Source: Erysipelotrichaceae bacterium MTC7 (GTDB lineage Bacteria; Bacillota_I; Bacilli_A; Erysipelotrichales; Erysipelotrichaceae). Taken from it: a stretch of DNA of 32,000 bases. The position numbers were made by a program, and so were the translations under genes. Location of the stretch: positions 52,417-84,416 of the forward strand of contig LVZN01000002.1 of assembly GCA_001695645.1 (NCBI GenBank), in the 5' to 3' direction. This document shows, in pieces, positions 1 to 32,000 of the stretch (its first letter is position 1; every line of letters begins with the position of its first letter). The notes beneath the pieces were generated by a model. It ran no database searches, was not told where the DNA came from, and worked only from the letters and a program-made list of their open reading frames with translations.

Positions 1-1
1 C

Positions 2-244
2 GAGGGGTTTCCCACCTTCTACTACAAGAAGGACATCAAGCTGAAGTACAAGGGCATCCGAACGGGAAAGCGCAGGACGGTGACGGCGTTCGCCTACATC
101 ATGCACGAGGAGCGTCCCATCGGTGTTCCGAGCAATTTCTACATGAGGACTTGCCTTGAGGGATACGACACCTTTTACTTCGACAAGAACATTCTGATCG
201 ATGCTTACGATAAATGCAGGGAGGTATGCGGCCATGAAGGATAA
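2..244 (+). CDS. 3' end of an ORF entering from upstream (hypothetical phage protein, last 80 aa)
   Basis: The frame is open from the window edge (EGFPTFYYKKDIKLKYKGIRTGKRR...DKCREVCGHEG) to stop TAA 242-244. It overlaps the next ATG (234) by 11 nt, operon style. No family recognised. Confidence 0.4.
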   Translation, partial: EGFPTFYYKKDIKLKYKGIRTGKRRTVTAFAYIMHEERPIGVPSNFYMRTCLEGYDTFYFDKNILIDAYDKCREVCGHEG

Positions 245-434
245 TGTGATAAGGATGGCGGTCTGCCCGCTGTGCGGAAAGAACTACCACGGCGCTCCGG
301 CCCTTTCGAGAACGGATAACAAAACGCTCATCTGCCCGGACTGCGGAACAAGACAGGCGCTCCAGTCCATCGGCGTGGATGCCGAGGAGCAGGAACAGAT
401 CATCGAGACGATCCACCGTCACACGCAGGAGTAA
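234..434 (+). CDS. small Cys4 zinc-ribbon protein (66 aa), function unknown
   Basis: ATG 234 lies 8 nt after AGGGAGG. Two CxxC pairs are present (CPLCG ... CPDCG). This is the inner start of track ORF 201..434. Confidence 0.6.
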   Translation: MKDNVIRMAVCPLCGKNYHGAPALSRTDNKTLICPDCGTRQALQSIGVDAEEQEQIIETIHRHTQE

Positions 435-437
435 TAT

Positions 438-535
438 ACACAATTCCTGCGGTGGATATTTGTGTAGATTATGCCTTGGAAATCTACAGAAATAGCTTGC
501 TATTATCGTCGTTCAGAGTGATATATGTACATACC
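438..535 (+). promoter_or_regulatory. two-box promoter/operator cassette, copy A
   Basis: The -35 TTGCTA is at 497-502, followed by a 17-nt spacer and -10 GATATA at 520-525. The conserved block GTTCAGAGTGATATATGTACATACC spans 511-535 and contains the perfect palindrome TATGTACATA (524-533). The upstream box GGATATTTGTGTAGATTAT is at 454-472. An inverted repeat TGTAGATT/AATCTACA lies at 463-488. The cassette is near-identical to copies at 1047, 19031 and 22209. Confidence 0.7.
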
Positions 536-558
536 AAAACGAACGGAGGATAACCACC

Positions 559-1035
559 ATGATGAACACGAACAACAGCTATTTTGAAGAGATGAAGCGC
601 ATCGGCTACGCATGGGAAGAGGCACAGGTCGAACGGAAGAACCGCAAGCAGCAGATCATCGACACCCTCGGCTGGGACAGCGAGGAACTGAAAGCCTGGT
701 ACGAAGAGGACAAGGCTGCGGTTTTCCCCTTCCCACAGGGTGCAAGCAAAGCCTACCGCGCATGGGCAGGCAGCATCAGCCGCAAGGAGGACGAGGTCGA
801 GATGGACGATTTCCTTTGGGAAAAGGAAGTACACGACTTCATCGACACGCTCCGCAGGGCGGGCATTCAGACCTTTGTTTACACCAACCAGTCCACAGCG
901 GTGATGGAGAACCTCCACGCCTTTGCCGCAGAAGGTTGCACGATGGACGGGCTTTGCACCATCACTCGGCACGAAGACCGCTGGGGCGATGAGGAGCCGA
1001 CCGAGGTCATGGGCATCCGGTTCAGCGTGAACTGA
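559..1035 (+). CDS. hypothetical accessory protein (158 aa) with its own promoter
   Basis: ATG 559 lies 9 nt after ACGGAGG and follows cassette A. The antisense ORF 484..1050 is judged an artefact. No family recognised. Confidence 0.7.
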   Translation: MMNTNNSYFEEMKRIGYAWEEAQVERKNRKQQIIDTLGWDSEELKAWYEEDKAAVFPFPQGASKAYRAWAGSISRKEDEVEMDDFLWEKEVHDFIDTLRRAGIQTFVYTNQSTAVMENLHAFAAEGCTMDGLCTITRHEDRWGDEEPTEVMGIRFSVN

Positions 1036-1046
1036 GGGTGTAAACC

Positions 1047-1144
1047 ACACAATTTCCCCTTCGGATATTTGTGTAGATTATAGATCGGATTTTTACAGAA
1101 ATGACTTGCTATTATTGCCGTTCAGAGTGATATATGTACATACC
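1047..1144 (+). promoter_or_regulatory. two-box promoter/operator cassette, copy B
   Basis: The upstream box GGATATTTGTGTAGATTAT is at 1063-1081. The -35 TTGCTA is at 1106-1111, followed by a 17-nt spacer and -10 GATATA at 1129-1134. The block GTTCAGAGTGATATATGTACATACC spans 1120-1144. Confidence 0.7.
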
Positions 1145-1179
1145 GAAAGGGAAAACAAAGCAAACGGAGGACAAAGACC

Positions 1180-1458
1180 ATGACAATTAACGATGCAATG
1201 AGAACCTACAGACTGCCGAACCCCACCACGCCAGAGGACTTGGAATGCCGCTGGAGCAAGGTGCTGAACTTTGGAGACAAGGTGCTTCTTGCTGGGTATT
1301 ACTACAACGGGCAGAACAAGCCTTCCTACTTCGGAGCGGTTTACGAGTACCTTGAGGACGGCAGGCACGACTGCGAAAGCACCATCGGGCTTTATGCGGC
1401 AAGCGAGGTCGAGTTCGAGGATGATGGCCACGCGATTGCCTGGGCGATGCAGCAGTAA
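1180..1458 (+). CDS. hypothetical accessory protein (92 aa) with its own promoter
   Basis: ATG 1180 lies after ACGGAGG, downstream of cassette B. It is followed by a GGAA-tetraloop hairpin (1483-1507) and a terminator at 1530-1555. Confidence 0.65.
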   Translation: MTINDAMRTYRLPNPTTPEDLECRWSKVLNFGDKVLLAGYYYNGQNKPSYFGAVYEYLEDGRHDCESTIGLYAASEVEFEDDGHAIAWAMQQ

Positions 1459-1529
1459 GATACAGAAAAACGAATAACCAAAGGGACGAGCCGGAAGGCT
1501 CTGTCTCTCGTACAGATAGATTTATGGAC

Positions 1530-1555
1530 GGCTTGCCATTGGCAGGTCATTTTTT
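1530..1555 (+). terminator. rho-independent terminator-like hairpin just upstream of terL
   Basis: Stem GGCTTGCC / GGCAGGTC (8 bp including G-U pairs), loop ATT, then A plus TTTTTT (1550-1555). Confidence 0.55.
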
Positions 1556-1569
1556 ATGCCATTCGGGAG

Positions 1570-3180
1570 GTGAGCATTACGAGAAAACTGAAGAAATACA
1601 AACCGACACAGCTTATGGCGAAGACCTCCCGCTATGACAAGGAGGCTGCGGATTATGCCGTCATGTTCATCGAGTCGCTCTGCCACACCAAAGGCACATG
1701 GGCGGGAAAGCCCTTTGAACTGATCGACTGGCAGGAGCAGATCATCCGTGACCTTTTTGGTATCTTGAAGCCCAATGGTTACCGCCAGTTCAACACGGCA
1801 TACATCGAGATACCGAAGAAACAGGGCAAGAGCGAGCTTGCGGCGGCGGTGGCACTCCTTCTCCTCTGCGGAGACGGCGAAGAACGCGCCGAGGTGTACG
1901 GCTGTGCCGCCGACAGGAACCAGGCAAAGATCGTCTTTGATGTGGCTGTGGATATGGTGCGGTTCTGCCCGGCACTTGCCAAGCGCGTGAAGATACTGGA
2001 GTCGCAGAAAAAGATAACCTATCTGCCAACCAACAGTTCCTACCAGGTGCTGTCGGCTGATGTGGCAAACAAGCACGGTTTCAATACCCACGGCGTTATT
2101 TTTGATGAGCTGCACACGCAGCCGAACAGAAAGCTGTTTGATGTCATGCTACAGGGCTCCGGCGATGCAAGGATGCAGCCGCTTTACTTTCTGATCACCA
2201 CAGCCGGGAATGATACGAATTCCATCTGCTATGAGGTGCATCAGAAAGCCTTGGACATCCAAGCAGGACGGAAGGTCGATCCGACTTTCTATTCCGTTAT
2301 CTACGGTGCGGCGGAGGATGAGGACTGGACGGACCCGGAGGTCTGGAAGAAAGCAAATCCCTCTCTCGGCATCACGGTCGGTATCGACAAGGTGAAAGCG
2401 GCGTGTGATTCCGCACAGCAGAATCCTGGCGAGGAGAACGCATTCCGGCAGTTAAGACTCAATCAATGGGTGAAACAGTCGGTCAGATGGATGCCGATGG
2501 ACAAGTGGGATGCCTGTGCGTTCCCTGTTTCCGAGGATGATCTGGAGGGTCGTGTCTGTTACGGCGGTCTTGACCTCTCGTCCACAACGGATATTACGGC
2601 GTTCGTTCTGGTGTTCCCGCCGCAGGATGAGGAGGATAAATACAGCATCCTTCCGTTCTTCTGGATACCGGAGGAGACCGTTGACCTTCGTGTAAAGCGA
2701 GACCATGTTCCCTATGATCTGTGGGAGCGGCAGGGACTTCTGATGACCACGGAGGGCAATGTTGTTCACTACGGATATATTGAAAAATTTATCGAGCGGC
2801 TGGGAGAGCGGTTCAACATCCGCGAGATCGCATTTGACCGCTGGGGAGCGGTGCAGATGGTGCAGAACCTTGAGGGCATGGGATTTACGGTCGTTCCGTT
2901 CGGACAGGGATTTAAGGATATGTCCCCGCCGACCAAGGAACTGATGAAGCTGACTTTGGAGGAGAAGATCGCACACGGCGGGCATCCCGTCCTGCGGTGG
3001 ATGATGGACAACATCTTCATCCGTACCGATCCAGCCGGAAACATCAAGGCAGACAAGGAAAAATCGACAGAAAAGATCGATGGCGCGATTGCGACCATCA
3101 TGGCACTCGACCGGGCGATCCGGTGCGGCAATGAATCTCACGAGAGCGTGTATGACTCCCGTGGGATTTTGTTTATATGA
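1570..3180 (+). CDS. phage terminase large subunit (Terminase_1 / HK97-like TerL)
   Basis: The N-terminal region is typical of TerL (YDKEAADYAVMFIESLCHTKGTWAGKPFELIDWQEQIIRDLFG). A Walker-A-like KKQGKSEL and a nuclease-type C-terminal half are present. The start is uncertain: GTG 1570 abuts the GGGAGG, and the alternative ATG 1615 has no SD. Confidence 0.9.
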   Translation: MSITRKLKKYKPTQLMAKTSRYDKEAADYAVMFIESLCHTKGTWAGKPFELIDWQEQIIRDLFGILKPNGYRQFNTAYIEIPKKQGKSELAAAVALLLLCGDGEERAEVYGCAADRNQAKIVFDVAVDMVRFCPALAKRVKILESQKKITYLPTNSSYQVLSADVANKHGFNTHGVIFDELHTQPNRKLFDVMLQGSGDARMQPLYFLITTAGNDTNSICYEVHQKALDIQAGRKVDPTFYSVIYGAAEDEDWTDPEVWKKANPSLGITVGIDKVKAACDSAQQNPGEENAFRQLRLNQWVKQSVRWMPMDKWDACAFPVSEDDLEGRVCYGGLDLSSTTDITAFVLVFPPQDEEDKYSILPFFWIPEETVDLRVKRDHVPYDLWERQGLLMTTEGNVVHYGYIEKFIERLGERFNIREIAFDRWGAVQMVQNLEGMGFTVVPFGQGFKDMSPPTKELMKLTLEEKIAHGGHPVLRWMMDNIFIRTDPAGNIKADKEKSTEKIDGAIATIMALDRAIRCGNESHESVYDSRGILFI

Positions 3181-3199
3181 GGAAGGAGCGTGATGAGAT

Positions 3200-4534
3200 A
3201 TGGGAATATTCAGCGGTTTATTTCGGTCAAGGGATAAGCCCACCGACAGCACGGTCGGTTCGAGATACGCCTTTTACATGGGCGGCAGCTCGTCCGGCAA
3301 GGTGGTGACGGAGCGGAGCGCGATGCAGATGACAGCGGTGTATGCCTGTGTGCGTATCCTGTCGGAGGCAATCGCGGGACTTCCGCTCCATATGTACCGC
3401 TACAAGGATGACGGCGGCAAGGAAAAGGCGCTCGATCATCCATTATACCTTCTGCTCCATGACGAGCCGAACCCGGAGATGAGTTCATTCGTGTTCAGGG
3501 AAACACTGATGACTCATCTTTTGCTTTGGGGAAACGCCTATGCGCAGATCATCCGCAACGGCAAGGGTGAGGTCGTGGCGCTGTATCCGCTGATGCCGAA
3601 CAAGATGACCGTCAGCAGGGATGAGACAGGACAGCTTTATTACACCTATCAGAAATCCCAGGAAGAGCTGCCGAAGGACAACACCTATACGGTGACGCTC
3701 CATCCTTCCGATGTGCTGCATATCCCCGGACTCGGCTTTGACGGTCTGGTGGGATACTCGCCGATCGCGATGGCAAAGAACGCCATCGGGCTTGCGATTG
3801 CAACCGAGGAATACGGCAGCAAGTTCTTCGCAAACGGCGCGGCGCCGAGCGGTGTGCTGGAGCATCCCGGAACGATCAAGGACCCGCAGAGGGTGCGCGA
3901 GTCATGGATGAGCCAGTTTGGAGGGTCGGCAAACAGCAACAAGATCGCCGTTCTGGAGGAGGGGCTTAAGTACACGCCTATCTCCATCTCGCCGGAACAG
4001 GCGCAGTTTCTGGAAACGAGAAAGTTCCAGATCAATGAAATAGCCCGGATTTTCAGAGTGCCTCCGCACATGGTGGGAGACCTTGAGAAGTCGAGTTTTT
4101 CCAATATAGAGCAGCAGTCCCTTGAGTTTGTGAAGTACACGCTCGATCCCTGGGTGGTCAGATGGGAACAGTCCATACAGCGGACGCTCCTGACGCCGGA
4201 GGAGAAGAAAACATACTTCGTGAAGTTCAACGTGGAAGGGCTGCTCCGTGGAGATTACCAGAGCCGCATGAGCGGGTATGCCACGGCAAGGCAGAACGGC
4301 TGGATGAGCGCAAACGACATCCGGGAGCTTGAGAATCTTGACCGCATCCCTGCGGAAGACGGCGGCGATCTCTACCTCGTAAACGGCAACATGCTCCCGC
4401 TTAACAGGGCGGGTGCTTTTGCAGATACAACTACTGACCAAGGGAAGGAGGAAGAAGCCAATGAGTCAGACGAAGAAGTTCTGGGCGTGGAAGAACCAGG
4501 CGGACGACGGCGGAACCGAGGCAAGGGTGCTTGA
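3200..4534 (+). CDS. phage portal protein, HK97 family
   Basis: 444 aa, placed immediately after TerL. Portal-typical segments are present (MQMTAVYACVRILSEAIAGLPLHMY, LLWGNAY, FLETRKFQINEIARIFRVPPHMVG). RBS GGAAGGAG. Confidence 0.9.
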   Translation: MGIFSGLFRSRDKPTDSTVGSRYAFYMGGSSSGKVVTERSAMQMTAVYACVRILSEAIAGLPLHMYRYKDDGGKEKALDHPLYLLLHDEPNPEMSSFVFRETLMTHLLLWGNAYAQIIRNGKGEVVALYPLMPNKMTVSRDETGQLYYTYQKSQEELPKDNTYTVTLHPSDVLHIPGLGFDGLVGYSPIAMAKNAIGLAIATEEYGSKFFANGAAPSGVLEHPGTIKDPQRVRESWMSQFGGSANSNKIAVLEEGLKYTPISISPEQAQFLETRKFQINEIARIFRVPPHMVGDLEKSSFSNIEQQSLEFVKYTLDPWVVRWEQSIQRTLLTPEEKKTYFVKFNVEGLLRGDYQSRMSGYATARQNGWMSANDIRELENLDRIPAEDGGDLYLVNGNMLPLNRAGAFADTTTDQGKEEEANESDEEVLGVEEPGGRRRNRGKGA

Positions 4535-5219
4535 ACTGTACGGCACGATCGCCGAGGAGAGCTGGTTCGATGACGATATCACGCCCGCGCAGTTCCGTGA
4601 GGAGCTGTTTGCCGGGAGCGGTCCCGTGACAGTGTGGATCAACTCGCCCGGCGGAGACTGCATTGCGGCAAGCCAGATATACACCATGCTGATGGATTAC
4701 AGGGATGACGTGACCGTCAAGATCGACGGCATCGCGGCATCTGCGGCTTCCGTCATCGCAATGGCGGGAACCGAGGTGCTGATGGCTCCCACGGCGCTGA
4801 TAATGATCCACAATCCTGCGACCATCGCTATGGGCGACCATGAAGACATGCAGAAAGCCATCGAGATGCTGGACGAGGTCAAGGAGAGCATTATCAATGC
4901 CTATGAGATCAAGACCAGTCTTTCGAGGGCGAAGCTGTCGCACCTTATGGATGCGGAAACCTGGATGAACGCAAACAAGGCTGTGGAGTTGGGCTTTGCG
5001 GACGGCATTCTTGAAGATGAGAAGGCCGCTGACATTGCCGTACCCGCCTATGCGTTTTCAAGGAAGACCGTACAGGCGGCACTGATGAACAAAATCACTG
5101 CCAAGGCAAAGCCTGTGCAAAAAGCCGATATCCCGGCAGATGCGCAGACAGACACACCGGCGGGACGCTCGGTCGATGAACTGAAAGCCCGCCTCAACAC
5201 GATCAAAAACTTTATTTAA
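4461..5219 (+). CDS. ClpP-like (S14) prohead maturation protease
   Basis: The inner ATG 4461 follows GGAAGGAGG. Motifs INSPGGD and GIAASAASVIAMAG are present. Its position between portal and capsid fits. It overlaps the portal 3' end by 74 nt. Confidence 0.88.
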   Translation: MSQTKKFWAWKNQADDGGTEARVLELYGTIAEESWFDDDITPAQFREELFAGSGPVTVWINSPGGDCIAASQIYTMLMDYRDDVTVKIDGIAASAASVIAMAGTEVLMAPTALIMIHNPATIAMGDHEDMQKAIEMLDEVKESIINAYEIKTSLSRAKLSHLMDAETWMNANKAVELGFADGILEDEKAADIAVPAYAFSRKTVQAALMNKITAKAKPVQKADIPADAQTDTPAGRSVDELKARLNTIKNFI

Positions 5220-5234
5220 CGGAGGTAAATCATC

Positions 5235-6416
5235 ATGACTATTATCGAAATGCGTGAGAAGAGAGCAAAGCTGTGGAACACGATGGAGGGTTTCCTCGAT
5301 ACCCACAGAAACGACAAGGGCGTCCTGTCCGCAGAGGATGACGCCACCTATTCCGCTATGGAACAGGATCTGAACGACCTGTCCAACGAGATCCGCCGCA
5401 TGGAGCGCAGGGACGCTATGGAAGCGGAACTGAACAAGCCTGTGGGCACTCCCATCAAGGAGACTCCCGAAAAGCCGAATGCCGAGATGCAGAAGGGTCG
5501 CGCGTCCAATGCCTATAAGGAGGACTTCGGCAGACACCTTCGCGGCAAGGCTCCCATCCACAACGTGCTTTCCGAAAGCACCGACGCGGACGGCGGCTAC
5601 CTTGTGCCGGAGGAGTTCGAGCGCGACATCGTGACCGGGCTTGACGCAGTAAACGTGGTTCGTTCCATTGCCAAGGTCATCACGACTCAGAATGACAGGA
5701 AGATCCCGATTTCCGTTGGCCATTCGGTAGCTAACTGGACTGCTGAGAATGCGGCTTTCACCGAGAGCAATCCCACCTTCGGTCAGAAGGAGATCGACGC
5801 CTACAAGCTCACCGACCTTATCCGCATCAGTGTGGAACTTCTGCAGGATGCGGCGTTTCCGCTGGAGGAGTATATTGCCAATGAGTTCGCCAGAGCGTTC
5901 GGTGCTGCCGAGGAAGAGGCGTTCTGCGTGGGCAACGGCACGGGGCGTCCTACGGGCATCTTTACCGCCAATGGCGGCGCGGTCGGCGTGACCGCTGCGG
6001 CAAACAATGCCATCACAGCGGATGAGCTTATCAACCTCGTATACGCGCTCAAGGCTCCGTATCGCAGGAACGCAAAGTTCCTCATGAACGATGCGACCAT
6101 CTCCGCCATCCGCAAGCTGAAGGACGGCAACGGCGTGTATCTGTGGCAGCCTTCCCTCCAGGCGGGAGAGCCTGACAAGCTGCTCGGCTATGACCTCTAT
6201 ACCTCTCCGTATGCGCCTACTATGGCGGCGGGTGCGTATACCGTTGCATTCGGTGATTTCCAGAACTACTGGATCGGCGACCGTGCGGGCAGAACGGTTC
6301 AGCGCCTGAACGAGCTTTATGCTACCAACGGTCAGATCGGTTATGTGGCCACTGAGCGTGTGGACGGCAAGGTCATCCTCGCCGAGGGCATCCAGCTCCT
6401 GCAGATGAAAGCGTAA
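5235..6416 (+). CDS. major capsid protein, HK97 family
   Basis: 393 aa. An N-terminal coiled-coil scaffold-like delta region is followed by DADGGYLVPEEFERDIV and an HK97-type core. RBS GGAGG. Confidence 0.9.
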   Translation: MTIIEMREKRAKLWNTMEGFLDTHRNDKGVLSAEDDATYSAMEQDLNDLSNEIRRMERRDAMEAELNKPVGTPIKETPEKPNAEMQKGRASNAYKEDFGRHLRGKAPIHNVLSESTDADGGYLVPEEFERDIVTGLDAVNVVRSIAKVITTQNDRKIPISVGHSVANWTAENAAFTESNPTFGQKEIDAYKLTDLIRISVELLQDAAFPLEEYIANEFARAFGAAEEEAFCVGNGTGRPTGIFTANGGAVGVTAAANNAITADELINLVYALKAPYRRNAKFLMNDATISAIRKLKDGNGVYLWQPSLQAGEPDKLLGYDLYTSPYAPTMAAGAYTVAFGDFQNYWIGDRAGRTVQRLNELYATNGQIGYVATERVDGKVILAEGIQLLQMKA

Positions 6417-6429
6417 GGAGGACAAGGCT

Positions 6430-6654
6430 ATGAGCGAGTATAACGCAAAGAATTATACCGAACAGGGCGGTGACATCACACACATCGGAGGAACGCTGAT
6501 CATCGAGGAAGGAGCCTCTGTGGAGGGGCTCCTTTCCACTCCTGCGGAAAACCAGGCAGACAGCGAGGCAACGACTGTGGCTGCTCTGAAAGAGGACTTC
6601 AATGGTCTGCTGGCAAAGCTGAAGACTTCCGGACTTATGGCAGCGGACGAATAA
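6430..6654 (+). CDS. small hypothetical head-module protein (74 aa)
   Basis: ATG follows AAGGAGG directly downstream of the capsid gene. No family recognised. Confidence 0.55.
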   Translation: MSEYNAKNYTEQGGDITHIGGTLIIEEGASVEGLLSTPAENQADSEATTVAALKEDFNGLLAKLKTSGLMAADE

Positions 6655-6825
6655 TAACCGGGCAACCGAGCCGTCCGTGGGAGCGATCCTGCGGGCGGCA
6701 CAATGGGGTTCCCGGCAAGCCGTAAGGCTTGTTGGGGAGAGGACGAGCAGTGAAGTGAGTGAGCTTTCGTGTTTGCACGAAAACGAACGATACGGAACTT
6801 GCGAGGACGAGAAGGGAGTGAGACT

Positions 6826-7116
6826 ATGGCAATTATCACGCTTGATGAGGCAAAGACCTATCTTCGTGTGGACTATTCCGATGAGGATGACCTTATCACG
6901 AATTTTATATCTACGGCGGAAAAGCTGGTACAGGATATGTCGCGGCTCTCGGATGATGACTGGGATGCCGCCGATGAAGATACCCTTGCCCGTGTGCGGA
7001 TAGCCATCCTTTTTACGGTCGCATATCTCTATGAGCATCGTGAGGAGGCAGACCACAGCGCGCTGAACCTGACGCTCCGCTCCCTTCTTTTCGGTATACG
7101 GGAGGAGGAATTCTGA
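6826..7116 (+). CDS. head-tail connector protein (gp6-like)
   Basis: The inner ATG 6826 follows GAAGGGAG. The N-terminus MAIITLDEAKTYLRVDYSDEDDLITNFISTAE is the classic gp6-like signature. Confidence 0.8.
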   Translation: MAIITLDEAKTYLRVDYSDEDDLITNFISTAEKLVQDMSRLSDDDWDAADEDTLARVRIAILFTVAYLYEHREEADHSALNLTLRSLLFGIREEEF

Positions 7117-7469
7117 TGAATATAGCAGCCATGCGGGTGCGCGTCACTTTCCAGAAAAATACGGCCATCGTCGACAAATACGGAAACCACAAAACCGGCT
7201 GGGCGGATTATTTCTCCTGCTGGGCGACCGCAGGCTCCAACAATGCGGTAAGCGGGACGGGGAGCGGCTCTGAAAGCACGGGCGTTGTTATCCGTTCCGA
7301 AGAGTCTCTTTCCTTTACCTGCAGGTGGTGTTCCGAACTTGCCGCCGTGGAATCCACGAAATACAGGATCGTCTGCGAGGGTAAGACCTATAACATCATT
7401 TATGTGAATCCGATGGGCTTCAAGCATAACAGCATCAAGTTTTCCTGCGAACTGGAGGGACAGTCATGA
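7116..7469 (+). CDS. head closure / head-tail adaptor (SPP1 gp16-like)
   Basis: TGATG overlap with the upstream gene. The size (117 aa) and position fit, and the protein has an MRVRVTFQK...NHKTGW-type beta-rich N-terminus. Confidence 0.7.
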   Translation: MNIAAMRVRVTFQKNTAIVDKYGNHKTGWADYFSCWATAGSNNAVSGTGSGSESTGVVIRSEESLSFTCRWCSELAAVESTKYRIVCEGKTYNIIYVNPMGFKHNSIKFSCELEGQS

Positions 7470-7846
7470 GCCGCCGGGTATCCGTGGACGGCATGGCGGA
7501 CGCCATCATGGAGGAACTGACGAAGTACTCCGATCTTGCCGCCGATGAACTGAAAGCCGCCGTGAAAGAGACGGCGCAGTCGGTACGCAAGGACATCCAG
7601 GCGTCCGCTCCGTCACGCACGGGGAAATATAAAAAATCGTGGTCGGTAAAGACTGTGAAGGAATCCTCGGAAACCATCGACCTGGTGGTGCATTCCAAAA
7701 ACCGCTATCAGATAGCGCACCTTCTGGAACATGGCCACGCCAAGCGAGGCGGAGGAAGGGTCGCGGCAAGACCGCATATCGCTCCCGCTGAACAGGCAGG
7801 AAACGAAAAGCTGGTAAAGACCATCGAGCAGAAGCTGAAAGGGTGA
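7466..7846 (+). CDS. HK97 gp10-family tail/neck protein
   Basis: ATGA overlap with the upstream gene. The motif SAPSRTGKYKKSWSVK ... AHLLEHGH is typical of the HK97 gp10 family. Confidence 0.8.
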   Translation: MSRRVSVDGMADAIMEELTKYSDLAADELKAAVKETAQSVRKDIQASAPSRTGKYKKSWSVKTVKESSETIDLVVHSKNRYQIAHLLEHGHAKRGGGRVAARPHIAPAEQAGNEKLVKTIEQKLKG

Positions 7847-8181
7847 TGCCTATGACACACGAAGAAATCGTAACCATGCTGGAGGAGGCAAACCTTCCTC
7901 TTGCGTATGACCATTTTGCGGAGGGCGAAAGTCCCGATCCGCCTTTTTTAATCTTCCTATTTCCGGGGACGGACAATATGTTCGCCGACAACAAGGTGTG
8001 GCAGAAGATCAACCAGCTGAACATCGAACTGTACACGGACGAAAAGTCGCCGGAAACGGAAGAAACAATCGAGGACATCCTGGACTCCTACGAGATCCCT
8101 TATGAGAAGTCGGAGTACTGGATCGAATCGGAAAAGATGTATGAAGTGCTTTATCAAACAGAAATTTTAGGAGGTAACTGA
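7846..8181 (+). CDS. hypothetical neck/tail-terminator-position protein
   Basis: TGATG overlap with the upstream gene. The call rests on its position between the gp10-like gene and the major tail gene. No family recognised. Confidence 0.5.
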   Translation: MPMTHEEIVTMLEEANLPLAYDHFAEGESPDPPFLIFLFPGTDNMFADNKVWQKINQLNIELYTDEKSPETEETIEDILDSYEIPYEKSEYWIESEKMYEVLYQTEILGGN

Positions 8182-8183
8182 CT

Positions 8184-8765
8184 ATGGCAACGAAAAAGAA
8201 CAAAGTCAAGTTCGGTCTGAAGAACTGCCATTACGCACTGGTCACGCTTGCGGATGACGGTACCGCCACATTCGGCACGCCCGTGGCTATGCCTGGCGCA
8301 GTATCCCTTTCGCTTGACGCGGAGGGTGAAAACGAGCCGTTCTACGCCGATGATTCCGTGTACTACATGGTATCGGACAACAACGGCTATTCCGGCGATC
8401 TGGAGCTTGCGCTCATCCCGGAGAGTTTTCTTACGGACATCATGCACGAGACCGAGGACAGCAACGGCGTTCTCTATGAGAACAAGGACGTGGAGCCGGA
8501 GCATTTTGCACTGCTTTTCGAGTTTACGGGTGACCAGAGGAAGATCCGCCACTGTATGTATTACTGCTCGGCGAGCCGTCCTTCCGTATCCGGCAATACC
8601 CGCGAGGATTCTACCGAGGTGCAGACAGAAACACTCTCGCTGACTGTTTCCCCTCTGCCGAGCGGACTGGTGAAGGTCAAGACCGGGACGAACACCACGG
8701 CGGCTGTCTATGACGCATGGTACAACTCGGTATATGAGATTTCGACCGAAAGCAGCGGCGAGTAA
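8184..8765 (+). CDS. major tail protein (phi13-like family)
   Basis: RBS GGAGG. The N-terminus KVKFGLKNCHYALVT...FGTPVAMPGAVSLSLDAEGE is typical of siphovirus major tail proteins. It lies upstream of the chaperone pair. Confidence 0.8.
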   Translation: MATKKNKVKFGLKNCHYALVTLADDGTATFGTPVAMPGAVSLSLDAEGENEPFYADDSVYYMVSDNNGYSGDLELALIPESFLTDIMHETEDSNGVLYENKDVEPEHFALLFEFTGDQRKIRHCMYYCSASRPSVSGNTREDSTEVQTETLSLTVSPLPSGLVKVKTGTNTTAAVYDAWYNSVYEISTESSGE

Positions 8766-8779
8766 GGAGGGCTTAAATC

Positions 8780-9157
8780 ATGGCAGTAACAAAAACAATC
8801 GCCGTTGACGGCAAGGACGTGACTTTCCGTGCGTCTGCCGCCATCCCGCGGCTTTACAGAAACAAGTTCCACAGGGACATTTACCGTGACCTGAACGAAC
8901 TTCAGAAAGGGATCGATGAGAACAGTGCCGGGGAATCCAACCTCGACACTTTTTCTTTGGAACTTTTCGAGAACATCGCGTGGCTCATGGCGAGGCACGC
9001 CGACTCCGCCGTTCCTGACTCTCCCGAAGAGTGGCTGGACGGCTTCAACACCTTTTCCATCTACGAGGTGCTGCCGCAGATCATCGAACTGTGGGGCATC
9101 AACACGCAGCAGCAGGTCGAGTCTAAAAAAAACGTCCCGCCACGGAAAGGGAGATGA
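8780..9157 (+). CDS. tail assembly chaperone (G-like)
   Basis: 125 aa, placed between the major tail and tape measure genes. RBS AAGGAGG. It carries a slippery run near its 3' end. Confidence 0.75.
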   Translation: MAVTKTIAVDGKDVTFRASAAIPRLYRNKFHRDIYRDLNELQKGIDENSAGESNLDTFSLELFENIAWLMARHADSAVPDSPEEWLDGFNTFSIYEVLPQIIELWGINTQQQVESKKNVPPRKGR

Positions 9158-9318
9158 CAACGCCGCTGTTCCTGCTCCGGTGTGTGCAGATCGGGCTTTC
9201 CATCTCGGAACTCGATCTGCTCACCATCGGGACGGTGAACGATATGTATGCGGAAATGTCAAATGATGACTGGGACTACGCGCAGGTCGCTACCCAGGAG
9301 CAGATGGACAGATTTTAA
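8780..9318 (+). CDS. tail assembly chaperone GT-like frameshift fusion product
   Basis: The -1 frame after the slippery site reads KRPATEREMTTPLFLLRCVQIGLSISELDLLTIGTVNDMYAEMSNDDWDYAQVATQEQMDRF and ends 18 nt before the tape measure start. This is the canonical G/GT arrangement. Confidence 0.6.
9127..9133 (+). other. -1 programmed frameshift slippery heptamer A_AAA_AAC
   Basis: In the zero frame of 8780..9157 the codons are AAA(9128) AAC(9131), preceded by A9127. The -1 frame is open from 9127 to stop 9316-9318. Confidence 0.6.
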
Positions 9319-9336
9319 CGAAGGGAGGCAGGACGC

Positions 9337-12300
9337 ATGGCTGACAGAATTAAGGGCATAACAGTCGAGATCGGCGGCGATACGACCGGCCTCTCGAAAG
9401 CCCTGTCCGGCGTAAACAAAGAGATAAAGTCCACGCAGACACAGCTGAAGGACGTCAATAAATTACTGAAGCTTGATCCTACGAATACAACGCTCCTTCA
9501 GCAGAAACAGCAGCTCTTAAAGACCGCCATCTCCGAAACGAAGGACAAGCTGACGCAGCTGAAATCCGTGCAGGATCAGATGGACGAGGGCTTGAAGAAC
9601 GGCACGGTCACGCAGCAGCAGTATGACGCTTGGCAGAGGGAAATCGTAGAAACAGAGAATGAACTGAAGAACCTGCAGAAAGAACTGGATAATTCCTCCA
9701 CGGCAATGACGAAGCTGACCGCCGCCGGGGAAAAGCTCCAGTCCGTGGGCGACACCATTTCCGGCGTTGGCAAGAAAATGATGCCCGTGACATTGGGCAT
9801 CACGGCTCTCGGTACTGCAGCAGTATCAACCGCCGCTAACTTCGAGTCTGCCATGTCGCAGGTGCAGGCTACAATGGGCATCACCAAGGACTCCATGTCC
9901 GAGGTGGACGGTCAGTCCGTCAATACGATGGACGCGCTTACAGACCTTGCAAAGCAGATGGGTGAAACCACGGCATTCTCCGCTACGGAGTGCGCCGAGG
10001 CACTAAATTACCTCGCACTTGCCGGATATGACACACAGGAAATGGTGGACACACTGCCCACCGTTCTGAACCTTGCCGCGGCTGGCGGTATGGAACTTGC
10101 CACGGCGTCGGATATGGTGACGGACGCCATGTCCGCTCTCGGCATGGAGACTTCCGATGCGGACGTGATGGTTGACCAGATGGCAAAGACCGCGTCCAGC
10201 ACCAATACCTCTGTAGAGCAGCTCGGTGAGGGCATCCTCAAGATTGGTGCGACAGCAAGGAGCGTAAAGGGCGGTACGGCGGAACTGAACACGGCGCTCG
10301 GTATCCTCGCCAATAACGGTATCAAGGGAGCCGAGGGCGGCACACACCTTCGTAACGTCATCCTCTCCTTGCAGGAGGGCTGTGAGAACGGCGCTATCGC
10401 TGTGGGCGATATGTCCGTGCAGGTCTATGACGCTGAAGGAAATATGCGTTCTCTGAACGATATCCTCGGCGACATGAACACGGCGATGGACGGCATGACC
10501 GCCGAAGAGAAAAACAACATCATCAGTAAGATCTTCAATAAGACCGACCTTGCGTCCGTCAATGCGCTCCTCGCCAATACGGGTGATACCTGGGATGATT
10601 TGCAGAATTCCATCACCAATTCCGCAGGCGCGGCGCAGCAGATGGCGGACACACAGCTTGACAACCTGCAGGGACAGCTGACGCTTTTGAAATCTGCCCT
10701 GGAGGGACTTGCCATTTCTATCGGTCAGATTCTGATGCCGTATATCAAGTCCATCGTTTCTCACATTCAGAGTTTCGTGGACTGGCTGAATAACCTCGAT
10801 GAGCGGACGCAGAAGATTATCGTAACGGTGGCACTTGTCGTGGCGGCGATCGGTCCCGTGCTGATTATCGTGGGAAAGGTCATCTCCTCGGTCGGCACGA
10901 TCATGACGATCATTCCGAAAGTAACATCTGCTATGTCCACAGTCAAAACGGCAATGATGGGGCTGAACGCAACGATGGCGGCAAATCCGATAGGGCTTGT
11001 CATTGCTGCTATCACCGCTCTCGTAGCCGCCTTTATTTATCTTTGGAACACGAATGAGGATTTCCGCAACGCCATCACTGAGATATGGAACGGGCTTGTC
11101 GAGAAATTCAAGGCGTTCACGCAGGGCATCGTGGATAAGCTGAATGAGCTGGGATTCAGTTTTTCAGATATCGGAGAAGTTATCAAAGCAGTATGGGATG
11201 GTCTTTGTTCCATCCTTGCACCGATGTTTGAGGGCGCTTTCCAGCAGATAGCGAATGTCCTGTCCTACGCTATGGATCTGATACTGAATATCGTGGATAT
11301 TTTTGTCGGTATCTTTACGGGAGACTGGGACCAGGCGTTAAGCGGAATCAAGGGAATATTTACTTCTACCTGGGACTTCATCTGCAATACCTTCACCAAT
11401 ATTACGAATACGCTGAAAGGCATTCTGGATGCATTCCTCGGTCTGTTCGGGACTTCATGGGATGCGGTCTGGACTTCGATAAAGGATTTCTTTGTGGGAG
11501 TCTGGAACGGCATCAGCAGTTTCTTCACAGGCATTGTGACAGGCATACAGAATACGGCAACCACGGTATTTACGGCAAGCAGCAACTTCTTCACTTCCAT
11601 ATGGAACGGGATAAAAACCTTCTTTGAAACAATATGGAATGCAATCAAGACTGCCGTGACCGCATATTTCACGGCTTACCAGACCGTCATTACCACAGTG
11701 ATGAACGCCATACAGACGGTGATCTCTACGATCTGGAACGCTATCAAAACCGTTATTACGACTGTGCTGAATGCGATCCATACCGCGATTACCACTGCAT
11801 GGAACGCAGTCAAAACCACGACCTCCACGGTTTTCAATGCCGTAAAGAGCGTGGTCACTTCTGTTTGGAACGGCATAAAGACGGCGGTCATGAATGTGGT
11901 AAACACCATGAAGTCAGGCATCAGCAATGGCTTCAATGCAATCAAGAGTACCGTTTCCAATATCGTGAACGGCATAAAGAACACCATCTCCAATGTGTTC
12001 AATACCATCTGGAGTACGGTTTCCGGCATCGTGAACAAGCTGAAAAGTGTGTTCAACTTCAGCTGGAGCCTGCCGAAGATCAAGTTGCCGCATTTCTCCA
12101 TAACGGGCAGCTTCTCGCTGAACCCGCCGTCCATTCCGCATTTCTCCGTGGACTGGTACAAGAAGGCCATGTCGGGCGGCATGATCTTAAAGGACGCTAC
12201 GATCTTTGGCCAGAGCGGAAATACGCTCCTTGGCGGCGGAGAAGCCGGGGACGAGGCTGTGGTGGGCGTGTCCTCCCTGCGCTCGATGATACAGGACGCA

Positions 12301-12450
12301 GTGCAGGGCGCGGCTCTGTCGCTTTCGGGTGACCAGCCGCTTATCAACATACAGGAAATGAGCGTAAGGAGCGATGATGATATTCGCAAGATTTCTCAGC
12401 AACTGAACACGCTCTTAAATGCTGGCAGACGAGCGAAAGGATATATCTAA
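9337..12450 (+). CDS. tail tape measure protein
   Basis: 1037 aa. It has an N-terminal coiled coil, the TMP core (TAFSATECAEALNYLALAGY), central transmembrane-like segments, and a long array of 11-residue repeats. Confidence 0.9.
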   Translation: MADRIKGITVEIGGDTTGLSKALSGVNKEIKSTQTQLKDVNKLLKLDPTNTTLLQQKQQLLKTAISETKDKLTQLKSVQDQMDEGLKNGTVTQQQYDAWQREIVETENELKNLQKELDNSSTAMTKLTAAGEKLQSVGDTISGVGKKMMPVTLGITALGTAAVSTAANFESAMSQVQATMGITKDSMSEVDGQSVNTMDALTDLAKQMGETTAFSATECAEALNYLALAGYDTQEMVDTLPTVLNLAAAGGMELATASDMVTDAMSALGMETSDADVMVDQMAKTASSTNTSVEQLGEGILKIGATARSVKGGTAELNTALGILANNGIKGAEGGTHLRNVILSLQEGCENGAIAVGDMSVQVYDAEGNMRSLNDILGDMNTAMDGMTAEEKNNIISKIFNKTDLASVNALLANTGDTWDDLQNSITNSAGAAQQMADTQLDNLQGQLTLLKSALEGLAISIGQILMPYIKSIVSHIQSFVDWLNNLDERTQKIIVTVALVVAAIGPVLIIVGKVISSVGTIMTIIPKVTSAMSTVKTAMMGLNATMAANPIGLVIAAITALVAAFIYLWNTNEDFRNAITEIWNGLVEKFKAFTQGIVDKLNELGFSFSDIGEVIKAVWDGLCSILAPMFEGAFQQIANVLSYAMDLILNIVDIFVGIFTGDWDQALSGIKGIFTSTWDFICNTFTNITNTLKGILDAFLGLFGTSWDAVWTSIKDFFVGVWNGISSFFTGIVTGIQNTATTVFTASSNFFTSIWNGIKTFFETIWNAIKTAVTAYFTAYQTVITTVMNAIQTVISTIWNAIKTVITTVLNAIHTAITTAWNAVKTTTSTVFNAVKSVVTSVWNGIKTAVMNVVNTMKSGISNGFNAIKSTVSNIVNGIKNTISNVFNTIWSTVSGIVNKLKSVFNFSWSLPKIKLPHFSITGSFSLNPPSIPHFSVDWYKKAMSGGMILKDATIFGQSGNTLLGGGEAGDEAVVGVSSLRSMIQDAVQGAALSLSGDQPLINIQEMSVRSDDDIRKISQQLNTLLNAGRRAKGYI
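11446..12060 (+). repeat. 33-nt (11-aa) tandem periodicity inside the tape measure gene
   Basis: Units read (W/F/V/L)N(A/G)I(K/Q/H)T..T..., for example WNAIKTVITTV / LNAIHTAITTA / WNAVKTTTSTV / FNAVKSVVTSV / WNGIKTAVMNV. At least 12 consecutive units are visible. Confidence 0.8.
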
Positions 12451-12451
12451 T

Positions 12452-13231
12452 ATGGGATTTTCATTTAACGGTACGACTTCCCGGTCTATGGGGATCGCCA
12501 CAAGGATTACAACTGAAAACCGTATGCCGGACTTACGTAACAATACCATCACCATGCCGGGGCATGAGGGCGTTTTCGACTTCGGGGAAACCATCGGCGA
12601 GAGGAAGATACAGATTTCCTGCTTTATCCCTCCGGGGAAAAGCGATGAGGACTTCCTCTCGCTGAAGGACGATATCATAGCGTGGCTGAACCCGGACAGT
12701 GGGCTGTGCCCGCTTGTCCTTGACAAGGAGCCGGGGCGAGTGTATTCCGCAAGGCTGAACGAGGGCTTCTCCTTCGACAAGGCGGTGAGGAATTCCTGCA
12801 CCTTTGACCTGACCTTCCTATGTCCCGATCCATACGCCTATGCAGCCACGGACGAGGCATACGATATCGGGAGCGTGGGAACGCATACGGTTTCCCGCTC
12901 CCTTGGGAACGCTTACTCCCTGCCGGTATACTCGCTGACGGGAGTGATCCCCTCCGGCACGGACACATACATCACGATAACCACGAATGACAGCGAGTTG
13001 AAGATCGTAGGGAAACTTTCTGCCGGAGAAACGCTGGTCATCGACTCGGCTCTCATGACGGCAAAGGTAGTAGACACAAACGGCGATACGCTCCGAAATG
13101 GTCTGCCGCTTTTGTCGGAACTTAATTTTCCTGCTTTGGACGTGGGAGAAAATACGGTCACGGTGGCTGTTTCCGGCAGTACGGTGACCTTTACGGAACT
13201 TCAAATATCGGCGAGGAGCCGCTGGAGGTGA
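12452..13231 (+). CDS. distal tail protein (Dit, siphovirus tail component)
   Basis: The inner ATG 12452 lies 1 nt after the TMP stop. MGFSFNGTTSRSMGI...ITMPGHEGVFDFGE is typical of the Sipho_tail family. Confidence 0.8.
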   Translation: MGFSFNGTTSRSMGIATRITTENRMPDLRNNTITMPGHEGVFDFGETIGERKIQISCFIPPGKSDEDFLSLKDDIIAWLNPDSGLCPLVLDKEPGRVYSARLNEGFSFDKAVRNSCTFDLTFLCPDPYAYAATDEAYDIGSVGTHTVSRSLGNAYSLPVYSLTGVIPSGTDTYITITTNDSELKIVGKLSAGETLVIDSALMTAKVVDTNGDTLRNGLPLLSELNFPALDVGENTVTVAVSGSTVTFTELQISARSRWR

Positions 13232-13237
13232 TTTTGT

Positions 13238-15781
13238 ATGGCTTTAAAAAATACGATGAACACGCAGGATGCCTTTACCGGGCAATTCCCCACATCGTGG
13301 GGAAAGGACGGACTGTGGCGCTTCAATGAATCTGAACCGGATGCGAACACCTGCACGGCGGACTCCTCCGGGAACGGACGCGACGCCTATATTAACAAGT
13401 GGAGCGGTACGACTGCCGATTTTAAGACAGGGCATCTCGGTAATTACTTTCAAATGAACATCAACAATCCGTCCTCGGAGCAGACCTATCTGCGTGTATC
13501 CAATGACGGCACGATGTTCTCGGATATCGGTGAGAGGATCGTGGTCGGCGGCTGGATGAAGCCCACCACTTATTCCGTGGGCAACACATACACGCCGCTC
13601 TTATCCACGAGAGCGGGAACGGGCAATCCGATCTTTTACCTGTCCCTTATCCGTGGAAAGCCGAGACTGATGCTCTACAATTCTTCCGGCTCTCTGATAT
13701 TAGATACGTCGGTCACTCCATCGTTCAATCTGGAAAATGCCAAGTGGTACTTCATCGCGGCTGTGATTGAGCCGGATAGCAAGAGAGCCTGGTATGTACT
13801 CGGCAGCAGGGAAAGCGGCGCGGTGTGGAAATCATCCGCATTGACCTTCACGGGTGAACTGAACCGTTCTTGTACGGCAGACCTTATATGGGGAATGCTG
13901 AACAGTTCCTACTGGTACGCAGGCGGCTTTGACGACTGGTTCCTGGACTGCAATTCGGATCTGACCACTGACGATATCGCCGAGTGGTTTTTGAAATCCC
14001 TTTCTGCCAATGGTGCGGACACGGATTCTGATGTGGACGGTCTGACCACAGAAGATTCGGTCACGCTCAAAGCAACGGGCGGCGTCTATCCCGAAAGCGG
14101 TGTGCTAATCACAGCCGCCACGGAGTGCGGGATAACAGGCACGAGCAGGGTTTCTGTCAAGGCGGAGACGTCTCCGGGCGTGACATCCGTTTCGCTGGTC
14201 GAGACATCGACATCGGATGACCTCGCCACCTGGACGGACTGGATTTCCATTGGTACGGGCGGAGCATTGCAGTCTCCGTCAAAGAAGTACATTCGGTACC
14301 GCATCACACTTTCCACCACGAATACGGCGAGGACACCGGTGCTGACGGCAATAAGCCTGTATGACAATCCGAAACCGCTGTATTCGCAGCTTGGCTATGC
14401 ACGTCCCGTTATCCTTGGAGATGATGATACCGCAGAGGCTGTGCTTGAGAACGCCTACGACATCATTGTCACCAGCGAGATCAACGGCATCGATACGCTG
14501 GAATTCAAGCTGCCCTTCAAGGACAGCAAGCGTGAGTATGTGGAGAACGAAAAGCAGGTGCGCATCGTATCCGATACCTATCGCATCCGTACCGTAACCG
14601 ATGATAAGGACGAGAGCGGCAAGGCGATCACTTCCGTGTATGCGGAGGCGGCGTTTTATGACCTGTCCTTCTCCGCCAAGAAGGAAGAGAACACCTTCAC
14701 GGCGGATACCGCTGATGTTCCGATGGCGTATGCACTGCAGGGTACGGAATGGGAAGTCGGCGTGGTGAACGTCAGCACCAAGAGGACATGGACATCGACC
14801 GAGAATAACGCGCTCTCTATTCTCCGCCATGTGCAGAACATCCACGGCGGCGACCTGATCTTTGATAACGCCAACAAGCTGGTGAACCTTCTGACCTTCT
14901 CCGGCACAGACTCCGGGGCATTGTTTTGCTACAGGAAGAACATGAAATCCATCCAGAGGGTGATCGACACCACGAGCCTTATCACAAGGCTCTATGCTGT
15001 CGGTGCGGACGGCATAACCTTTGCCAATATCAATGACGGAAAGCCCTATGTGGAGGACTTTACCTATACGAGTGAGGTGCGCATCAAGACGCTGGACTGC
15101 TCGAATTTCACGAACCCTTATCAGATGCTGGAGTTTGCCAATATGCGCCTTGCGGACTATGCGGCGCCGCGAATTTCCTATGTGCTGAAAGCAATGGACT
15201 TGACCGTGCTGACGGGCTACGAGCATGAGGCATGGAACCTTGGTGATACGGTCATGGTGGTGGATGAGGATTTAGACCTTTCCATCAAGACAAGGATCGT
15301 CCGCCGGGAGTATAACCTGCAGGAACCCTGGAACACGGTACTGGAACTTTCCACAACGCTCCGTGAACTTGGCGATTCCACGTCTCAGTGGGACGCCGCC
15401 GCAGATGTCCTTGAGGGTGCAAACTACATCGACAACCAGCAGCTGCAGAACTTCGTGCCGTTCAACCATCTGAAAAACTCCCGTGGCGATGATGGCTTTG
15501 CCTATTGGACGAATTCCGGCTTTTCGGTGGATGGAGATAACGGCGTGACAGGCACGGCCTCCTTCAAGTGCGAGGGCGCGTACAACGCCACCAAGTACAT
15601 GGAGCAGACTGTCACTCCCTCCAACCGTGACAGCTATACTTTCTCGGCTCAGATCGCTACGGAGAACCTCAGTCTCGGCAGCAGCGGACAGGTCGGCGTG
15701 GAGATCGTGATCGAGTACGAGGACGGCAGCACGGAAACGAGGACGATAGACCTCATATCCTCCTCAGATACGGAGGTGTGA
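13238..15781 (+). CDS. tail-associated (Tal / prophage-tail endopeptidase-type) protein with an N-terminal LamG-like extension and a C-terminal CBM-like domain
   Basis: The segment from about aa 380 (PLYSQLGYARPVILGDDD...INGIDTLEFKLPFKDSKREYVENEKQVRIVSDTYRIRTV) matches the N-terminal region of phage minor structural/Tal proteins. Residues 1-378 look like a concanavalin/LamG-type jelly roll plus a beta-sandwich. The last ~90 aa look CBM-like. Confidence 0.8.
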   Translation: MALKNTMNTQDAFTGQFPTSWGKDGLWRFNESEPDANTCTADSSGNGRDAYINKWSGTTADFKTGHLGNYFQMNINNPSSEQTYLRVSNDGTMFSDIGERIVVGGWMKPTTYSVGNTYTPLLSTRAGTGNPIFYLSLIRGKPRLMLYNSSGSLILDTSVTPSFNLENAKWYFIAAVIEPDSKRAWYVLGSRESGAVWKSSALTFTGELNRSCTADLIWGMLNSSYWYAGGFDDWFLDCNSDLTTDDIAEWFLKSLSANGADTDSDVDGLTTEDSVTLKATGGVYPESGVLITAATECGITGTSRVSVKAETSPGVTSVSLVETSTSDDLATWTDWISIGTGGALQSPSKKYIRYRITLSTTNTARTPVLTAISLYDNPKPLYSQLGYARPVILGDDDTAEAVLENAYDIIVTSEINGIDTLEFKLPFKDSKREYVENEKQVRIVSDTYRIRTVTDDKDESGKAITSVYAEAAFYDLSFSAKKEENTFTADTADVPMAYALQGTEWEVGVVNVSTKRTWTSTENNALSILRHVQNIHGGDLIFDNANKLVNLLTFSGTDSGALFCYRKNMKSIQRVIDTTSLITRLYAVGADGITFANINDGKPYVEDFTYTSEVRIKTLDCSNFTNPYQMLEFANMRLADYAAPRISYVLKAMDLTVLTGYEHEAWNLGDTVMVVDEDLDLSIKTRIVRREYNLQEPWNTVLELSTTLRELGDSTSQWDAAADVLEGANYIDNQQLQNFVPFNHLKNSRGDDGFAYWTNSGFSVDGDNGVTGTASFKCEGAYNATKYMEQTVTPSNRDSYTFSAQIATENLSLGSSGQVGVEIVIEYEDGSTETRTIDLISSSDTEV

Positions 15782-15785
15782 CGCT

Positions 15786-15980
15786 ATGGCAAGTTTTACT
15801 CATGTGCATGGCACGGTAAGCCCACAGTATGGCAGGGTCGCAAAGATTACGGTCAGAATATTTGTGAATGACTGCACGGGGACGGTATACATCACGGATA
15901 TGAATTTGCAGGACGGCTCCCTTGCCTCCGGCTGGGTCGGTCATGTGAGCGAGATAGAGTGGACACAGGACGGTGATTAA
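15786..15980 (+). CDS. small tail-module protein (64 aa), paralogous to the N-terminus of the next ORF
   Basis: The SD GGAGGTG is embedded in the end of the upstream gene, 9 nt before the ATG. It shares the motif ITVR.(F/I)V.DC.G.....D..LQ(D/E)G...SG with 15981..16544. Confidence 0.5.
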   Translation: MASFTHVHGTVSPQYGRVAKITVRIFVNDCTGTVYITDMNLQDGSLASGWVGHVSEIEWTQDGD

Positions 15981-16544
15981 ATGGCTGATTTTGAACGCTT
16001 TGTAGAGGTTATTTCCAAAAAAGAGGATAAGCGTGTGGTCAATATCACCGTCCGTCCGATTGTCACAGACTGCGAGGGCGATATCTGGTTTACTGATCTT
16101 ATGCTCCAGGAGGGCGATATGCTGTCGGGATATACGCCTCACACGAAAGGGTTTCTCAAGGAATCGGAGAATGATCCCGTGTGGTTCAACGGCATCGTCC
16201 GCTCGGAAGAGACAGTGATCCTTTTGAACCTCGGCGGAACATCGGCGGGGCTTGACATCCACCTCTATCCGAAACAGGACATGGAGGGCGGCTCGGTCAC
16301 GCTGGCGCAGGGTGCCGGCGGTCAGAAAGCGACCTTCCCGAACGCCATGTATGCCGGGGACGATTTGGCTCTGCTGGCATCCACGCGGGAATGCAAGAGG
16401 AACGGCAGCGCGGAAACAAAGTACGGATTCTTCCAGTACAGCGCGGCGTGGGATTCCAAGCATATAGTCTCCCTGCCGCAGGGAAAGTCTGCACAGCTTT
16501 TATATTCGATGCAGGAAATGGACAATGGAGGTGAACTGCTCTGA
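15981..16544 (+). CDS. hypothetical tail-module protein (187 aa)
   Basis: The ATG directly follows the TAA of the upstream ORF in the same frame. A TGATG overlap joins it to the downstream GH18 gene. Confidence 0.55.
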   Translation: MADFERFVEVISKKEDKRVVNITVRPIVTDCEGDIWFTDLMLQEGDMLSGYTPHTKGFLKESENDPVWFNGIVRSEETVILLNLGGTSAGLDIHLYPKQDMEGGSVTLAQGAGGQKATFPNAMYAGDDLALLASTRECKRNGSAETKYGFFQYSAAWDSKHIVSLPQGKSAQLLYSMQEMDNGGELL

Positions 16545-19015
16545 TGGACACATTAAAGGGAAAGAAAATCATGGTGTGGACGTTCATGGGCAACACCAGA
16601 ATGTATAACGCTCTGCGTGACTACGGCGACCGCATCAGCCAGATCGGACTTTTCTCCTTCAAGGTCAGGGCTACTGGGGAGATTTACGAGAGCGGCGTGG
16701 CGATTTCCAATATGCTCACCTACATCAACCGCTATCCTCATATCAAGTGGCTTTTGACCGTAGCGAATGACGGAGCGAACAGCATCTTCAAAGCCCTGCG
16801 GGACAACACGAACGGAGCGCAGGATATGTTCCTCTCGGAACTTGTCCGCATCATGCAGAAATATCCGTGGTGTGACGGCATCGACATCGACCTCGAAAAA
16901 GGCGATGGCTATTCCACGCATGAAGCGTCCACGGCGATGTTCCGCAATATCTACAACACGGTCAAGAATTACGATTCTTCCAAGATGATGAATATCTGCC
17001 TGCCGGGTATGACTTCGGTCAACGGCTCGGTCGGCGGTGAGAACTGGTGCGTATATGCCGACCTCAACAATTACTGCGATACCGCGTCTATCATGAGCTA
17101 CGGCATGGCATGGGCAGGCTCAGCGCCGGGACCGGTGTCCCCGCGTTCCTGGCTTGAGGGTATCTACGATTATGCCTCCGAGGTCATGGACACGGAGAAG
17201 GTGTTCCTCGGTATGCCCGCCTACGGCTGGAACTGGCAGATCTACGACCTGCCGTCCAATATCGGAAAGACCTATCGCGGTACATCACAGACCTACTATG
17301 CGGCGCAGAACTGGCTGAAGGGTGTGTATAACTTCACGGACGATCAGCCGCCGCAACCGTTCATCCCATTCGTGGGATATTGGGACGATAACAACAAGGT
17401 GCCGTGGGCGCTCCCTCATGTGTACGACTACATGGAAGGACGGGACGCCGACAGCTACGAGTACCCGCAGATGTCCGGGACATACAATGGCAGGCACTAT
17501 CTGACCGCATACAGCAAGCAGCAGAAAACGGAGTTTGAAAACATCATCGTTGACCATGACGGCGCCAACTACGCCAGCGCATCCGGCATCGTATCCATCG
17601 AGAACGGTGTCGCCACACTTGGTGATGAAGGAGCGGTCACTTACCAATTTACCGTCAGCACGGCGGGAACCTACGATGTAGCGGTGCGGCTCTGTTATCC
17701 CTTCTGGGACAAGAACGGCATCTATGTGTCGCTGGACGGAACGACTACGCACTTTACGGAGAGCCGCCTGTGGTGGCCGTACTGGAGGACTACCTTCTGG
17801 ACTGCGCTTGCAAGCGGCGTGAGCCTTTCCGCAGGAACGCATACCATAAAGATTTCAGTCGATGTGAAGGGCGTACAGTTTTACGGTTTCCGCGTTTGCT
17901 CGTCCTTTTCGGAAGAGCCGTCCGCAGGAGAAGCGACCTATTCTTTTTCCCCACGGCAGTTCAAGGATGTGGAGGGCAACATGGTCGGTCCCGACCGTGG
18001 TTTCCGTCTCACCTTGGAAATGCTCCGAAGAAAGCCGGACTCGGCTCTTATCTGGTACGAGGACTTCCGTGACTACGGCGTGTTGGAGACAAACTACTGG
18101 ACGGTGCTGTCAGGTTCCTTTACCGTGTGGCGGTCAGATGAATACTCCACGGAGCGCGTCTACTCCCAGCTTGACGGCAGCGGTCAGCTTGCATGGAAGT
18201 ATGACGGCTTTTCGGATATCCACCTCCGGGCAAGGCTGGCATTCCCGGCAAGCGGCAGCGGCAAGGCAGGCATATTCTGCGGTGATCTGTTCTGCTGTCT
18301 GAATTACAATAGTCAGGCGGTGGAACTTTACAACGGCTCCACGCTCCTCGGCAGCTACAGTCAGGAGATCACGAGGACGCCGACCACAGACCTTCGTGAC
18401 GATCCGAATATGTACACGGTTGAGATGCGTATCCGTGGAAACAGGGTGCGCGTGTATTCCGGCTCCTCCTATACGCTGCGGTTTACGGCAACGGTCAGCG
18501 GCTTCTCCGGCGGCTATGCCGGGTACCGCTCCGACAATCGGACGGTATGCGAACTGATGCGCCTGGGTGACGCCTGGACATACGAGCCGTATGAGCGGTT
18601 CGATGTGGTGATGCCAGACGGAACGACAAAATCCTACGGCCGCATCAGCAGGAGCAACTGCACATGGGACAGCGAGTTCCAAGTATTCACGCTGACTGCC
18701 GATGTGGAGGAATCAAGCACTCGGAGCGAGGACATCTCGATGGACTACGACTTTTCCCATTCGGATGATATGACTTCGCTTTCCTGCGGCAACGACTATC
18801 AGGCAACGGTCATCCCCGTGGACATCAACATCTGGATATCCCGCCTGTTCCTCGGTGACGCGGACGGCTTCTCCATCCTCTACTACCAAGACGTGGACTC
18901 CCTCATCTATTGGGCGAACGAGGCGGCTTATCGGTGGAATCTCCGGGGAATGTGTATGTGGTCCCTTGGGCAGGAGGATCTGCGGCTGTGGGAGTGGCTG
19001 CCGAAACAGGTCTGA
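16544..19015 (+). CDS. tail fibre/host-recognition protein with N-terminal GH18 glycoside-hydrolase domain plus CBM-like and LamG-like domains
   Basis: The GH18 catalytic motif DGIDIDLE is at nt 16874-16897. SIMSYGMAW and LGMPAYGWNW strands are present. The middle region has a CBM6/35-like pattern (GTYDVAVRL...LSAGTHTIKISV). The C-terminal part is LamG/DUF1080-like. Confidence 0.8.
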   Translation: MDTLKGKKIMVWTFMGNTRMYNALRDYGDRISQIGLFSFKVRATGEIYESGVAISNMLTYINRYPHIKWLLTVANDGANSIFKALRDNTNGAQDMFLSELVRIMQKYPWCDGIDIDLEKGDGYSTHEASTAMFRNIYNTVKNYDSSKMMNICLPGMTSVNGSVGGENWCVYADLNNYCDTASIMSYGMAWAGSAPGPVSPRSWLEGIYDYASEVMDTEKVFLGMPAYGWNWQIYDLPSNIGKTYRGTSQTYYAAQNWLKGVYNFTDDQPPQPFIPFVGYWDDNNKVPWALPHVYDYMEGRDADSYEYPQMSGTYNGRHYLTAYSKQQKTEFENIIVDHDGANYASASGIVSIENGVATLGDEGAVTYQFTVSTAGTYDVAVRLCYPFWDKNGIYVSLDGTTTHFTESRLWWPYWRTTFWTALASGVSLSAGTHTIKISVDVKGVQFYGFRVCSSFSEEPSAGEATYSFSPRQFKDVEGNMVGPDRGFRLTLEMLRRKPDSALIWYEDFRDYGVLETNYWTVLSGSFTVWRSDEYSTERVYSQLDGSGQLAWKYDGFSDIHLRARLAFPASGSGKAGIFCGDLFCCLNYNSQAVELYNGSTLLGSYSQEITRTPTTDLRDDPNMYTVEMRIRGNRVRVYSGSSYTLRFTATVSGFSGGYAGYRSDNRTVCELMRLGDAWTYEPYERFDVVMPDGTTKSYGRISRSNCTWDSEFQVFTLTADVEESSTRSEDISMDYDFSHSDDMTSLSCGNDYQATVIPVDINIWISRLFLGDADGFSILYYQDVDSLIYWANEAAYRWNLRGMCMWSLGQEDLRLWEWLPKQV

Positions 19016-19030
19016 CACTATGAAAACAAT

Positions 19031-19117
19031 ACACAGTTTCTGCCTCTGATATTTGTACAGATTATGCTCCGAATTACCTTGATAAATGCGCGGTTCAGAG
19101 TGATATATGTACATACC
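19031..19117 (+). promoter_or_regulatory. two-box promoter/operator cassette, copy C
   Basis: The upstream box TGATATTTGTACAGATTAT is at 19047-19065. The -35 TTGATA is at 19079-19084, followed by a 17-nt spacer and -10 GATATA at 19102-19107. The block GTTCAGAGTGATATATGTACATACC spans 19093-19117. Confidence 0.7.
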
Positions 19118-19139
19118 AAAACGAACGGAGGGTACGGCA

Positions 19140-19511
19140 ATGACAAGATTTGAAAGAGAATGGAACGGAGAACTTGGAGAGTTCTGGAAGAAGCATGCCC
19201 GCGAAGAGGCACAGCGGCTTTTAGACCAGGCAGACAAAATTGAGGTAGAGGATGACGGAGCCGCCAAGTGGAAGACGAACGGCTCATACCTCCCGGCAGA
19301 TGTGGTCGAGAAGCTGACTTTTGCCGGAGCGACCTGGTTTTCACCGGAGGCAACGGAAGCGAAGCGTGAGACGCAGATCGCAAAGGAACTGGAAGCCTAT
19401 CGCGGTAACCACAGAGGGCTTGACGCAGAGACGCTCGCCGAGGCAAGGGCGGCATTCGGGGAAGGAACCACGATCTGCGATGTCATAACCGGGGAGAAAA
19501 TCACCCTGTAA
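19140..19511 (+). CDS. hypothetical moron protein (123 aa)
   Basis: The inner ATG 19140 follows ACGGAGGG. It is bracketed by cassette C and the terminator at 19547-19577. No family recognised. Confidence 0.7.
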   Translation: MTRFEREWNGELGEFWKKHAREEAQRLLDQADKIEVEDDGAAKWKTNGSYLPADVVEKLTFAGATWFSPEATEAKRETQIAKELEAYRGNHRGLDAETLAEARAAFGEGTTICDVITGEKITL

Positions 19512-19546
19512 GGCAAAGCAACAAAACACAATATCATCGGAAAACG

Positions 19547-19577
19547 GCGATTGTCCATAGCGGGCAGTCGCTTTTTT
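19547..19577 (+). terminator. rho-independent terminator
   Basis: Stem GCGATTG / CAGTCGC (one G-U pair), an 11-nt loop, then TTTTTT at 19572-19577. Confidence 0.65.
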
Positions 19578-19616
19578 CATACAAAAATTCAACCAGAGAA
19601 AGGAAGGTACAAGCGT

Positions 19617-20039
19617 ATGAAAGAATTCTGGAACACCATTCAACTCATCTTTACGGCAATTGGCGGATGGCTGGGCTACTTCCTCGGCGGCTGTGACGGT
19701 CTGCTCATCGCTCTTGTGGCGTTCGTGGCAATCGACTACATCACGGGCGTCATGTGCGCTGTGGCGGACAAGAAGCTCTCCAGCGAGGTCGGCTTCAAGG
19801 GTATCTGCCGCAAGGTGCTTATTTTTCTTCTTGTGGGGATTGCCAACATCCTCGATGTGCAGGTCATCGGCACGGGCAGCGTCCTGCGCACGGCGGTGAT
19901 CTTTTTCTACATCTCCAACGAAGGTGTATCTCTCACGGAGAATGCCGCGCACCTGGGTCTGCCTATACCGGAAAAGCTGAAGGCGGTGCTGGAGCAGCTC
20001 CATGACCGCGACACCGATGGAAAGGACGGTGACGAGTAA
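19617..20039 (+). CDS. holin (phage_holin_4 / TcdE-like family)
   Basis: The inner ATG 19617 follows AAGGAAGG. Three predicted transmembrane segments are present. The motif DYITGVMCAVADKKLSSEVGFKGICRKVLIFLLVGIANILD is typical of this holin family. Confidence 0.85.
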   Translation: MKEFWNTIQLIFTAIGGWLGYFLGGCDGLLIALVAFVAIDYITGVMCAVADKKLSSEVGFKGICRKVLIFLLVGIANILDVQVIGTGSVLRTAVIFFYISNEGVSLTENAAHLGLPIPEKLKAVLEQLHDRDTDGKDGDE

Positions 20040-21535
20040 TGGCTTACACAAACAGTTCAATGGTGGCTTACACCAAACTAAGCCCGAACCATTCCGGGCT
20101 GCGGACACATTCCATCGACCGGATCACTCCTCACTGCGTGGTCGGTCAGTGTACGGCGGAGGGACTTGGGGACTGGTTTTATAAATCCAGTACCCAGGCA
20201 TCCTCGAATTACGGCATCGACAAGGACGGTCGTGTCGGAATGTATGTGGAGGAGAAGAACCGCTCCTGGTGTTCTTCCTCCAATGCCAATGACCAGAGGG
20301 CAATCACCATCGAGTGCGCATCCGACACCACGGAGCCGTATGCGTTCCGCGATATCGTATATCAGACGCTCATCAAGCTGTGCGTGGATATCTGCAAGCG
20401 AAACGGCAAGACGAAACTCCTGTGGTTTGGCGATAAGGACAAGACGCTTGCCTACGAACCGAAGTCCGGCGAGATGGTGCTGACCGTCCATCGGTGGTTC
20501 GCCAATAAGTCCTGTCCCGGCAACTGGATGTATGCCAGGATGGGTGATCTTGCGGAAAAGGTCACGGCGGCTCTCGGTAGTGGTACTGGGGGGACCGATG
20601 GTTCCGCAACTACACAAGGAACACAGGCTTCCGCCTTTTCTTCGCTTTCAGAGTCGGATGTTGTAAAGAGTGTAGGGACATTGTTTACGGCAGATCAGAA
20701 GAGAACAGGCATCCTCGCCTCGGTTTCGATGGCGCAGTTCATCCTTGAATCCGGATATGGCAAGTCGGAGCTGGCGCAGAACGCCAATAACGTGTTCGGC
20801 ATGAAATGCTCCCTCTCCGGCAACACGTGGAGCGGTTCGAACTGGGACGGAACGAGCAAGTATACCAAGCAGACGAAGGAACAGAACACGGACGGCAGCT
20901 ATACCACCATCACAGCGGACTTCCGCAATTACCCGTGTGTGGAGGATTCCATTGCCGACCATTCCGCATATCTGCTCGGCGCGAAGAACGGCAGCAAACT
21001 CCGCTATGACGGTCTGAAGGGCTGCACCGACTACAAGAAAGCGGCGCAGATCATCAAGGACGGCGGTTACGCCACAAGCCTTACCTATGTGCAGAACCTC
21101 TGCTCCATCATCGAGCGGTGGAACCTTACGCAGTTCGATGTGAAGGAAAGCGAGACGGCTGTCGCATGGTACCGTGTTCGTAAGACCTGGGCGGACGCCA
21201 AAACGCAGAAAGGCGCGTATAAGATTTTGGAGAACGCCAAGAAGTGCGCGGATGCCAATCCGGGATATAGTGTGTTCGATGTAAACGGTGTAAACATCTA
21301 CACACCGAACACAACATCTGATTCCGCGGCGGCGGTTCCGTTCTTCGTGAAGGTCAGCATCAGCGATTTGAACATCCGTAAGGGTCCCGGTACGGACTAT
21401 GCGAGGACGCAGTATATCCCTGTCGGCGTTTATACCATTGTGGAGGTCAAGTCTGGCAAGGGCTCGACCGCAGGATGGGGACGCTTAAAGAGCGGCGCGG
21501 GATGGATTTCGCTCGACTATACCGTCCGTGTATAA
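20039..21535 (+). CDS. multidomain endolysin: N-acetylmuramoyl-L-alanine amidase (Amidase_2) + glucosaminidase + wall-binding repeat + SH3b
   Basis: TAATG overlap with the holin. The amidase-type N-terminus reads ITPHCVVGQ...SSNYGIDKDGRVGMYVEEKNRSW...AITIECASD. The glucosaminidase motif is SVSMAQFILESGYGKSELAQNANNVFGMK. The C-terminal SH3b-like segment is LNIRKGPGTDY...GWGRLKSGAGWISLDY. Confidence 0.9.
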   Translation: MAYTNSSMVAYTKLSPNHSGLRTHSIDRITPHCVVGQCTAEGLGDWFYKSSTQASSNYGIDKDGRVGMYVEEKNRSWCSSSNANDQRAITIECASDTTEPYAFRDIVYQTLIKLCVDICKRNGKTKLLWFGDKDKTLAYEPKSGEMVLTVHRWFANKSCPGNWMYARMGDLAEKVTAALGSGTGGTDGSATTQGTQASAFSSLSESDVVKSVGTLFTADQKRTGILASVSMAQFILESGYGKSELAQNANNVFGMKCSLSGNTWSGSNWDGTSKYTKQTKEQNTDGSYTTITADFRNYPCVEDSIADHSAYLLGAKNGSKLRYDGLKGCTDYKKAAQIIKDGGYATSLTYVQNLCSIIERWNLTQFDVKESETAVAWYRVRKTWADAKTQKGAYKILENAKKCADANPGYSVFDVNGVNIYTPNTTSDSAAAVPFFVKVSISDLNIRKGPGTDYARTQYIPVGVYTIVEVKSGKGSTAGWGRLKSGAGWISLDYTVRV

Positions 21536-21557
21536 CGAAGAATATCTGAATTTATTT

Positions 21558-21603
21558 GAGCCTGTGGGCATTCCCGTTGCGGAGTGTCCACAGGCTCTTT
21601 TTT
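21558..21603 (+). terminator. rho-independent terminator after the lysis module
   Basis: Perfect 10-bp stem GAGCCTGTGG / CCACAGGCTC, a 20-nt loop, then TTTTTT at 21598-21603. Confidence 0.7.
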
Positions 21604-21660
21604 GTTATGAGGTTAAAATCCGGCGCATATCTTTTGACTGTGACTTAGGAGGTCTCAGTC

Positions 21661-22080
21661 ATGGATGGATTTCAGAAGGAACAGATCAGGAACCTTCGGA
21701 GAGAAGGTATGAGTTATGCGAAAATCGCAAAGCAGGTCGATGTTTCCAGGGATGCGGTCATATCCTTTTGCCGCAGGAACGGTCTGCAGGAAATAAAAAA
21801 GCCGATTCCGGTTGTGAATACCGATGCAGCAGATGTCTGCCGTGAGTGTGGAAAGCCACTGATCCAGGTGGACGGGATGAAACGGCGCGTGTTCTGCTCA
21901 AAAGAATGCCGCGTTAAGTGGTGGAAGGAGCATCCGGAACGGCTGAATCAAAAGGCAGTGTATCAGTACACGTGTCCGCACTGCGGTAAGCCATTCTCTG
22001 CCTATGGCAACTCCAAGCGGAAGTATTGTTCTCATGCCTGCTATATCTCTGATCGATTCGGAGGTGGAGCGGATGAATGA
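21661..22080 (+). CDS. HTH plus double zinc-ribbon protein (candidate regulator / recombination accessory factor)
   Basis: RBS AGGAGG. The N-terminal HTH-like segment is QIRNLRREGMSYAKIAKQVDVSRDAVISFCRRNG. Two Cys4 clusters follow (CRECG...CSKEC and CPHCG...CSHAC). It lies directly upstream of the recombinases. Confidence 0.7.
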   Translation: MDGFQKEQIRNLRREGMSYAKIAKQVDVSRDAVISFCRRNGLQEIKKPIPVVNTDAADVCRECGKPLIQVDGMKRRVFCSKECRVKWWKEHPERLNQKAVYQYTCPHCGKPFSAYGNSKRKYCSHACYISDRFGGGADE

Positions 22081-22249
22081 GGCGGAATTTCATGCGGAGA
22101 AAATGTACCTTCTGTGCCTTGGAACGGCGAAAGCGATGCTTAAGAAGGGCGTCATTTCAGAAGAAGAGTTCACTAAAATTGATACAATGCTGCTCGAAAA
22201 ATACAAGCCAACTTTGTCTACATTATTATCGGGAAAACCCTTGATATAA
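22073..22249 (+). CDS. small helical protein (58 aa), SHOCT-like by recollection
   Basis: The inner ATG 22073 follows GGAGGTGGAG. An ATGAATGA overlap joins it to the upstream gene. The sequence is MNEAEFHAEKMYLLCLGTAKAMLKKGVISEEEFTKIDTMLLEKYKPTLSTLLSGKPLI. Confidence 0.5.
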   Translation: MNEAEFHAEKMYLLCLGTAKAMLKKGVISEEEFTKIDTMLLEKYKPTLSTLLSGKPLI

Positions 22250-22275
22250 CTGGCTTTTAGAGTGATATATAGTGT
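22209..22275 (+). promoter_or_regulatory. two-box promoter/operator cassette, copy D (upstream of the recombinase operon)
   Basis: The upstream box TTTGTCTACATTAT is at 22213-22226. The -35 TTGATA is at 22241-22246, followed by a 17-nt spacer and -10 GATATA at 22264-22269. The block TTTAGAGTGATATATAGTGT resembles GTTCAGAGTGATATATGTAC. This copy lacks the TATGTACATA palindrome. Confidence 0.6.
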
Positions 22276-22293
22276 CGGAAAGGAGTTGATTTC

Positions 22294-24201
22294 ATGCCGA
22301 AAATCACGAGAATCAAGCCGGGTATCAAGGCACTCCCGGCAAAGAAAAAAGTGGCGGCCTACGCAAGGGTCTCCAAGGACACCGAGCGGCTGCTTCACTC
22401 CGTTTCCGCACAGGTAAGCTATTACAGCGATCTCATCCAGAAGAATCCGGAATGGGAATATGCAGGCGTGTACGCTGACTCCGGCATAACAGGCACTCTC
22501 GTCGCAGGACGCAGTGAGTTCGGACGGTTGCTGGAGGACTGCGAGGCTGGCAAGATTGACATCATCCTTTGCAAGTCGATTTCCAGGTTTGCGAGAAACA
22601 CGGTCGATCTGCTGAATACGGTCAGACATTTGAAGGACATCGGTGTGGAGGTTCGGTTCGAGAAAGAGCAGATCAATTCGATGAGCGGGGATGGAGAACT
22701 GATGCTTTCCATCCTCGCTTCTTTTGCCCAGGAAGAGAGCCGGAGCATTTCCGAAAATGTGAAATGGGGCATCCACAAGCGGTTCAAAAACGGAGAGATC
22801 GGTGCGGCAAACAAGCACATCCTTGGCTACCGGTACGATGATGAACTGAAAAAGTATGTCATCATTCCCGAAGAAGCCGAGGCGGTCAGATGGATGTTCC
22901 AGATGTACATCGATGGCGTTACCCTGCGGGACATTGCGGATAGCATGAACAATGCGGGCATCCGTACCACGCTGGGAAATGACTTTCAGGAAGCCTCAGT
23001 ACGGCAGCTGATTTTCAACGAGGTCTATGCCGGGGATATCCGCCGACAGAAATGCTACATCGAAGATCCCATCACCAAAAGGAAGGTGCCAAATCGCGGA
23101 GAGCTGCCGCAGTATTACATGGCAGACAGCCACGAGGCTATCATCGACCGCGACACCTACGCAAAGGTAAAAGCGGAAATGGAGCGACGGGCTTCGCTGC
23201 TGAATCCGACATATTGCTTTACGGGAAAGTTCAAATGCGCCGTATGCGGGGCGAACTTTACGAGGAAGAAAGGCAGGGTCAGGGGCAAGGAATATGTGGA
23301 CTGGATCTGCCGCAGCAAAAAAGAGCCTGGAGTCACCTGCAAGAGCCACAATTATCCTGAACATAAGCTGATGGATATTTGCGCCGAACTGATGGAAACG
23401 GACGGATTCGATGAAGAAGCGTTCGAGAGGAATGTTAAGCAGATCACCTCGCTTGCGGACGGCAGTATTGAGATGCAGCTTTATGGCGGCGAGGTCAGAC
23501 AGTGGCAGATGCCGCCAAAGCCGGTCAAGCCGAAGAAAATAAAGCCGGAGAGCAAGCGTCCAAGAAACCTGTTCGACGGGAAAATCTTCTGCGGCAAGTG
23601 TGGCAGACGGTTTGGCAGAGCCATCAGCGATACAACGGACGGCGGTCACCTTTACTGGTACTGCCGAGCAAAGAGCAATCACGGAATCACCTGCGACAGT
23701 GTCAACTATCCCGATTCAGAGATCAGGGACATCTTCTGCCGGGTCATGGGGAAGAAAACCTTTGACGAGGATTACTTCACAAAAACGGTCGACCGCATGG
23801 TGGTTCAAGCCTCCGGCAGTATTGACTTTCATCTGAAGGACGGCACGGTCAAGACATATGAGACGCTCAAGCTGCGGAGCAACAGGCACGAGACCACATC
23901 CACGGATGAGTTCACCGGGATGATTCGGTGCGCCTGCTGCGGAAACATTTACCACAGATACTGCGGATACGGAAAGTACGTTTACTGGCGATGCTCCGGC
24001 AAGCACAAGGTCAGGACGGAATGCAACGGGCAGGACCTGGCGGATTTCAACATCCGTAAGGTTTCCGCCTACATTCTCGGCATGGATGATTTTGACGGGA
24101 AAGCATTCACGGAGCAGATCGACCACATCACAGCATTGGAAGACGGAAGTCTGGAATACTTTTTTAAAGACAGGAGGGCAAAAAAGTGGCAAAGAACGTA
24201 A
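22294..24201 (+). CDS. large serine recombinase 1 (635 aa) with a triplicated zinc-ribbon module
   Basis: The catalytic N-terminus reads KKVAAYARVSKD ... YADSGITGT ... SISRFARNT ... LASFAQEESRSISENVKWG. A recombinase domain follows, then three ~95-aa Cys4 modules. Confidence 0.9.
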   Translation: MPKITRIKPGIKALPAKKKVAAYARVSKDTERLLHSVSAQVSYYSDLIQKNPEWEYAGVYADSGITGTLVAGRSEFGRLLEDCEAGKIDIILCKSISRFARNTVDLLNTVRHLKDIGVEVRFEKEQINSMSGDGELMLSILASFAQEESRSISENVKWGIHKRFKNGEIGAANKHILGYRYDDELKKYVIIPEEAEAVRWMFQMYIDGVTLRDIADSMNNAGIRTTLGNDFQEASVRQLIFNEVYAGDIRRQKCYIEDPITKRKVPNRGELPQYYMADSHEAIIDRDTYAKVKAEMERRASLLNPTYCFTGKFKCAVCGANFTRKKGRVRGKEYVDWICRSKKEPGVTCKSHNYPEHKLMDICAELMETDGFDEEAFERNVKQITSLADGSIEMQLYGGEVRQWQMPPKPVKPKKIKPESKRPRNLFDGKIFCGKCGRRFGRAISDTTDGGHLYWYCRAKSNHGITCDSVNYPDSEIRDIFCRVMGKKTFDEDYFTKTVDRMVVQASGSIDFHLKDGTVKTYETLKLRSNRHETTSTDEFTGMIRCACCGNIYHRYCGYGKYVYWRCSGKHKVRTECNGQDLADFNIRKVSAYILGMDDFDGKAFTEQIDHITALEDGSLEYFFKDRRAKKWQRT

Positions 24202-25766
24202 TCACAATACCCGCCACCATCAGCAAGTTCACAGCCTCTCCCCTCGGCAGCAGGAAAAAGCGGAAGGTTGCCGCCTATGCCCGCGTTTCAACGGACAGGG
24301 ACGAACAGCTGACGAGCTACGAGGCACAGGTGGACTACTACACGAATTACATCAAAGGGCGCGAGGATTGGGAGTTTGTCGCCGTGTATGCTGACGAAGG
24401 CATAACCGGCTGCAATACGACGCATAGAGACGGTTTCAATTCTATGGTCGAGGATGCCCTGGCGGGAAGAATCGACCTCATCGTGACAAAAAGCGTGAGC
24501 CGCTTCGCAAGGAACACGGTAGACAGCCTTACGACCATCCGAAAGCTGAAGGAGAACGGCACGGAGTGCTATTTCGAGAAGGAGAACATCTGGACATTTG
24601 ACGGCAAGGGCGAATTGCTCCTGACCATCATGTCAAGCCTTGCACAGGAAGAGAGCCGCTCCATTTCGGAGAACTGCACCTGGGGACAGAGAAAGCGTTT
24701 CCAGGACGGCAAGGTCACGGTGCCGTTCAAGCGTTTCCTCGGATACGACCGGGGCGAGGACGGCAACCTGGTGGTAAACGAGGAGCAGGCGGTCATCGTC
24801 CGCAGAATCTACGGGCTTTTCCTGCAGGGAAAAACACCGTATGCGATTGCGCGGCAGCTCACCGAGGAGGGCATCCCGACGCCGGGCGGTAAAAAGAACT
24901 GGGGCAAGAAAACGGTCGAGAGCATACTTACCAACGAAAAGTACAAAGGCGACGCCCTGCTCCAGAAGGTCTACACTACGGACTTCCTGACAAAGAAAAA
25001 GAAGAAGAACGAGGGCGAGGTGCCGCAATACTATGTGGAAGGAAACCATGAAGCGATTATCCCTCCCGCACAGTTTGACAGGGTGCAGAAGGAGATGCAG
25101 AGACGGTTCGGTGATACGGACCGGCACGGCTGCGTGAGCATTTTCTCCAGCAAAATCCGATGCGGTGACTGCGGCGGCTTTTACGGCTCGAAGGTGTGGC
25201 ACTCCAATGACAAGTACAGAAAAGTCATATGGCGGTGCAATCACAAGTACGATGACGGAAAGAACTGCTCCACGCCTCATTTGGACGAGGACACCATCAA
25301 GGCATTGTACCTCAAAGCCCTGCGGATTCTCGGAGAGGAGCGGGACGAGATCATCGCCACCTTTGAAGCCATCAAGGACAAGATGTACGATACCACGGAG
25401 CTGGAGACAGAACAGGCAGCCTTGCAACAGGAGGTCATGGTGGTAACGGAACTGGTCGAGCAGTGCATCAGCGAGAACGCCCATGTTGCACAGAATCAGA
25501 AGGATTACCAAAAGAAGTATGATGCTCTCTCCGAACGCTATGACAGGACAAAGGAACGGCTGGATAAGGTCAGCGGCAGGATCATGGAGCGTCAGGCAAA
25601 GCGGGAAATGATCGAGGCGTTCCTTCATGACCTGGCAGAGATGGATGAGGATGTACAGGAATTCACGGATGACCTTTGGTTCAACCTTCTCGACCATGTG
25701 ACGGTTTTCTCGAAGAAGGATGTGCGCTTCACCTTCAAGAACGGGACGGAGATCAGTGTGAAATAA
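24186..25766 (+). CDS. large serine recombinase 2 (526 aa)
   Basis: GTG start lies 8 nt after GGAGGG and overlaps recombinase 1 by 16 nt. The catalytic region reads VAAYARVSTDRDEQ ... YADEGITG ... SVSRFARNT. It has a single Zn ribbon (CGDCGG...WRCNHKY...C), a long coiled-coil segment, and a DUF4368-like C-terminus. Confidence 0.9.
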   Translation: MAKNVITIPATISKFTASPLGSRKKRKVAAYARVSTDRDEQLTSYEAQVDYYTNYIKGREDWEFVAVYADEGITGCNTTHRDGFNSMVEDALAGRIDLIVTKSVSRFARNTVDSLTTIRKLKENGTECYFEKENIWTFDGKGELLLTIMSSLAQEESRSISENCTWGQRKRFQDGKVTVPFKRFLGYDRGEDGNLVVNEEQAVIVRRIYGLFLQGKTPYAIARQLTEEGIPTPGGKKNWGKKTVESILTNEKYKGDALLQKVYTTDFLTKKKKKNEGEVPQYYVEGNHEAIIPPAQFDRVQKEMQRRFGDTDRHGCVSIFSSKIRCGDCGGFYGSKVWHSNDKYRKVIWRCNHKYDDGKNCSTPHLDEDTIKALYLKALRILGEERDEIIATFEAIKDKMYDTTELETEQAALQQEVMVVTELVEQCISENAHVAQNQKDYQKKYDALSERYDRTKERLDKVSGRIMERQAKREMIEAFLHDLAEMDEDVQEFTDDLWFNLLDHVTVFSKKDVRFTFKNGTEISVK

Positions 25767-25781
25767 CGGCAGCAGAACACG

Positions 25782-25820
25782 GCCGGACACCTTGCGGATT
25801 GCGGGATGTCCGGCTTTCTC
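25782..25820 (+). terminator. terminator-like hairpin after recombinase 2
   Basis: Stem GCCGGACA / TGTCCGGC (8 bp), a 17-nt loop, then TTTCTC. The weak T-tract limits confidence to moderate. Confidence 0.45.
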
Positions 25821-25822
25821 TA

Positions 25823-25954
25823 TGCAAAATTAAAATGTACGGCAACAGCAGAGCAAGGCAAAATTATAAAGTATGGCAAAATCAAAAAGTGTAGGGCAAA
25901 GTTAAAAGGTTCAAGGCAAAATCAAAAGGTATAGGGGCAAAATGTAATTGTATC
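25823..25954 (+). repeat. iteron-like array of ~18-21 bp direct repeats
   Basis: Five clear units are visible: GGCAAAATTATAAAGTAT (25857), GGCAAAATCAAAAAGTGTAG (25875), GGCAAAGTTAAAAGGTTCAA (25895), GGCAAAATCAAAAGGTATAG (25915) and GGGCAAAATGTAATTGTATC (25935). Weaker units lie at 25823 and 25841. Confidence 0.8.
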
Positions 25955-25957
25955 GCT

Positions 25958-27325
25958 TTGGGATACTACTTAGATGATGGTATCTCCGGTACAAACACTA
26001 AAAAGCGTGACGAATTTAATCGTATGATTGCAGAGTGTATGGATGGTAACATCGACATGGTTATTACTAAATCCATCAGCCGATTTGCACGTAACACCCT
26101 AGACTGCCTTCAATATATTAGACAGCTCAAAGATAAGAACATATCCGTCTACTTTGAAAAAGAGAATATCAACACCATGGATGCCAAAGGTGAGGTTTTG
26201 CTGACTATTATGGCATCTTTGGCACAACAGGAAAGCCAGAGCCTTTCACAAAACGTTAAGCTTGGGCTACAGTACCGATACCAACAAGGAAAGGTGCAGG
26301 TCAACCATAAGCGGTTTATGGGCTACACGAAAGATGAAGATGGAAATTTAATTATTGTCTCCGAAGAAGCTGAGATTATCAAACGCATCTACCGAGAATA
26401 CCTTGAAGGTCAGAGTCTAGTAGGCATTGGTCGAGGCCTTGAAAAGGATGGTATTTTAACAGCAGCAGGAAAACCAAGATGGCGACCGGAATCGGTTAAG
26501 AAGATCCTCCAAAATGAAAAATACATCGGAGATGCCCTTCTGCAAAAGACTGTCACAGTAGATTTTCTAACCAAGAAACGAGTTAAGAATGAAGGTCATC
26601 TTCCCCAGTATTATGTTGAAAATAGCCATGAGGCGATTATTCCTAAAGAGTTATTTTTGCAGGTGCAGGAAGAGATTCATCGAAGAAGCAATATCTACAC
26701 AGGAGAAGGCAAGAACAAACGAATTTATAGTAGCAAGTATGCTTTAAGTGCCATCACCTTCTGTGGAGATTGTGGCGATATTTATAGGAGAACCTATTGG
26801 AATATTCATGGTAGAAAAGAATTTGTCTGGCGATGCGTGACTAGAATCGAGCAAGGTCCTGAAGTTTGTAAGAACCGAACCGTAAAAGAAGATAAACTCT
26901 ATGGTGCTGTAATGACCGCAATTAATAAGCTACTTGCAGGTGGCAACAACATGATAAAGACCCTGGAAGAGAACATTCATGCTGTGATTGGTGAAACGAC
27001 AGAATACCAAATTTCAGAGATTAACAACTTACTGGAGGAAAAGCAAAAAGAACTTATCAAGCTGGCGAACAAGGGTCAAGACTATGAACACCTAGCAGAT
27101 GAGATTGATGAGCTGAGAGACAAGCGACAGATCCTTTTAGTAGAAGATGCCTCCCTCAGTGGCGAGAACGAGCGAATCAATGAGCTGATTGAATTTATCC
27201 GCAAGAACAAATTCCGCACCTTAGAATATGATGATAAGCTTGTAAGGAAGATAATCCAGAGCGTTACAGTCTATGAAGACCACTTCGTCATAGCCTTCAA
27301 ATCTGGCATCGAAATGGAAATATGA
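25958..27325 (+). pseudogene. 5'-truncated large serine recombinase (AT-rich; lacks the catalytic-Ser segment)
   Basis: The ORF begins inside the catalytic domain at [19 protein letters not shown], equivalent to residues ~66 onward of recombinase 2. No YARVS-type nucleophile motif is present, and the only start is an artefactual TTG. The rest is intact ([23 protein letters not shown], Zn ribbon CGDCG...WRC, coiled coil, DUF4368-like end). Confidence 0.8.
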
Positions 27326-27342
27326 AAACCAGAAGTAAATAG

Positions 27343-27378
27343 CCCATGACTCTACAGTAGAGTTGTGGGTTTTCTTTT
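27343..27378 (+). terminator. rho-independent terminator
   Basis: Stem CCCATGACTCTA / TAGAGTTGTGGG (12 bp with two G-U pairs), loop CAG, then TTTTCTTTT. Confidence 0.6.
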
Positions 27379-27409
27379 GCTTGTGATTATAATAATATTT
27401 TAATAACTA

Positions 27410-27438
27410 TTGTATTTATCAACCAAATGGTTTATAAT
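27410..27438 (+). promoter_or_regulatory. sigma-A type promoter for the XRE/resistance operon
   Basis: The -35 TTGTAT is at 27410-27415, followed by a 17-nt spacer and a perfect TATAAT at 27433-27438. This lies 28 nt upstream of the XRE start. Confidence 0.55.
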
Positions 27439-27466
27439 ATTCTTAGCGTAAACTTGGAGGTGCTGT

Positions 27467-27691
27467 ATGACTACGGCAGAAATGATTAAAGAACTGTGTG
27501 AGCAAATGAATATAAGTGTTTCCGAACTTGCTAGACGTATTGGCCAGACTCCACAGAATTTCAATAAAAAATTACAACGAGAAACAGTAACCTTGGATGA
27601 GTTGAAGGCCATTGCTGATGTGCTAGGTGTCAAGTTTGTGCAGGCATTTATTTTACCAGATGGAGAAGAAATAAAAATATCTAACGAATAA
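27467..27691 (+). CDS. XRE-family helix-turn-helix transcriptional regulator (74 aa)
   Basis: RBS GGAGGTG. The HTH segment ISVSELARRIGQTPQNFNKKLQRETVTLDELKAIADVLGV is typical of the XRE family. Confidence 0.8.
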   Translation: MTTAEMIKELCEQMNISVSELARRIGQTPQNFNKKLQRETVTLDELKAIADVLGVKFVQAFILPDGEEIKISNE

Positions 27692-27705
27692 AGGAGGATG
27701 TTTAT

Positions 27706-28575
27706 ATGGTAGGTAATATTATTAAATCAGTAGCAGAGAAATTATCCTCTCTGTCTTATATAGAAGGTATTGTTTTAGGTGGTTCACGTGCAAGGGGCAC
27801 CCATACAGAGGATTCGGATATAGATATCGGCATCTATTACAATTCAGAATCATTTGACATAAATACTATTAATCAATTCGCTACAAAGCTGGATGATGAG
27901 CATAGAAATAACCTTGTTGTACCTCCCGGAGCATGGGGTGATTGGATTAATGGCGGCGGATGGTTAGTCATAAACGGGTATCATGTGGATTTAATTTTAC
28001 GTGATATTAAACGTGTGGAACAAATAATGAAAGATACAGAGCACGGAATTGTTACTGCCAATTATCAGACTGGGCATCCCCATGGTTATATTAGTGCAAT
28101 GTATCGAGGAGAATTAGCGATTAGCAAAATACTATATGCTAAGAATGAAAGCTTATGCGAATTAAAAAAACAGGCAGAAACTTATCCCAATGCTTTGCAG
28201 AAAAGTTTAGTTAACTTTTTTATGTTTGAAGCAGGGTTCTCTTTAATGTTTGTAAAAGCAAATTCGGGAACAGACGATAAATATTATATTGCGGGTCATG
28301 TTTTTCGTATAGTTTCATGTTTAAATCAAGTGTTATTTGCATGTAATAATGCTTATTGTATCAACGAAAAGAAAGCTATAAAACTGCTTGAAACTTTTGA
28401 ACATAAACCTGAAAAATATACCGAGAAGGTAAATCATATTTTTGAAGTACTCGGTATCTCACTTTTTGAATGCTACGACATGACCGAGAAGCTTTATAAT
28501 GAAGTGAATGAAATTGTATCGGAGATAAATAACTTTTTAAACGAGGAGAGTTCAGATGAAAGAAAACAAATATGA
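27706..28575 (+). CDS. nucleotidyltransferase-domain protein (NTase N-terminus with helical C-terminal domain), substrate unknown
   Basis: RBS AAGGAGG. The pol-beta-type NTase motif is GGSRARGTHTEDSDIDIGIY. By recollection it is the orf found upstream of the methyltransferase and aadE in Tn5405/pRE25-type clusters. Confidence 0.8.
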   Translation: MVGNIIKSVAEKLSSLSYIEGIVLGGSRARGTHTEDSDIDIGIYYNSESFDINTINQFATKLDDEHRNNLVVPPGAWGDWINGGGWLVINGYHVDLILRDIKRVEQIMKDTEHGIVTANYQTGHPHGYISAMYRGELAISKILYAKNESLCELKKQAETYPNALQKSLVNFFMFEAGFSLMFVKANSGTDDKYYIAGHVFRIVSCLNQVLFACNNAYCINEKKAIKLLETFEHKPEKYTEKVNHIFEVLGISLFECYDMTEKLYNEVNEIVSEINNFLNEESSDERKQI

Positions 28576-29290
28576 TGATAATATATTTTTTCAAAAATAC
28601 AGTCAAATGAGTCGCTCGCAGAAAGGACTGGCTGGTGCGGGAGAATGGGAGACTTTGAAAAAGATGCTACCTGATTTTAAGGGTAAGCGTGTGCTTGATT
28701 TAGGATGCGGCTATGGATGGCACTGTATATATGCGATGGAAAACGGTGCTTCCTCTGTAGTAGGTGTTGATATTTCTCATAAAATGCTCGAAGTAGCAAA
28801 AGGAAAAACCCATTTTCCACAGATTGAATATGAATGCTGTGCCATAGAAGATGTGGATTTCCCAGAGGAGAGCTTTGATGTAATACTAAGTTCGCTTGCG
28901 TTTCATTATGTAGCAGACTATGAGAATTTAATAAAAAAGATATATAGGATGCTGAAGGCTGGTGGCAATTTAGTTTTTACAGTTGAACATCCTGTTTTTA
29001 CTGCTCATGGAACACAAGACTGGTATTATAACGAAAAAGGAGAAATACTGCATTTCCCGGTGGACAATTATTATTATGAGGGCAAACGGACAGCTATGTT
29101 TTTGGAAGAAAAGGTTACAAAATATCATAGAACACTGACCACATATCTAAATACACTGCTTTCAAATAGTTTTATAATAAATCAGATTGTGGAGCCACAG
29201 CCGCCAGAGAACATGATGGATATTCCGGGGATGGCGGATGAAATGCGACGCCCAATGATGCTGATTGTATCGGCAAAAAAGAAGATGTAA
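28556..29290 (+). CDS. class I SAM-dependent methyltransferase
   Basis: SAM-binding motif I is VLDLGCGYGW, with downstream FDVILSSLAFHYV and LKAGGNLVFTVEHP. It overlaps the upstream gene by 20 nt. Confidence 0.85.
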   Translation: MKENKYDDNIFFQKYSQMSRSQKGLAGAGEWETLKKMLPDFKGKRVLDLGCGYGWHCIYAMENGASSVVGVDISHKMLEVAKGKTHFPQIEYECCAIEDVDFPEESFDVILSSLAFHYVADYENLIKKIYRMLKAGGNLVFTVEHPVFTAHGTQDWYYNEKGEILHFPVDNYYYEGKRTAMFLEEKVTKYHRTLTTYLNTLLSNSFIINQIVEPQPPENMMDIPGMADEMRRPMMLIVSAKKKM

Positions 29291-29322
29291 TAATATAGAA
29301 AAAATAAACGAGGAGTATGTAA

Positions 29323-30186
29323 ATGAGATCAGAAAAAGAAATGATGGATTTAGTACTTTCTTTAGCAGAACAGGATGAACGTATTCGAATTGTGACCCTT
29401 GAGGGGTCACGCGCAAATATTAATATACCTAAAGATGAATTTCAGGATTATGATATTACATATTTTGTAAGTGATATAGAACCGTTTATATCTAATGATG
29501 ACTGGCTTAATCAATTTGGGAATATAATAATGATGCAAAAGCCGGAGGATATGGAATTATTCCCACCTGAAGAAAAGGGATTTTCCTATCTTATGCTATT
29601 TGATGATTACAATAAAATTGATCTTACCTTATTGCCCTTGGAAGAGTTAGATAATTACCTAAAGGGCGATAAATTAATAAAGGTTCTAATTGATAAAGAT
29701 TGTAGAATTAAAAGGGACATAGTTCCGACTGATATAGATTATCATGTAAGAAAGCCAAGCGCAAGGGAGTATGATGATTGCTGCAATGAATTTTGGAATG
29801 TAACACCTTATGTTATTAAAGGATTGTGCCGCAAAGAGATACTGTTTGCAATCGATCATCTGAACCAGATTCTACGGTTTGAACTACTTAGGATGATGTC
29901 GTGGAAGGTTGGGATAAAGACAGAATTTTCATTAAGTGTTGGGAAAAATTATAAGTATATTAACAAATACATTGATGAAGATCTATGGAATAGATTATTA
30001 TCTACATATCGCATGGATTCCTATGAAAATATTTGGAAGTCATTATTTATATGCCACCAATTGTTCAGGGAAGTGTCCAAAGAGGTAGCAGAACTACTGG
30101 GGTTTGATTATCCAGAGTATGGTAAGAACATAACAAGATATACCGAGGACATGTATAAAAAATATGTTGAAAATGACTATTTTTAA
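29323..30186 (+). CDS. aadE: aminoglycoside 6-nucleotidyltransferase ANT(6)-I (streptomycin resistance)
   Basis: The N-terminal ~190 aa (MRSEKEMMDLVLSLAEQDERIRIVTLEGSRANINIPKDEFQDYDITYFVSD...) matches my recollection of AadE/ANT(6)-Ia almost verbatim. Synteny with the methyltransferase upstream and apt-spw downstream supports the call. Confidence 0.9.
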   Translation: MRSEKEMMDLVLSLAEQDERIRIVTLEGSRANINIPKDEFQDYDITYFVSDIEPFISNDDWLNQFGNIIMMQKPEDMELFPPEEKGFSYLMLFDDYNKIDLTLLPLEELDNYLKGDKLIKVLIDKDCRIKRDIVPTDIDYHVRKPSAREYDDCCNEFWNVTPYVIKGLCRKEILFAIDHLNQILRFELLRMMSWKVGIKTEFSLSVGKNYKYINKYIDEDLWNRLLSTYRMDSYENIWKSLFICHQLFREVSKEVAELLGFDYPEYGKNITRYTEDMYKKYVENDYF

Positions 30187-30229
30187 AGATTAGCAAAGAT
30201 TATTAACCATAAGCAAGGGGTGTAAATGT

Positions 30230-30757
30230 ATGGAAAGTACTGATGTTATAAATGAAATTAGAGGTATATTACCTCGTAACTCAATTGGAAAATATGATTT
30301 ACTAACTATTTTTACACATAAAACCGTTTTTGATAAAATTGTAAAAGTACTATCATTGGATTTTCAAAATAAAGTAGATTATGTGGCTGCCCCAGAAGCA
30401 ATTGGATGGATACTAGGCACTGCCATAGCCAAAGAACTTGGAGTGGGGTTTATTGGAGTAAGAAAAGGTGATAAGCTGCCATACGCAAAAGAAGAGATTA
30501 TTTCGACACATTTTACCGACTATTCAGGTCAAGATAAAAGCTTTGAAATATCTAAGAGTTCTATTGTGAGGAACAAAAGAGTTTTGATTGTAGATGATTG
30601 GATAGAGACAGGTTCTCAAATGAAGGCTTTAATAGCTTTGTTAGAGAAATTGGATTGCAGCATTATTGGGTTGGCTACTATTGGGATTGATATAAATGAG
30701 GTTACTCAAAAATGGATAGACAGCAGTTTTGTAGCTTATATTGGCTCAAACATATAA
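30230..30757 (+). CDS. apt: adenine phosphoribosyltransferase-like (type I PRTase) protein
   Basis: The PRPP-binding motif is VLIVDDWIETGSQ. The size is 175 aa. Its position between aadE and spw matches the published aadE-apt-spw cluster. Confidence 0.8.
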   Translation: MESTDVINEIRGILPRNSIGKYDLLTIFTHKTVFDKIVKVLSLDFQNKVDYVAAPEAIGWILGTAIAKELGVGFIGVRKGDKLPYAKEEIISTHFTDYSGQDKSFEISKSSIVRNKRVLIVDDWIETGSQMKALIALLEKLDCSIIGLATIGIDINEVTQKWIDSSFVAYIGSNI

Positions 30758-30888
30758 TAAACCGAAAGAAAATCTTGAATCAAAATTTTGGATGGCGTTA
30801 ATTTACAATACAACGAAAGATGTTTACTCTTTTTTTATAAATTTTAAGAGGCGTTAAAAAACAGTTTTCAGACGAAAGGAGATCGAAG

Positions 30889-31677
30889 TTGAGTATAGAT
30901 TTAAGTAACAAAAAAATTCCGAAAGAAGCAATTCAAGCATTAAAAACTATAGCGGAACTACTTGATAATATGTTAATTGGGGTGTATTTGTATGGTTCGG
31001 CAGTAATGGGTGGTTTACGTATGAATAGCGATGTAGATATTTTGGTAATAACAAATCAAAGTTTATCTGAAAAAACTCGAAGGAATCTTACAAATAGGTT
31101 AATGCTTATATCTGGGAAAATAGGAAACATAAAAGATATGAGGCCTCTTGAAGTTACGGTCATAAATCAAAAGGATATTGTCCCTTGGCATTTCCCCCCC
31201 AAATATGAATTTATGTATGGCGAGTGGCTAAGAGAGCAGTTTGAAAAGGGAGAAATTCCTGAGTCGACTTATGATCCGGATTTAGCAATACTTTTAGCAC
31301 AACTAAGAAAAAATAGTATTAACCTTTTGGGACCAAAGGCAACAGAAGTAATTGAGCCTGTGCCAATGACAGATATTCGAAAAGCAATTAAAGAATCGTT
31401 GCCCGGGTTGATAACTAGCATTAAAGGTGACGAACGCAATGTGATTTTAACTTTAGCCAGAATGTGGGTGACAGCATCTACTGGTGAAATCAGATCAAAA
31501 GATCTGGCAGCTGAATGGGCAATACCTCAATTACCTTATGAGCATGCCATTTTACTTGACAAAGCAAGAAAGGCTTATCTAGGAGGGTATATTGATAAGT
31601 GGAAAGGAATGGATTCTGAGGTGACTGAACTCGTTAATAATATGAAGAAGTCTATAGAGTCTTCCCTTAATCTCTAA
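30889..31677 (+). CDS. spw: spectinomycin 9-O-nucleotidyltransferase ANT(9)
   Basis: TTG start lies 8 nt after AGGAG. It shows clear collinear similarity to Tn554 Aad9/Spc as I recall it (GVYLYGSAV.GGLR..SDVDILV, RPLEVTVIN, YDPDLAILLAQ.RKNSI.L.GP, IKGDERNVILTLARMW). The spw assignment rests on synteny. Confidence 0.85.
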   Translation: MSIDLSNKKIPKEAIQALKTIAELLDNMLIGVYLYGSAVMGGLRMNSDVDILVITNQSLSEKTRRNLTNRLMLISGKIGNIKDMRPLEVTVINQKDIVPWHFPPKYEFMYGEWLREQFEKGEIPESTYDPDLAILLAQLRKNSINLLGPKATEVIEPVPMTDIRKAIKESLPGLITSIKGDERNVILTLARMWVTASTGEIRSKDLAAEWAIPQLPYEHAILLDKARKAYLGGYIDKWKGMDSEVTELVNNMKKSIESSLNL

Positions 31678-31689
31678 AAGGCTGGTGTT

Positions 31690-31887
31690 GAGAATTCCAT
31701 TGATAGGTTCTCTCATACCGAAATTTCTTAAAATGGTCAAAAACCGCTGGATATGTTCCCGTCTACCGATAGTTCCAAAAATGCTGCTGATATGTTTCCA
31801 CAGACGGGCAAAGTAATATGACATCAATGCCATCAACTCGAGCCATGTGGAAAGTGTTGTTGTCCTAAAAACAATCAAGTAAATCAT
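31690..31887 (-). other. unassigned minus-strand ORF fragment (possible gene remnant)
   Basis: This is the only open frame in the 31.68-31.89 kb gap, part of track ORF 31579..31887. It has no SD that I can see and no recognised family. Its 3' part overlaps spw and is certainly not coding. Confidence 0.15.
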
Positions 31888-31941
31888 TTAGATAAAGTAA
31901 AGGAAGGGGCTGTGACACTTAGTACAGCTTCAAATCATAAA

Positions 31942-31980
31942 AATAACGCCTAAACTCGTAAGAGAATAGGCGTTATTTTT
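31942..31980. terminator. strong hairpin terminator (potentially bidirectional), followed by an extended -10-like TGGTATAAT
   Basis: Perfect 11-bp stem AATAACGCCTA / TAGGCGTTATT with a 14-nt loop. The T-run on the + side and the A-run upstream give a T-run on the - side. TGGTATAAT lies at 31980-31988. Confidence 0.6.
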
Positions 31981-32000
31981 GGTATAATTTATTTGTGAAA

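Follow-up and report, generated by a model that had tools for sequence, protein, structure and literature searches.

Introduction

Among the closest described systems to the cassette analysed here are the promoter-early stem-loop (PeSL) repeats of T4-type phages, reportedly described by Arbiol, Comeau and Krisch in 2010, and the morons of lambdoid and HK97-like phages, which are said to have been described by Juhala et al. and by Hendrix et al. in 2000. A conserved early promoter family of the Streptomyces phage phiC31, active in lytic growth, was reportedly described by Ingham et al. in 1993, and the stoperators of Cluster A mycobacteriophages are said to go back to Brown et al. in 1997 and Pope et al. 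in 2011. In the late switch of phage lambda (pR'-qut-tR'), a promoter with a conserved element between the -35 and -10 hexamers is followed by a terminator before the late genes. In Gram-positive siphophages, terS promoters depend on Ltr proteins (RinA, ArpU, LtrA-C), whose repeat-type target lies beside ltr (PMC3753634, PMC3152322).

The window, which is the whole 32,000-nucleotide stretch of DNA analysed here, belongs to a Heliusvirales-type temperate siphophage and contains four copies (A to D) of a conserved promoter-like cassette. The original prediction had not recognised this motif as a described operator, and a literature search likewise found no published description of the cassette; its core sequence matched no paper, and the main Heliusvirales paper makes no mention of a promoter, sigma factor or motif.

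Results

Cassette A (437..558, plus strand) extends from the stop codon of a Zn-ribbon gene (201-434) to the start of a DUF7698 gene, and is composed of TACACAAT (437-444), box 2 GGATATTTGTGTAGATTAT (454-472), the -35 box CTTGCTAT (496-503), the spacer element TTCAGAGT (512-519), the -10-like GATATAT (520-526) and the palindrome TATGTACATA (524-533), with a putative plus-strand transcription start at approximately 532-534. The DUF7698 protein encoded downstream (158 aa; 559..1035, plus strand) is missing in the sister phage L246. Cassette B (1046..1179, plus strand) has the same arrangement, with CACACAAT at 1046-1053, box 2 at 1063-1081, the -35 box at 1105-1112, TTCAGAGT at 1121-1128, GATATAT at 1129-1135 and the palindrome at 1133-1142, and precedes the gene of a 92-aa Nmad4-domain protein (1180..1458, plus strand). 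In cassette C (19030..19139, plus strand), TACACAGT (19030-19037) and box 2 (19047-19065) are followed by the -35 box CTTGATAA (19078-19085), TTCAGAGT (19094-19101) and GATATAT (19102-19108), the upstream module being 11 nt nearer the core than in A and B; the gene downstream encodes a 123-aa protein without a family match (19140..19511, plus strand). Re-counting from the sequence returned the predicted box-to-box spacings of 65, 65 and 54 for A, B and C. Cassette D (22209..22293, plus strand), with the -35 box CTTGATAT at 22240-22247, TTTAGAGT at 22256-22263 and GATATAT at 22264-22270, lies before two genes that encode large serine recombinases of 635 and 526 aa (22294..25766, plus strand).

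Upstream of cassette D are a 139-aa protein with an HTH and two zinc ribbons (HTH-Zn; 21661..22080, plus strand; phrog_2308; weak Pfam matches to GcrA, HTH_7 and YacG) and a 58-aa SHOCT_2-domain gene (22073..22249, plus strand), the final codons of which contain the -35 box of copy D. The four copies had been described as intergenic; copy D is not entirely so, as its upstream half and its -35 box (22240-22247) are inside the SHOCT_2 gene. A 55-aa ORF at 22077-22244 was discarded as being in the wrong frame, the true gene being SHOCT_2. Copy D is separated from the recombinase start (22294) by only a short leader and, as predicted, has no palindrome; a possible different response of the integrase operon had been suggested from this absence, which reflects the very short leader conserved in the relatives checked. 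The same copy D variant precedes the recombinase in relatives PV036426, PV036429, Javan105, Javan113, a Gardnerella phage and L248. The array is cut by the window, and two contigs of the same phage (L245 and L247) add two copies 2.5 and 3.9 kb upstream of B, so that the phage has at least six.

The pattern CTTG(C/A)TA(T/A)-N8-TT(C/T)AGAGTGATATAT gave four mismatch-free matches in the window, at 496, 1105, 19078 and 22240, compared with 0 matches to the bipartite pattern in 100 shuffles of the window (chance expectation 0). The four-copy cassette is real, and all of its predicted coordinates are correct. Searching with CTTGMTAW-N8-TTYAGAGTGATRTAT at up to three mismatches still returned four matches, all on the plus strand and all with 0 mismatches, and within the window AGAGTGATATAT is confined to these sites. 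The -35/-10 hexamer pairs are separated by a gap of exactly 17 nt in each copy (497/520, 1106/1129, 19079/19102 and 22241/22264), and GTTCAGAGTGATATATGTACATACC is the same in A, B and C. The constant part of the cassette comprises a -35-like box, a rigid 17-nt spacer with TTYAGAGT as its 3' half, and GATRTAT. The -35 hexamer (TTGCTA or TTGATA) agrees with TTGACA at 4-5 of 6 positions and is near-invariant in copies that were not selected by the search pattern, and the 17-nt spacer, which is seen in all four window copies and in an ungapped family alignment, lies within the 17 +/- 1 nt expected for primary sigma. GATATA agrees with the primary-sigma -10 consensus TATAAT at 3/6 positions and lacks the final T, and a simple sigma-70 consensus scan does not call the site. 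A variant of the cassette, carried by Javan113, S. suis YS225 and L248, places TGGATA-17-TAATAT at exactly the same positions, which supports the -35/-10 assignment. A minus-strand promoter suggested by the scan (TGTACA-18-GATAAT) was rejected because copy C does not retain its -10 and every gene lies on the plus strand, and a co-variation of -35 type with -10 type, suggestive at first, was broken by a copy from a Blautia phage.

A scan of related phages, as the original prediction had proposed, located the cassette in 31 phage records and also in a Gardnerella phage. Exact matches to its 24-mer came from at least 118 IMG/VR viral contigs, and exact matches to the bipartite pattern from at least 118 species in GTDB (Clostridia, Negativicutes, Bacilli, Tissierellia and Acholeplasma-like), both counts being lower bounds from the matches listed; plasmids scanned for the bipartite pattern gave no match. 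In copies that the search pattern had not selected, CTTGCTAT and TT.AGAGTGAT.TAT still reach 1.3-2.0 bits per position; the gap has a constant length, and a stretch of 8 nt is free to vary. Among phages, the first eight spacer positions and the flanks are randomised while the core letters are kept, including the non-consensus C of CTTGCTAT, the spacer TTYAGAGT and GATRTAT, although the phage proteins are only 23-53% identical and the hosts are of several bacterial classes. This bears out the view that the copies are not generic promoters. An ORF could be called for 205/209 copies, and all of these were co-oriented with the gene, with the start 34-74 nt downstream (one at 106); the downstream genes belong to unrelated families.

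Complete genomes have 3-6 copies, all of them in promoter position before start codons. In every complete relative checked, the sites precede the same gene classes, namely accessory genes ahead of the terminase, the recombinase operon and, in some cases, a gene that precedes the lysis genes, as expected if the cassettes form one regulon; the recombinase-operon copy is present in those checked relatives that carry serine recombinases. The Nmad4 and amidoligase-like downstream genes are lineage-wide and DUF7698 is sporadic.

Terminator-like hairpins follow modules B and C. Two hairpins are located after the Nmad4 gene (1488..1557, plus strand), and the second (1530-1548), with a T-run after it, ends 21 nt before the start of the terminase large-subunit gene (1570) and, as an intrinsic-terminator-like element, closes the A/B modules. 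A terminator before the terminase gene recurs in 107/134 relatives with different stems and compensatory stem changes. An 11-pair hairpin with a T-run (19546..19581, plus strand) lies between the C-driven gene and a likely holin gene (ATG at 19618), and a strong 17-pair hairpin with a T-run (21558..21607, plus strand) follows the endolysin gene, splitting the lysis genes from the HTH-Zn, SHOCT_2 and recombinase unit. Modules B and C each consist of their own putative promoter, gene(s) and terminator inside the late region.

Upstream boxes were found in about 25% of the de-replicated family copies, where they are placed on a 10-11-nt ladder: in the larger family set, TACACAAT occurs at -78, -67 and -57, and ATATATGT at -59, -48 and -37. 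The phase-preserving placement claimed from the window copies thus extends to the larger set, in steps of 10-11 nt; the second box itself is phased where present but, being limited to about a quarter of copies, is not a general feature. The 10-bp palindrome TATGTACATA, which had been put forward as a conserved element, is restricted to a subset of copies and is not kept across the family, and is therefore unlikely to be the key operator. Together with an alternating purine-pyrimidine tract, it covers the putative start in many copies. At the RNA level, Rfam 15 gave no match at gathering thresholds in the whole window or at relaxed thresholds in 400-1250, apart from one chance-level miRNA match at the relaxed threshold. 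The folding energies of the four window copies were no better than those of shuffles (z near 0), and 210 de-replicated family members folded only weakly better (mean z -0.3 to -1.2). The first letters of the leader are conserved (ACC-R-AAA), and approximately 30% of copies can form a small hairpin, e.g. CC-GAAA-GG, just after the putative start.

The sister phage L246, which lacks the DUF7698 gene, carries an exact A/B hybrid cassette. The crossover maps to the spacer and not to the palindrome, in keeping with homologous rather than site-specific exchange. A second indel (DUF6809) ends at the 5' edge of a cassette. Near-identical copies thus appear also to serve as homologous-recombination junctions for gain and loss of accessory genes, a real by-product of the repeats and not a rival function. 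Metagenome contigs often break at the cassette; these nearby ends are assembly breaks at a repeat and were uninformative as a proxy for transcript ends. Within one genome, part of the identity between copies may stem from gene conversion and not from per-base selection. Recombination junctions and module-closing terminators are two features that were absent from the original prediction.

By synteny only, HTH-Zn would be the best candidate for a protein that reads the cassette. It is present in every relative checked, is 35-59% identical between phages, and adjoins copy D even where phage genes are absent from the context; some sources name it 'sigma-70', and its N-terminus is GcrA-like. It is also a core gene of the lineage, so that its co-occurrence with the cassette does not discriminate. 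Comparison of its recognition helix with the diverged cassette of PV036417 showed no clear co-variation. An AlphaFold2 model (pLDDT 80, pTM 0.34) had no significant Foldseek match in the PDB, and a profile search of PDB sequences returned generic zinc-finger matches only. Its position beside the integrases would also fit a recombination directionality factor.

Other candidate readers were rejected. An Ltr-like region-4/DUF1492 protein is encoded in relatives directly before the HNH and small terminase genes, but the cassette is kilobases away from ltr and lacks the TGGCAC-type direct repeats that lie beside ltr in two relatives and are unlike the cassette. Ltr was discounted because it has this direct-repeat target of its own and because the protein has diverged (23-39% identity) between phages whose cassette has stayed the same. 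A sigma-54 reading of the TGGCAC repeats was rejected by eye, these being 10-11-bp direct repeats and not a -24/-12 pair. Sigma-like genes of relatives include Javan105 14364-14975 (phrog_1740, Sigma70_ECF) and, in the Gardnerella phage, a gene for a 'sigma-24'. As readers, the early sigma-like proteins of Javan105 and PV036426 were dismissed, since no relation between the two was detectable and yet their phages have the same cassette. Copy D is kept in L248 with no early sigma-like or Ltr-type gene within 10 kb, and a Cro/C1-type HTH gene was seen in one relative only.

Discussion

The reading that we favour, with a probability of roughly 0.55, is that each copy is a promoter of one lineage-specific class that needs a conserved factor. 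Such a promoter would consist of the -35 box CTTG(C/A)TA(T/A), a rigid 17-nt spacer with a free first half and TTYAGAGT as its second half, and the -10-like GATRTA(T), with transcription starting approximately 7 nt past the -10-like element, in the alternating purine-pyrimidine stretch, and a leader of approximately 17-57 nt to the ribosome-binding site. The class would drive short accessory modules before the terminase and lysis genes as well as the recombinase operon, and in the window intrinsic terminators would close two of the modules and shield the large late operons. The host primary sigma prefers other letters than the invariant ones, and these are fixed across hosts, which suggests that transcription by host RNA polymerase requires, or is under the control of, a lineage-conserved phage protein reading TTYAGAGT and its neighbours. 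The helically phased upstream boxes may add a second contact in a subset of copies, and the candidate factor would be HTH-Zn, which travels with copy D and the recombinases. A bolder version, which we consider distinctly doubtful, is a self-contained device in which HTH-Zn reads TTYAGAGT, re-programmes the polymerase of any Bacillota host and even of Gardnerella, and travels with the serine-recombinase module. Polymerase that starts at these promoters might then resist termination, and the terminators ahead of the terminase and holin genes would make up a Q-like late switch of Gram-positive phages.

The cassettes could instead be plain constitutive host primary-sigma promoters of moron-like modules that the prophage expresses, their extra conservation being due to common descent and gene conversion. 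The promoter-gene-terminator layout of modules B and C, the presence or absence of the DUF7698 module between sister phages and the decent primary-sigma hexamers of the variant cassette (TGGATA-17-TAATAT) are all as expected on this account, and to our knowledge primary sigma is the only sigma factor common to all hosts. It is nonetheless unlikely, as it does not explain why non-consensus letters are fixed at 23-53% protein identity next to randomised spacer positions; identity shared by phages of Streptococcus, Gardnerella and Clostridia is beyond the reach of gene conversion inside one genome, most of the driven genes belong to the lineage core (Nmad4, amidoligase-like) and are not sporadic morons, and a constitutive copy C would leave silencing of the holin to a single terminator. 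The fixed letters could also be the -35 and -10 elements, CTTGCTAT and AGAGTGATATAT, of a phage-encoded alternative sigma that replaces the host sigma; their very high information content is in the style of narrow-specificity sigma factors, and relatives do encode sigma-like proteins (the Sigma70_ECF of Javan105, the 'sigma-24' of the Gardnerella phage and the region-4-like Ltr). Against this, Javan105 and PV036426 have the same cassette although no similarity between their early sigma-like proteins is detectable, Ltr is 23-39% identical and has a different repeat-type target beside its own gene, L248 keeps copy D with no such gene within 10 kb, and the variant cassette fits primary-sigma hexamers, making a replacement sigma quite improbable.

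Less probable still are readings in which promoter activity is secondary. Stoperator-like operators, at which a phage repressor silences late and accessory genes in the lysogen, would agree with the orientation, intergenic position, multiple copies and asymmetric core of the cassettes, and with the palindrome and purine-pyrimidine tract over the putative start in many copies. They are very improbable, as a genome has no more than 3-6 copies, each immediately ahead of a start codon and with -35/-10 geometry, and as the palindrome is not conserved; the cassette is invariant, unlike immunity proteins of the Cro/C1 type, which usually diverge from one related phage to the next, and a gene of this type was seen in only one relative. 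We give still less weight to a primarily recombinational sequence, either a junction of accessory-gene modules in the manner of the T4-type PeSL repeats or a site for the serine recombinases of the phage, with transcription incidental. The L246 hybrid, the DUF6809 indel edge and the contig breaks point that way, but this leaves unexplained why distance and orientation to the start codons are fixed, why conservation is bipartite around a free spacer and why a single copy precedes the recombinase gene, and the L246 crossover in the spacer is what homologous exchange would give. Least credible is an RNA element, i.e. a 5' leader, processing site or antitermination signal in read-through transcripts. 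The conserved leader start, the possible hairpin in approximately 30% of copies and the downstream terminators, which would suit an antitermination signal, speak for it; against it are the lack of an Rfam match, folds no better than those of shuffles for the four copies and only weakly better for the family, and the fact that conservation peaks in two promoter-spaced blocks which precede the putative start.

Few temperate phages of the human and animal gut are as widespread as the Heliusvirales-type prophages, on which the cassette provides a regulatory handle. A single 31-45-nt signature marks the putative promoters of accessory genes and integrases in hundreds of species, and can be used to annotate transcription units, to find prophages of the lineage and to design reporters of induction or integrase expression. 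If a conserved phage factor reads the cassette, the two together would offer a promoter system that works independently of the host in Bacillota. The hybrid cassette gives a concrete view of accessory-gene swapping in these phages.

In comparison with the described systems, the cassette is most like PeSL repeats in that near-identical, promoter-bearing intergenic cassettes flank small accessory genes and recombination between copies adds or removes genes, with repeats bordering variable small genes and recombinants between copies both seen here (the L246 hybrid and the indel edge). It differs in sequence and has no consistent stem-loop, as judged by folding against shuffles, and the phage is temperate with a Gram-positive host; one copy drives the integrase operon, conservation spans bacterial classes, and the non-consensus letters suggest an extra factor. 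The modules resemble morons in having a promoter, one or a few genes and an intrinsic terminator between late-operon genes, and in varying between close relatives, but most cassette-driven genes are core to the lineage and all modules share one highly conserved promoter type. Ltr-dependent terS promoters belong to the same kind of phage, and relatives encode an Ltr-like protein before the HNH and small terminase genes; the position of the cassette and its lack of repeats are unlike these promoters, and Ltr diverges while the cassette does not. As in phiC31, one temperate phage has many copies of a long conserved promoter sequence off the primary-sigma consensus, although the cassette is unrelated in sequence and host phylum, is shared by phages whose hosts come from many classes and has a link with the integration module. 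Stoperators are likewise asymmetric, oriented, multi-copy sites in short intergenic gaps, but they are 13-14 bp long, occur 20-30 times or more in a genome, do not act as promoters and are recognised by the immunity repressor, whereas the cassette has 3-6 copies with -35/-10 geometry, not tens of genome-wide copies independent of promoters. With the lambda pR' switch the cassette shares a conserved element between the hexamers, a conserved start region and a short-range terminator preceding late genes, and the order of promoter then terminator upstream of late genes is found in the cassette modules; it differs from pR' in having several copies per genome, one of which drives the integrase.

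A repeated promoter-like cassette in the prophage

The four promoter-like cassettes (copies A to D, with -35-like boxes at 496, 1105, 19078 and 22240) align on re-reading, confirming the hexamer coordinates and 17-nt spacers of the original prediction, together with its 25-mer identical in A, B and C, its 10-bp palindrome and its box-to-box distances, re-counted for A, B and C as 65, 65 and 54. A search that tolerated up to three mismatches in the bipartite pattern CTTGMTAW-N8-TTYAGAGTGATRTAT gave four matches in 32 kb, all exact and all on the + strand, and none in 100 shuffles of the window; a profile built from relatives recovered the same four sites and no others. Copy D had been described as intergenic and is not wholly so, as it overlaps the 3′ end of a 58-aa SHOCT_2 gene (22073-22249, + strand, E = 5e-20) whose last codons (Pro-Leu-Ile-stop) are its -35 box; a 55-aa ORF (22077-22244) considered there is in the wrong frame. 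Nor do the four copies form the whole array, which the window cuts: two further copies lie upstream in other contigs of this phage, preceding a 238-aa gene and an Amidoligase_2 gene. The gene families downstream of the cassettes are unrelated to one another, so the block does not belong to a duplicated gene 5′ end.

The nearest annotated phages are members of Candidatus Heliusvirales, and all genes around the cassettes (1-25766) lie on the + strand. A zinc-ribbon gene (201-434) is followed by cassette A with a DUF7698 gene (559-1035), cassette B with an Nmad4 gene (1180-1458) and a predicted terminator (hairpin and T-run, 1530-1557), the identified terminase large subunit (1570 onward), and further head and tail genes assigned by position only. 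The tail block ends in an 823-aa protein (16544-19015) with a glycosyl hydrolase family 18 domain and a weak CBM35 match. Cassette C precedes a 123-aa gene without family match (19140-19511), holin (19551-20039) and endolysin (20039-21535) genes; then come an HTH-zinc-ribbon gene (HTH-Zn, 21661-22080), SHOCT_2, and cassette D with two large serine recombinases (22294-25766). About six direct repeats, GGCAAAAT-N7-GT, lie 3′ of the second recombinase gene (25820-25945). In a third recombinase ORF (25958-27325) the catalytic domain begins at profile position 37, indicating N-terminal truncation; in the related locus L248 the third recombinase likewise begins at position 55, and the integration target of the element may be a recombinase gene. 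Directly beyond the prophage end is a resistance-type cluster (27467-31677) of Cro/C1 HTH, nucleotidyltransferase, methyltransferase, streptomycin adenylyltransferase (PF04439, E = 1.5e-119), phosphoribosyltransferase and AadA-like nucleotidyltransferase genes.

Two blocks at a rigid distance

Family positions were numbered with the A of AGAG as 0, and conservation was read from copies not chosen by the search pattern. These conserve C-T-T-G-C-T-A-T at -19 to -12, T-T at -3 and -2, AGAG-T-G-A-T-R-T-A-T at 0 to +11 and, more weakly, R-T-A-C and CC-R-AAA at +12 to +24, while positions -10 to -4 and all those beyond about -30 are free. The element thus consists of two blocks at a rigid distance, and TTGCTA and GATATA stand 17 nt apart family-wide, as had been claimed for the window. 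A variant cassette, CTGGATAW-N8-TTTAGAG(T/G)TAATAT, was found in Javan113, S. suis YS225 and L248 (sites at 15264 and 17892 of locus L255, 573 and 4713 of L253, and 9857-9882 of L248, minus strand), its hexamers TGGATA-17-TAATAT occupying the same register. The two blocks would be -35 and -10 elements, a reading that the variant supports; the variant also shows TTYAGAG(T), in the 3′ half of the spacer, to be the shared signature that ordinary sigma contacts leave unexplained. In Javan113 the variant coexists with a canonical copy D, one variant copy lying between the terminase and portal genes.

The palindrome is no general feature of the family, as the sequence after TAT varies widely among 162 unique species-genome copies (GTACATACC, GTAGTACC, ATACATGCC, GTATGTAAC and others). 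What usually persists there is a run of 7 to 14 nt in which purines and pyrimidines alternate. Window positions 520-535, 1129-1144 and 19102-19117 alternate perfectly for 14 nt from the A of GATATAT on, and family variants of the run are transitions preserving alternation (GTATATAC, GTACGTAC, GTGTACAC), which suggests that the putative start site has a particular DNA shape or melting behaviour.

The original prediction also placed phased boxes upstream of the -35. With no more than one mismatch, 58 of the 228 de-replicated copies carry the box TACACAAT (shuffle mean 10), at -78/-77, -68/-67 and -57, with ATATATGT-like boxes at -59, -49/-48 and -38/-37 and the inverted form at -40/-39. The helical phasing thus holds as a 10-11-nt ladder in the larger set, which argues for action on DNA, but the boxes are missing from most copies, the Streptococcus cassettes being examples, and are therefore accessory.

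Distribution and genomic placement

At least 118 IMG/VR contigs contain the 24-mer TTYAGAGTGATATATGTAMATACC without mismatch, and at least 118 species genomes contain the bipartite pattern without mismatch, the matches listed including Clostridia, Negativicutes, Bacilli, Tissierellia and Acholeplasma-, Izemoplasma- and Haloplasma-like bacteria. Blastn, which under-counts cassettes (a Blautia phage with three copies was missed), found 31 phage records, including Streptococcus Javan phages, Erysipelothrix phi1605 and Terrisporobacter TPDSL_ph1; a Gardnerella phage also carries the cassette, and none was found in PLSDB plasmids. Complete genomes hold three to six copies, clustered between the DNA methylase and terminase genes, with a copy also preceding the recombinase and, in some, the lysis genes. 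Metagenome and viral contigs (L034, L056, L275 and other short ones) often terminate exactly at a cassette, most likely because assemblers break at an intra-genomic repeat, and such breaks could fragment assemblies of these phages.

Cassettes also mark borders of gene content. A sister contig without DUF7698 (L246) has there a single hybrid cassette, which follows A as far as CTTGCTATTATCG and B from CCGTTCAGAG on, and another difference, DUF6809, stops a few bases short of the next cassette's TACACAAT box, indicating that cassettes are junctions at which homologous exchange adds and removes genes.

Downstream genes and terminators

Of 209 copies, 205 are followed on their own strand by an ORF that has a ribosome-binding site and begins 34-74 nt downstream (one at 106). 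The families are amidoligase-like 'MxIKYNVTG' proteins (119 copies), DUF7698 (39) and Nmad4 (26), besides recombinases and several small orphans. An Rfam search of the cassette gave no match, and RNA folding of the four window copies was no better than that of shuffles (z -0.1 to +0.6); family-wide there was a weak signal in the first ~25 nt of the leader only (mean z -1.2), and about 30% of copies have small leader hairpins such as CC-GAAA-GG.

Within 1488-1557, module B ends in a hairpin and T-run 21 nt before the terminase start, and a hairpin and T-run precedes the large-subunit start in 107 of 134 distinct relatives (by 10-53 nt, mostly 20-28 nt), with many different stems, so that the stem changes are compensatory. 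A predicted terminator (hairpin and T-run, 19546-19581) closes module C ahead of the holin gene, and another (21558-21607) follows the lysis genes, insulating the cassette-driven modules from the large late operons. These operons lack the space for a promoter of their own and would have to rely on read-through; given the conserved pre-terminase hairpin, the late structural operon apparently requires either antitermination or read-through of the terminator.

Candidate readers of the cassette

Relatives encode, ahead of HNH and the small terminase, an Ltr-type late transcriptional regulator (Sigma70_r4/DUF1492, phrog_36). Immediately after this gene, Javan105 and PV036426 have three to five direct repeats T(G/T)GCA(C/G) with a 10-11-bp period and then TGgTATGAT (L123 24600-24720; L122 25250-25380), exactly matching the published location of Ltr binding sites immediately after the Ltr gene (PMC3753634); no such repeats were seen after the Ltr-like gene of L245 (716-825). 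With this separate target and only 23-39% identity between Ltr proteins of phages sharing the cassette, Ltr is a poor candidate. The early sigma-like proteins of Javan105 and PV036426 were rejected, being mutually unrelated. Just before the HNH gene, L123, L122 and L245 share a conserved hairpin and T-run (GGCCT..GGGAG.AATCC..AGGGCTTTTCTTATG), indicating a leader terminator also behind the classical late promoter.

HTH-Zn is the best candidate reader, by association only, because it is present in every relative checked (35-59% identical) and travels with copy D and the recombinases, usually in the order HTH-Zn, SHOCT_2, copy D, recombinases; in two phages its place is instead between the HNH gene and the methylase genes, immediately ahead of the cassette array. 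The same unit, with copy D and a second, diverged cassette, also occurs beside non-phage DNA, its upstream 10 kb being metabolic. At L248 7900-15700 (GCA_910576505.1), the genes beside HTH-Zn, SHOCT_2, copy D, two recombinases and a truncated third encode a flavodoxin, an aldo-keto reductase and an alcohol dehydrogenase, and the surrounding 10 kb contains no phage structural genes; the locus is either a prophage that has decayed or an integrative element of another kind. The association with recombinases could equally make HTH-Zn their directionality factor. Its predicted fold, a generic three-helix HTH with two zinc ribbons, had no significant structural or sequence match.

We conclude, with a probability of roughly 0.85, that the cassette is a promoter. 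Its dependence on a conserved lineage-encoded factor, combined with a role as recombination junction, is slightly favoured; that HTH-Zn is this factor is doubtful. No description of the motif was found in the searchable literature or Rfam. The cassette is alike in kind to known repeated phage promoter families, and is unusual in its near-invariance across host classes, its conserved spacer element and its link to the integration module.

Follow-up and report, generated by a model that had tools for sequence, protein, structure and literature searches.

Large serine integrases are widely used for genome engineering, and both the selection of attP with attB for synapsis and the block on the reverse reaction are attributed to the coiled coil that they carry. 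The Ccr recombinases are a described case in which two large serine recombinases act together; in the accepted model, a mixed complex reportedly assembles on asymmetric sites. Among the tyrosine integrases, lambda Int uses reiterated arm-type sites that flank the core site. Deletion of the coiled coil from LI integrase abolishes intermolecular integration and leaves a promiscuous intramolecular recombination (PMC3783163), and a recombinase lacking this element would therefore be expected to need a partner or some other selectivity device. Serine-integrase triplets of integrative and conjugative elements (ICEs) in Streptococcus and Clostridia insert inside genes, some of which belong to other elements (e.g. 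traG), and leave repeats of 2-8 bp (Ambroset et al. 2016, PMC4701971).

Here, we describe two adjacent serine recombinase genes, Rec1 and Rec2, that lie at the right-hand end of a temperate prophage of the siphovirus type in Erysipelotrichaceae bacterium MTC7. The analysis was carried out on a 32,000-nucleotide stretch of contig LVZN01000002.1, referred to below as the window, and all positions are given within it. Rec1 is an uncharacterised variant of an already known kind of enzyme. We think it somewhat better than an even bet, at a probability of roughly 55%, that Rec1 and Rec2 together make up one serine integrase, in which Rec1 is the subunit lacking a coiled coil and anchors the enzyme to a repeat array beside the crossover site. 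The Rec1 gene is organised as follows.

22294 to 24201, forward strand: Rec1 gene, encoding a 635-residue large serine recombinase predicted to lack a coiled coil
23218 to 23508, forward strand: module R1 (residues 309-405), a zinc ribbon, two short helices and three beta strands
23509 to 23571, forward strand: basic linker between R1 and R2, rich in Lys, Pro and Arg, MPPKPVKPKKIKPESKRPRNL, disordered in the structural model
23572 to 23862, forward strand: module R2 (residues 427-523), the added middle module
23908 to 24192, forward strand: module R3 (residues 539-633), the last module

Judged by its domain content, Rec1 belongs to the large serine recombinases. Pfam profiles place a resolvase domain (PF00239) at residues 20-168 with 110 bits and a recombinase domain (PF07508) at residues 192-299 with 75.9 bits, and the four-cysteine zinc ribbon (Zn_ribbon_recom, PF13408) is matched in three separate stretches with an E value of 8e-26. 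When the segments at 23218-23508, 23572-23862 and 23908-24192 were scanned singly, they scored 41.9, 41.8 and 33.3 bits, so that every module passes the gathering cut-off of 25.3 bits alone. The modules, each of about 97 residues, align at pairwise identities of 35% and 32% with no significant gaps, and cysteines C7, C10, C31 and C41 of the alignment are invariant across the three. Local alignment scores between modules lie 19-30 standard deviations above those of shuffled sequences, with none of 500 shuffles scoring as high, and a hidden Markov model made from the repeats matches Rec1 at residues 309-405, 427-523 and 540-633. An earlier note on this DNA had described three tandem zinc-ribbon copies, each keeping its four cysteines, and its residue numbers and coordinates for them proved exact. 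Its description of the modules as DUF4368-like did not survive, the profile PF14287 finding no match in whole Rec1, Rec2 or the truncated third recombinase, Rec3, at E<=0.1, nor in single Rec1 modules or the Rec2 tail at E<=10.

Several sources yielded over 120 independent homologues of Rec1 that are full-length, at 632-635 residues. Across homologues with identities as low as 36%, each of the 12 module cysteines is either invariant or conserved at 90% or more. R1 and R3 are the orthologues of the first and the last module of two-module relatives, respectively. R2 is without an orthologue in two-module proteins. Its conservation exceeds that of R1 and R3, at 60-77% identity between three-module lineages, which implies that this middle module is under selection. 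Within the linker that joins it to R1, pLDDT falls below 50 at residues 412-421, and a consensus KRP is conserved among homologues. The top Foldseek matches of Rec1 are the SPbeta, Bxb1, phiC31 and LI integrases at E values of 1e-14 to 1e-8 (structures 9y66, 9dxh, 9iu2, 9tep and 4kis), the alignments with large serine recombinases spanning about 380-450 columns; the C-terminal region gave no significant match when compared with PDB sequences.

The coiled-coil insert in the zinc-ribbon domain is a feature of large serine recombinases, and its distribution was compared among three recombinases in the window, the other two of which are listed here.

24186 to 25766, forward strand: Rec2 gene, encoding a 526-residue canonical large serine recombinase, GTG start
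25972 to 27325, forward strand: Rec3, the 3' part of a gene for a 520-residue serine recombinase, the integration target, part of another, low-GC element

The AlphaFold2 model predicts that Rec1 is without this insert, since no helix longer than about 12 residues occurs across residues 305-635; each module is modelled as strands, two short helices and three strands, and the repeats are mostly at a pLDDT of about 70-93 per 10-residue block. Rec2 is a paralogue of Rec1, with 42% identity across the first 350 residues or so. It has a single zinc ribbon (residues 319-380), then a helical coiled-coil region at about residues 381-494 (window positions ~25326-25667), and ends in a helix plus three-strand tail that resembles the tails of the Rec1 modules. 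The AlphaFold2 model of Rec2, which was made from a two-sequence alignment, has a mean pLDDT of 45.6 and was consulted for no more than the helical region and tail, places long helices at 368-490 followed by the helix plus three-strand tail (pLDDT 62-88 there), and SMC/spectrin-type profiles match weakly at 384-491. Rec3 can be aligned with Rec2 over its full length, coiled-coil region included, and the two are 42% identical. The earlier note had likewise placed the insert in Rec2 and the truncated Rec3 and found Rec1 to be without it. R2 is colinear with Rec2 once the coiled coil has been cut out, and the three modules align with this construct at z 9-15. The tails of R2 and R3 show a weak similarity to the Rec2 tail, with z of about 4; that of R1 shows none. 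In these alignments, a Rec1 module is a zinc-ribbon domain with its C-terminal tail, minus the ~110-residue coiled coil seen in Rec2.

The Rec2 GTG (24186) lies upstream of the Rec1 stop (24201), so that the two genes overlap by 16 nt, and a strong ribosome binding site, AGGAGGG, is found 8 nt upstream of this GTG, inside the end of Rec1. Phage and genome contigs yielded 117 distinct Rec1-Rec2 pairs with a fixed gene order, and an overlap of about 16 nt recurs in 99 of them, which suggests that translation of the two proteins is coupled. The YARVS motif, which contains the nucleophilic serine, is present in every Rec2 and in nearly every Rec1 of the 117, conservative variants occurring in a few Rec1 proteins. 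The number of pairs, the recurrence of the overlap and the retention of YARVS in both proteins support a functional Rec1-Rec2 pair. The earlier note, which had reported the 16-nt overlap correctly, proposed from it an obligate pair like CcrA/CcrB. The pairing is thus supported, but orthology is not: against the NCBIfam models for CcrB (cut-off 900 bits) and CcrA (cut-off 700 bits), Rec1 scores 136.7 and 61.9 bits and Rec2 scores 124.5 and 52.8 bits, far under the cut-offs, both proteins being nearer to CcrB than to CcrA. We therefore rejected Rec1 and Rec2 as CcrA/CcrB orthologues and kept the functional analogy.

The triple form of Rec1 is not the rule within these pairs: two modules are commonest, with 84 pairs, against 27 with three modules and 6 with a single one. 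In metagenomes from gut and rumen, members of the family turn up fairly often, among the Bacillota. The earlier note had allowed that the architecture might prove to be a common, already characterised subfamily with standard att sites; the family is indeed fairly common, but its att sites appear to be non-standard, and a search of the literature on multi-zinc-ribbon serine recombinases and on phages inside recombinase genes returned nothing relevant and no characterised member.

Upstream of Rec1 lie two small genes.

21661 to 22080, forward strand: gene for a 139-residue accessory protein, first gene of the cassette, with an N-terminal helix-turn-helix (HTH) and two CxxC zinc-ribbon motifs
22073 to 22249, forward strand: gene for a 58-residue SHOCT_2-like protein, second gene of the cassette, overlapping the first by 8 nt

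The 139-residue protein has weak Pfam matches to GcrA, HTH_7 and YacG and belongs with phrog_2308 (function unknown; E 1e-49), and among the first 84 related loci, nearly all those with sufficient DNA ahead of Rec1 have a homologue there. The 58-residue protein matches phrog_2996 (function unknown; E 2e-17), the product being named SHOCT_2 in two of the related loci (L002 and L004), and its gene is kept upstream of Rec1 in nearly all loci. Gene order indicates that the two small genes, Rec1 and Rec2 form a conserved four-gene cassette, in which the 139-residue protein is a candidate directionality factor or arm-binding protein.

Downstream of Rec2, the prophage ends within a foreign gene.

25945 to 25992, forward strand: attR, the right prophage junction, with phage half-site ATTGTATCGCTTTGGGATACTACTTAGA and the crossover at AG or GA within 25972-25974

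The junction was mapped against an E. faecium plasmid on which this gene is intact, against 15 metagenome contigs with an identical phage arm, and against related prophages. It falls at window position ~25974, within the Asp codon of a YxDxGxSG motif in a serine recombinase gene, and the target half-site of attR is the sequence of that gene coding for Asp-x-Gly-Ile-Ser-Gly. GC content drops at this point from 0.54 to 0.35-0.41, and from 25972 onward Rec3 is 97% identical to Enterococcus plasmids on which the gene is intact; Rec3 is therefore a foreign target and does not belong to the phage. What is left of it in the window lacks about 70 N-terminal codons, including that of the catalytic serine, and its resolvase match begins at profile position 37. 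The targeted element in the window is a resistance island carrying ant(6)-Ia and spw.

The same insertion point recurs elsewhere. An identical 29-nt phage arm is joined in metagenomes to 13 different recombinase genes, at the Asp codon, and a third recombinase open reading frame, with homology beginning at residue 63-70, is present in about 45 related loci. Rec3 was also considered as the third member of a phage-borne triplet, and this was rejected because closely related phages, with 92-97% identity in Rec1, are joined at this one codon to third genes that differ from phage to phage, and because of the GC break and the identity to Enterococcus plasmids. When viral and metagenome contigs were scanned by pattern for P' and attL, neither was recovered, so that the asymmetry of the att sites is documented in part; the scans found attR junctions instead, together with a non-recombinase pseudo-site (L185) and an ambiguous case (L175). 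One locus, L012, was examined as a possible attP and rejected, its downstream DNA containing no phage genes and matching no other locus. Leftward extension from the window met phage replication and modification genes only.

The phage side of the crossover contains two further features.

25781 to 25822, forward strand: GC-rich hairpin followed by a T-run, GGCCGGACA...TGTCCGGCTTTCTCT, a likely terminator after Rec2, read by eye
25823 to 25956, forward strand: six direct repeats with the consensus GCAAAAT-N6-GT(AT), on the phage side and adjoining the crossover

All of these ~20-bp repeats lie on one strand, at spacings of 34, 18, 20, 20 and 21 bp, and the innermost overlaps the expected zinc-ribbon subsite of the phage half-site. 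The consensus has 6 matches in the whole window against 0.63 expected, and no shuffle reached 6. The array of about 130 bp is kept in relatives. Two loci, L031 and L032, have identical Rec1 and repeats that are alike except in the spacer, suggesting that recognition is of AAAATC and GTAT.

In the reading that we favour, Rec1 and Rec2 would assemble on asymmetric att sites as mixed dimers or tetramers, each protein occupying one half-site, as in the model for CcrA and CcrB; we infer such heteromers from synteny only. Both proteins would cleave DNA, and the Rec2 coiled coils would select attP x attB synapsis and block that of attL x attR. Rec1 would provide additional DNA anchoring, its R1 probably reading the conserved ATTGTATC subsite while R2 and R3, carried on basic flexible linkers, would most likely bind the reiterated AAAAT-N6-GTAT subsites next to it, along the same helical face. 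Such binding would mark the phage site as distinct from the target site.

Binding of the array by R2 and R3 is the weakest link in this proposal. A correspondence of one DNA repeat to each zinc-ribbon module was rejected, the two counts being uncorrelated across lineages: arrays contain 3-7 repeats in three-module, 2-8 in two-module and 3-5 in one-module lineages. The type of repeat in the outer arm does not co-vary with the Rec1 modules or the Rec2 C-terminal region either. A three-module locus (L016) and two two-module loci (L037 and L039) have a common outer arm of TGCAACC repeats with Rec1 C-terminal regions only 40% identical, and L036 and L037 are 84% identical in this region, yet the outer arm of L036 consists of GAATACC palindromes. 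The suggestion of the earlier note that the triple module could read an extended or multipartite att site was therefore borne out in one part, the six-repeat phage arm itself; because neither the number nor the type of repeats tracks the modules, a reading of this extended site by the extra Rec1 modules is plausible but unproven.

As arm type does not follow the Rec1 C-terminal region, the outer arm may be read by another protein, such as the 139-residue HTH protein. The Rec1-Rec2 pair could then work as a pair whose extra modules do not read the array: the 139-residue protein, alone or with the 58-residue protein, would bind the ~20-bp repeats as an architectural or directionality factor, and the modules would replace the coiled coil in some other manner. 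They might, for example, grip the partner duplex in trans at synapsis, or dock the Rec2 coiled coil or a directionality factor. Besides the independence of array size from module number and the occurrence of arrays in one-module lineages, this account draws on the type C arm, whose palindromes are typical of operators for dimeric HTH proteins, and on the two small genes being conserved as strictly as the recombinases. The 139-residue protein is slightly more similar within an arm type (64-85%) than between types (53-71%), but these ranges overlap and the co-variation is weak and not significant. Moreover, in the main lineage, to which the window belongs, the outer repeats reiterate the innermost subsite, which occupies the zinc-ribbon position of known half-sites (geometry from PMC3783163), as would suit recognition by the modules. 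On balance we hold this account to be possible but doubtful.

Extended to its limit, the favoured reading would make Rec1-Rec2 a new two-subunit serine integrase in which one subunit has exchanged its coiled coil for a chain of zinc ribbons that reads subsites found only in the phage arm, so that arm binding, as in tyrosine integrases, and not coiled coils alone, would set site identity and directionality. The enzyme would have evolved to recognise DNA coding for YxDxGxSG, and insertion by the whole phage family would disable the integrases of competing elements, antibiotic-resistance islands among them. Taken as a whole, this extension is unlikely.

Another possibility is that the two recombinases act separately, Rec2 alone integrating and excising the phage and Rec1 serving for excision only, for a second target, for dimer resolution or for interference with a resident recombinase. 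Rec2 does have every feature of an autonomous large serine integrase and its gene adjoins the att site, each protein keeps its own catalytic motif, and the LI deletion mutant is active intramolecularly (PMC3783163), so that an enzyme without a coiled coil could be a dedicated excisionase or resolvase. Against this stand the strict co-occurrence of the genes in fixed order, the overlap that suggests translational coupling, the parallel pattern in which Rec1 and Rec2 diverge, and a survey of loci with enough downstream sequence, in which no Rec1-type gene was found without a Rec2-type gene after it; separate action is thus decidedly improbable. That the triple module is a misassembly, or a decaying gene without function, is refuted to near certainty by the homologues, the conserved cysteines and the conservation of R2, and modules with only 32-35% protein identity cannot be collapsed or expanded by an assembler.

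The phage system described here occurs naturally and is widespread, with no fewer than 117 distinct pairs among Bacillota of gut and rumen. One of its catalytic subunits is predicted to be without a coiled coil, carries one to three zinc-ribbon modules and always has a canonical partner. The system makes it possible to test what share of site selection is carried by extra DNA-binding modules and partner subunits, and whether serine integrases use arm-type sites. Phages that insert at one conserved codon in the serine recombinase genes of other elements provide a clear example of a mobile element that targets another, and automated surveys will misclass their integrases as 'multi-targeting'.

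Compared with described systems, Rec1 has the domains of the LI/A118, Bxb1, phiC31 and SPbeta integrases, namely a catalytic resolvase domain with its nucleophilic serine, a recombinase domain and zinc-ribbon sequence, and the pair resembles phage large serine integrases in a gene that adjoins att at the prophage end and in an intragenic dinucleotide crossover. Rec1 differs from those four in the predicted lack of an embedded coiled coil, in having three zinc-ribbon-plus-tail units rather than one, and in always occurring with a second recombinase; its phage half-site is flanked by a direct-repeat array of about 130 bp, which may be an accessory part of the site, whereas known large serine integrases use simple attP and attB sites of about 40-50 bp with a central dinucleotide and no accessory sites. 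With CcrA and CcrB of SCCmec the pair shares two adjacent paralogous large serine recombinase genes. It is carried, however, by a tailed phage and targets codon ~70 of serine recombinase genes, whereas the Ccr target is the 3' end of rlmH (orfX), and we know of no Ccr protein with tandem zinc ribbons. The array recalls the arm sites of lambda Int in being reiterated on the phage arm only, and by analogy may serve to discriminate attP from attB; the enzyme family and chemistry are wholly different, and arm binding by Rec1 is putative.

The ICE triplets (E/M/I) also consist of several paralogous serine integrase genes that follow one another in one orientation at an end of a Firmicutes mobile element (PMC4701971). 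Their third gene belongs to the element, whereas the third recombinase in the window is a truncated, disrupted foreign target, and members with several zinc ribbons or without a coiled coil are not described there (Ambroset et al. 2016, PMC4701971). Finally, the TnpX/TndX-like DUF4368 recombinases (Durrant et al. 2022, PMC10083194) come from Clostridia and are, like Rec1-Rec2, large serine recombinases with unusual C-terminal regions and many target genes. Rec1-Rec2 differ from them in being without DUF4368 and in having targets that all belong to one gene family and are entered at one conserved codon; their targeting is motif-specific, and not the product of relaxed specificity.

Rec1 belongs to a pair of overlapping large serine recombinase genes at the right end of a prophage, and Pfam divides it into a Resolvase domain, a Recombinase domain and three separate stretches of Zn_ribbon_recom. 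The relevant features are these:

1 to ~25974: siphovirus-type prophage
21661-22080: gene for a 139-aa protein with HTH and zinc ribbon (phrog_2308; zinc ribbon double)
22073-22249: gene for a 58-aa SHOCT_2-like protein (phrog_2996)
22294-24201, + strand: Rec1, ORF of 635 aa (Resolvase domain, residues 20-168; Recombinase domain, residues 192-299)
23218-23508: module R1, scanned singly, Pfam 41.9 bits
23572-23862: module R2, scanned singly, 41.8 bits
23908-24192: module R3, scanned singly, 33.3 bits
24186-25766: Rec2, 526 aa

The triple module reported in the earlier note is confirmed, and the interpretation placed on it is supported in part. Each lone module passes the Pfam gathering score for Zn_ribbon_recom (25.3 bits); no support was found for the label "DUF4368-like". 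Alignment of the three segments gives identities of 35% and 32%, no significant gaps and four invariant cysteines, with pairwise scores 19-30 standard deviations over shuffled controls, and among homologues with as little as 36% identity each of the twelve cysteines of Rec1 is either invariant or at least 90% conserved. With only about one third identity between them, the modules cannot be a product of misassembly, and this is also ruled out by the existence of over 120 independent homologues of full length (632-635 aa).

The AlphaFold2 model of Rec1 (mean pLDDT 76.9, with the 10-residue blocks of the repeats mostly ~70-93) bears out the proposed lack of a coiled coil. The model repeats one fold three times, in which the strands of the zinc ribbon lead into a short helix, then helices of 11 and 7 residues, then three strands, and no helix longer than ~12 residues was found in residues 305-635. 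Foldseek groups this model with the SPbeta, Bxb1, phiC31 and Listeria integrases. Rec2 is 42% identical to Rec1 across the first ~350 residues, and has a single zinc ribbon (319-380); its predicted model, poor overall but with pLDDT of 62-88 within the helical stretch, shows long helices (368-490), and then a helix and three strands. Residues 384-491 give weak SMC and spectrin matches. R2 is colinear with Rec2 after deletion of Rec2 residues ~385-488, and R1, R2 and R3 match this shortened Rec2 with z of 9-15, so that each module is a zinc-ribbon domain plus C-terminal tail from which the coiled coil has been excised, the similarity of the tail alone being weak (z ~4 for R2 and R3, none for R1).

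A search of 1.84 billion representative proteins with the C-terminal 335 residues of Rec1 yielded 407 matches at E<=1e-3 and 109 at E<=1e-10, and this C-terminal architecture is that of a limited clade. Full-length representatives carry two (n=30), three (n=8) or one (n=3) modules. The frequency of double and triple modules, a question raised in the earlier note, was surveyed across viral and genome collections, in 160 related loci; among their 117 distinct Rec1-Rec2 pairs two modules are the norm (84), three (27) and one (6) being rarer. R1 and R3 of the triple form are orthologous to the first and second modules of the double form, respectively, and R2 is the module added in the middle. Its conservation (60-77%) exceeds that of the other two, which speaks for a function. 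The hosts are gut and rumen Bacillota (Lachnospiraceae, Oscillospiraceae, Ruminococcus, Selenomonas, Acidaminococcus, Pilibacter), and GenBank phage records include just six distant relatives, all uncultivated gut phages, whose genes are labelled hypothetical protein or DNA invertase. Six loci (L087-L091, L098) with Rec1 92-95% identical to that of the window are binned as Ruminococcus, Gallacutalibacter, Solobacterium, Lachnospiraceae and unclassified Bacillota, a spread over families that reflects either a broad host range of the phage or its carrier element, or mis-binned contigs. The Rec1 type is common in gut phages, but it is an uncharacterised variant of a known enzyme kind, with an unusual att site and target, rather than a characterised subfamily with standard att sites.

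A Rec2-type gene follows every Rec1-type gene that has enough downstream sequence, and the overlap seen in the window is retained, at an estimated ~16 nt, in 99 of the 117 pairs. Among all 117, every Rec2 and nearly every Rec1 has the nucleophile motif YARVS, and in the window AGGAGGG lies 8 nt upstream of the Rec2 GTG start. Synteny thus supports the pairing well, but the proposed likeness to the obligate pair CcrA/CcrB does not extend to orthology. Both small genes lie upstream of Rec1 in nearly all loci, and the resulting four-gene cassette sits after the lysis genes of the prophage; the 139-aa and 58-aa proteins are candidates for a directionality factor or an arm-binding protein. These two genes are conserved with the recombinase pair as strictly as the pair itself. 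One Acidaminococcus hominis locus (L161, 737-8500) contains two consecutive Rec1-Rec2 pairs on the same strand, with ORF starts at 737 and 2509, then 5312 and 6931; the second Rec1 aligns from the very start of its stop-to-stop ORF onward and may be missing part of its N-terminus. The leftmost protein of the window (559-1035) is present in 308 collection blocks, and the phage is therefore very widespread. DNA of the same phage from left of the window start, in L167 and L168 (1-9900), encodes an SNF2 helicase, an HNH nuclease, a SAM synthetase-like protein, a ParB-methylase, a 712-aa cytosine methylase and an amidoligase.

At 25972 the GC content falls from ~0.54 to 0.35-0.41, and from there on the sequence has 97% identity to resistance-cluster-bearing Enterococcus plasmids on which a recombinase gene of 520 aa is intact; the match starts 209 nt inside that gene. 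Since the phage-derived part extends through 25974 and the match to the target starts at 25972, the crossover dinucleotide is AG or GA within 25972-25974. Close relatives (L002, L007, L087-L091) share the phage arm as far as ...CTACTTAGA, beyond which the serine recombinase gene entered differs but the codon does not; the same holds for more distant ones, among them L004, L013 and L031. In ~45 loci, all with this truncation point, a third recombinase ORF follows, its homology to Rec2 beginning at residue 63-70. When metagenome contigs were scanned for the 29-nt phage arm, 15 were found, and 13 of these lead into a recombinase gene, a different one each time, at the YxDxGxSG Asp codon. Another (L185, junction ~730) enters a non-recombinase gene whose product contains ...DEEKSGTLKTG..., apparently a pseudo-site that imitates DEGxSGT, and the last (L175, junction ~846) is joined to AT-rich DNA with no recombinase gene and could be attP. 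These junctions indicate a single insertion codon for the phage family, that for the Asp in YxDxGxSG (~codon 70), in serine recombinase genes of other mobile elements, an event that strips the catalytic Ser from the target gene. We found no description in the literature of phages inserting into recombinase genes. Rec3, the truncated third recombinase, was accordingly rejected as a third member of the phage's set and is its insertion target.

Insertion is seen at window 25945-25992 and in L002, L004, L007, L013, L031, L087-L100 and L171-L184. A two-module group at 66-68% identity (L024 ~5800-9700, L026 ~11300-14900, L022 ~13300) has its junction after GTTTACATTTC(C/G)G. In two of these loci the flank is the end of another prophage in opposite orientation, with a recombinase, a 130-138-aa accessory gene, an endolysin and a holin; phages of this group appear to land beside or inside a resident prophage's recombinase module, at a different position.

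The DNA entered in the window, which directly adjoins the prophage of GC 0.54, includes truncated Rec3 and the following:

25972-32000: antibiotic-resistance cluster (GC 0.32-0.41; 97% to Enterococcus faecium and E. faecalis plasmids)
~27468-27692: HTH regulator
27706-28575: nucleotidyltransferase
28556-29290: methyltransferase
29323-30186: ant(6)-Ia
30230-30757: phosphoribosyltransferase
30889-31677: spw

On an E. faecium plasmid (L001, 1876-2790), recombinase fragments of 166 and 139 aa precede the intact target recombinase, and the cluster therefore holds remains of its own multi-recombinase module.

Between the crossover and a hairpin 3' of Rec2, read by eye as a putative terminator, lie six direct repeats with the consensus GCAAAAT-N6-GT (0.63 matches expected in the whole window), starting at:

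25824
25858
25876
25896
25916
25937

The innermost overlaps ATTGTATC, ~20-28 bp from the crossover, the half-site distance at which the zinc-ribbon domain binds in known integrases (PMC3783163). In related phages ATTGTATC and the core are retained, and there are 2-8 outer repeats. L031 and L032 have identical Rec1 and repeats that differ solely in a 5-bp spacer, and AAAATC and GTAT are therefore the constrained positions. The number of repeats does not follow that of modules, and one-module lineages, too, have 3-5 repeats. Two further outer arms occur ~200 bp before the junction: TGCAACC repeats (L015, L016, L018, L037, L039) and GAATACC palindromes (L036, L133), the one phased at 10-11 bp, the other palindromic and operator-like. 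The TGCAACC arm is common to L016 (three modules) and L037/L039 (two), whose Rec1 C-terminal regions are 40% identical; that of L036 is 84% identical to L037, yet its arm is of the GAATACC type. The repeat counts and these two comparisons argue against a simple link between module and repeat.

The best reading of the sequence evidence is that Rec1 and Rec2 form a two-subunit integrase in which both subunits would be catalytic. The coiled coils of Rec2 would control synapsis and direction, and the module chain of Rec1, with its basic linkers, would provide extra DNA anchoring, most likely on reiterated subsites of the phage arm, although part of the evidence stands against this last assignment. 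A coiled-coil-less enzyme would need such a partner because deletion of the coiled coil from LI integrase abolishes integration between molecules and leaves promiscuous activity within a molecule (PMC3783163). Alternatively, the 139-aa protein may bind the array and the modules may serve in synapsis or in docking a protein. Similarity in Rec1 or Rec2 does not predict arm type, which the 139-aa protein tracks only weakly. That Rec1 and Rec2 work independently is disfavoured by their constant succession.

We found no description in the literature of tandem zinc ribbons in a serine recombinase. Of the four features that define large serine recombinases, Rec1 has three and lacks the coiled coil, and the recombinases with DUF4368 (PMC10083194) are a different clade. 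Like CcrA/CcrB, Rec1 is part of a recombinase pair, but it is not an orthologue and its system has a different target. Serine-integrase triplets are known in streptococcal ICEs (PMC4701971), whereas here the third gene is the site into which the phage has inserted.

Follow-up and report, generated by a model that had tools for sequence, protein, structure and literature searches.

We found that an abrupt change in base composition in the genome of Erysipelotrichaceae bacterium MTC7 very probably marks the right end of a prophage of ~52.5 kb, of a kind carried by gut Clostridia, lying inside the serine-recombinase gene of an antibiotic-resistance element. The change falls within a 32,000-nt stretch of contig LVZN01000002.1, which we analysed as a whole and refer to as the window. 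Comparison with other copies of the phage shows that recombinase genes are its regular target, which goes beyond the two explanations offered by an earlier, sequence-only reading of the window: copies of the phage occupy at least 30 different recombinase genes, all cut in frame at the conserved motif Y-x-D^[D/E]-G (the caret marks the cut).

A lasting composition step separates phage genes from resistance genes

In a 500-nt profile the GC content is 0.47-0.60, mostly 0.52-0.58, over positions 1-25500, 0.46 over 25501-26000, and 0.32-0.42 from there to the end of the stretch. The only lasting step, from ~54% GC to 0.32-0.42, lies at ~25.8-26.0 kb, where the sequence-only reading had seen it by eye. 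That reading had described the left side as uniformly GC-rich; it is GC-rich, but drops to 0.47 at 11-12 kb and 21.5-22.5 kb. The plus strand carries three consecutive large serine recombinase (LSR) genes (22294-24201, 24186-25766 and the ORF at 25958-27325), and ORF and Pfam analysis agreed with the earlier view of the last one as the third such recombinase in a row. The left part of the window contains the following features:

1-25974, plus strand: right ~26 kb of a tailed prophage of ~52.5 kb, ~54% GC (ORFs; same gene order on public contigs)
22294-24201, plus strand: int1, 635-aa LSR (Pfam Resolvase, Recombinase and three Zn_ribbon_recom domains)
24186-25766, plus strand: int2, 526-aa LSR (Pfam, BLASTP)

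The prophage genes in the window are those for terminase, portal, protease, capsid, tail, a GH18 tail protein, holin and endolysin, and the integration module. Positions 1-25766 thus comprise a complete tailed-phage late region and two LSR genes, and the same proteins are encoded in the same order on many public contigs, the carriers being gut Clostridia assemblies. The size of the phage, ~52.5 kb, was derived from its left end in a further copy (L204) and agrees with contigs of 52,507 and 52,558 nt. The integration module had no match among PLSDB plasmids, INPHARED phages matched only the endolysin region (~80%), and relatives of the phage in IMG/VR had at most 79% identity in a helicase scan. 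Three loci (L110, L190 and L191) end inside variable defence cargo.

The int1 and int2 genes overlap by 16 nt. By BLASTP, Int1 shares 43% identity over 360 aa with RecA, the outer member of a three-recombinase module, and Int2 shares 40% identity over its full length with the target protein RecC, classed here as the inner member of the triplet. The nearest solved structures to Int2 are 3G13 and SprA 9DXH. Because neither Int1 nor Int2 has a Pfam match to DUF4368, the C-terminal domain typical of the multi-targeting clade, we place both outside the TnpX-like multi-targeting clade.

The third recombinase gene is split at codon 71

The ORF at 25958-27325 encodes 455 aa and, because its match to the Pfam Resolvase profile covers only positions 37-144, it is without the nucleophile region; Recombinase (PF07508, E=1.9e-24) and the zinc ribbon (PF13408, Zn_ribbon_recom, E=7.8e-13) are matched over their full length. 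Pfam and alignment to the intact gene both indicate that this ORF does not encode the N-terminal catalytic domain with its serine nucleophile. Residues 1-70, including the RVS nucleophile motif, are missing in comparison with an intact 520-aa homologue (L001, 3792-5354). The sequence-only reading had been right about the loss of the N-terminus and the nucleophile motif but had put it at about 64 residues; its statement that the downstream part is intact is borne out by the remaining 450 codons, which are open and encode complete Recombinase and Zn_ribbon_recom domains. We considered the ORF start at 25958 as the truncation point and rejected it because the first five codons (TTG GGA TAC TAC TTA) are phage DNA and not recombinase.

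In the alignment to the intact gene, homology begins after an A with GATGATGGTATCTC, at codon 71, and the GA of this codon (25973-25974) is the crossover itself. Nucleotide identity to intact recC in L001, L002 and L003 is 94-98%, beginning at 25972. When the 5' 212 nt of intact recC (L001, 3792-4003) were joined to positions 25975-27325 of the window, a 1563-nt ORF of 520 codons with no internal stop resulted, the product of which is identical to the intact plasmid protein at 510/521 positions. The comparison with prophage-free relatives proposed in the sequence-only reading therefore restores a 520-aa ORF, and since this spliced ORF is uninterrupted we reconstruct the pre-insertion attB as …GAATGGGAGTTTGCTGGCATCTTTGCA GA TGATGGTATCTCCGGTACAAAC…. 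The ORF at 25958-27325 is a split gene and not a functional LSR family member; as it stands its product would be inactive, because the catalytic serine is missing. The truncated ORF, taken from either of two start codons, had no record in the assembly index.

The AT-rich side carries the end of a three-recombinase resistance element

To the right of the junction, the third recombinase gene (recC) of a recA-recB-recC module is followed by genes for an HTH regulator, a nucleotidyltransferase and a methyltransferase, and by ant(6)-Ia, apt and spw. The features on this side, the cargo genes among them being assigned by Pfam and by gene order in relatives, are:

25975-27325, plus strand: 3' part of recC, residues 71-520 (94-98% nucleotide identity to intact genes; Pfam; splice)
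27467-27691, plus strand: HTH regulator
27706-28575, plus strand: nucleotidyltransferase
28556-29290, plus strand: SAM methyltransferase
29323-30186, plus strand: ant(6)-Ia
30230-30757, plus strand: phosphoribosyltransferase (apt)
30889-31677, plus strand: spw
31845-31857, no strand: end of similarity to all AT-rich relatives (BLAST end points, eight loci)

The order and names of the cargo genes match those of annotated Enterococcus plasmids and phage Javan630. From position 25972 onwards, identity to Enterococcus plasmids, Streptococcus phage Javan630 and Erysipelothrix phage phi1605 is 94-98%; 850 records match some part of the 6.4-kb query and 8 cover at least 80% of it. In these relatives recC is intact, encoding a 520-aa 'site-specific recombinase' that is the last of a triplet (about 520, 137 and 520 aa), and every plasmid and phage relative that reaches the junction point carries the intact gene. 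In the chromosomes L211 and L216, which are 99.8% identical to the window over 27690-31857, the triplet serves another prophage as its integration module, and that prophage carries the resistance genes as cargo.

Within the window, the 3' part of the third gene and the cargo stand in the order of a triplet module of the Javan630, phi1605 or Enterococcus plasmid type, and given this layout of triplet and cargo in the relatives we conclude that the AT-rich part is the right end of an Enterococcus/Streptococcus-type mobile element. The 5' part of recC, together with the recA and recB of this element, is predicted on the far side of the phage, left of the window. In the Enterococcus plasmid, spw is followed by lsa(E) and lnu(B). 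The point at which similarity ends (31845-31857) is probably the right boundary of the AT-rich element or a further junction. The spw variant is widespread, being found in 1330 blocks of the assembly collection in other contexts.

The junction has the anatomy of an attachment site

The region around the crossover is made up as follows:

24369-24420, plus strand: attB-like site inside int2, with …GTGTATGCTGA to the left and CGAAGGCATAACCGG… to the right of the cut and GA at 24393-24394 (weight matrix)
25781-25822, plus strand: terminator-like hairpin with T-rich tail after int2 (hairpin scan; read from the sequence)
25823-25956, plus strand: six direct repeats of ~20 bp (GGCAAAAT plus 12 nt) on the phage side, beside attP (repeat search, TRF)
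25943-25972, plus strand: P arm of attP kept in attR (TGTAATTGTATCGCTTTGGGATACTACTTA), invariant in all copies
25973-25974, plus strand: crossover dinucleotide GA, the last pair common to the phage copies and the first shared with intact recC

The sequence-only reading had placed the right attachment site within 25767-25957. The crossover lies instead at 25973-25974, ~16 nt to the right of that interval, which consists of the terminator-like hairpin and the six ~20-bp repeats and is phage sequence throughout. The six GGCAAAAT repeats are unchanged in all eight aligned phage copies, and a relative carries four copies of TGCACACGGT in their place; the repeat arrays are named as being of two kinds, GGCAAAAT and TGACAACA. 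The GGCAAAAT repeats were considered as att core or as part of the target and rejected because they are invariant phage sequence. Any role of the arrays beside attP is putative.

The LSR genes are situated at the end of the element beside the attachment site, with the int2 stop codon at 25766, 207 nt before the crossover. The same GA is present at all 22 right and 10 left junctions, and no target bases are gained or lost, as seen from the recC splice and from the constancy of the GA. For the recC target, the crossover may instead be AG at 25972-25973. At the left junctions the GA is followed by a constant P' arm, AA(G/T)GTAAACCCAAGAATTGATACAAAG. Around the GA, the P arm and the P' arm make up an imperfect inverted repeat with 20 matches (TTGTATC…TTGGG…); its alignment score of 24 compares with 10.3±4.3 in 500 shuffles, one of which scored as high. 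More distant Int1-Int2 relatives keep the outer P-arm motif GTAATTGTATC and differ in their inner sequences and targets, a pattern that would fit Int2-type proteins reading the outer P arm.

We also scored the window with a weight matrix derived from the target arms at the junctions, with few left arms in the training set. Its best match in the window is the attB-like site in int2, scoring 42; the true recC site scores 62 and int1 16.5. A simple model does not account for the presence of a good attB-like site in the phage's own int2.

Other copies of the phage enter different recombinase genes at the same codon

The identical Int2 protein is encoded in ~280 blocks of the assembly collection, with seven differing neighbourhoods among the matches listed. 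An alignment of eight copies shows no variation in the 208 nt that follow the int2 stop codon, up to …GGGATACTACTTAGA, and complete divergence beyond them; the invariant stretch ends …TTGGGATACTACTTAGA, corresponding to position 25974 of the window. Past the junction, all eight stay in frame and encode D-[D/E]-G-x-[S/T]-G…, each from a different recombinase. The neighbourhoods to the right of the junction in other phage copies include, for example, genes for a sulfatase, PPDK and a glycosidase.

A pattern search of metagenome contigs provided 15 further junctions. LSR genes, in frame at D-[D/E]-G-x-[S/T]-…, are present at 20/22 distinct right flanks, and the choice of such genes as targets is therefore general. 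Clustering of the 17 flanks that comprise 100 aa or more gave 15 distinct genes at an identity threshold of 90%, 11 clusters at 70% and 6 at 50%. The targets are many and independent. In a Pfam scan of six flanks, the Resolvase match started at profile position 39 every time, and the Recombinase and Zn-ribbon domains were complete. Some of the target genes carry DUF4368 and are thus TnpX-like (L008, L012 and L101). The two right flanks that are not LSR genes, AT-rich non-coding DNA in L098 and a 'DEEKSG' inside an unrelated ORF in L108, look like pseudo-sites, and because of them the specificity for the target is not absolute.

We collected left flanks by looking up the 90-aa HTH protein and by a pattern search of IMG/VR. 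All ten distinct left flanks (10/10) are 5' fragments, about 70 codons long, of different LSR genes with the RVS motif present, and each ends …Y-x plus GA, followed by the P' arm. In L204, an LSR gene (513 aa), a recombinase gene (341 aa) and a 71-aa 5' fragment precede the junction, which is followed by the HTH gene, a radical-SAM gene, variable defence genes, a sigma-like gene and a module of DUF2800, ssDNA-binding protein and PolA. The same replication module (DUF2800, ssDNA-binding protein, PolA) is located upstream of the phage genes of the window in L109 and L004. Three short metagenome contigs that are rearranged or chimeric (L103, L199 and L200) were used for junction sequences only. 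The first 183 nt of one of them, L103, represent the 5' part of an LSR gene, which breaks off at …IYA plus GA and is followed by AAGGTAAACCCAAGAATTGATACAAAG and then by the HTH and radical-SAM genes. Both halves of a split target around one element were seen in L201 and L202, where the two parts of one TnpX-like gene (…NVIDEYI^DDGWSGTNFD…) surround a 2.2-kb deletion remnant of the phage; in L204 the attL is continuous into the phage. Both types of junction are thus represented among the copies, and at each the join is conservative, oriented and locked to the codon, with a GA core.

One relative, L123, is located in a gene for a small serine recombinase, at another conserved motif. This is a hint that 'recombinase-gene homing' may be used more widely within this integrase clade.

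The junction is best explained by phage integration

The sequence-only reading had offered two accounts of the truncated recombinase. The first, integration of the prophage into the recombinase gene of a resistance island, is supported by the comparisons: the copies of the phage are identical up to 25974 and differ beyond it; the right flank is recC of a known three-recombinase resistance element from exactly codon 71, and the splice restores the gene; and left junctions elsewhere carry the predicted recombinase 5' fragments (~70 codons) beside the other end of the phage. We therefore hold with high confidence that 25973-25974 is the attR crossover of a temperate phage of ~52.5 kb.

The second account had the resistance segment placed next to the phage integration module by a separate event, leaving the recombinase as a dead remnant. 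Illegitimate recombination or an IS-mediated deletion would be events of this kind, and the recombinase would then be unconnected with the integrase of the phage. Resistance clusters of this AT-rich type are indeed often cut by IS1216 and IS256, and some plasmid matches start elsewhere inside recC, for example at query position 997. The junction in the window, however, contains no IS, and truncation at codon 71 was found in no phage-free record, the relatives that reach this point being intact. The same codon is broken in 19 other recombinase genes beside the phage end, with 10 left junctions in addition, and a separate joining is disfavoured because the break coincides with that in about 30 other genes. 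We consider such an origin very improbable.

It is equally improbable that the truncated recombinase, as a decayed third integrase gene, and the AT-rich resistance genes are cargo of the GC-rich phage itself, with the true right end farther on, for example near 31857. In Javan630, phi1605, L211 and L216, three consecutive recombinase genes do precede a resistance cargo. Against this arrangement in the window stand the change in composition of ~15-20 points at the junction and the left ends of the phage, which bear matching 5' fragments; above all, identical phage copies have unrelated DNA right after 25974, which excludes it for practical purposes.

A wrong join of phage and resistance element in the source assembly is likewise highly unlikely. 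Some metagenome contigs with the phage are scrambled (L103; proteins P0144 and P0160), and the exact pair of phage and recC allele was not found a second time in the assembly index. The join is nevertheless made at the canonical GA and in frame, like all independent junctions, and the partners share only ~9 nt, too few for an assembler to collapse, so that a chimera is not to be expected. Moreover, L006 represents an independent insertion in a related recC (~82% identical), upstream of an ant(6)-sat4-aph(3') cluster similar to that in the window. We also rejected homologous recombination between recombinase genes as the source of the join, since the sequence to its left is non-coding.

A model for integration into recombinase genes

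Integration of the phage into recC would proceed by conservative serine recombination, catalysed by its own LSR or LSRs encoded by int1 and int2 directly upstream of attP; we infer that Int2, perhaps together with Int1, carries out the reaction between attP and attB. Such an event would have split recC, with codons 71-520 at attR and codons 1-70 expected at attL, ~52.5 kb to the left. The predicted attL, ~26.5 kb before the start of the window, would consist of recC codons 1-70 ending …GAATGGGAGTTTGCTGGCATCTTTGCAGA, followed by AA(G/T)GTAAACCCAAGAATTGATACAAAG, with recA and recB ahead of it and a pair of HTH and radical-SAM genes behind it. The exact attL string predicted for the recC allele of the window was absent from IMG/VR and from the loci collected.

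Excision would yield an attP of sequence …TTGGGATACTACTTAGAAAGGTAAACCCAAG… and a repaired recC, …GGCATCTTTGCAGATGATGGTATCTCC…. Since no bases are gained or lost in serine recombination, recC is expected to be restored exactly. For as long as the phage stays integrated, recC would be inactive and the host element immobilised. The attP junction of an excised phage was not found in IMG/VR or in the loci collected, and we therefore deduce the activity of the phage from its distribution and not from observation.

There is little doubt in our view that attB is the coding sequence of an LSR catalytic domain, …φ-Y-x-D^[D/E]-G-φ-[S/T]-G…, at Resolvase profile position 38/39, and not a housekeeping site of the host. 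A GAYGANGG-type motif would be met hundreds of times per genome by chance, so that the nearly exclusive use of one codon position in recombinase genes implies that the site recognised is longer. We lean, with some reservation, towards the view that the natural attB of the integrase of this phage family is the DNA for the conserved catalytic motif of its own enzyme family.

With its attB in LSR coding sequence, the phage nests inside other mobile elements. If this is true, it could enter any Firmicute that has an LSR-bearing element, and a wider host range would follow from the movement of LSR genes on mobile elements across Firmicutes. It would settle in rival ICEs, transposons, prophages and resistance islands, with their recombinases reversibly off while it is resident. 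This predicts a hierarchy of mobile elements in which a phage parks in, and reversibly switches off, the recombinase gene of another. The choice of target would combine many sites with specificity, the integrase reading a protein-family motif at the level of DNA. The distance from the phage end to the first cargo gene is ~1.7 kb, and that to ant(6)-Ia, the first named resistance gene, ~3.3 kb. Clusters of the ant(6)-Ia/spw type now adjoin putatively inducible phages of gut Clostridia, which bears on the stability of these clusters and on their possible transduction. A set of roughly 30 natural attB sites for a single enzyme would also offer genome engineering a ready-made specificity map.

Comparison with known systems

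LSR elements that split a protein-coding gene include SPbeta (SprA) in spsM, the skin element (SpoIVCA) in sigK and A118-type phages in comK. The SprA and skin elements have been described (PMC5499854, PMC5025042). With these three the phage of the window shares an integrase gene located at the end of the element beside attP, conservative recombination at a 2-bp core, an ORF split between attL and attR and, as predicted for our phage, exact restoration of the target on excision. It differs in that they use one host gene each, whereas its target is a family-wide motif with dozens of sites, and in having two overlapping LSR genes where they have one.

TnpX of Tn4451 and TndX of Tn5397 use GA as the crossover dinucleotide. 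Multi-targeting LSRs with a GA or TT core have been described, as has the DUF4368 clade of such enzymes (Durrant et al., 2022, PMC10083194). Our phage resembles TnpX and TndX in the GA crossover and in the many insertion sites per enzyme. In contrast to them, Int1 and Int2 are without DUF4368, and the sites are a codon-locked motif of ~40 bp and not loose AT-rich sequence. TnpX-like genes are themselves among the targets of the phage.

Triplet serine-recombinase modules are present in streptococcal ICEs and prophages, such as Tn1806, the ICESp1108 group and Phi-m46.1-like elements (Ambroset et al., 2016, PMC4701971). Their insertion sites lie in mutT, hsdM and rum, and even in the traG gene of other ICEs (PMC4701971, PMC5053989); a recombinase gene is absent from the targets of triplet modules listed in PMC4701971. 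Int1 and Int2 are homologous to the outer and inner members of such triplets, and the target in the window, recC, is the third member of a triplet of the streptococcal-ICE type; the phage, however, has two genes and not three. Our search of the open-access literature found no report of LSR genes as an attachment site.

The window also shares its gene order over 27467-31671, with 95-98% identity, with the ant(6)-Ia/spw/lsa(E)/lnu(B) cluster of Enterococcus, Staphylococcus and Streptococcus. Unlike that cluster, it lacks lsa(E) and lnu(B), similarity to the relatives stopping at ~31857, and it adjoins a Clostridia-type phage. Compared with all these systems, the mechanism is known, being ordinary LSR integration, and the junction itself is a standard attR; what is unusual is a family-wide target located in other mobile elements, and the choice of target, its generality and its proximity to a resistance cluster were unexpected.

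Target sites of the phage and of its integrase relatives

The phage has also inserted independently at L006 11581-17452, in a related allele of recC, the recombinase gene that is split by the phage in the window. The two recC alleles share ~82% nucleotide identity, and downstream of the L006 allele an ant(6)-sat4-aph(3')-type cluster stands in place of ant(6)-apt-spw. Two right ends of the phage adjoin DNA that does not encode a recombinase: at L098 (about 820-900) the flank is an AT-rich intergenic region, and at L108 (about 1180-1210, minus strand) it is 'DEEKSG' within an unrelated ORF. Both look like natural pseudo-attB sites.

The phage also carries a strong attB-like site within its own int2, the second of its two overlapping large serine recombinase genes (window 24369-24420, …TATGCTGA/CGAAGGCATAACCGG…). 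The D-S-G motif of int1 makes the corresponding site there a weak one. Among 22 right flanks, we saw no insertion into the int2 site.

Relatives of the Int1-Int2 pair were located elsewhere, at L123 9158-9737 and at about 17950-18300 in L145 and L139. Downstream of the pair in L123 lies an ORF for a small serine recombinase that is interrupted immediately before 'DVIVVKSIDRLGRN', and the L145 flank resembles a type I methylase (HsdM-like). The outer motif GTAATTGTATC of the P arm, the phage side retained in attR, is conserved in all three relatives.

Repeat arrays around attP

attP is accompanied by two repeat arrays, one on each side. The P-side array (window 25823-25956) consists of six GGCAAAAT units with a spacing of ~20 bp and ends 17 nt from the core; in the L123 relative, four copies of TGCACACGGT (9219-9276) stand in its place. 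On the P' side, the phage side seen at left junctions, ~130 nt separate the core from five TGACAACA units that are spaced by exactly 21 bp (L204 4001-4103) and precede the HTH gene. These arrays could be where an accessory factor, Int1, or a repressor binds.

Phage remnants and fused proteins

A 2.2-kb remnant comprising the HTH gene, the radical-SAM gene, and a PHP fragment, bounded by attL and a shortened attR, was seen repeatedly in several samples (L199-L203; for example, L201 1-2259). It has one right arm and three different left arms, which is probably due to chimeric assembly across the repeat; the alternative is trans-mobilisation. In two database proteins, P0144 and P0160, the phage sigma-like protein is joined with a central part of Int2 or with the N-terminus of Lgt; both probably stem from deletion derivatives or assembly chimeras of the phage.

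Probable right edge of the AT-rich element

The match of the AT-rich element to every relative ends at window 31845-31857. The region also contains:

31579-31887, reverse strand: 102-aa ORF overlapping the 3' end of spw

In the window, spw encodes 262 aa versus 269 aa in an Enterococcus plasmid, and the 262-aa variant is widespread (1330 collection blocks).

Left arm of the phage family

The left arm of the phage family carries defence cargo that is exchangeable between variants:

L110 88-3384: two-gene cassette for a protein of 225 aa and a helicase-like one of 872 aa
L190 and L191, minus strand, upstream of the sigma-like gene: Eco29kI restriction-modification and DUF2326/CTD11/MC7 genes
L204, minus strand, upstream of the sigma-like gene: DUF2326/CTD11/MC7 genes, restriction-modification pair absent

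By our reading, the L110 cassette may be Hachiman-like. The first gene pair inside the left end of the phage encodes an HTH regulator and a 377-aa radical-SAM protein (L103 999-2132; L193 4675-5805), which contains a CxxxCxxC motif reminiscent of RlmN/Cfr-type enzymes.

What the first reader, a model, noticed from the sequence alone, without database searches (positions are those of the whole stretch)
25823..25954. Iteron-like array of five to seven ~20-bp direct repeats exactly at the GC break and at the truncation point of the third recombinase
The consensus is GGCAAAATCAAAAGGT(N4), with a period of 18-21 bp.
- **Units:** starts at 25857, 25875, 25895, 25915 and 25935, with degenerate units at 25823 and 25841.
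- **Location:** the array fills the space between the terminator of recombinase 2 and the first retained codons of the truncated AT-rich recombinase.
- **What it is not:** it is not a CRISPR array, since there are no spacers. It is not an IS terminal inverted repeat that I recognise.
- **Possibilities:** it could be a plasmid-type iteron origin remnant carried with the resistance segment, a set of arm-type binding sites for a recombination accessory protein at attR, or a partition/centromere-like site.

Its position at a junction between two mobile elements makes it the best candidate for a functional cis site in the window.
Basis: seen in the sequence. Interest (0 to 1): 0.65.

Follow-up and report, generated by a model that had tools for sequence, protein, structure and literature searches.

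The report
Repeat array on a prophage attachment arm
The ~20-bp repeats are real and belong to the right end of a gut prophage, next to the exact point where this phage has inserted into the recombinase gene of another mobile element (here a resistance island), so they are probably protein-binding sites of the phage's attachment site, not a plasmid origin.

Summary
Observation confirmed. There are five good units of GCAAAAT-N-AAAA-N-GT (starts 25857, 25875, 25895, 25915, 25936) plus a degenerate one at 25823. The "unit" at 25841 is a different box.

The array travels with the GC-rich prophage, not with the AT-rich resistance segment. About 23 contigs carry the same Rec2, terminator, array and TTGTATCGCTTTGGGATACTACTTA-GA. 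At window 25973/25974 they diverge into about 20 different large-serine-recombinase genes, always at the codons for D(D/E)GxSG, and into two non-recombinase look-alike sites.

Six left junctions join different recombinase N-terminal fragments to one phage left end at the same GA. One contig (L023) shows both ends inside one recombinase gene. The phage therefore integrates site-specifically into recombinase genes of other mobile elements, and the array sits on the integrase-proximal arm of attP/attR.

Across 8 variants the motif core varies far less (3/78 columns) than the neighbouring coding sequence (48/198) or the spacers (21/40). Copy number varies from 5 to 7.

Function is inferred: an accessory protein-binding platform at an unusual serine-integrase attachment site. 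The iteron-origin and "carried with the resistance segment" readings are refuted.

The parts
21661..22080 (+). 139-aa HTH/zinc-ribbon protein at the head of the integration module. It is a candidate accessory DNA-binding protein or directionality factor.
   Evidence: Pfam HTH_7/GcrA/YacG hits. PHROG 2308, function unknown. Conserved upstream of Rec1 in relatives.
22294..24201 (+). Rec1, a large serine recombinase of 635 aa with three zinc-ribbon stretches.
   Evidence: Pfam Resolvase + Recombinase + Zn_ribbon_recom x3. Internal repeats in BLASTP. PHROG 95, integrase.
24186..25766 (+). Rec2, a large serine recombinase of 526 aa. It is 40% identical to the family of genes the phage targets.
   Evidence: Pfam. 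BLASTP against the E. faecium recombinase.
24363..24420 (+). attB-like site inside the phage's own Rec2 gene (GA at 24393-24394).
   Evidence: Matches the attB consensus derived from 26 junctions.
25781..25815 (+). Terminator hairpin of Rec2, followed by CTTTCTCT.
   Evidence: RNA fold dG -27 kcal/mol, z -3.5. Terminator scan.
25823..25840 (+). Unit U0, degenerate (TGCAAAATTAAAATGTAC).
   Evidence: Conserved in all variants.
25841..25857 (+). A different box (GGCAACAGCAGAGCAAG). It is an exact GACAACAGC in variants L014, L026 and L212, and matches the 21-bp box repeated five times at the phage left end.
25857..25935 (+). Units U1-U4 of GCAAAAT-N-AAAA-N-GT (starts 25857, 25875, 25895, 25915).
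   Evidence: Core conservation across variants.
25936..25956 (+). Unit U5, degenerate (GGCAAAATGTAATTGTATCGC). It overlaps the outer motif of the attP half-site.
25947..25971 (+). Phage half-site (P arm): TTGTATCGCTTTGGGATACTACTTA.
   Evidence: Invariant in 23 contexts. An imperfect inverted copy lies at the phage left end.
25972..25973 (+). Crossover dinucleotide GA. It is the first two bases of the Asp codon of the target motif.
   Evidence: It is the only sequence shared by all 22 right and 6 left junctions.
25974..27325 (+). Target side: C-terminal 450 codons of a resident large serine recombinase. It is 96.9% identical to residues 67-520 of an E. faecium plasmid recombinase and lacks the catalytic N-terminus.

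Best explanation
**Shown**
- Window 1-25973 is the right part of a temperate gut phage. Its relatives at about 70% nucleotide identity are 'Ca. Heliusvirales' phages.
- Its integration module is HTH protein, SHOCT, Rec1, Rec2, terminator, repeat array, then half-site.
- The phage has integrated by a GA crossover (25972-25973) into the coding sequence of another element's large serine recombinase. The crossover lies at the codons for ...(F/Y)A|D(D/E)GxSG.
- Here the disrupted gene is the recombinase of an ant(6)-apt-spw resistance island.
- The same phage end is joined to about 20 different recombinase genes in other genomes.
- The phage left end is joined to six different recombinase N-terminal fragments at the same GA.
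- The array is therefore part of the phage-side (integrase-proximal) arm of attR, which is the P arm of attP.
- Its motif core is conserved much more strongly than the neighbouring coding DNA. Spacers and copy number drift.

**Inferred**
- The 5-7 phased units (about two helical turns apart) are binding sites on double-stranded DNA for a phage protein. Candidates are Rec1 with its three zinc-ribbon domains, Rec2, or the 139-aa HTH protein.
- This protein would build or control the recombination complex at this attachment site, for example by raising local recombinase concentration, setting directionality, or distinguishing attP from the many attB-like sequences, including the one inside the phage's own Rec2 gene.
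For: **Ownership**
- Eight contigs are 100% identical through 25974 and then diverge.
- Fifteen more junctions come from a metagenome scan, and one more from IMG/VR.
- Homology to the intact E. faecium recombinase starts at 25972, and that plasmid has no array.
- There is no plasmid or phage database match to the array.

**Direction of insertion**
- The truncated recombinases are followed directly by housekeeping genes, for example PPDK in L005.
- Two junctions lie in non-recombinase look-alike sites (L018, L028).
- Six left junctions have different N-terminal fragments.
- L023 holds both ends inside one recombinase gene.
- L208 links the left end to sequence 100% identical to the window.

**attP-like dyad.** TTGTATC...GA...GATACAA, with the outer motif at -25..-19 on both arms.

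**Selection on the motif.** Core positions are variable in 3/78 columns. This compares with 48/198 for the two slower codon positions of Rec2 (p=2.4e-5), 16/55 for the stop-to-array spacer (p=6.6e-5), and 21/40 for non-core array positions.

**Acts as DNA, not RNA.** No Rfam hit. The array is less structured than shuffles. No promoter-like site.

**Both arms carry phased repeats.** The left end has TGACAACAGC five times at exactly 21 bp, plus one GCAAAAT.
Against: - No binding or recombination experiment exists, and the binder is unknown.
- Characterised large serine integrases need only a site of about 50 bp and no accessory DNA (established knowledge).
- Relatives with orthologous Rec1/Rec2 (NatCom_11578, 9287, 35866, IMGVR 15666929) have only a hairpin or palindrome after Rec2 and no array.
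- Part of the variation between variants looks like exchange between units. That process would by itself spare positions shared by all units.
- The excised attP junction was not found in IMG/VR, so attP is reconstructed rather than observed.
- All copies were retrieved with a probe that includes the half-site and part of U5, so the conservation of those bases is not informative.
Confidence: 0.45

Rival explanations
1. Operator array for a transcription regulator. The units bind a phage repressor or activator that controls genes around attP, such as the integrase operon or the left-end XRE operon in the circular form. They play no direct part in strand exchange.
For: - The left arm has a phased array (TGACAACAGC x5) whose box also forms an inverted pair around the promoter of an XRE-family gene.
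- One copy of that box lies inside the window array at 25841.
- The motif core is under selection.
Against: - No promoter-like site lies in or next to the array.
- The array lies downstream of the Rec2 terminator and, in the prophage, faces only the disrupted target gene.
- The GCAAAAT-type motif occurs nowhere else in about 60 kb of phage sequence examined, apart from one copy at the left end.
Confidence: 0.2
2. Functionless by-product: tandem duplication of the outer part of the attP arm by slippage or unequal exchange, tolerated because it lies in a dead space after the terminator.
For: - Copy number differs between variants (one unit fewer in L015/L021, one more in L022).
- The last unit grades into the half-site.
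- Two deletion derivatives break inside the array (L023, L027).
- Close relatives of the recombinases work without any array.
- Exchange between units could mimic position-specific conservation.
Against: - Core positions have accumulated far fewer point changes than first and second codon positions of the adjoining gene in the same genomes (3/78 vs 48/198).
- The array is retained in every full-length variant seen (11 distinct versions).
Confidence: 0.2
3. Iteron-type replication origin or partition site, belonging either to the resistance segment or to the phage.
For: Direct repeats of about 20 bp at a spacing of 18-21 bp in an A+T-rich stretch resemble plasmid iterons in form.
Against: - The array does not travel with the resistance segment or with any plasmid.
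- No Rep, ParA or true ParB gene lies nearby. The neighbours are two recombinases and a terminator.
- The phage replication genes (PolA, VapE primase-helicase, SNF2 helicase) lie more than 30 kb away.
- The array is split from the other attP arm in the prophage.
Confidence: 0.06
4. Purely structural DNA element: phased A-tracts give an intrinsic bend or stiff segment that helps synapsis, with no dedicated binding protein.
For: - Each unit carries two A4 tracts, and units recur every 20-21 bp.
- The conserved positions are mainly the A-tracts and flanking G/C.
Against: - The two A-tracts within a unit are only 6-7 bp apart, so their bends partly cancel. This is my own estimate; no curvature was computed.
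- GC...GT positions outside the A-tracts are equally conserved.
Confidence: 0.07

Closest known systems
attP sites of large-serine-integrase phages (phiC31, Bxb1, A118, SPbeta SprA)
   Same: - The site lies directly after the integrase gene(s).
- It is an imperfect inverted repeat of about 50 bp around a 2-bp crossover.
- Integration is precise, with no duplication beyond the dinucleotide.
- Rec1 and Rec2 have the Resolvase + Recombinase + Zn-ribbon architecture. The closest solved full-length relative is SPbeta SprA/YokA.
   Different: - There are two recombinases in tandem.
- A conserved array of 5-7 direct repeats abuts one half-site, and a second array lies on the other arm.
- The target is not one host locus. 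It is a motif-coding segment shared by many divergent recombinase genes (22-40% protein identity between targets).
TnpX/TndX of Tn4451 and Tn5397 (clostridial large serine 'transposases')
   Same: - GA dinucleotide at the crossover and relaxed, multi-site targeting (recalled from the literature on Tn4451/Tn5397, not tested here).
- Some of the targets hit here are themselves TnpX-like genes with DUF4368 (L004, L008).
   Different: - Rec1 and Rec2 lack DUF4368.
- The element is a phage of about 55-60 kb.
- Targets share a defined 50-bp consensus inside one gene family.
Accessory sites of small serine resolvases (res sites II/III of Tn3 and gamma-delta) and arm-type sites of lambda-type tyrosine integrases
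   Same: Repeated protein-binding sites lie on the element side of the crossover site and shape the recombination complex and its direction. This is what the array looks like.
   Different: - Res sites are inverted pairs bound by the resolvase itself.
- Lambda arm sites are bound by an N-terminal domain that serine integrases lack.
- Neither has been described for large serine integrases.
Gene-disrupting prophages ('active lysogeny': SPbeta in spsM, skin in sigK, phi10403S in comK)
   Same: A phage with a serine integrase sits inside a coding sequence, and precise excision would restore the gene.
   Different: The disrupted gene belongs to another mobile element and is its integrase. The interaction is between mobile elements, not between phage and host pathway.
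SSV1-type integrases whose gene is split by integration
   Same: A recombinase gene is cut in two at the crossover site.
   Different: - Here the split gene is the target's, not the invader's. The phage's own Rec1 and Rec2 stay intact.
- For other elements that end at the same codon (tail families A-C), an SSV-like reading could not be excluded.

Membership tests
Plasmid iteron origin | Tandem direct repeats of 17-22 bp at a spacing of about 22 bp | tested here: met
   Period 18-21 bp, 5-6 units.
Plasmid iteron origin | Cognate Rep initiator gene adjacent | tested here: not met
   The neighbours are Rec1, Rec2 and a truncated recombinase. There is no Rep family hit.
Plasmid iteron origin | Travels with a replicon or with the resistance segment | tested here: not met
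   No PLSDB match. 467 plasmids match only from 25972 onward. The array always occurs with the phage end.
Large-serine-integrase attP | Imperfect inverted repeat of about 50 bp around a central dinucleotide, next to the integrase gene | tested here: met
   TTGTATCGCTTTGGGATACTACTTA-GA-AAGGTAAACCCAAGAATTGATACAA, reconstructed from right and left ends. The excised junction itself was not found.
Large-serine-integrase attP | The same 2-bp crossover in all attL and attR junctions, with no target duplication | tested here: met
   GA in 22 right and 6 left junctions.
Large-serine-integrase attP | Recombination of attP x attB catalysed by the encoded integrase | not testable with these tools
   Needs an in vitro or in vivo assay.
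Arm-type / accessory recombination sites | Repeated motif on the element arm beside the core site, distinct from the core half-site | tested here: met
   Units at 25823-25956 abut the half-site at 25947-25971.
Arm-type / accessory recombination sites | Motif conserved by selection across element variants | tested here: met
   Core 3/78 variable columns vs 48/198 (coding) and 21/40 (spacers). Caveat: exchange between units.
Arm-type / accessory recombination sites | Same motif present on both arms | tested here: inconclusive
   The left arm has a different 21-bp array and only one GCAAAAT. The window array holds one copy of the left-arm box.
Arm-type / accessory recombination sites | Bound by the recombinase or an accessory protein, and required for normal recombination | not testable with these tools
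   No binding data.
Arm-type / accessory recombination sites | Feature shared by related recombination modules | tested here: not met
   Four relatives with Rec1/Rec2 orthologues lack an array. One (NatCom_3357) has CCGCAA x5 beside a palindrome.
CRISPR array | Repeats separated by unique spacers of similar length | tested here: not met
   Units are contiguous, with 3-6 nt between motifs.
Partition (centromere-like) site | Adjacent parA/parB-type genes | tested here: not met
   None within the window's right 6 kb of phage DNA.

The most novel reading that the evidence does not exclude
This phage lineage has a serine-integrase attachment site of a new design. It has two recombinases and a conserved array of accessory sites on the integrase-proximal arm, with a second array on the other arm. 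Its natural attB is the DNA that encodes the conserved ...YAD|DGxSG segment of other elements' large serine recombinases. The phage thereby finds a landing site in any host that carries such elements. It knocks out a rival's integrase reversibly, and it needs the arrays to tell its own attP apart from the many attB-like sequences, including one in its own Rec2 gene.
Probability: 0.3. Interest if true: 0.8.

Novelty: new variant of a known kind. Interest (0 to 1): 0.6.

Why it matters
**For the array.** If it is functional, it would be the first accessory-site architecture described for a large serine integrase. These enzymes are valued in genome engineering because they are thought to need only two short sites. 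Accessory sites that tune direction or site choice would be both mechanistically new and useful.

**For the surrounding biology.**
- A phage that homes into the integrase genes of other prophages, conjugative elements and resistance islands is a clear case of conflict or hitch-hiking between mobile elements.
- It explains how one phage can lysogenise many hosts, because the target is supplied by the mobilome itself.
- It physically links a prophage to aminoglycoside and spectinomycin resistance clusters (ant(6)-apt-spw here, ant(6)-sat4-aph(3')-III in L002).
- A large survey of serine-integrase target genes does not list recombinase genes among the enriched targets (PMC10083194).

Tried and rejected
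**Searches that found nothing**
- BLAST of the array against plasmids and phages: no match.
- A palindromic full-site pattern and the reconstructed attP junction in IMG/VR: none found.
- Rfam and RNA folding: no RNA reading.
- Promoter scan: none in the array.
- Literature searches for phages or elements that integrate into recombinase genes, or for attachment-site data on Heliusvirales: nothing found.

**Walking to the phage left end**
- This went through the helicase, DUF2800 and a Hachiman-like gene.
- It cost two protein searches and the genome scan and did not reach the end. The Hachiman cargo is specific to one variant.
- The left end was finally found through N-terminal recombinase fragments and an IMG/VR pattern scan.

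**Model considered at length: the reverse direction**
- In this model the variable recombinase-bearing elements carry attP inside their own gene (SSV-like) and integrate into a site on the phage.
- It was rejected for this phage for four reasons:
  - The truncated genes are followed by housekeeping genes.
  - Two junctions lie in non-recombinase sites.
  - Six left junctions share one phage end.
  - L023 shows both ends in one gene.
- It remains possible for other 'tail' families at the same codon.

**Other ideas**
- The array as a degenerate coding remnant of a recombinase N-terminus: the three frames show nothing recombinase-like.
- The extra zinc-ribbon domains of Rec1 explaining the array: not supported by relatives, which have similar Rec1 proteins but no array.

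Full report
**1. The observation**

The sequence at 25823-25956 reads TGCAAAATTAAAATGTAC GGCAACAGCAGAGCAAG GGCAAAATTATAAAGTAT GGCAAAATCAAAAAGTGTAG GGCAAAGTTAAAAGGTTCAA GGCAAAATCAAAAGGTATAGG GGCAAAATGTAATTGTATCGC.

- Tandem Repeats Finder gives period 20, 4.4 copies, score 75-81.
- The repeat finder gives copies at 25823, 25857, 25875, 25895, 25915 and 25936.
- The 16-mer consensus with up to 3 mismatches occurs five times in the array and once elsewhere. Shuffles give 0.32 hits, and no shuffle reaches six.
- GC falls from about 0.54 to about 0.42 here.
- Rec2 stops at 25766. A strong hairpin lies at 25781-25815 (dG -27 kcal/mol, z -3.5).

The stretch at 25841 is not a unit of this motif.

**2. 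Which flank owns the array**

- The AT-rich side matches 467 plasmids, mostly Enterococcus, at about 95% identity, but only from window 25972 onward.
- In E. faecium plasmid NZ_LR135260.1 the recombinase is intact (520 aa). Its first 69 codons bear no resemblance to the array.
- The array has no match in PLSDB or in the phage collection.
- Looking up Rec2 by exact sequence gave seven contigs. All are 100% identical to the window through ...GGGATACTACTTAGA (25974). They then diverge into different recombinase genes, each followed by different genes.
- A metagenome scan with a 26-mer from the end of the array gave 15 more loci, and IMG/VR gave two.
- In all there are 22 distinct right-hand junctions.
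- Twenty of these are in large-serine-recombinase genes as different as 22-40% protein identity, including TnpX-like genes with DUF4368. They are always in frame at D(D/E)G(I/W/F/K/H/Y)(S/T)G.
- Two (L018, L028) are in non-recombinase DNA that resembles the right half of the consensus.

The array therefore belongs to the GC-rich prophage.

**3. Who inserted into whom**

The alternative was that the variable elements integrate next to the phage. It had to be taken seriously for three reasons:

- N-terminal fragments of the same recombinase family, cut at the same codon, are common.
- These fragments sit at the right end of several prophages, in the order SHOCT, recombinase, 138-aa protein, N-terminal fragment.
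- They carry several kinds of 'tail'. One tail family (L198-L201, L204) is the reverse complement of the window half-site in 20 of 27 positions.

The question was settled as follows:

- The L204 tail is followed by a 21-bp repeat array, an XRE-family gene and an RlmN/Cfr-like radical-SAM gene.
- The same 2 kb (99.85% identical) occurs in L023, joined to a different N-terminal fragment. In L023 it is connected, through pieces identical to window 17841-20113 and 25304-25496, to the window array, the half-site, GA and a recombinase C-terminal part.
- An IMG/VR scan for the left arm gave four more junctions, each with a different N-terminal fragment, all reading ...N-GA-AAGGTAAACCC.
- L208 links this left end to sequence 100% identical to window 6323-8034 and 17294-18456.
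- In L005 the truncated gene abuts the pyruvate-phosphate-dikinase gene. In L003 and L004 it is followed by ordinary chromosomal genes.

The phage is therefore the inserted element. The only bases common to all junctions are GA (25972-25973).

The reconstructed attP is ...TTGTATCGCTTTGGGATACTACTTA-GA-AAGGTAAACCCAAGAATTGATACAA..., with the outer motif TTGTATC/GATACAA placed symmetrically. The excised junction itself was not found in IMG/VR, so attP is inferred.

The attB consensus is cCngAATGGgagtTgGtcGgnaTCTAtGCt-GA-tGAnGGnatntCcGGnAcnAAc. The phage's own Rec2 gene, which is 40% identical to the E. faecium target, carries a good copy with GA at 24393-24394.

**4. The array across variants**

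- Eleven distinct versions were recovered.
- Copy number varies. L015 and L021 lack one unit, and L022 has one extra.
- Overall identity between variants (87-94%) is similar to that of the last 300 nt of Rec2, but the changes are very unevenly placed.
- In eight collinear variants the core positions (GCAAAAT, AAAA, GT) vary in 3 of 78 columns.
- This compares with 21 of 40 non-core array columns, 16 of 55 columns between the stop codon and the array (p=6.6e-5), and 48 of 198 columns for the two slower codon positions of Rec2 (p=2.4e-5).
- Some differences between variants look like swaps between units, which would spare shared positions. The comparison with neighbouring DNA argues for real constraint nonetheless.

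Other checks on the array:

- It has no Rfam match.
- It is less structured than shuffled sequence on both strands.
- It has no sigma-70-like promoter.
- It has no further copies in about 60 kb of phage sequence, apart from one GCAAAAT at the left end.

**5. The other arm**

- The left end carries TGACAACAGC five times at exactly 21 bp.
- It also has an inverted copy 13 nt outside the half-site, and an inverted pair around the promoter of the XRE gene.
- The window stretch at 25841 is a one-mismatch copy of this box. It is an exact copy in L014, L026 and L212.
- In the circular phage, both arms of attP would therefore be flanked by phased repeats of two kinds.

**6. Relatives**

- The nearest database phages ('Ca. 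Heliusvirales', about 70% nucleotide identity) have the same module of HTH protein, small SHOCT-like ORF, Rec1 and Rec2.
- After Rec2 they have only a hairpin or palindrome (NatCom_11578, 9287, 35866, IMGVR 15666929).
- NatCom_3357 has CCGCAA five times beside a palindrome.
- The array is thus specific to the lineage that targets recombinase genes. It is not a general property of these recombinases.
- The papers on this phage order say nothing about attachment sites.
- A survey of serine-integrase targets does not list recombinase genes.

**7. Interpretation**

- Firmly shown: the array is the integrase-proximal arm of a prophage attachment site, at a phage/resistance-island junction. It is not a plasmid iteron remnant.
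- Most likely, but unproven: it is a set of protein-binding sites that help assemble or control recombination at this unusual site (0.45).
- Rivals:
  - a regulatory operator array (0.2)
  - a tolerated duplication without function (0.2)
  - a structural bend (0.07)
  - an origin or partition site (0.06)
- What makes the locus interesting is less the array alone than the system it belongs to. This is a phage that homes into the integrase genes of other mobile elements, including related prophages (L205) and resistance islands (window, L002).

Noticed in passing
window 25974-32000: The AT-rich segment is a resistance island. It holds the truncated recombinase, an HTH gene, a nucleotidyltransferase, a class I methyltransferase, ANT(6), a phosphoribosyltransferase (apt) and ANT(9)/Spw. 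It is about 95% identical to Enterococcus faecium plasmids. In L002 the same phage abuts an ant(6)-sat4-aph(3')-III cluster instead.
   Followed up: partly
window 24363-24420: The phage's own Rec2 gene contains a good match to the attB consensus (GA at 24393-24394), in the same orientation as attP about 1.6 kb downstream. This raises the question of how self-deletion, or superinfection into a resident copy, is avoided or used.
   Followed up: partly
L204 642-750 and 875-925; L023 300-410: The phage left end has TGACAACAGC five times at exactly 21-bp spacing. It also has an inverted copy next to the half-site and an inverted pair around the promoter of a 90-aa XRE-family gene. This is probably that protein's operator set.
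   Followed up: partly
L023 169-4829; L208; L027 7024-7123: These are small derivatives that keep one or both attachment arms but have lost most phage genes. L023 is a 4.7-kb element with XRE, a radical-SAM gene and scraps of tail, lysin and Rec2. Two of them break inside the array. They could be decayed prophages, satellites mobilised by the phage, or assembly artefacts.
   Followed up: partly
L194 8320-8400, L196, L202 10208-10290, L197 3390-3479, L203 2920-3113: Other recombinase N-terminal fragments end at exactly the same GA but continue into unrelated sequences. One continuation is a hairpin followed by a ParB/type-IV-secretion conjugative element. Another is the 3' end of a zinc-ribbon gene. 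A third is an 'xYNxRLIxFD' tail. Either several unrelated elements target this codon, or these recombinase genes carry their own attP and are split on integration. This is unresolved.
   Followed up: partly
L204 1331-2464 (= L023 999-2132): The phage left end carries an RlmN/Cfr-family radical-SAM methyltransferase. It scores RlmN 275 bits against a cut-off of 290, and Cfr models about 180 bits against cut-offs of 468-550. It is not a recognised Cfr, but it is a possible ribosome-modifying cargo gene.
   Followed up: partly
L110 88-3384: A ruminant variant of the phage carries a DUF1837 protein plus a large helicase (a Hachiman-like defence pair) upstream of the sigma-like gene. The pair was not seen in the other variants recovered (L109, L111).
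   Followed up: no
L023 4990-5075: Four direct repeats of GAGGGGTAAGTT at 19-21 bp lie just after a TTGATACAATTTGAC motif and before a phage-type RNA ligase gene. This is another phased repeat array beside a half-site-like sequence.
   Followed up: no
L012 9893-9965 (phage NatCom_3357): Downstream of Rec2 this relative has CCGCAA five times next to the palindrome AAGACCGCA...TGCGGTCTT. This may be an independent case of repeats beside a serine-integrase attP.
   Followed up: no
L205 1-5101: The element whose recombinase gene is hit here is itself a related prophage (holin/lysin region 72% identical to window 19547-20577). This is one prophage nested in the integrase gene of another.
   Followed up: partly
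window 21941-21956: There is a single 3-mismatch copy of the repeat consensus (GGCTGAATCAAAAGGC) inside the 139-aa HTH gene. It is probably chance.
   Followed up: no
L184 7200-7330: A distant relative has ATTGACCTnTTCCCTCGAAC-like direct repeats (two clear copies plus a degenerate upstream one) between a zinc-ribbon gene and the first phage genes. This is another repeat set at a prophage left end.
   Followed up: no
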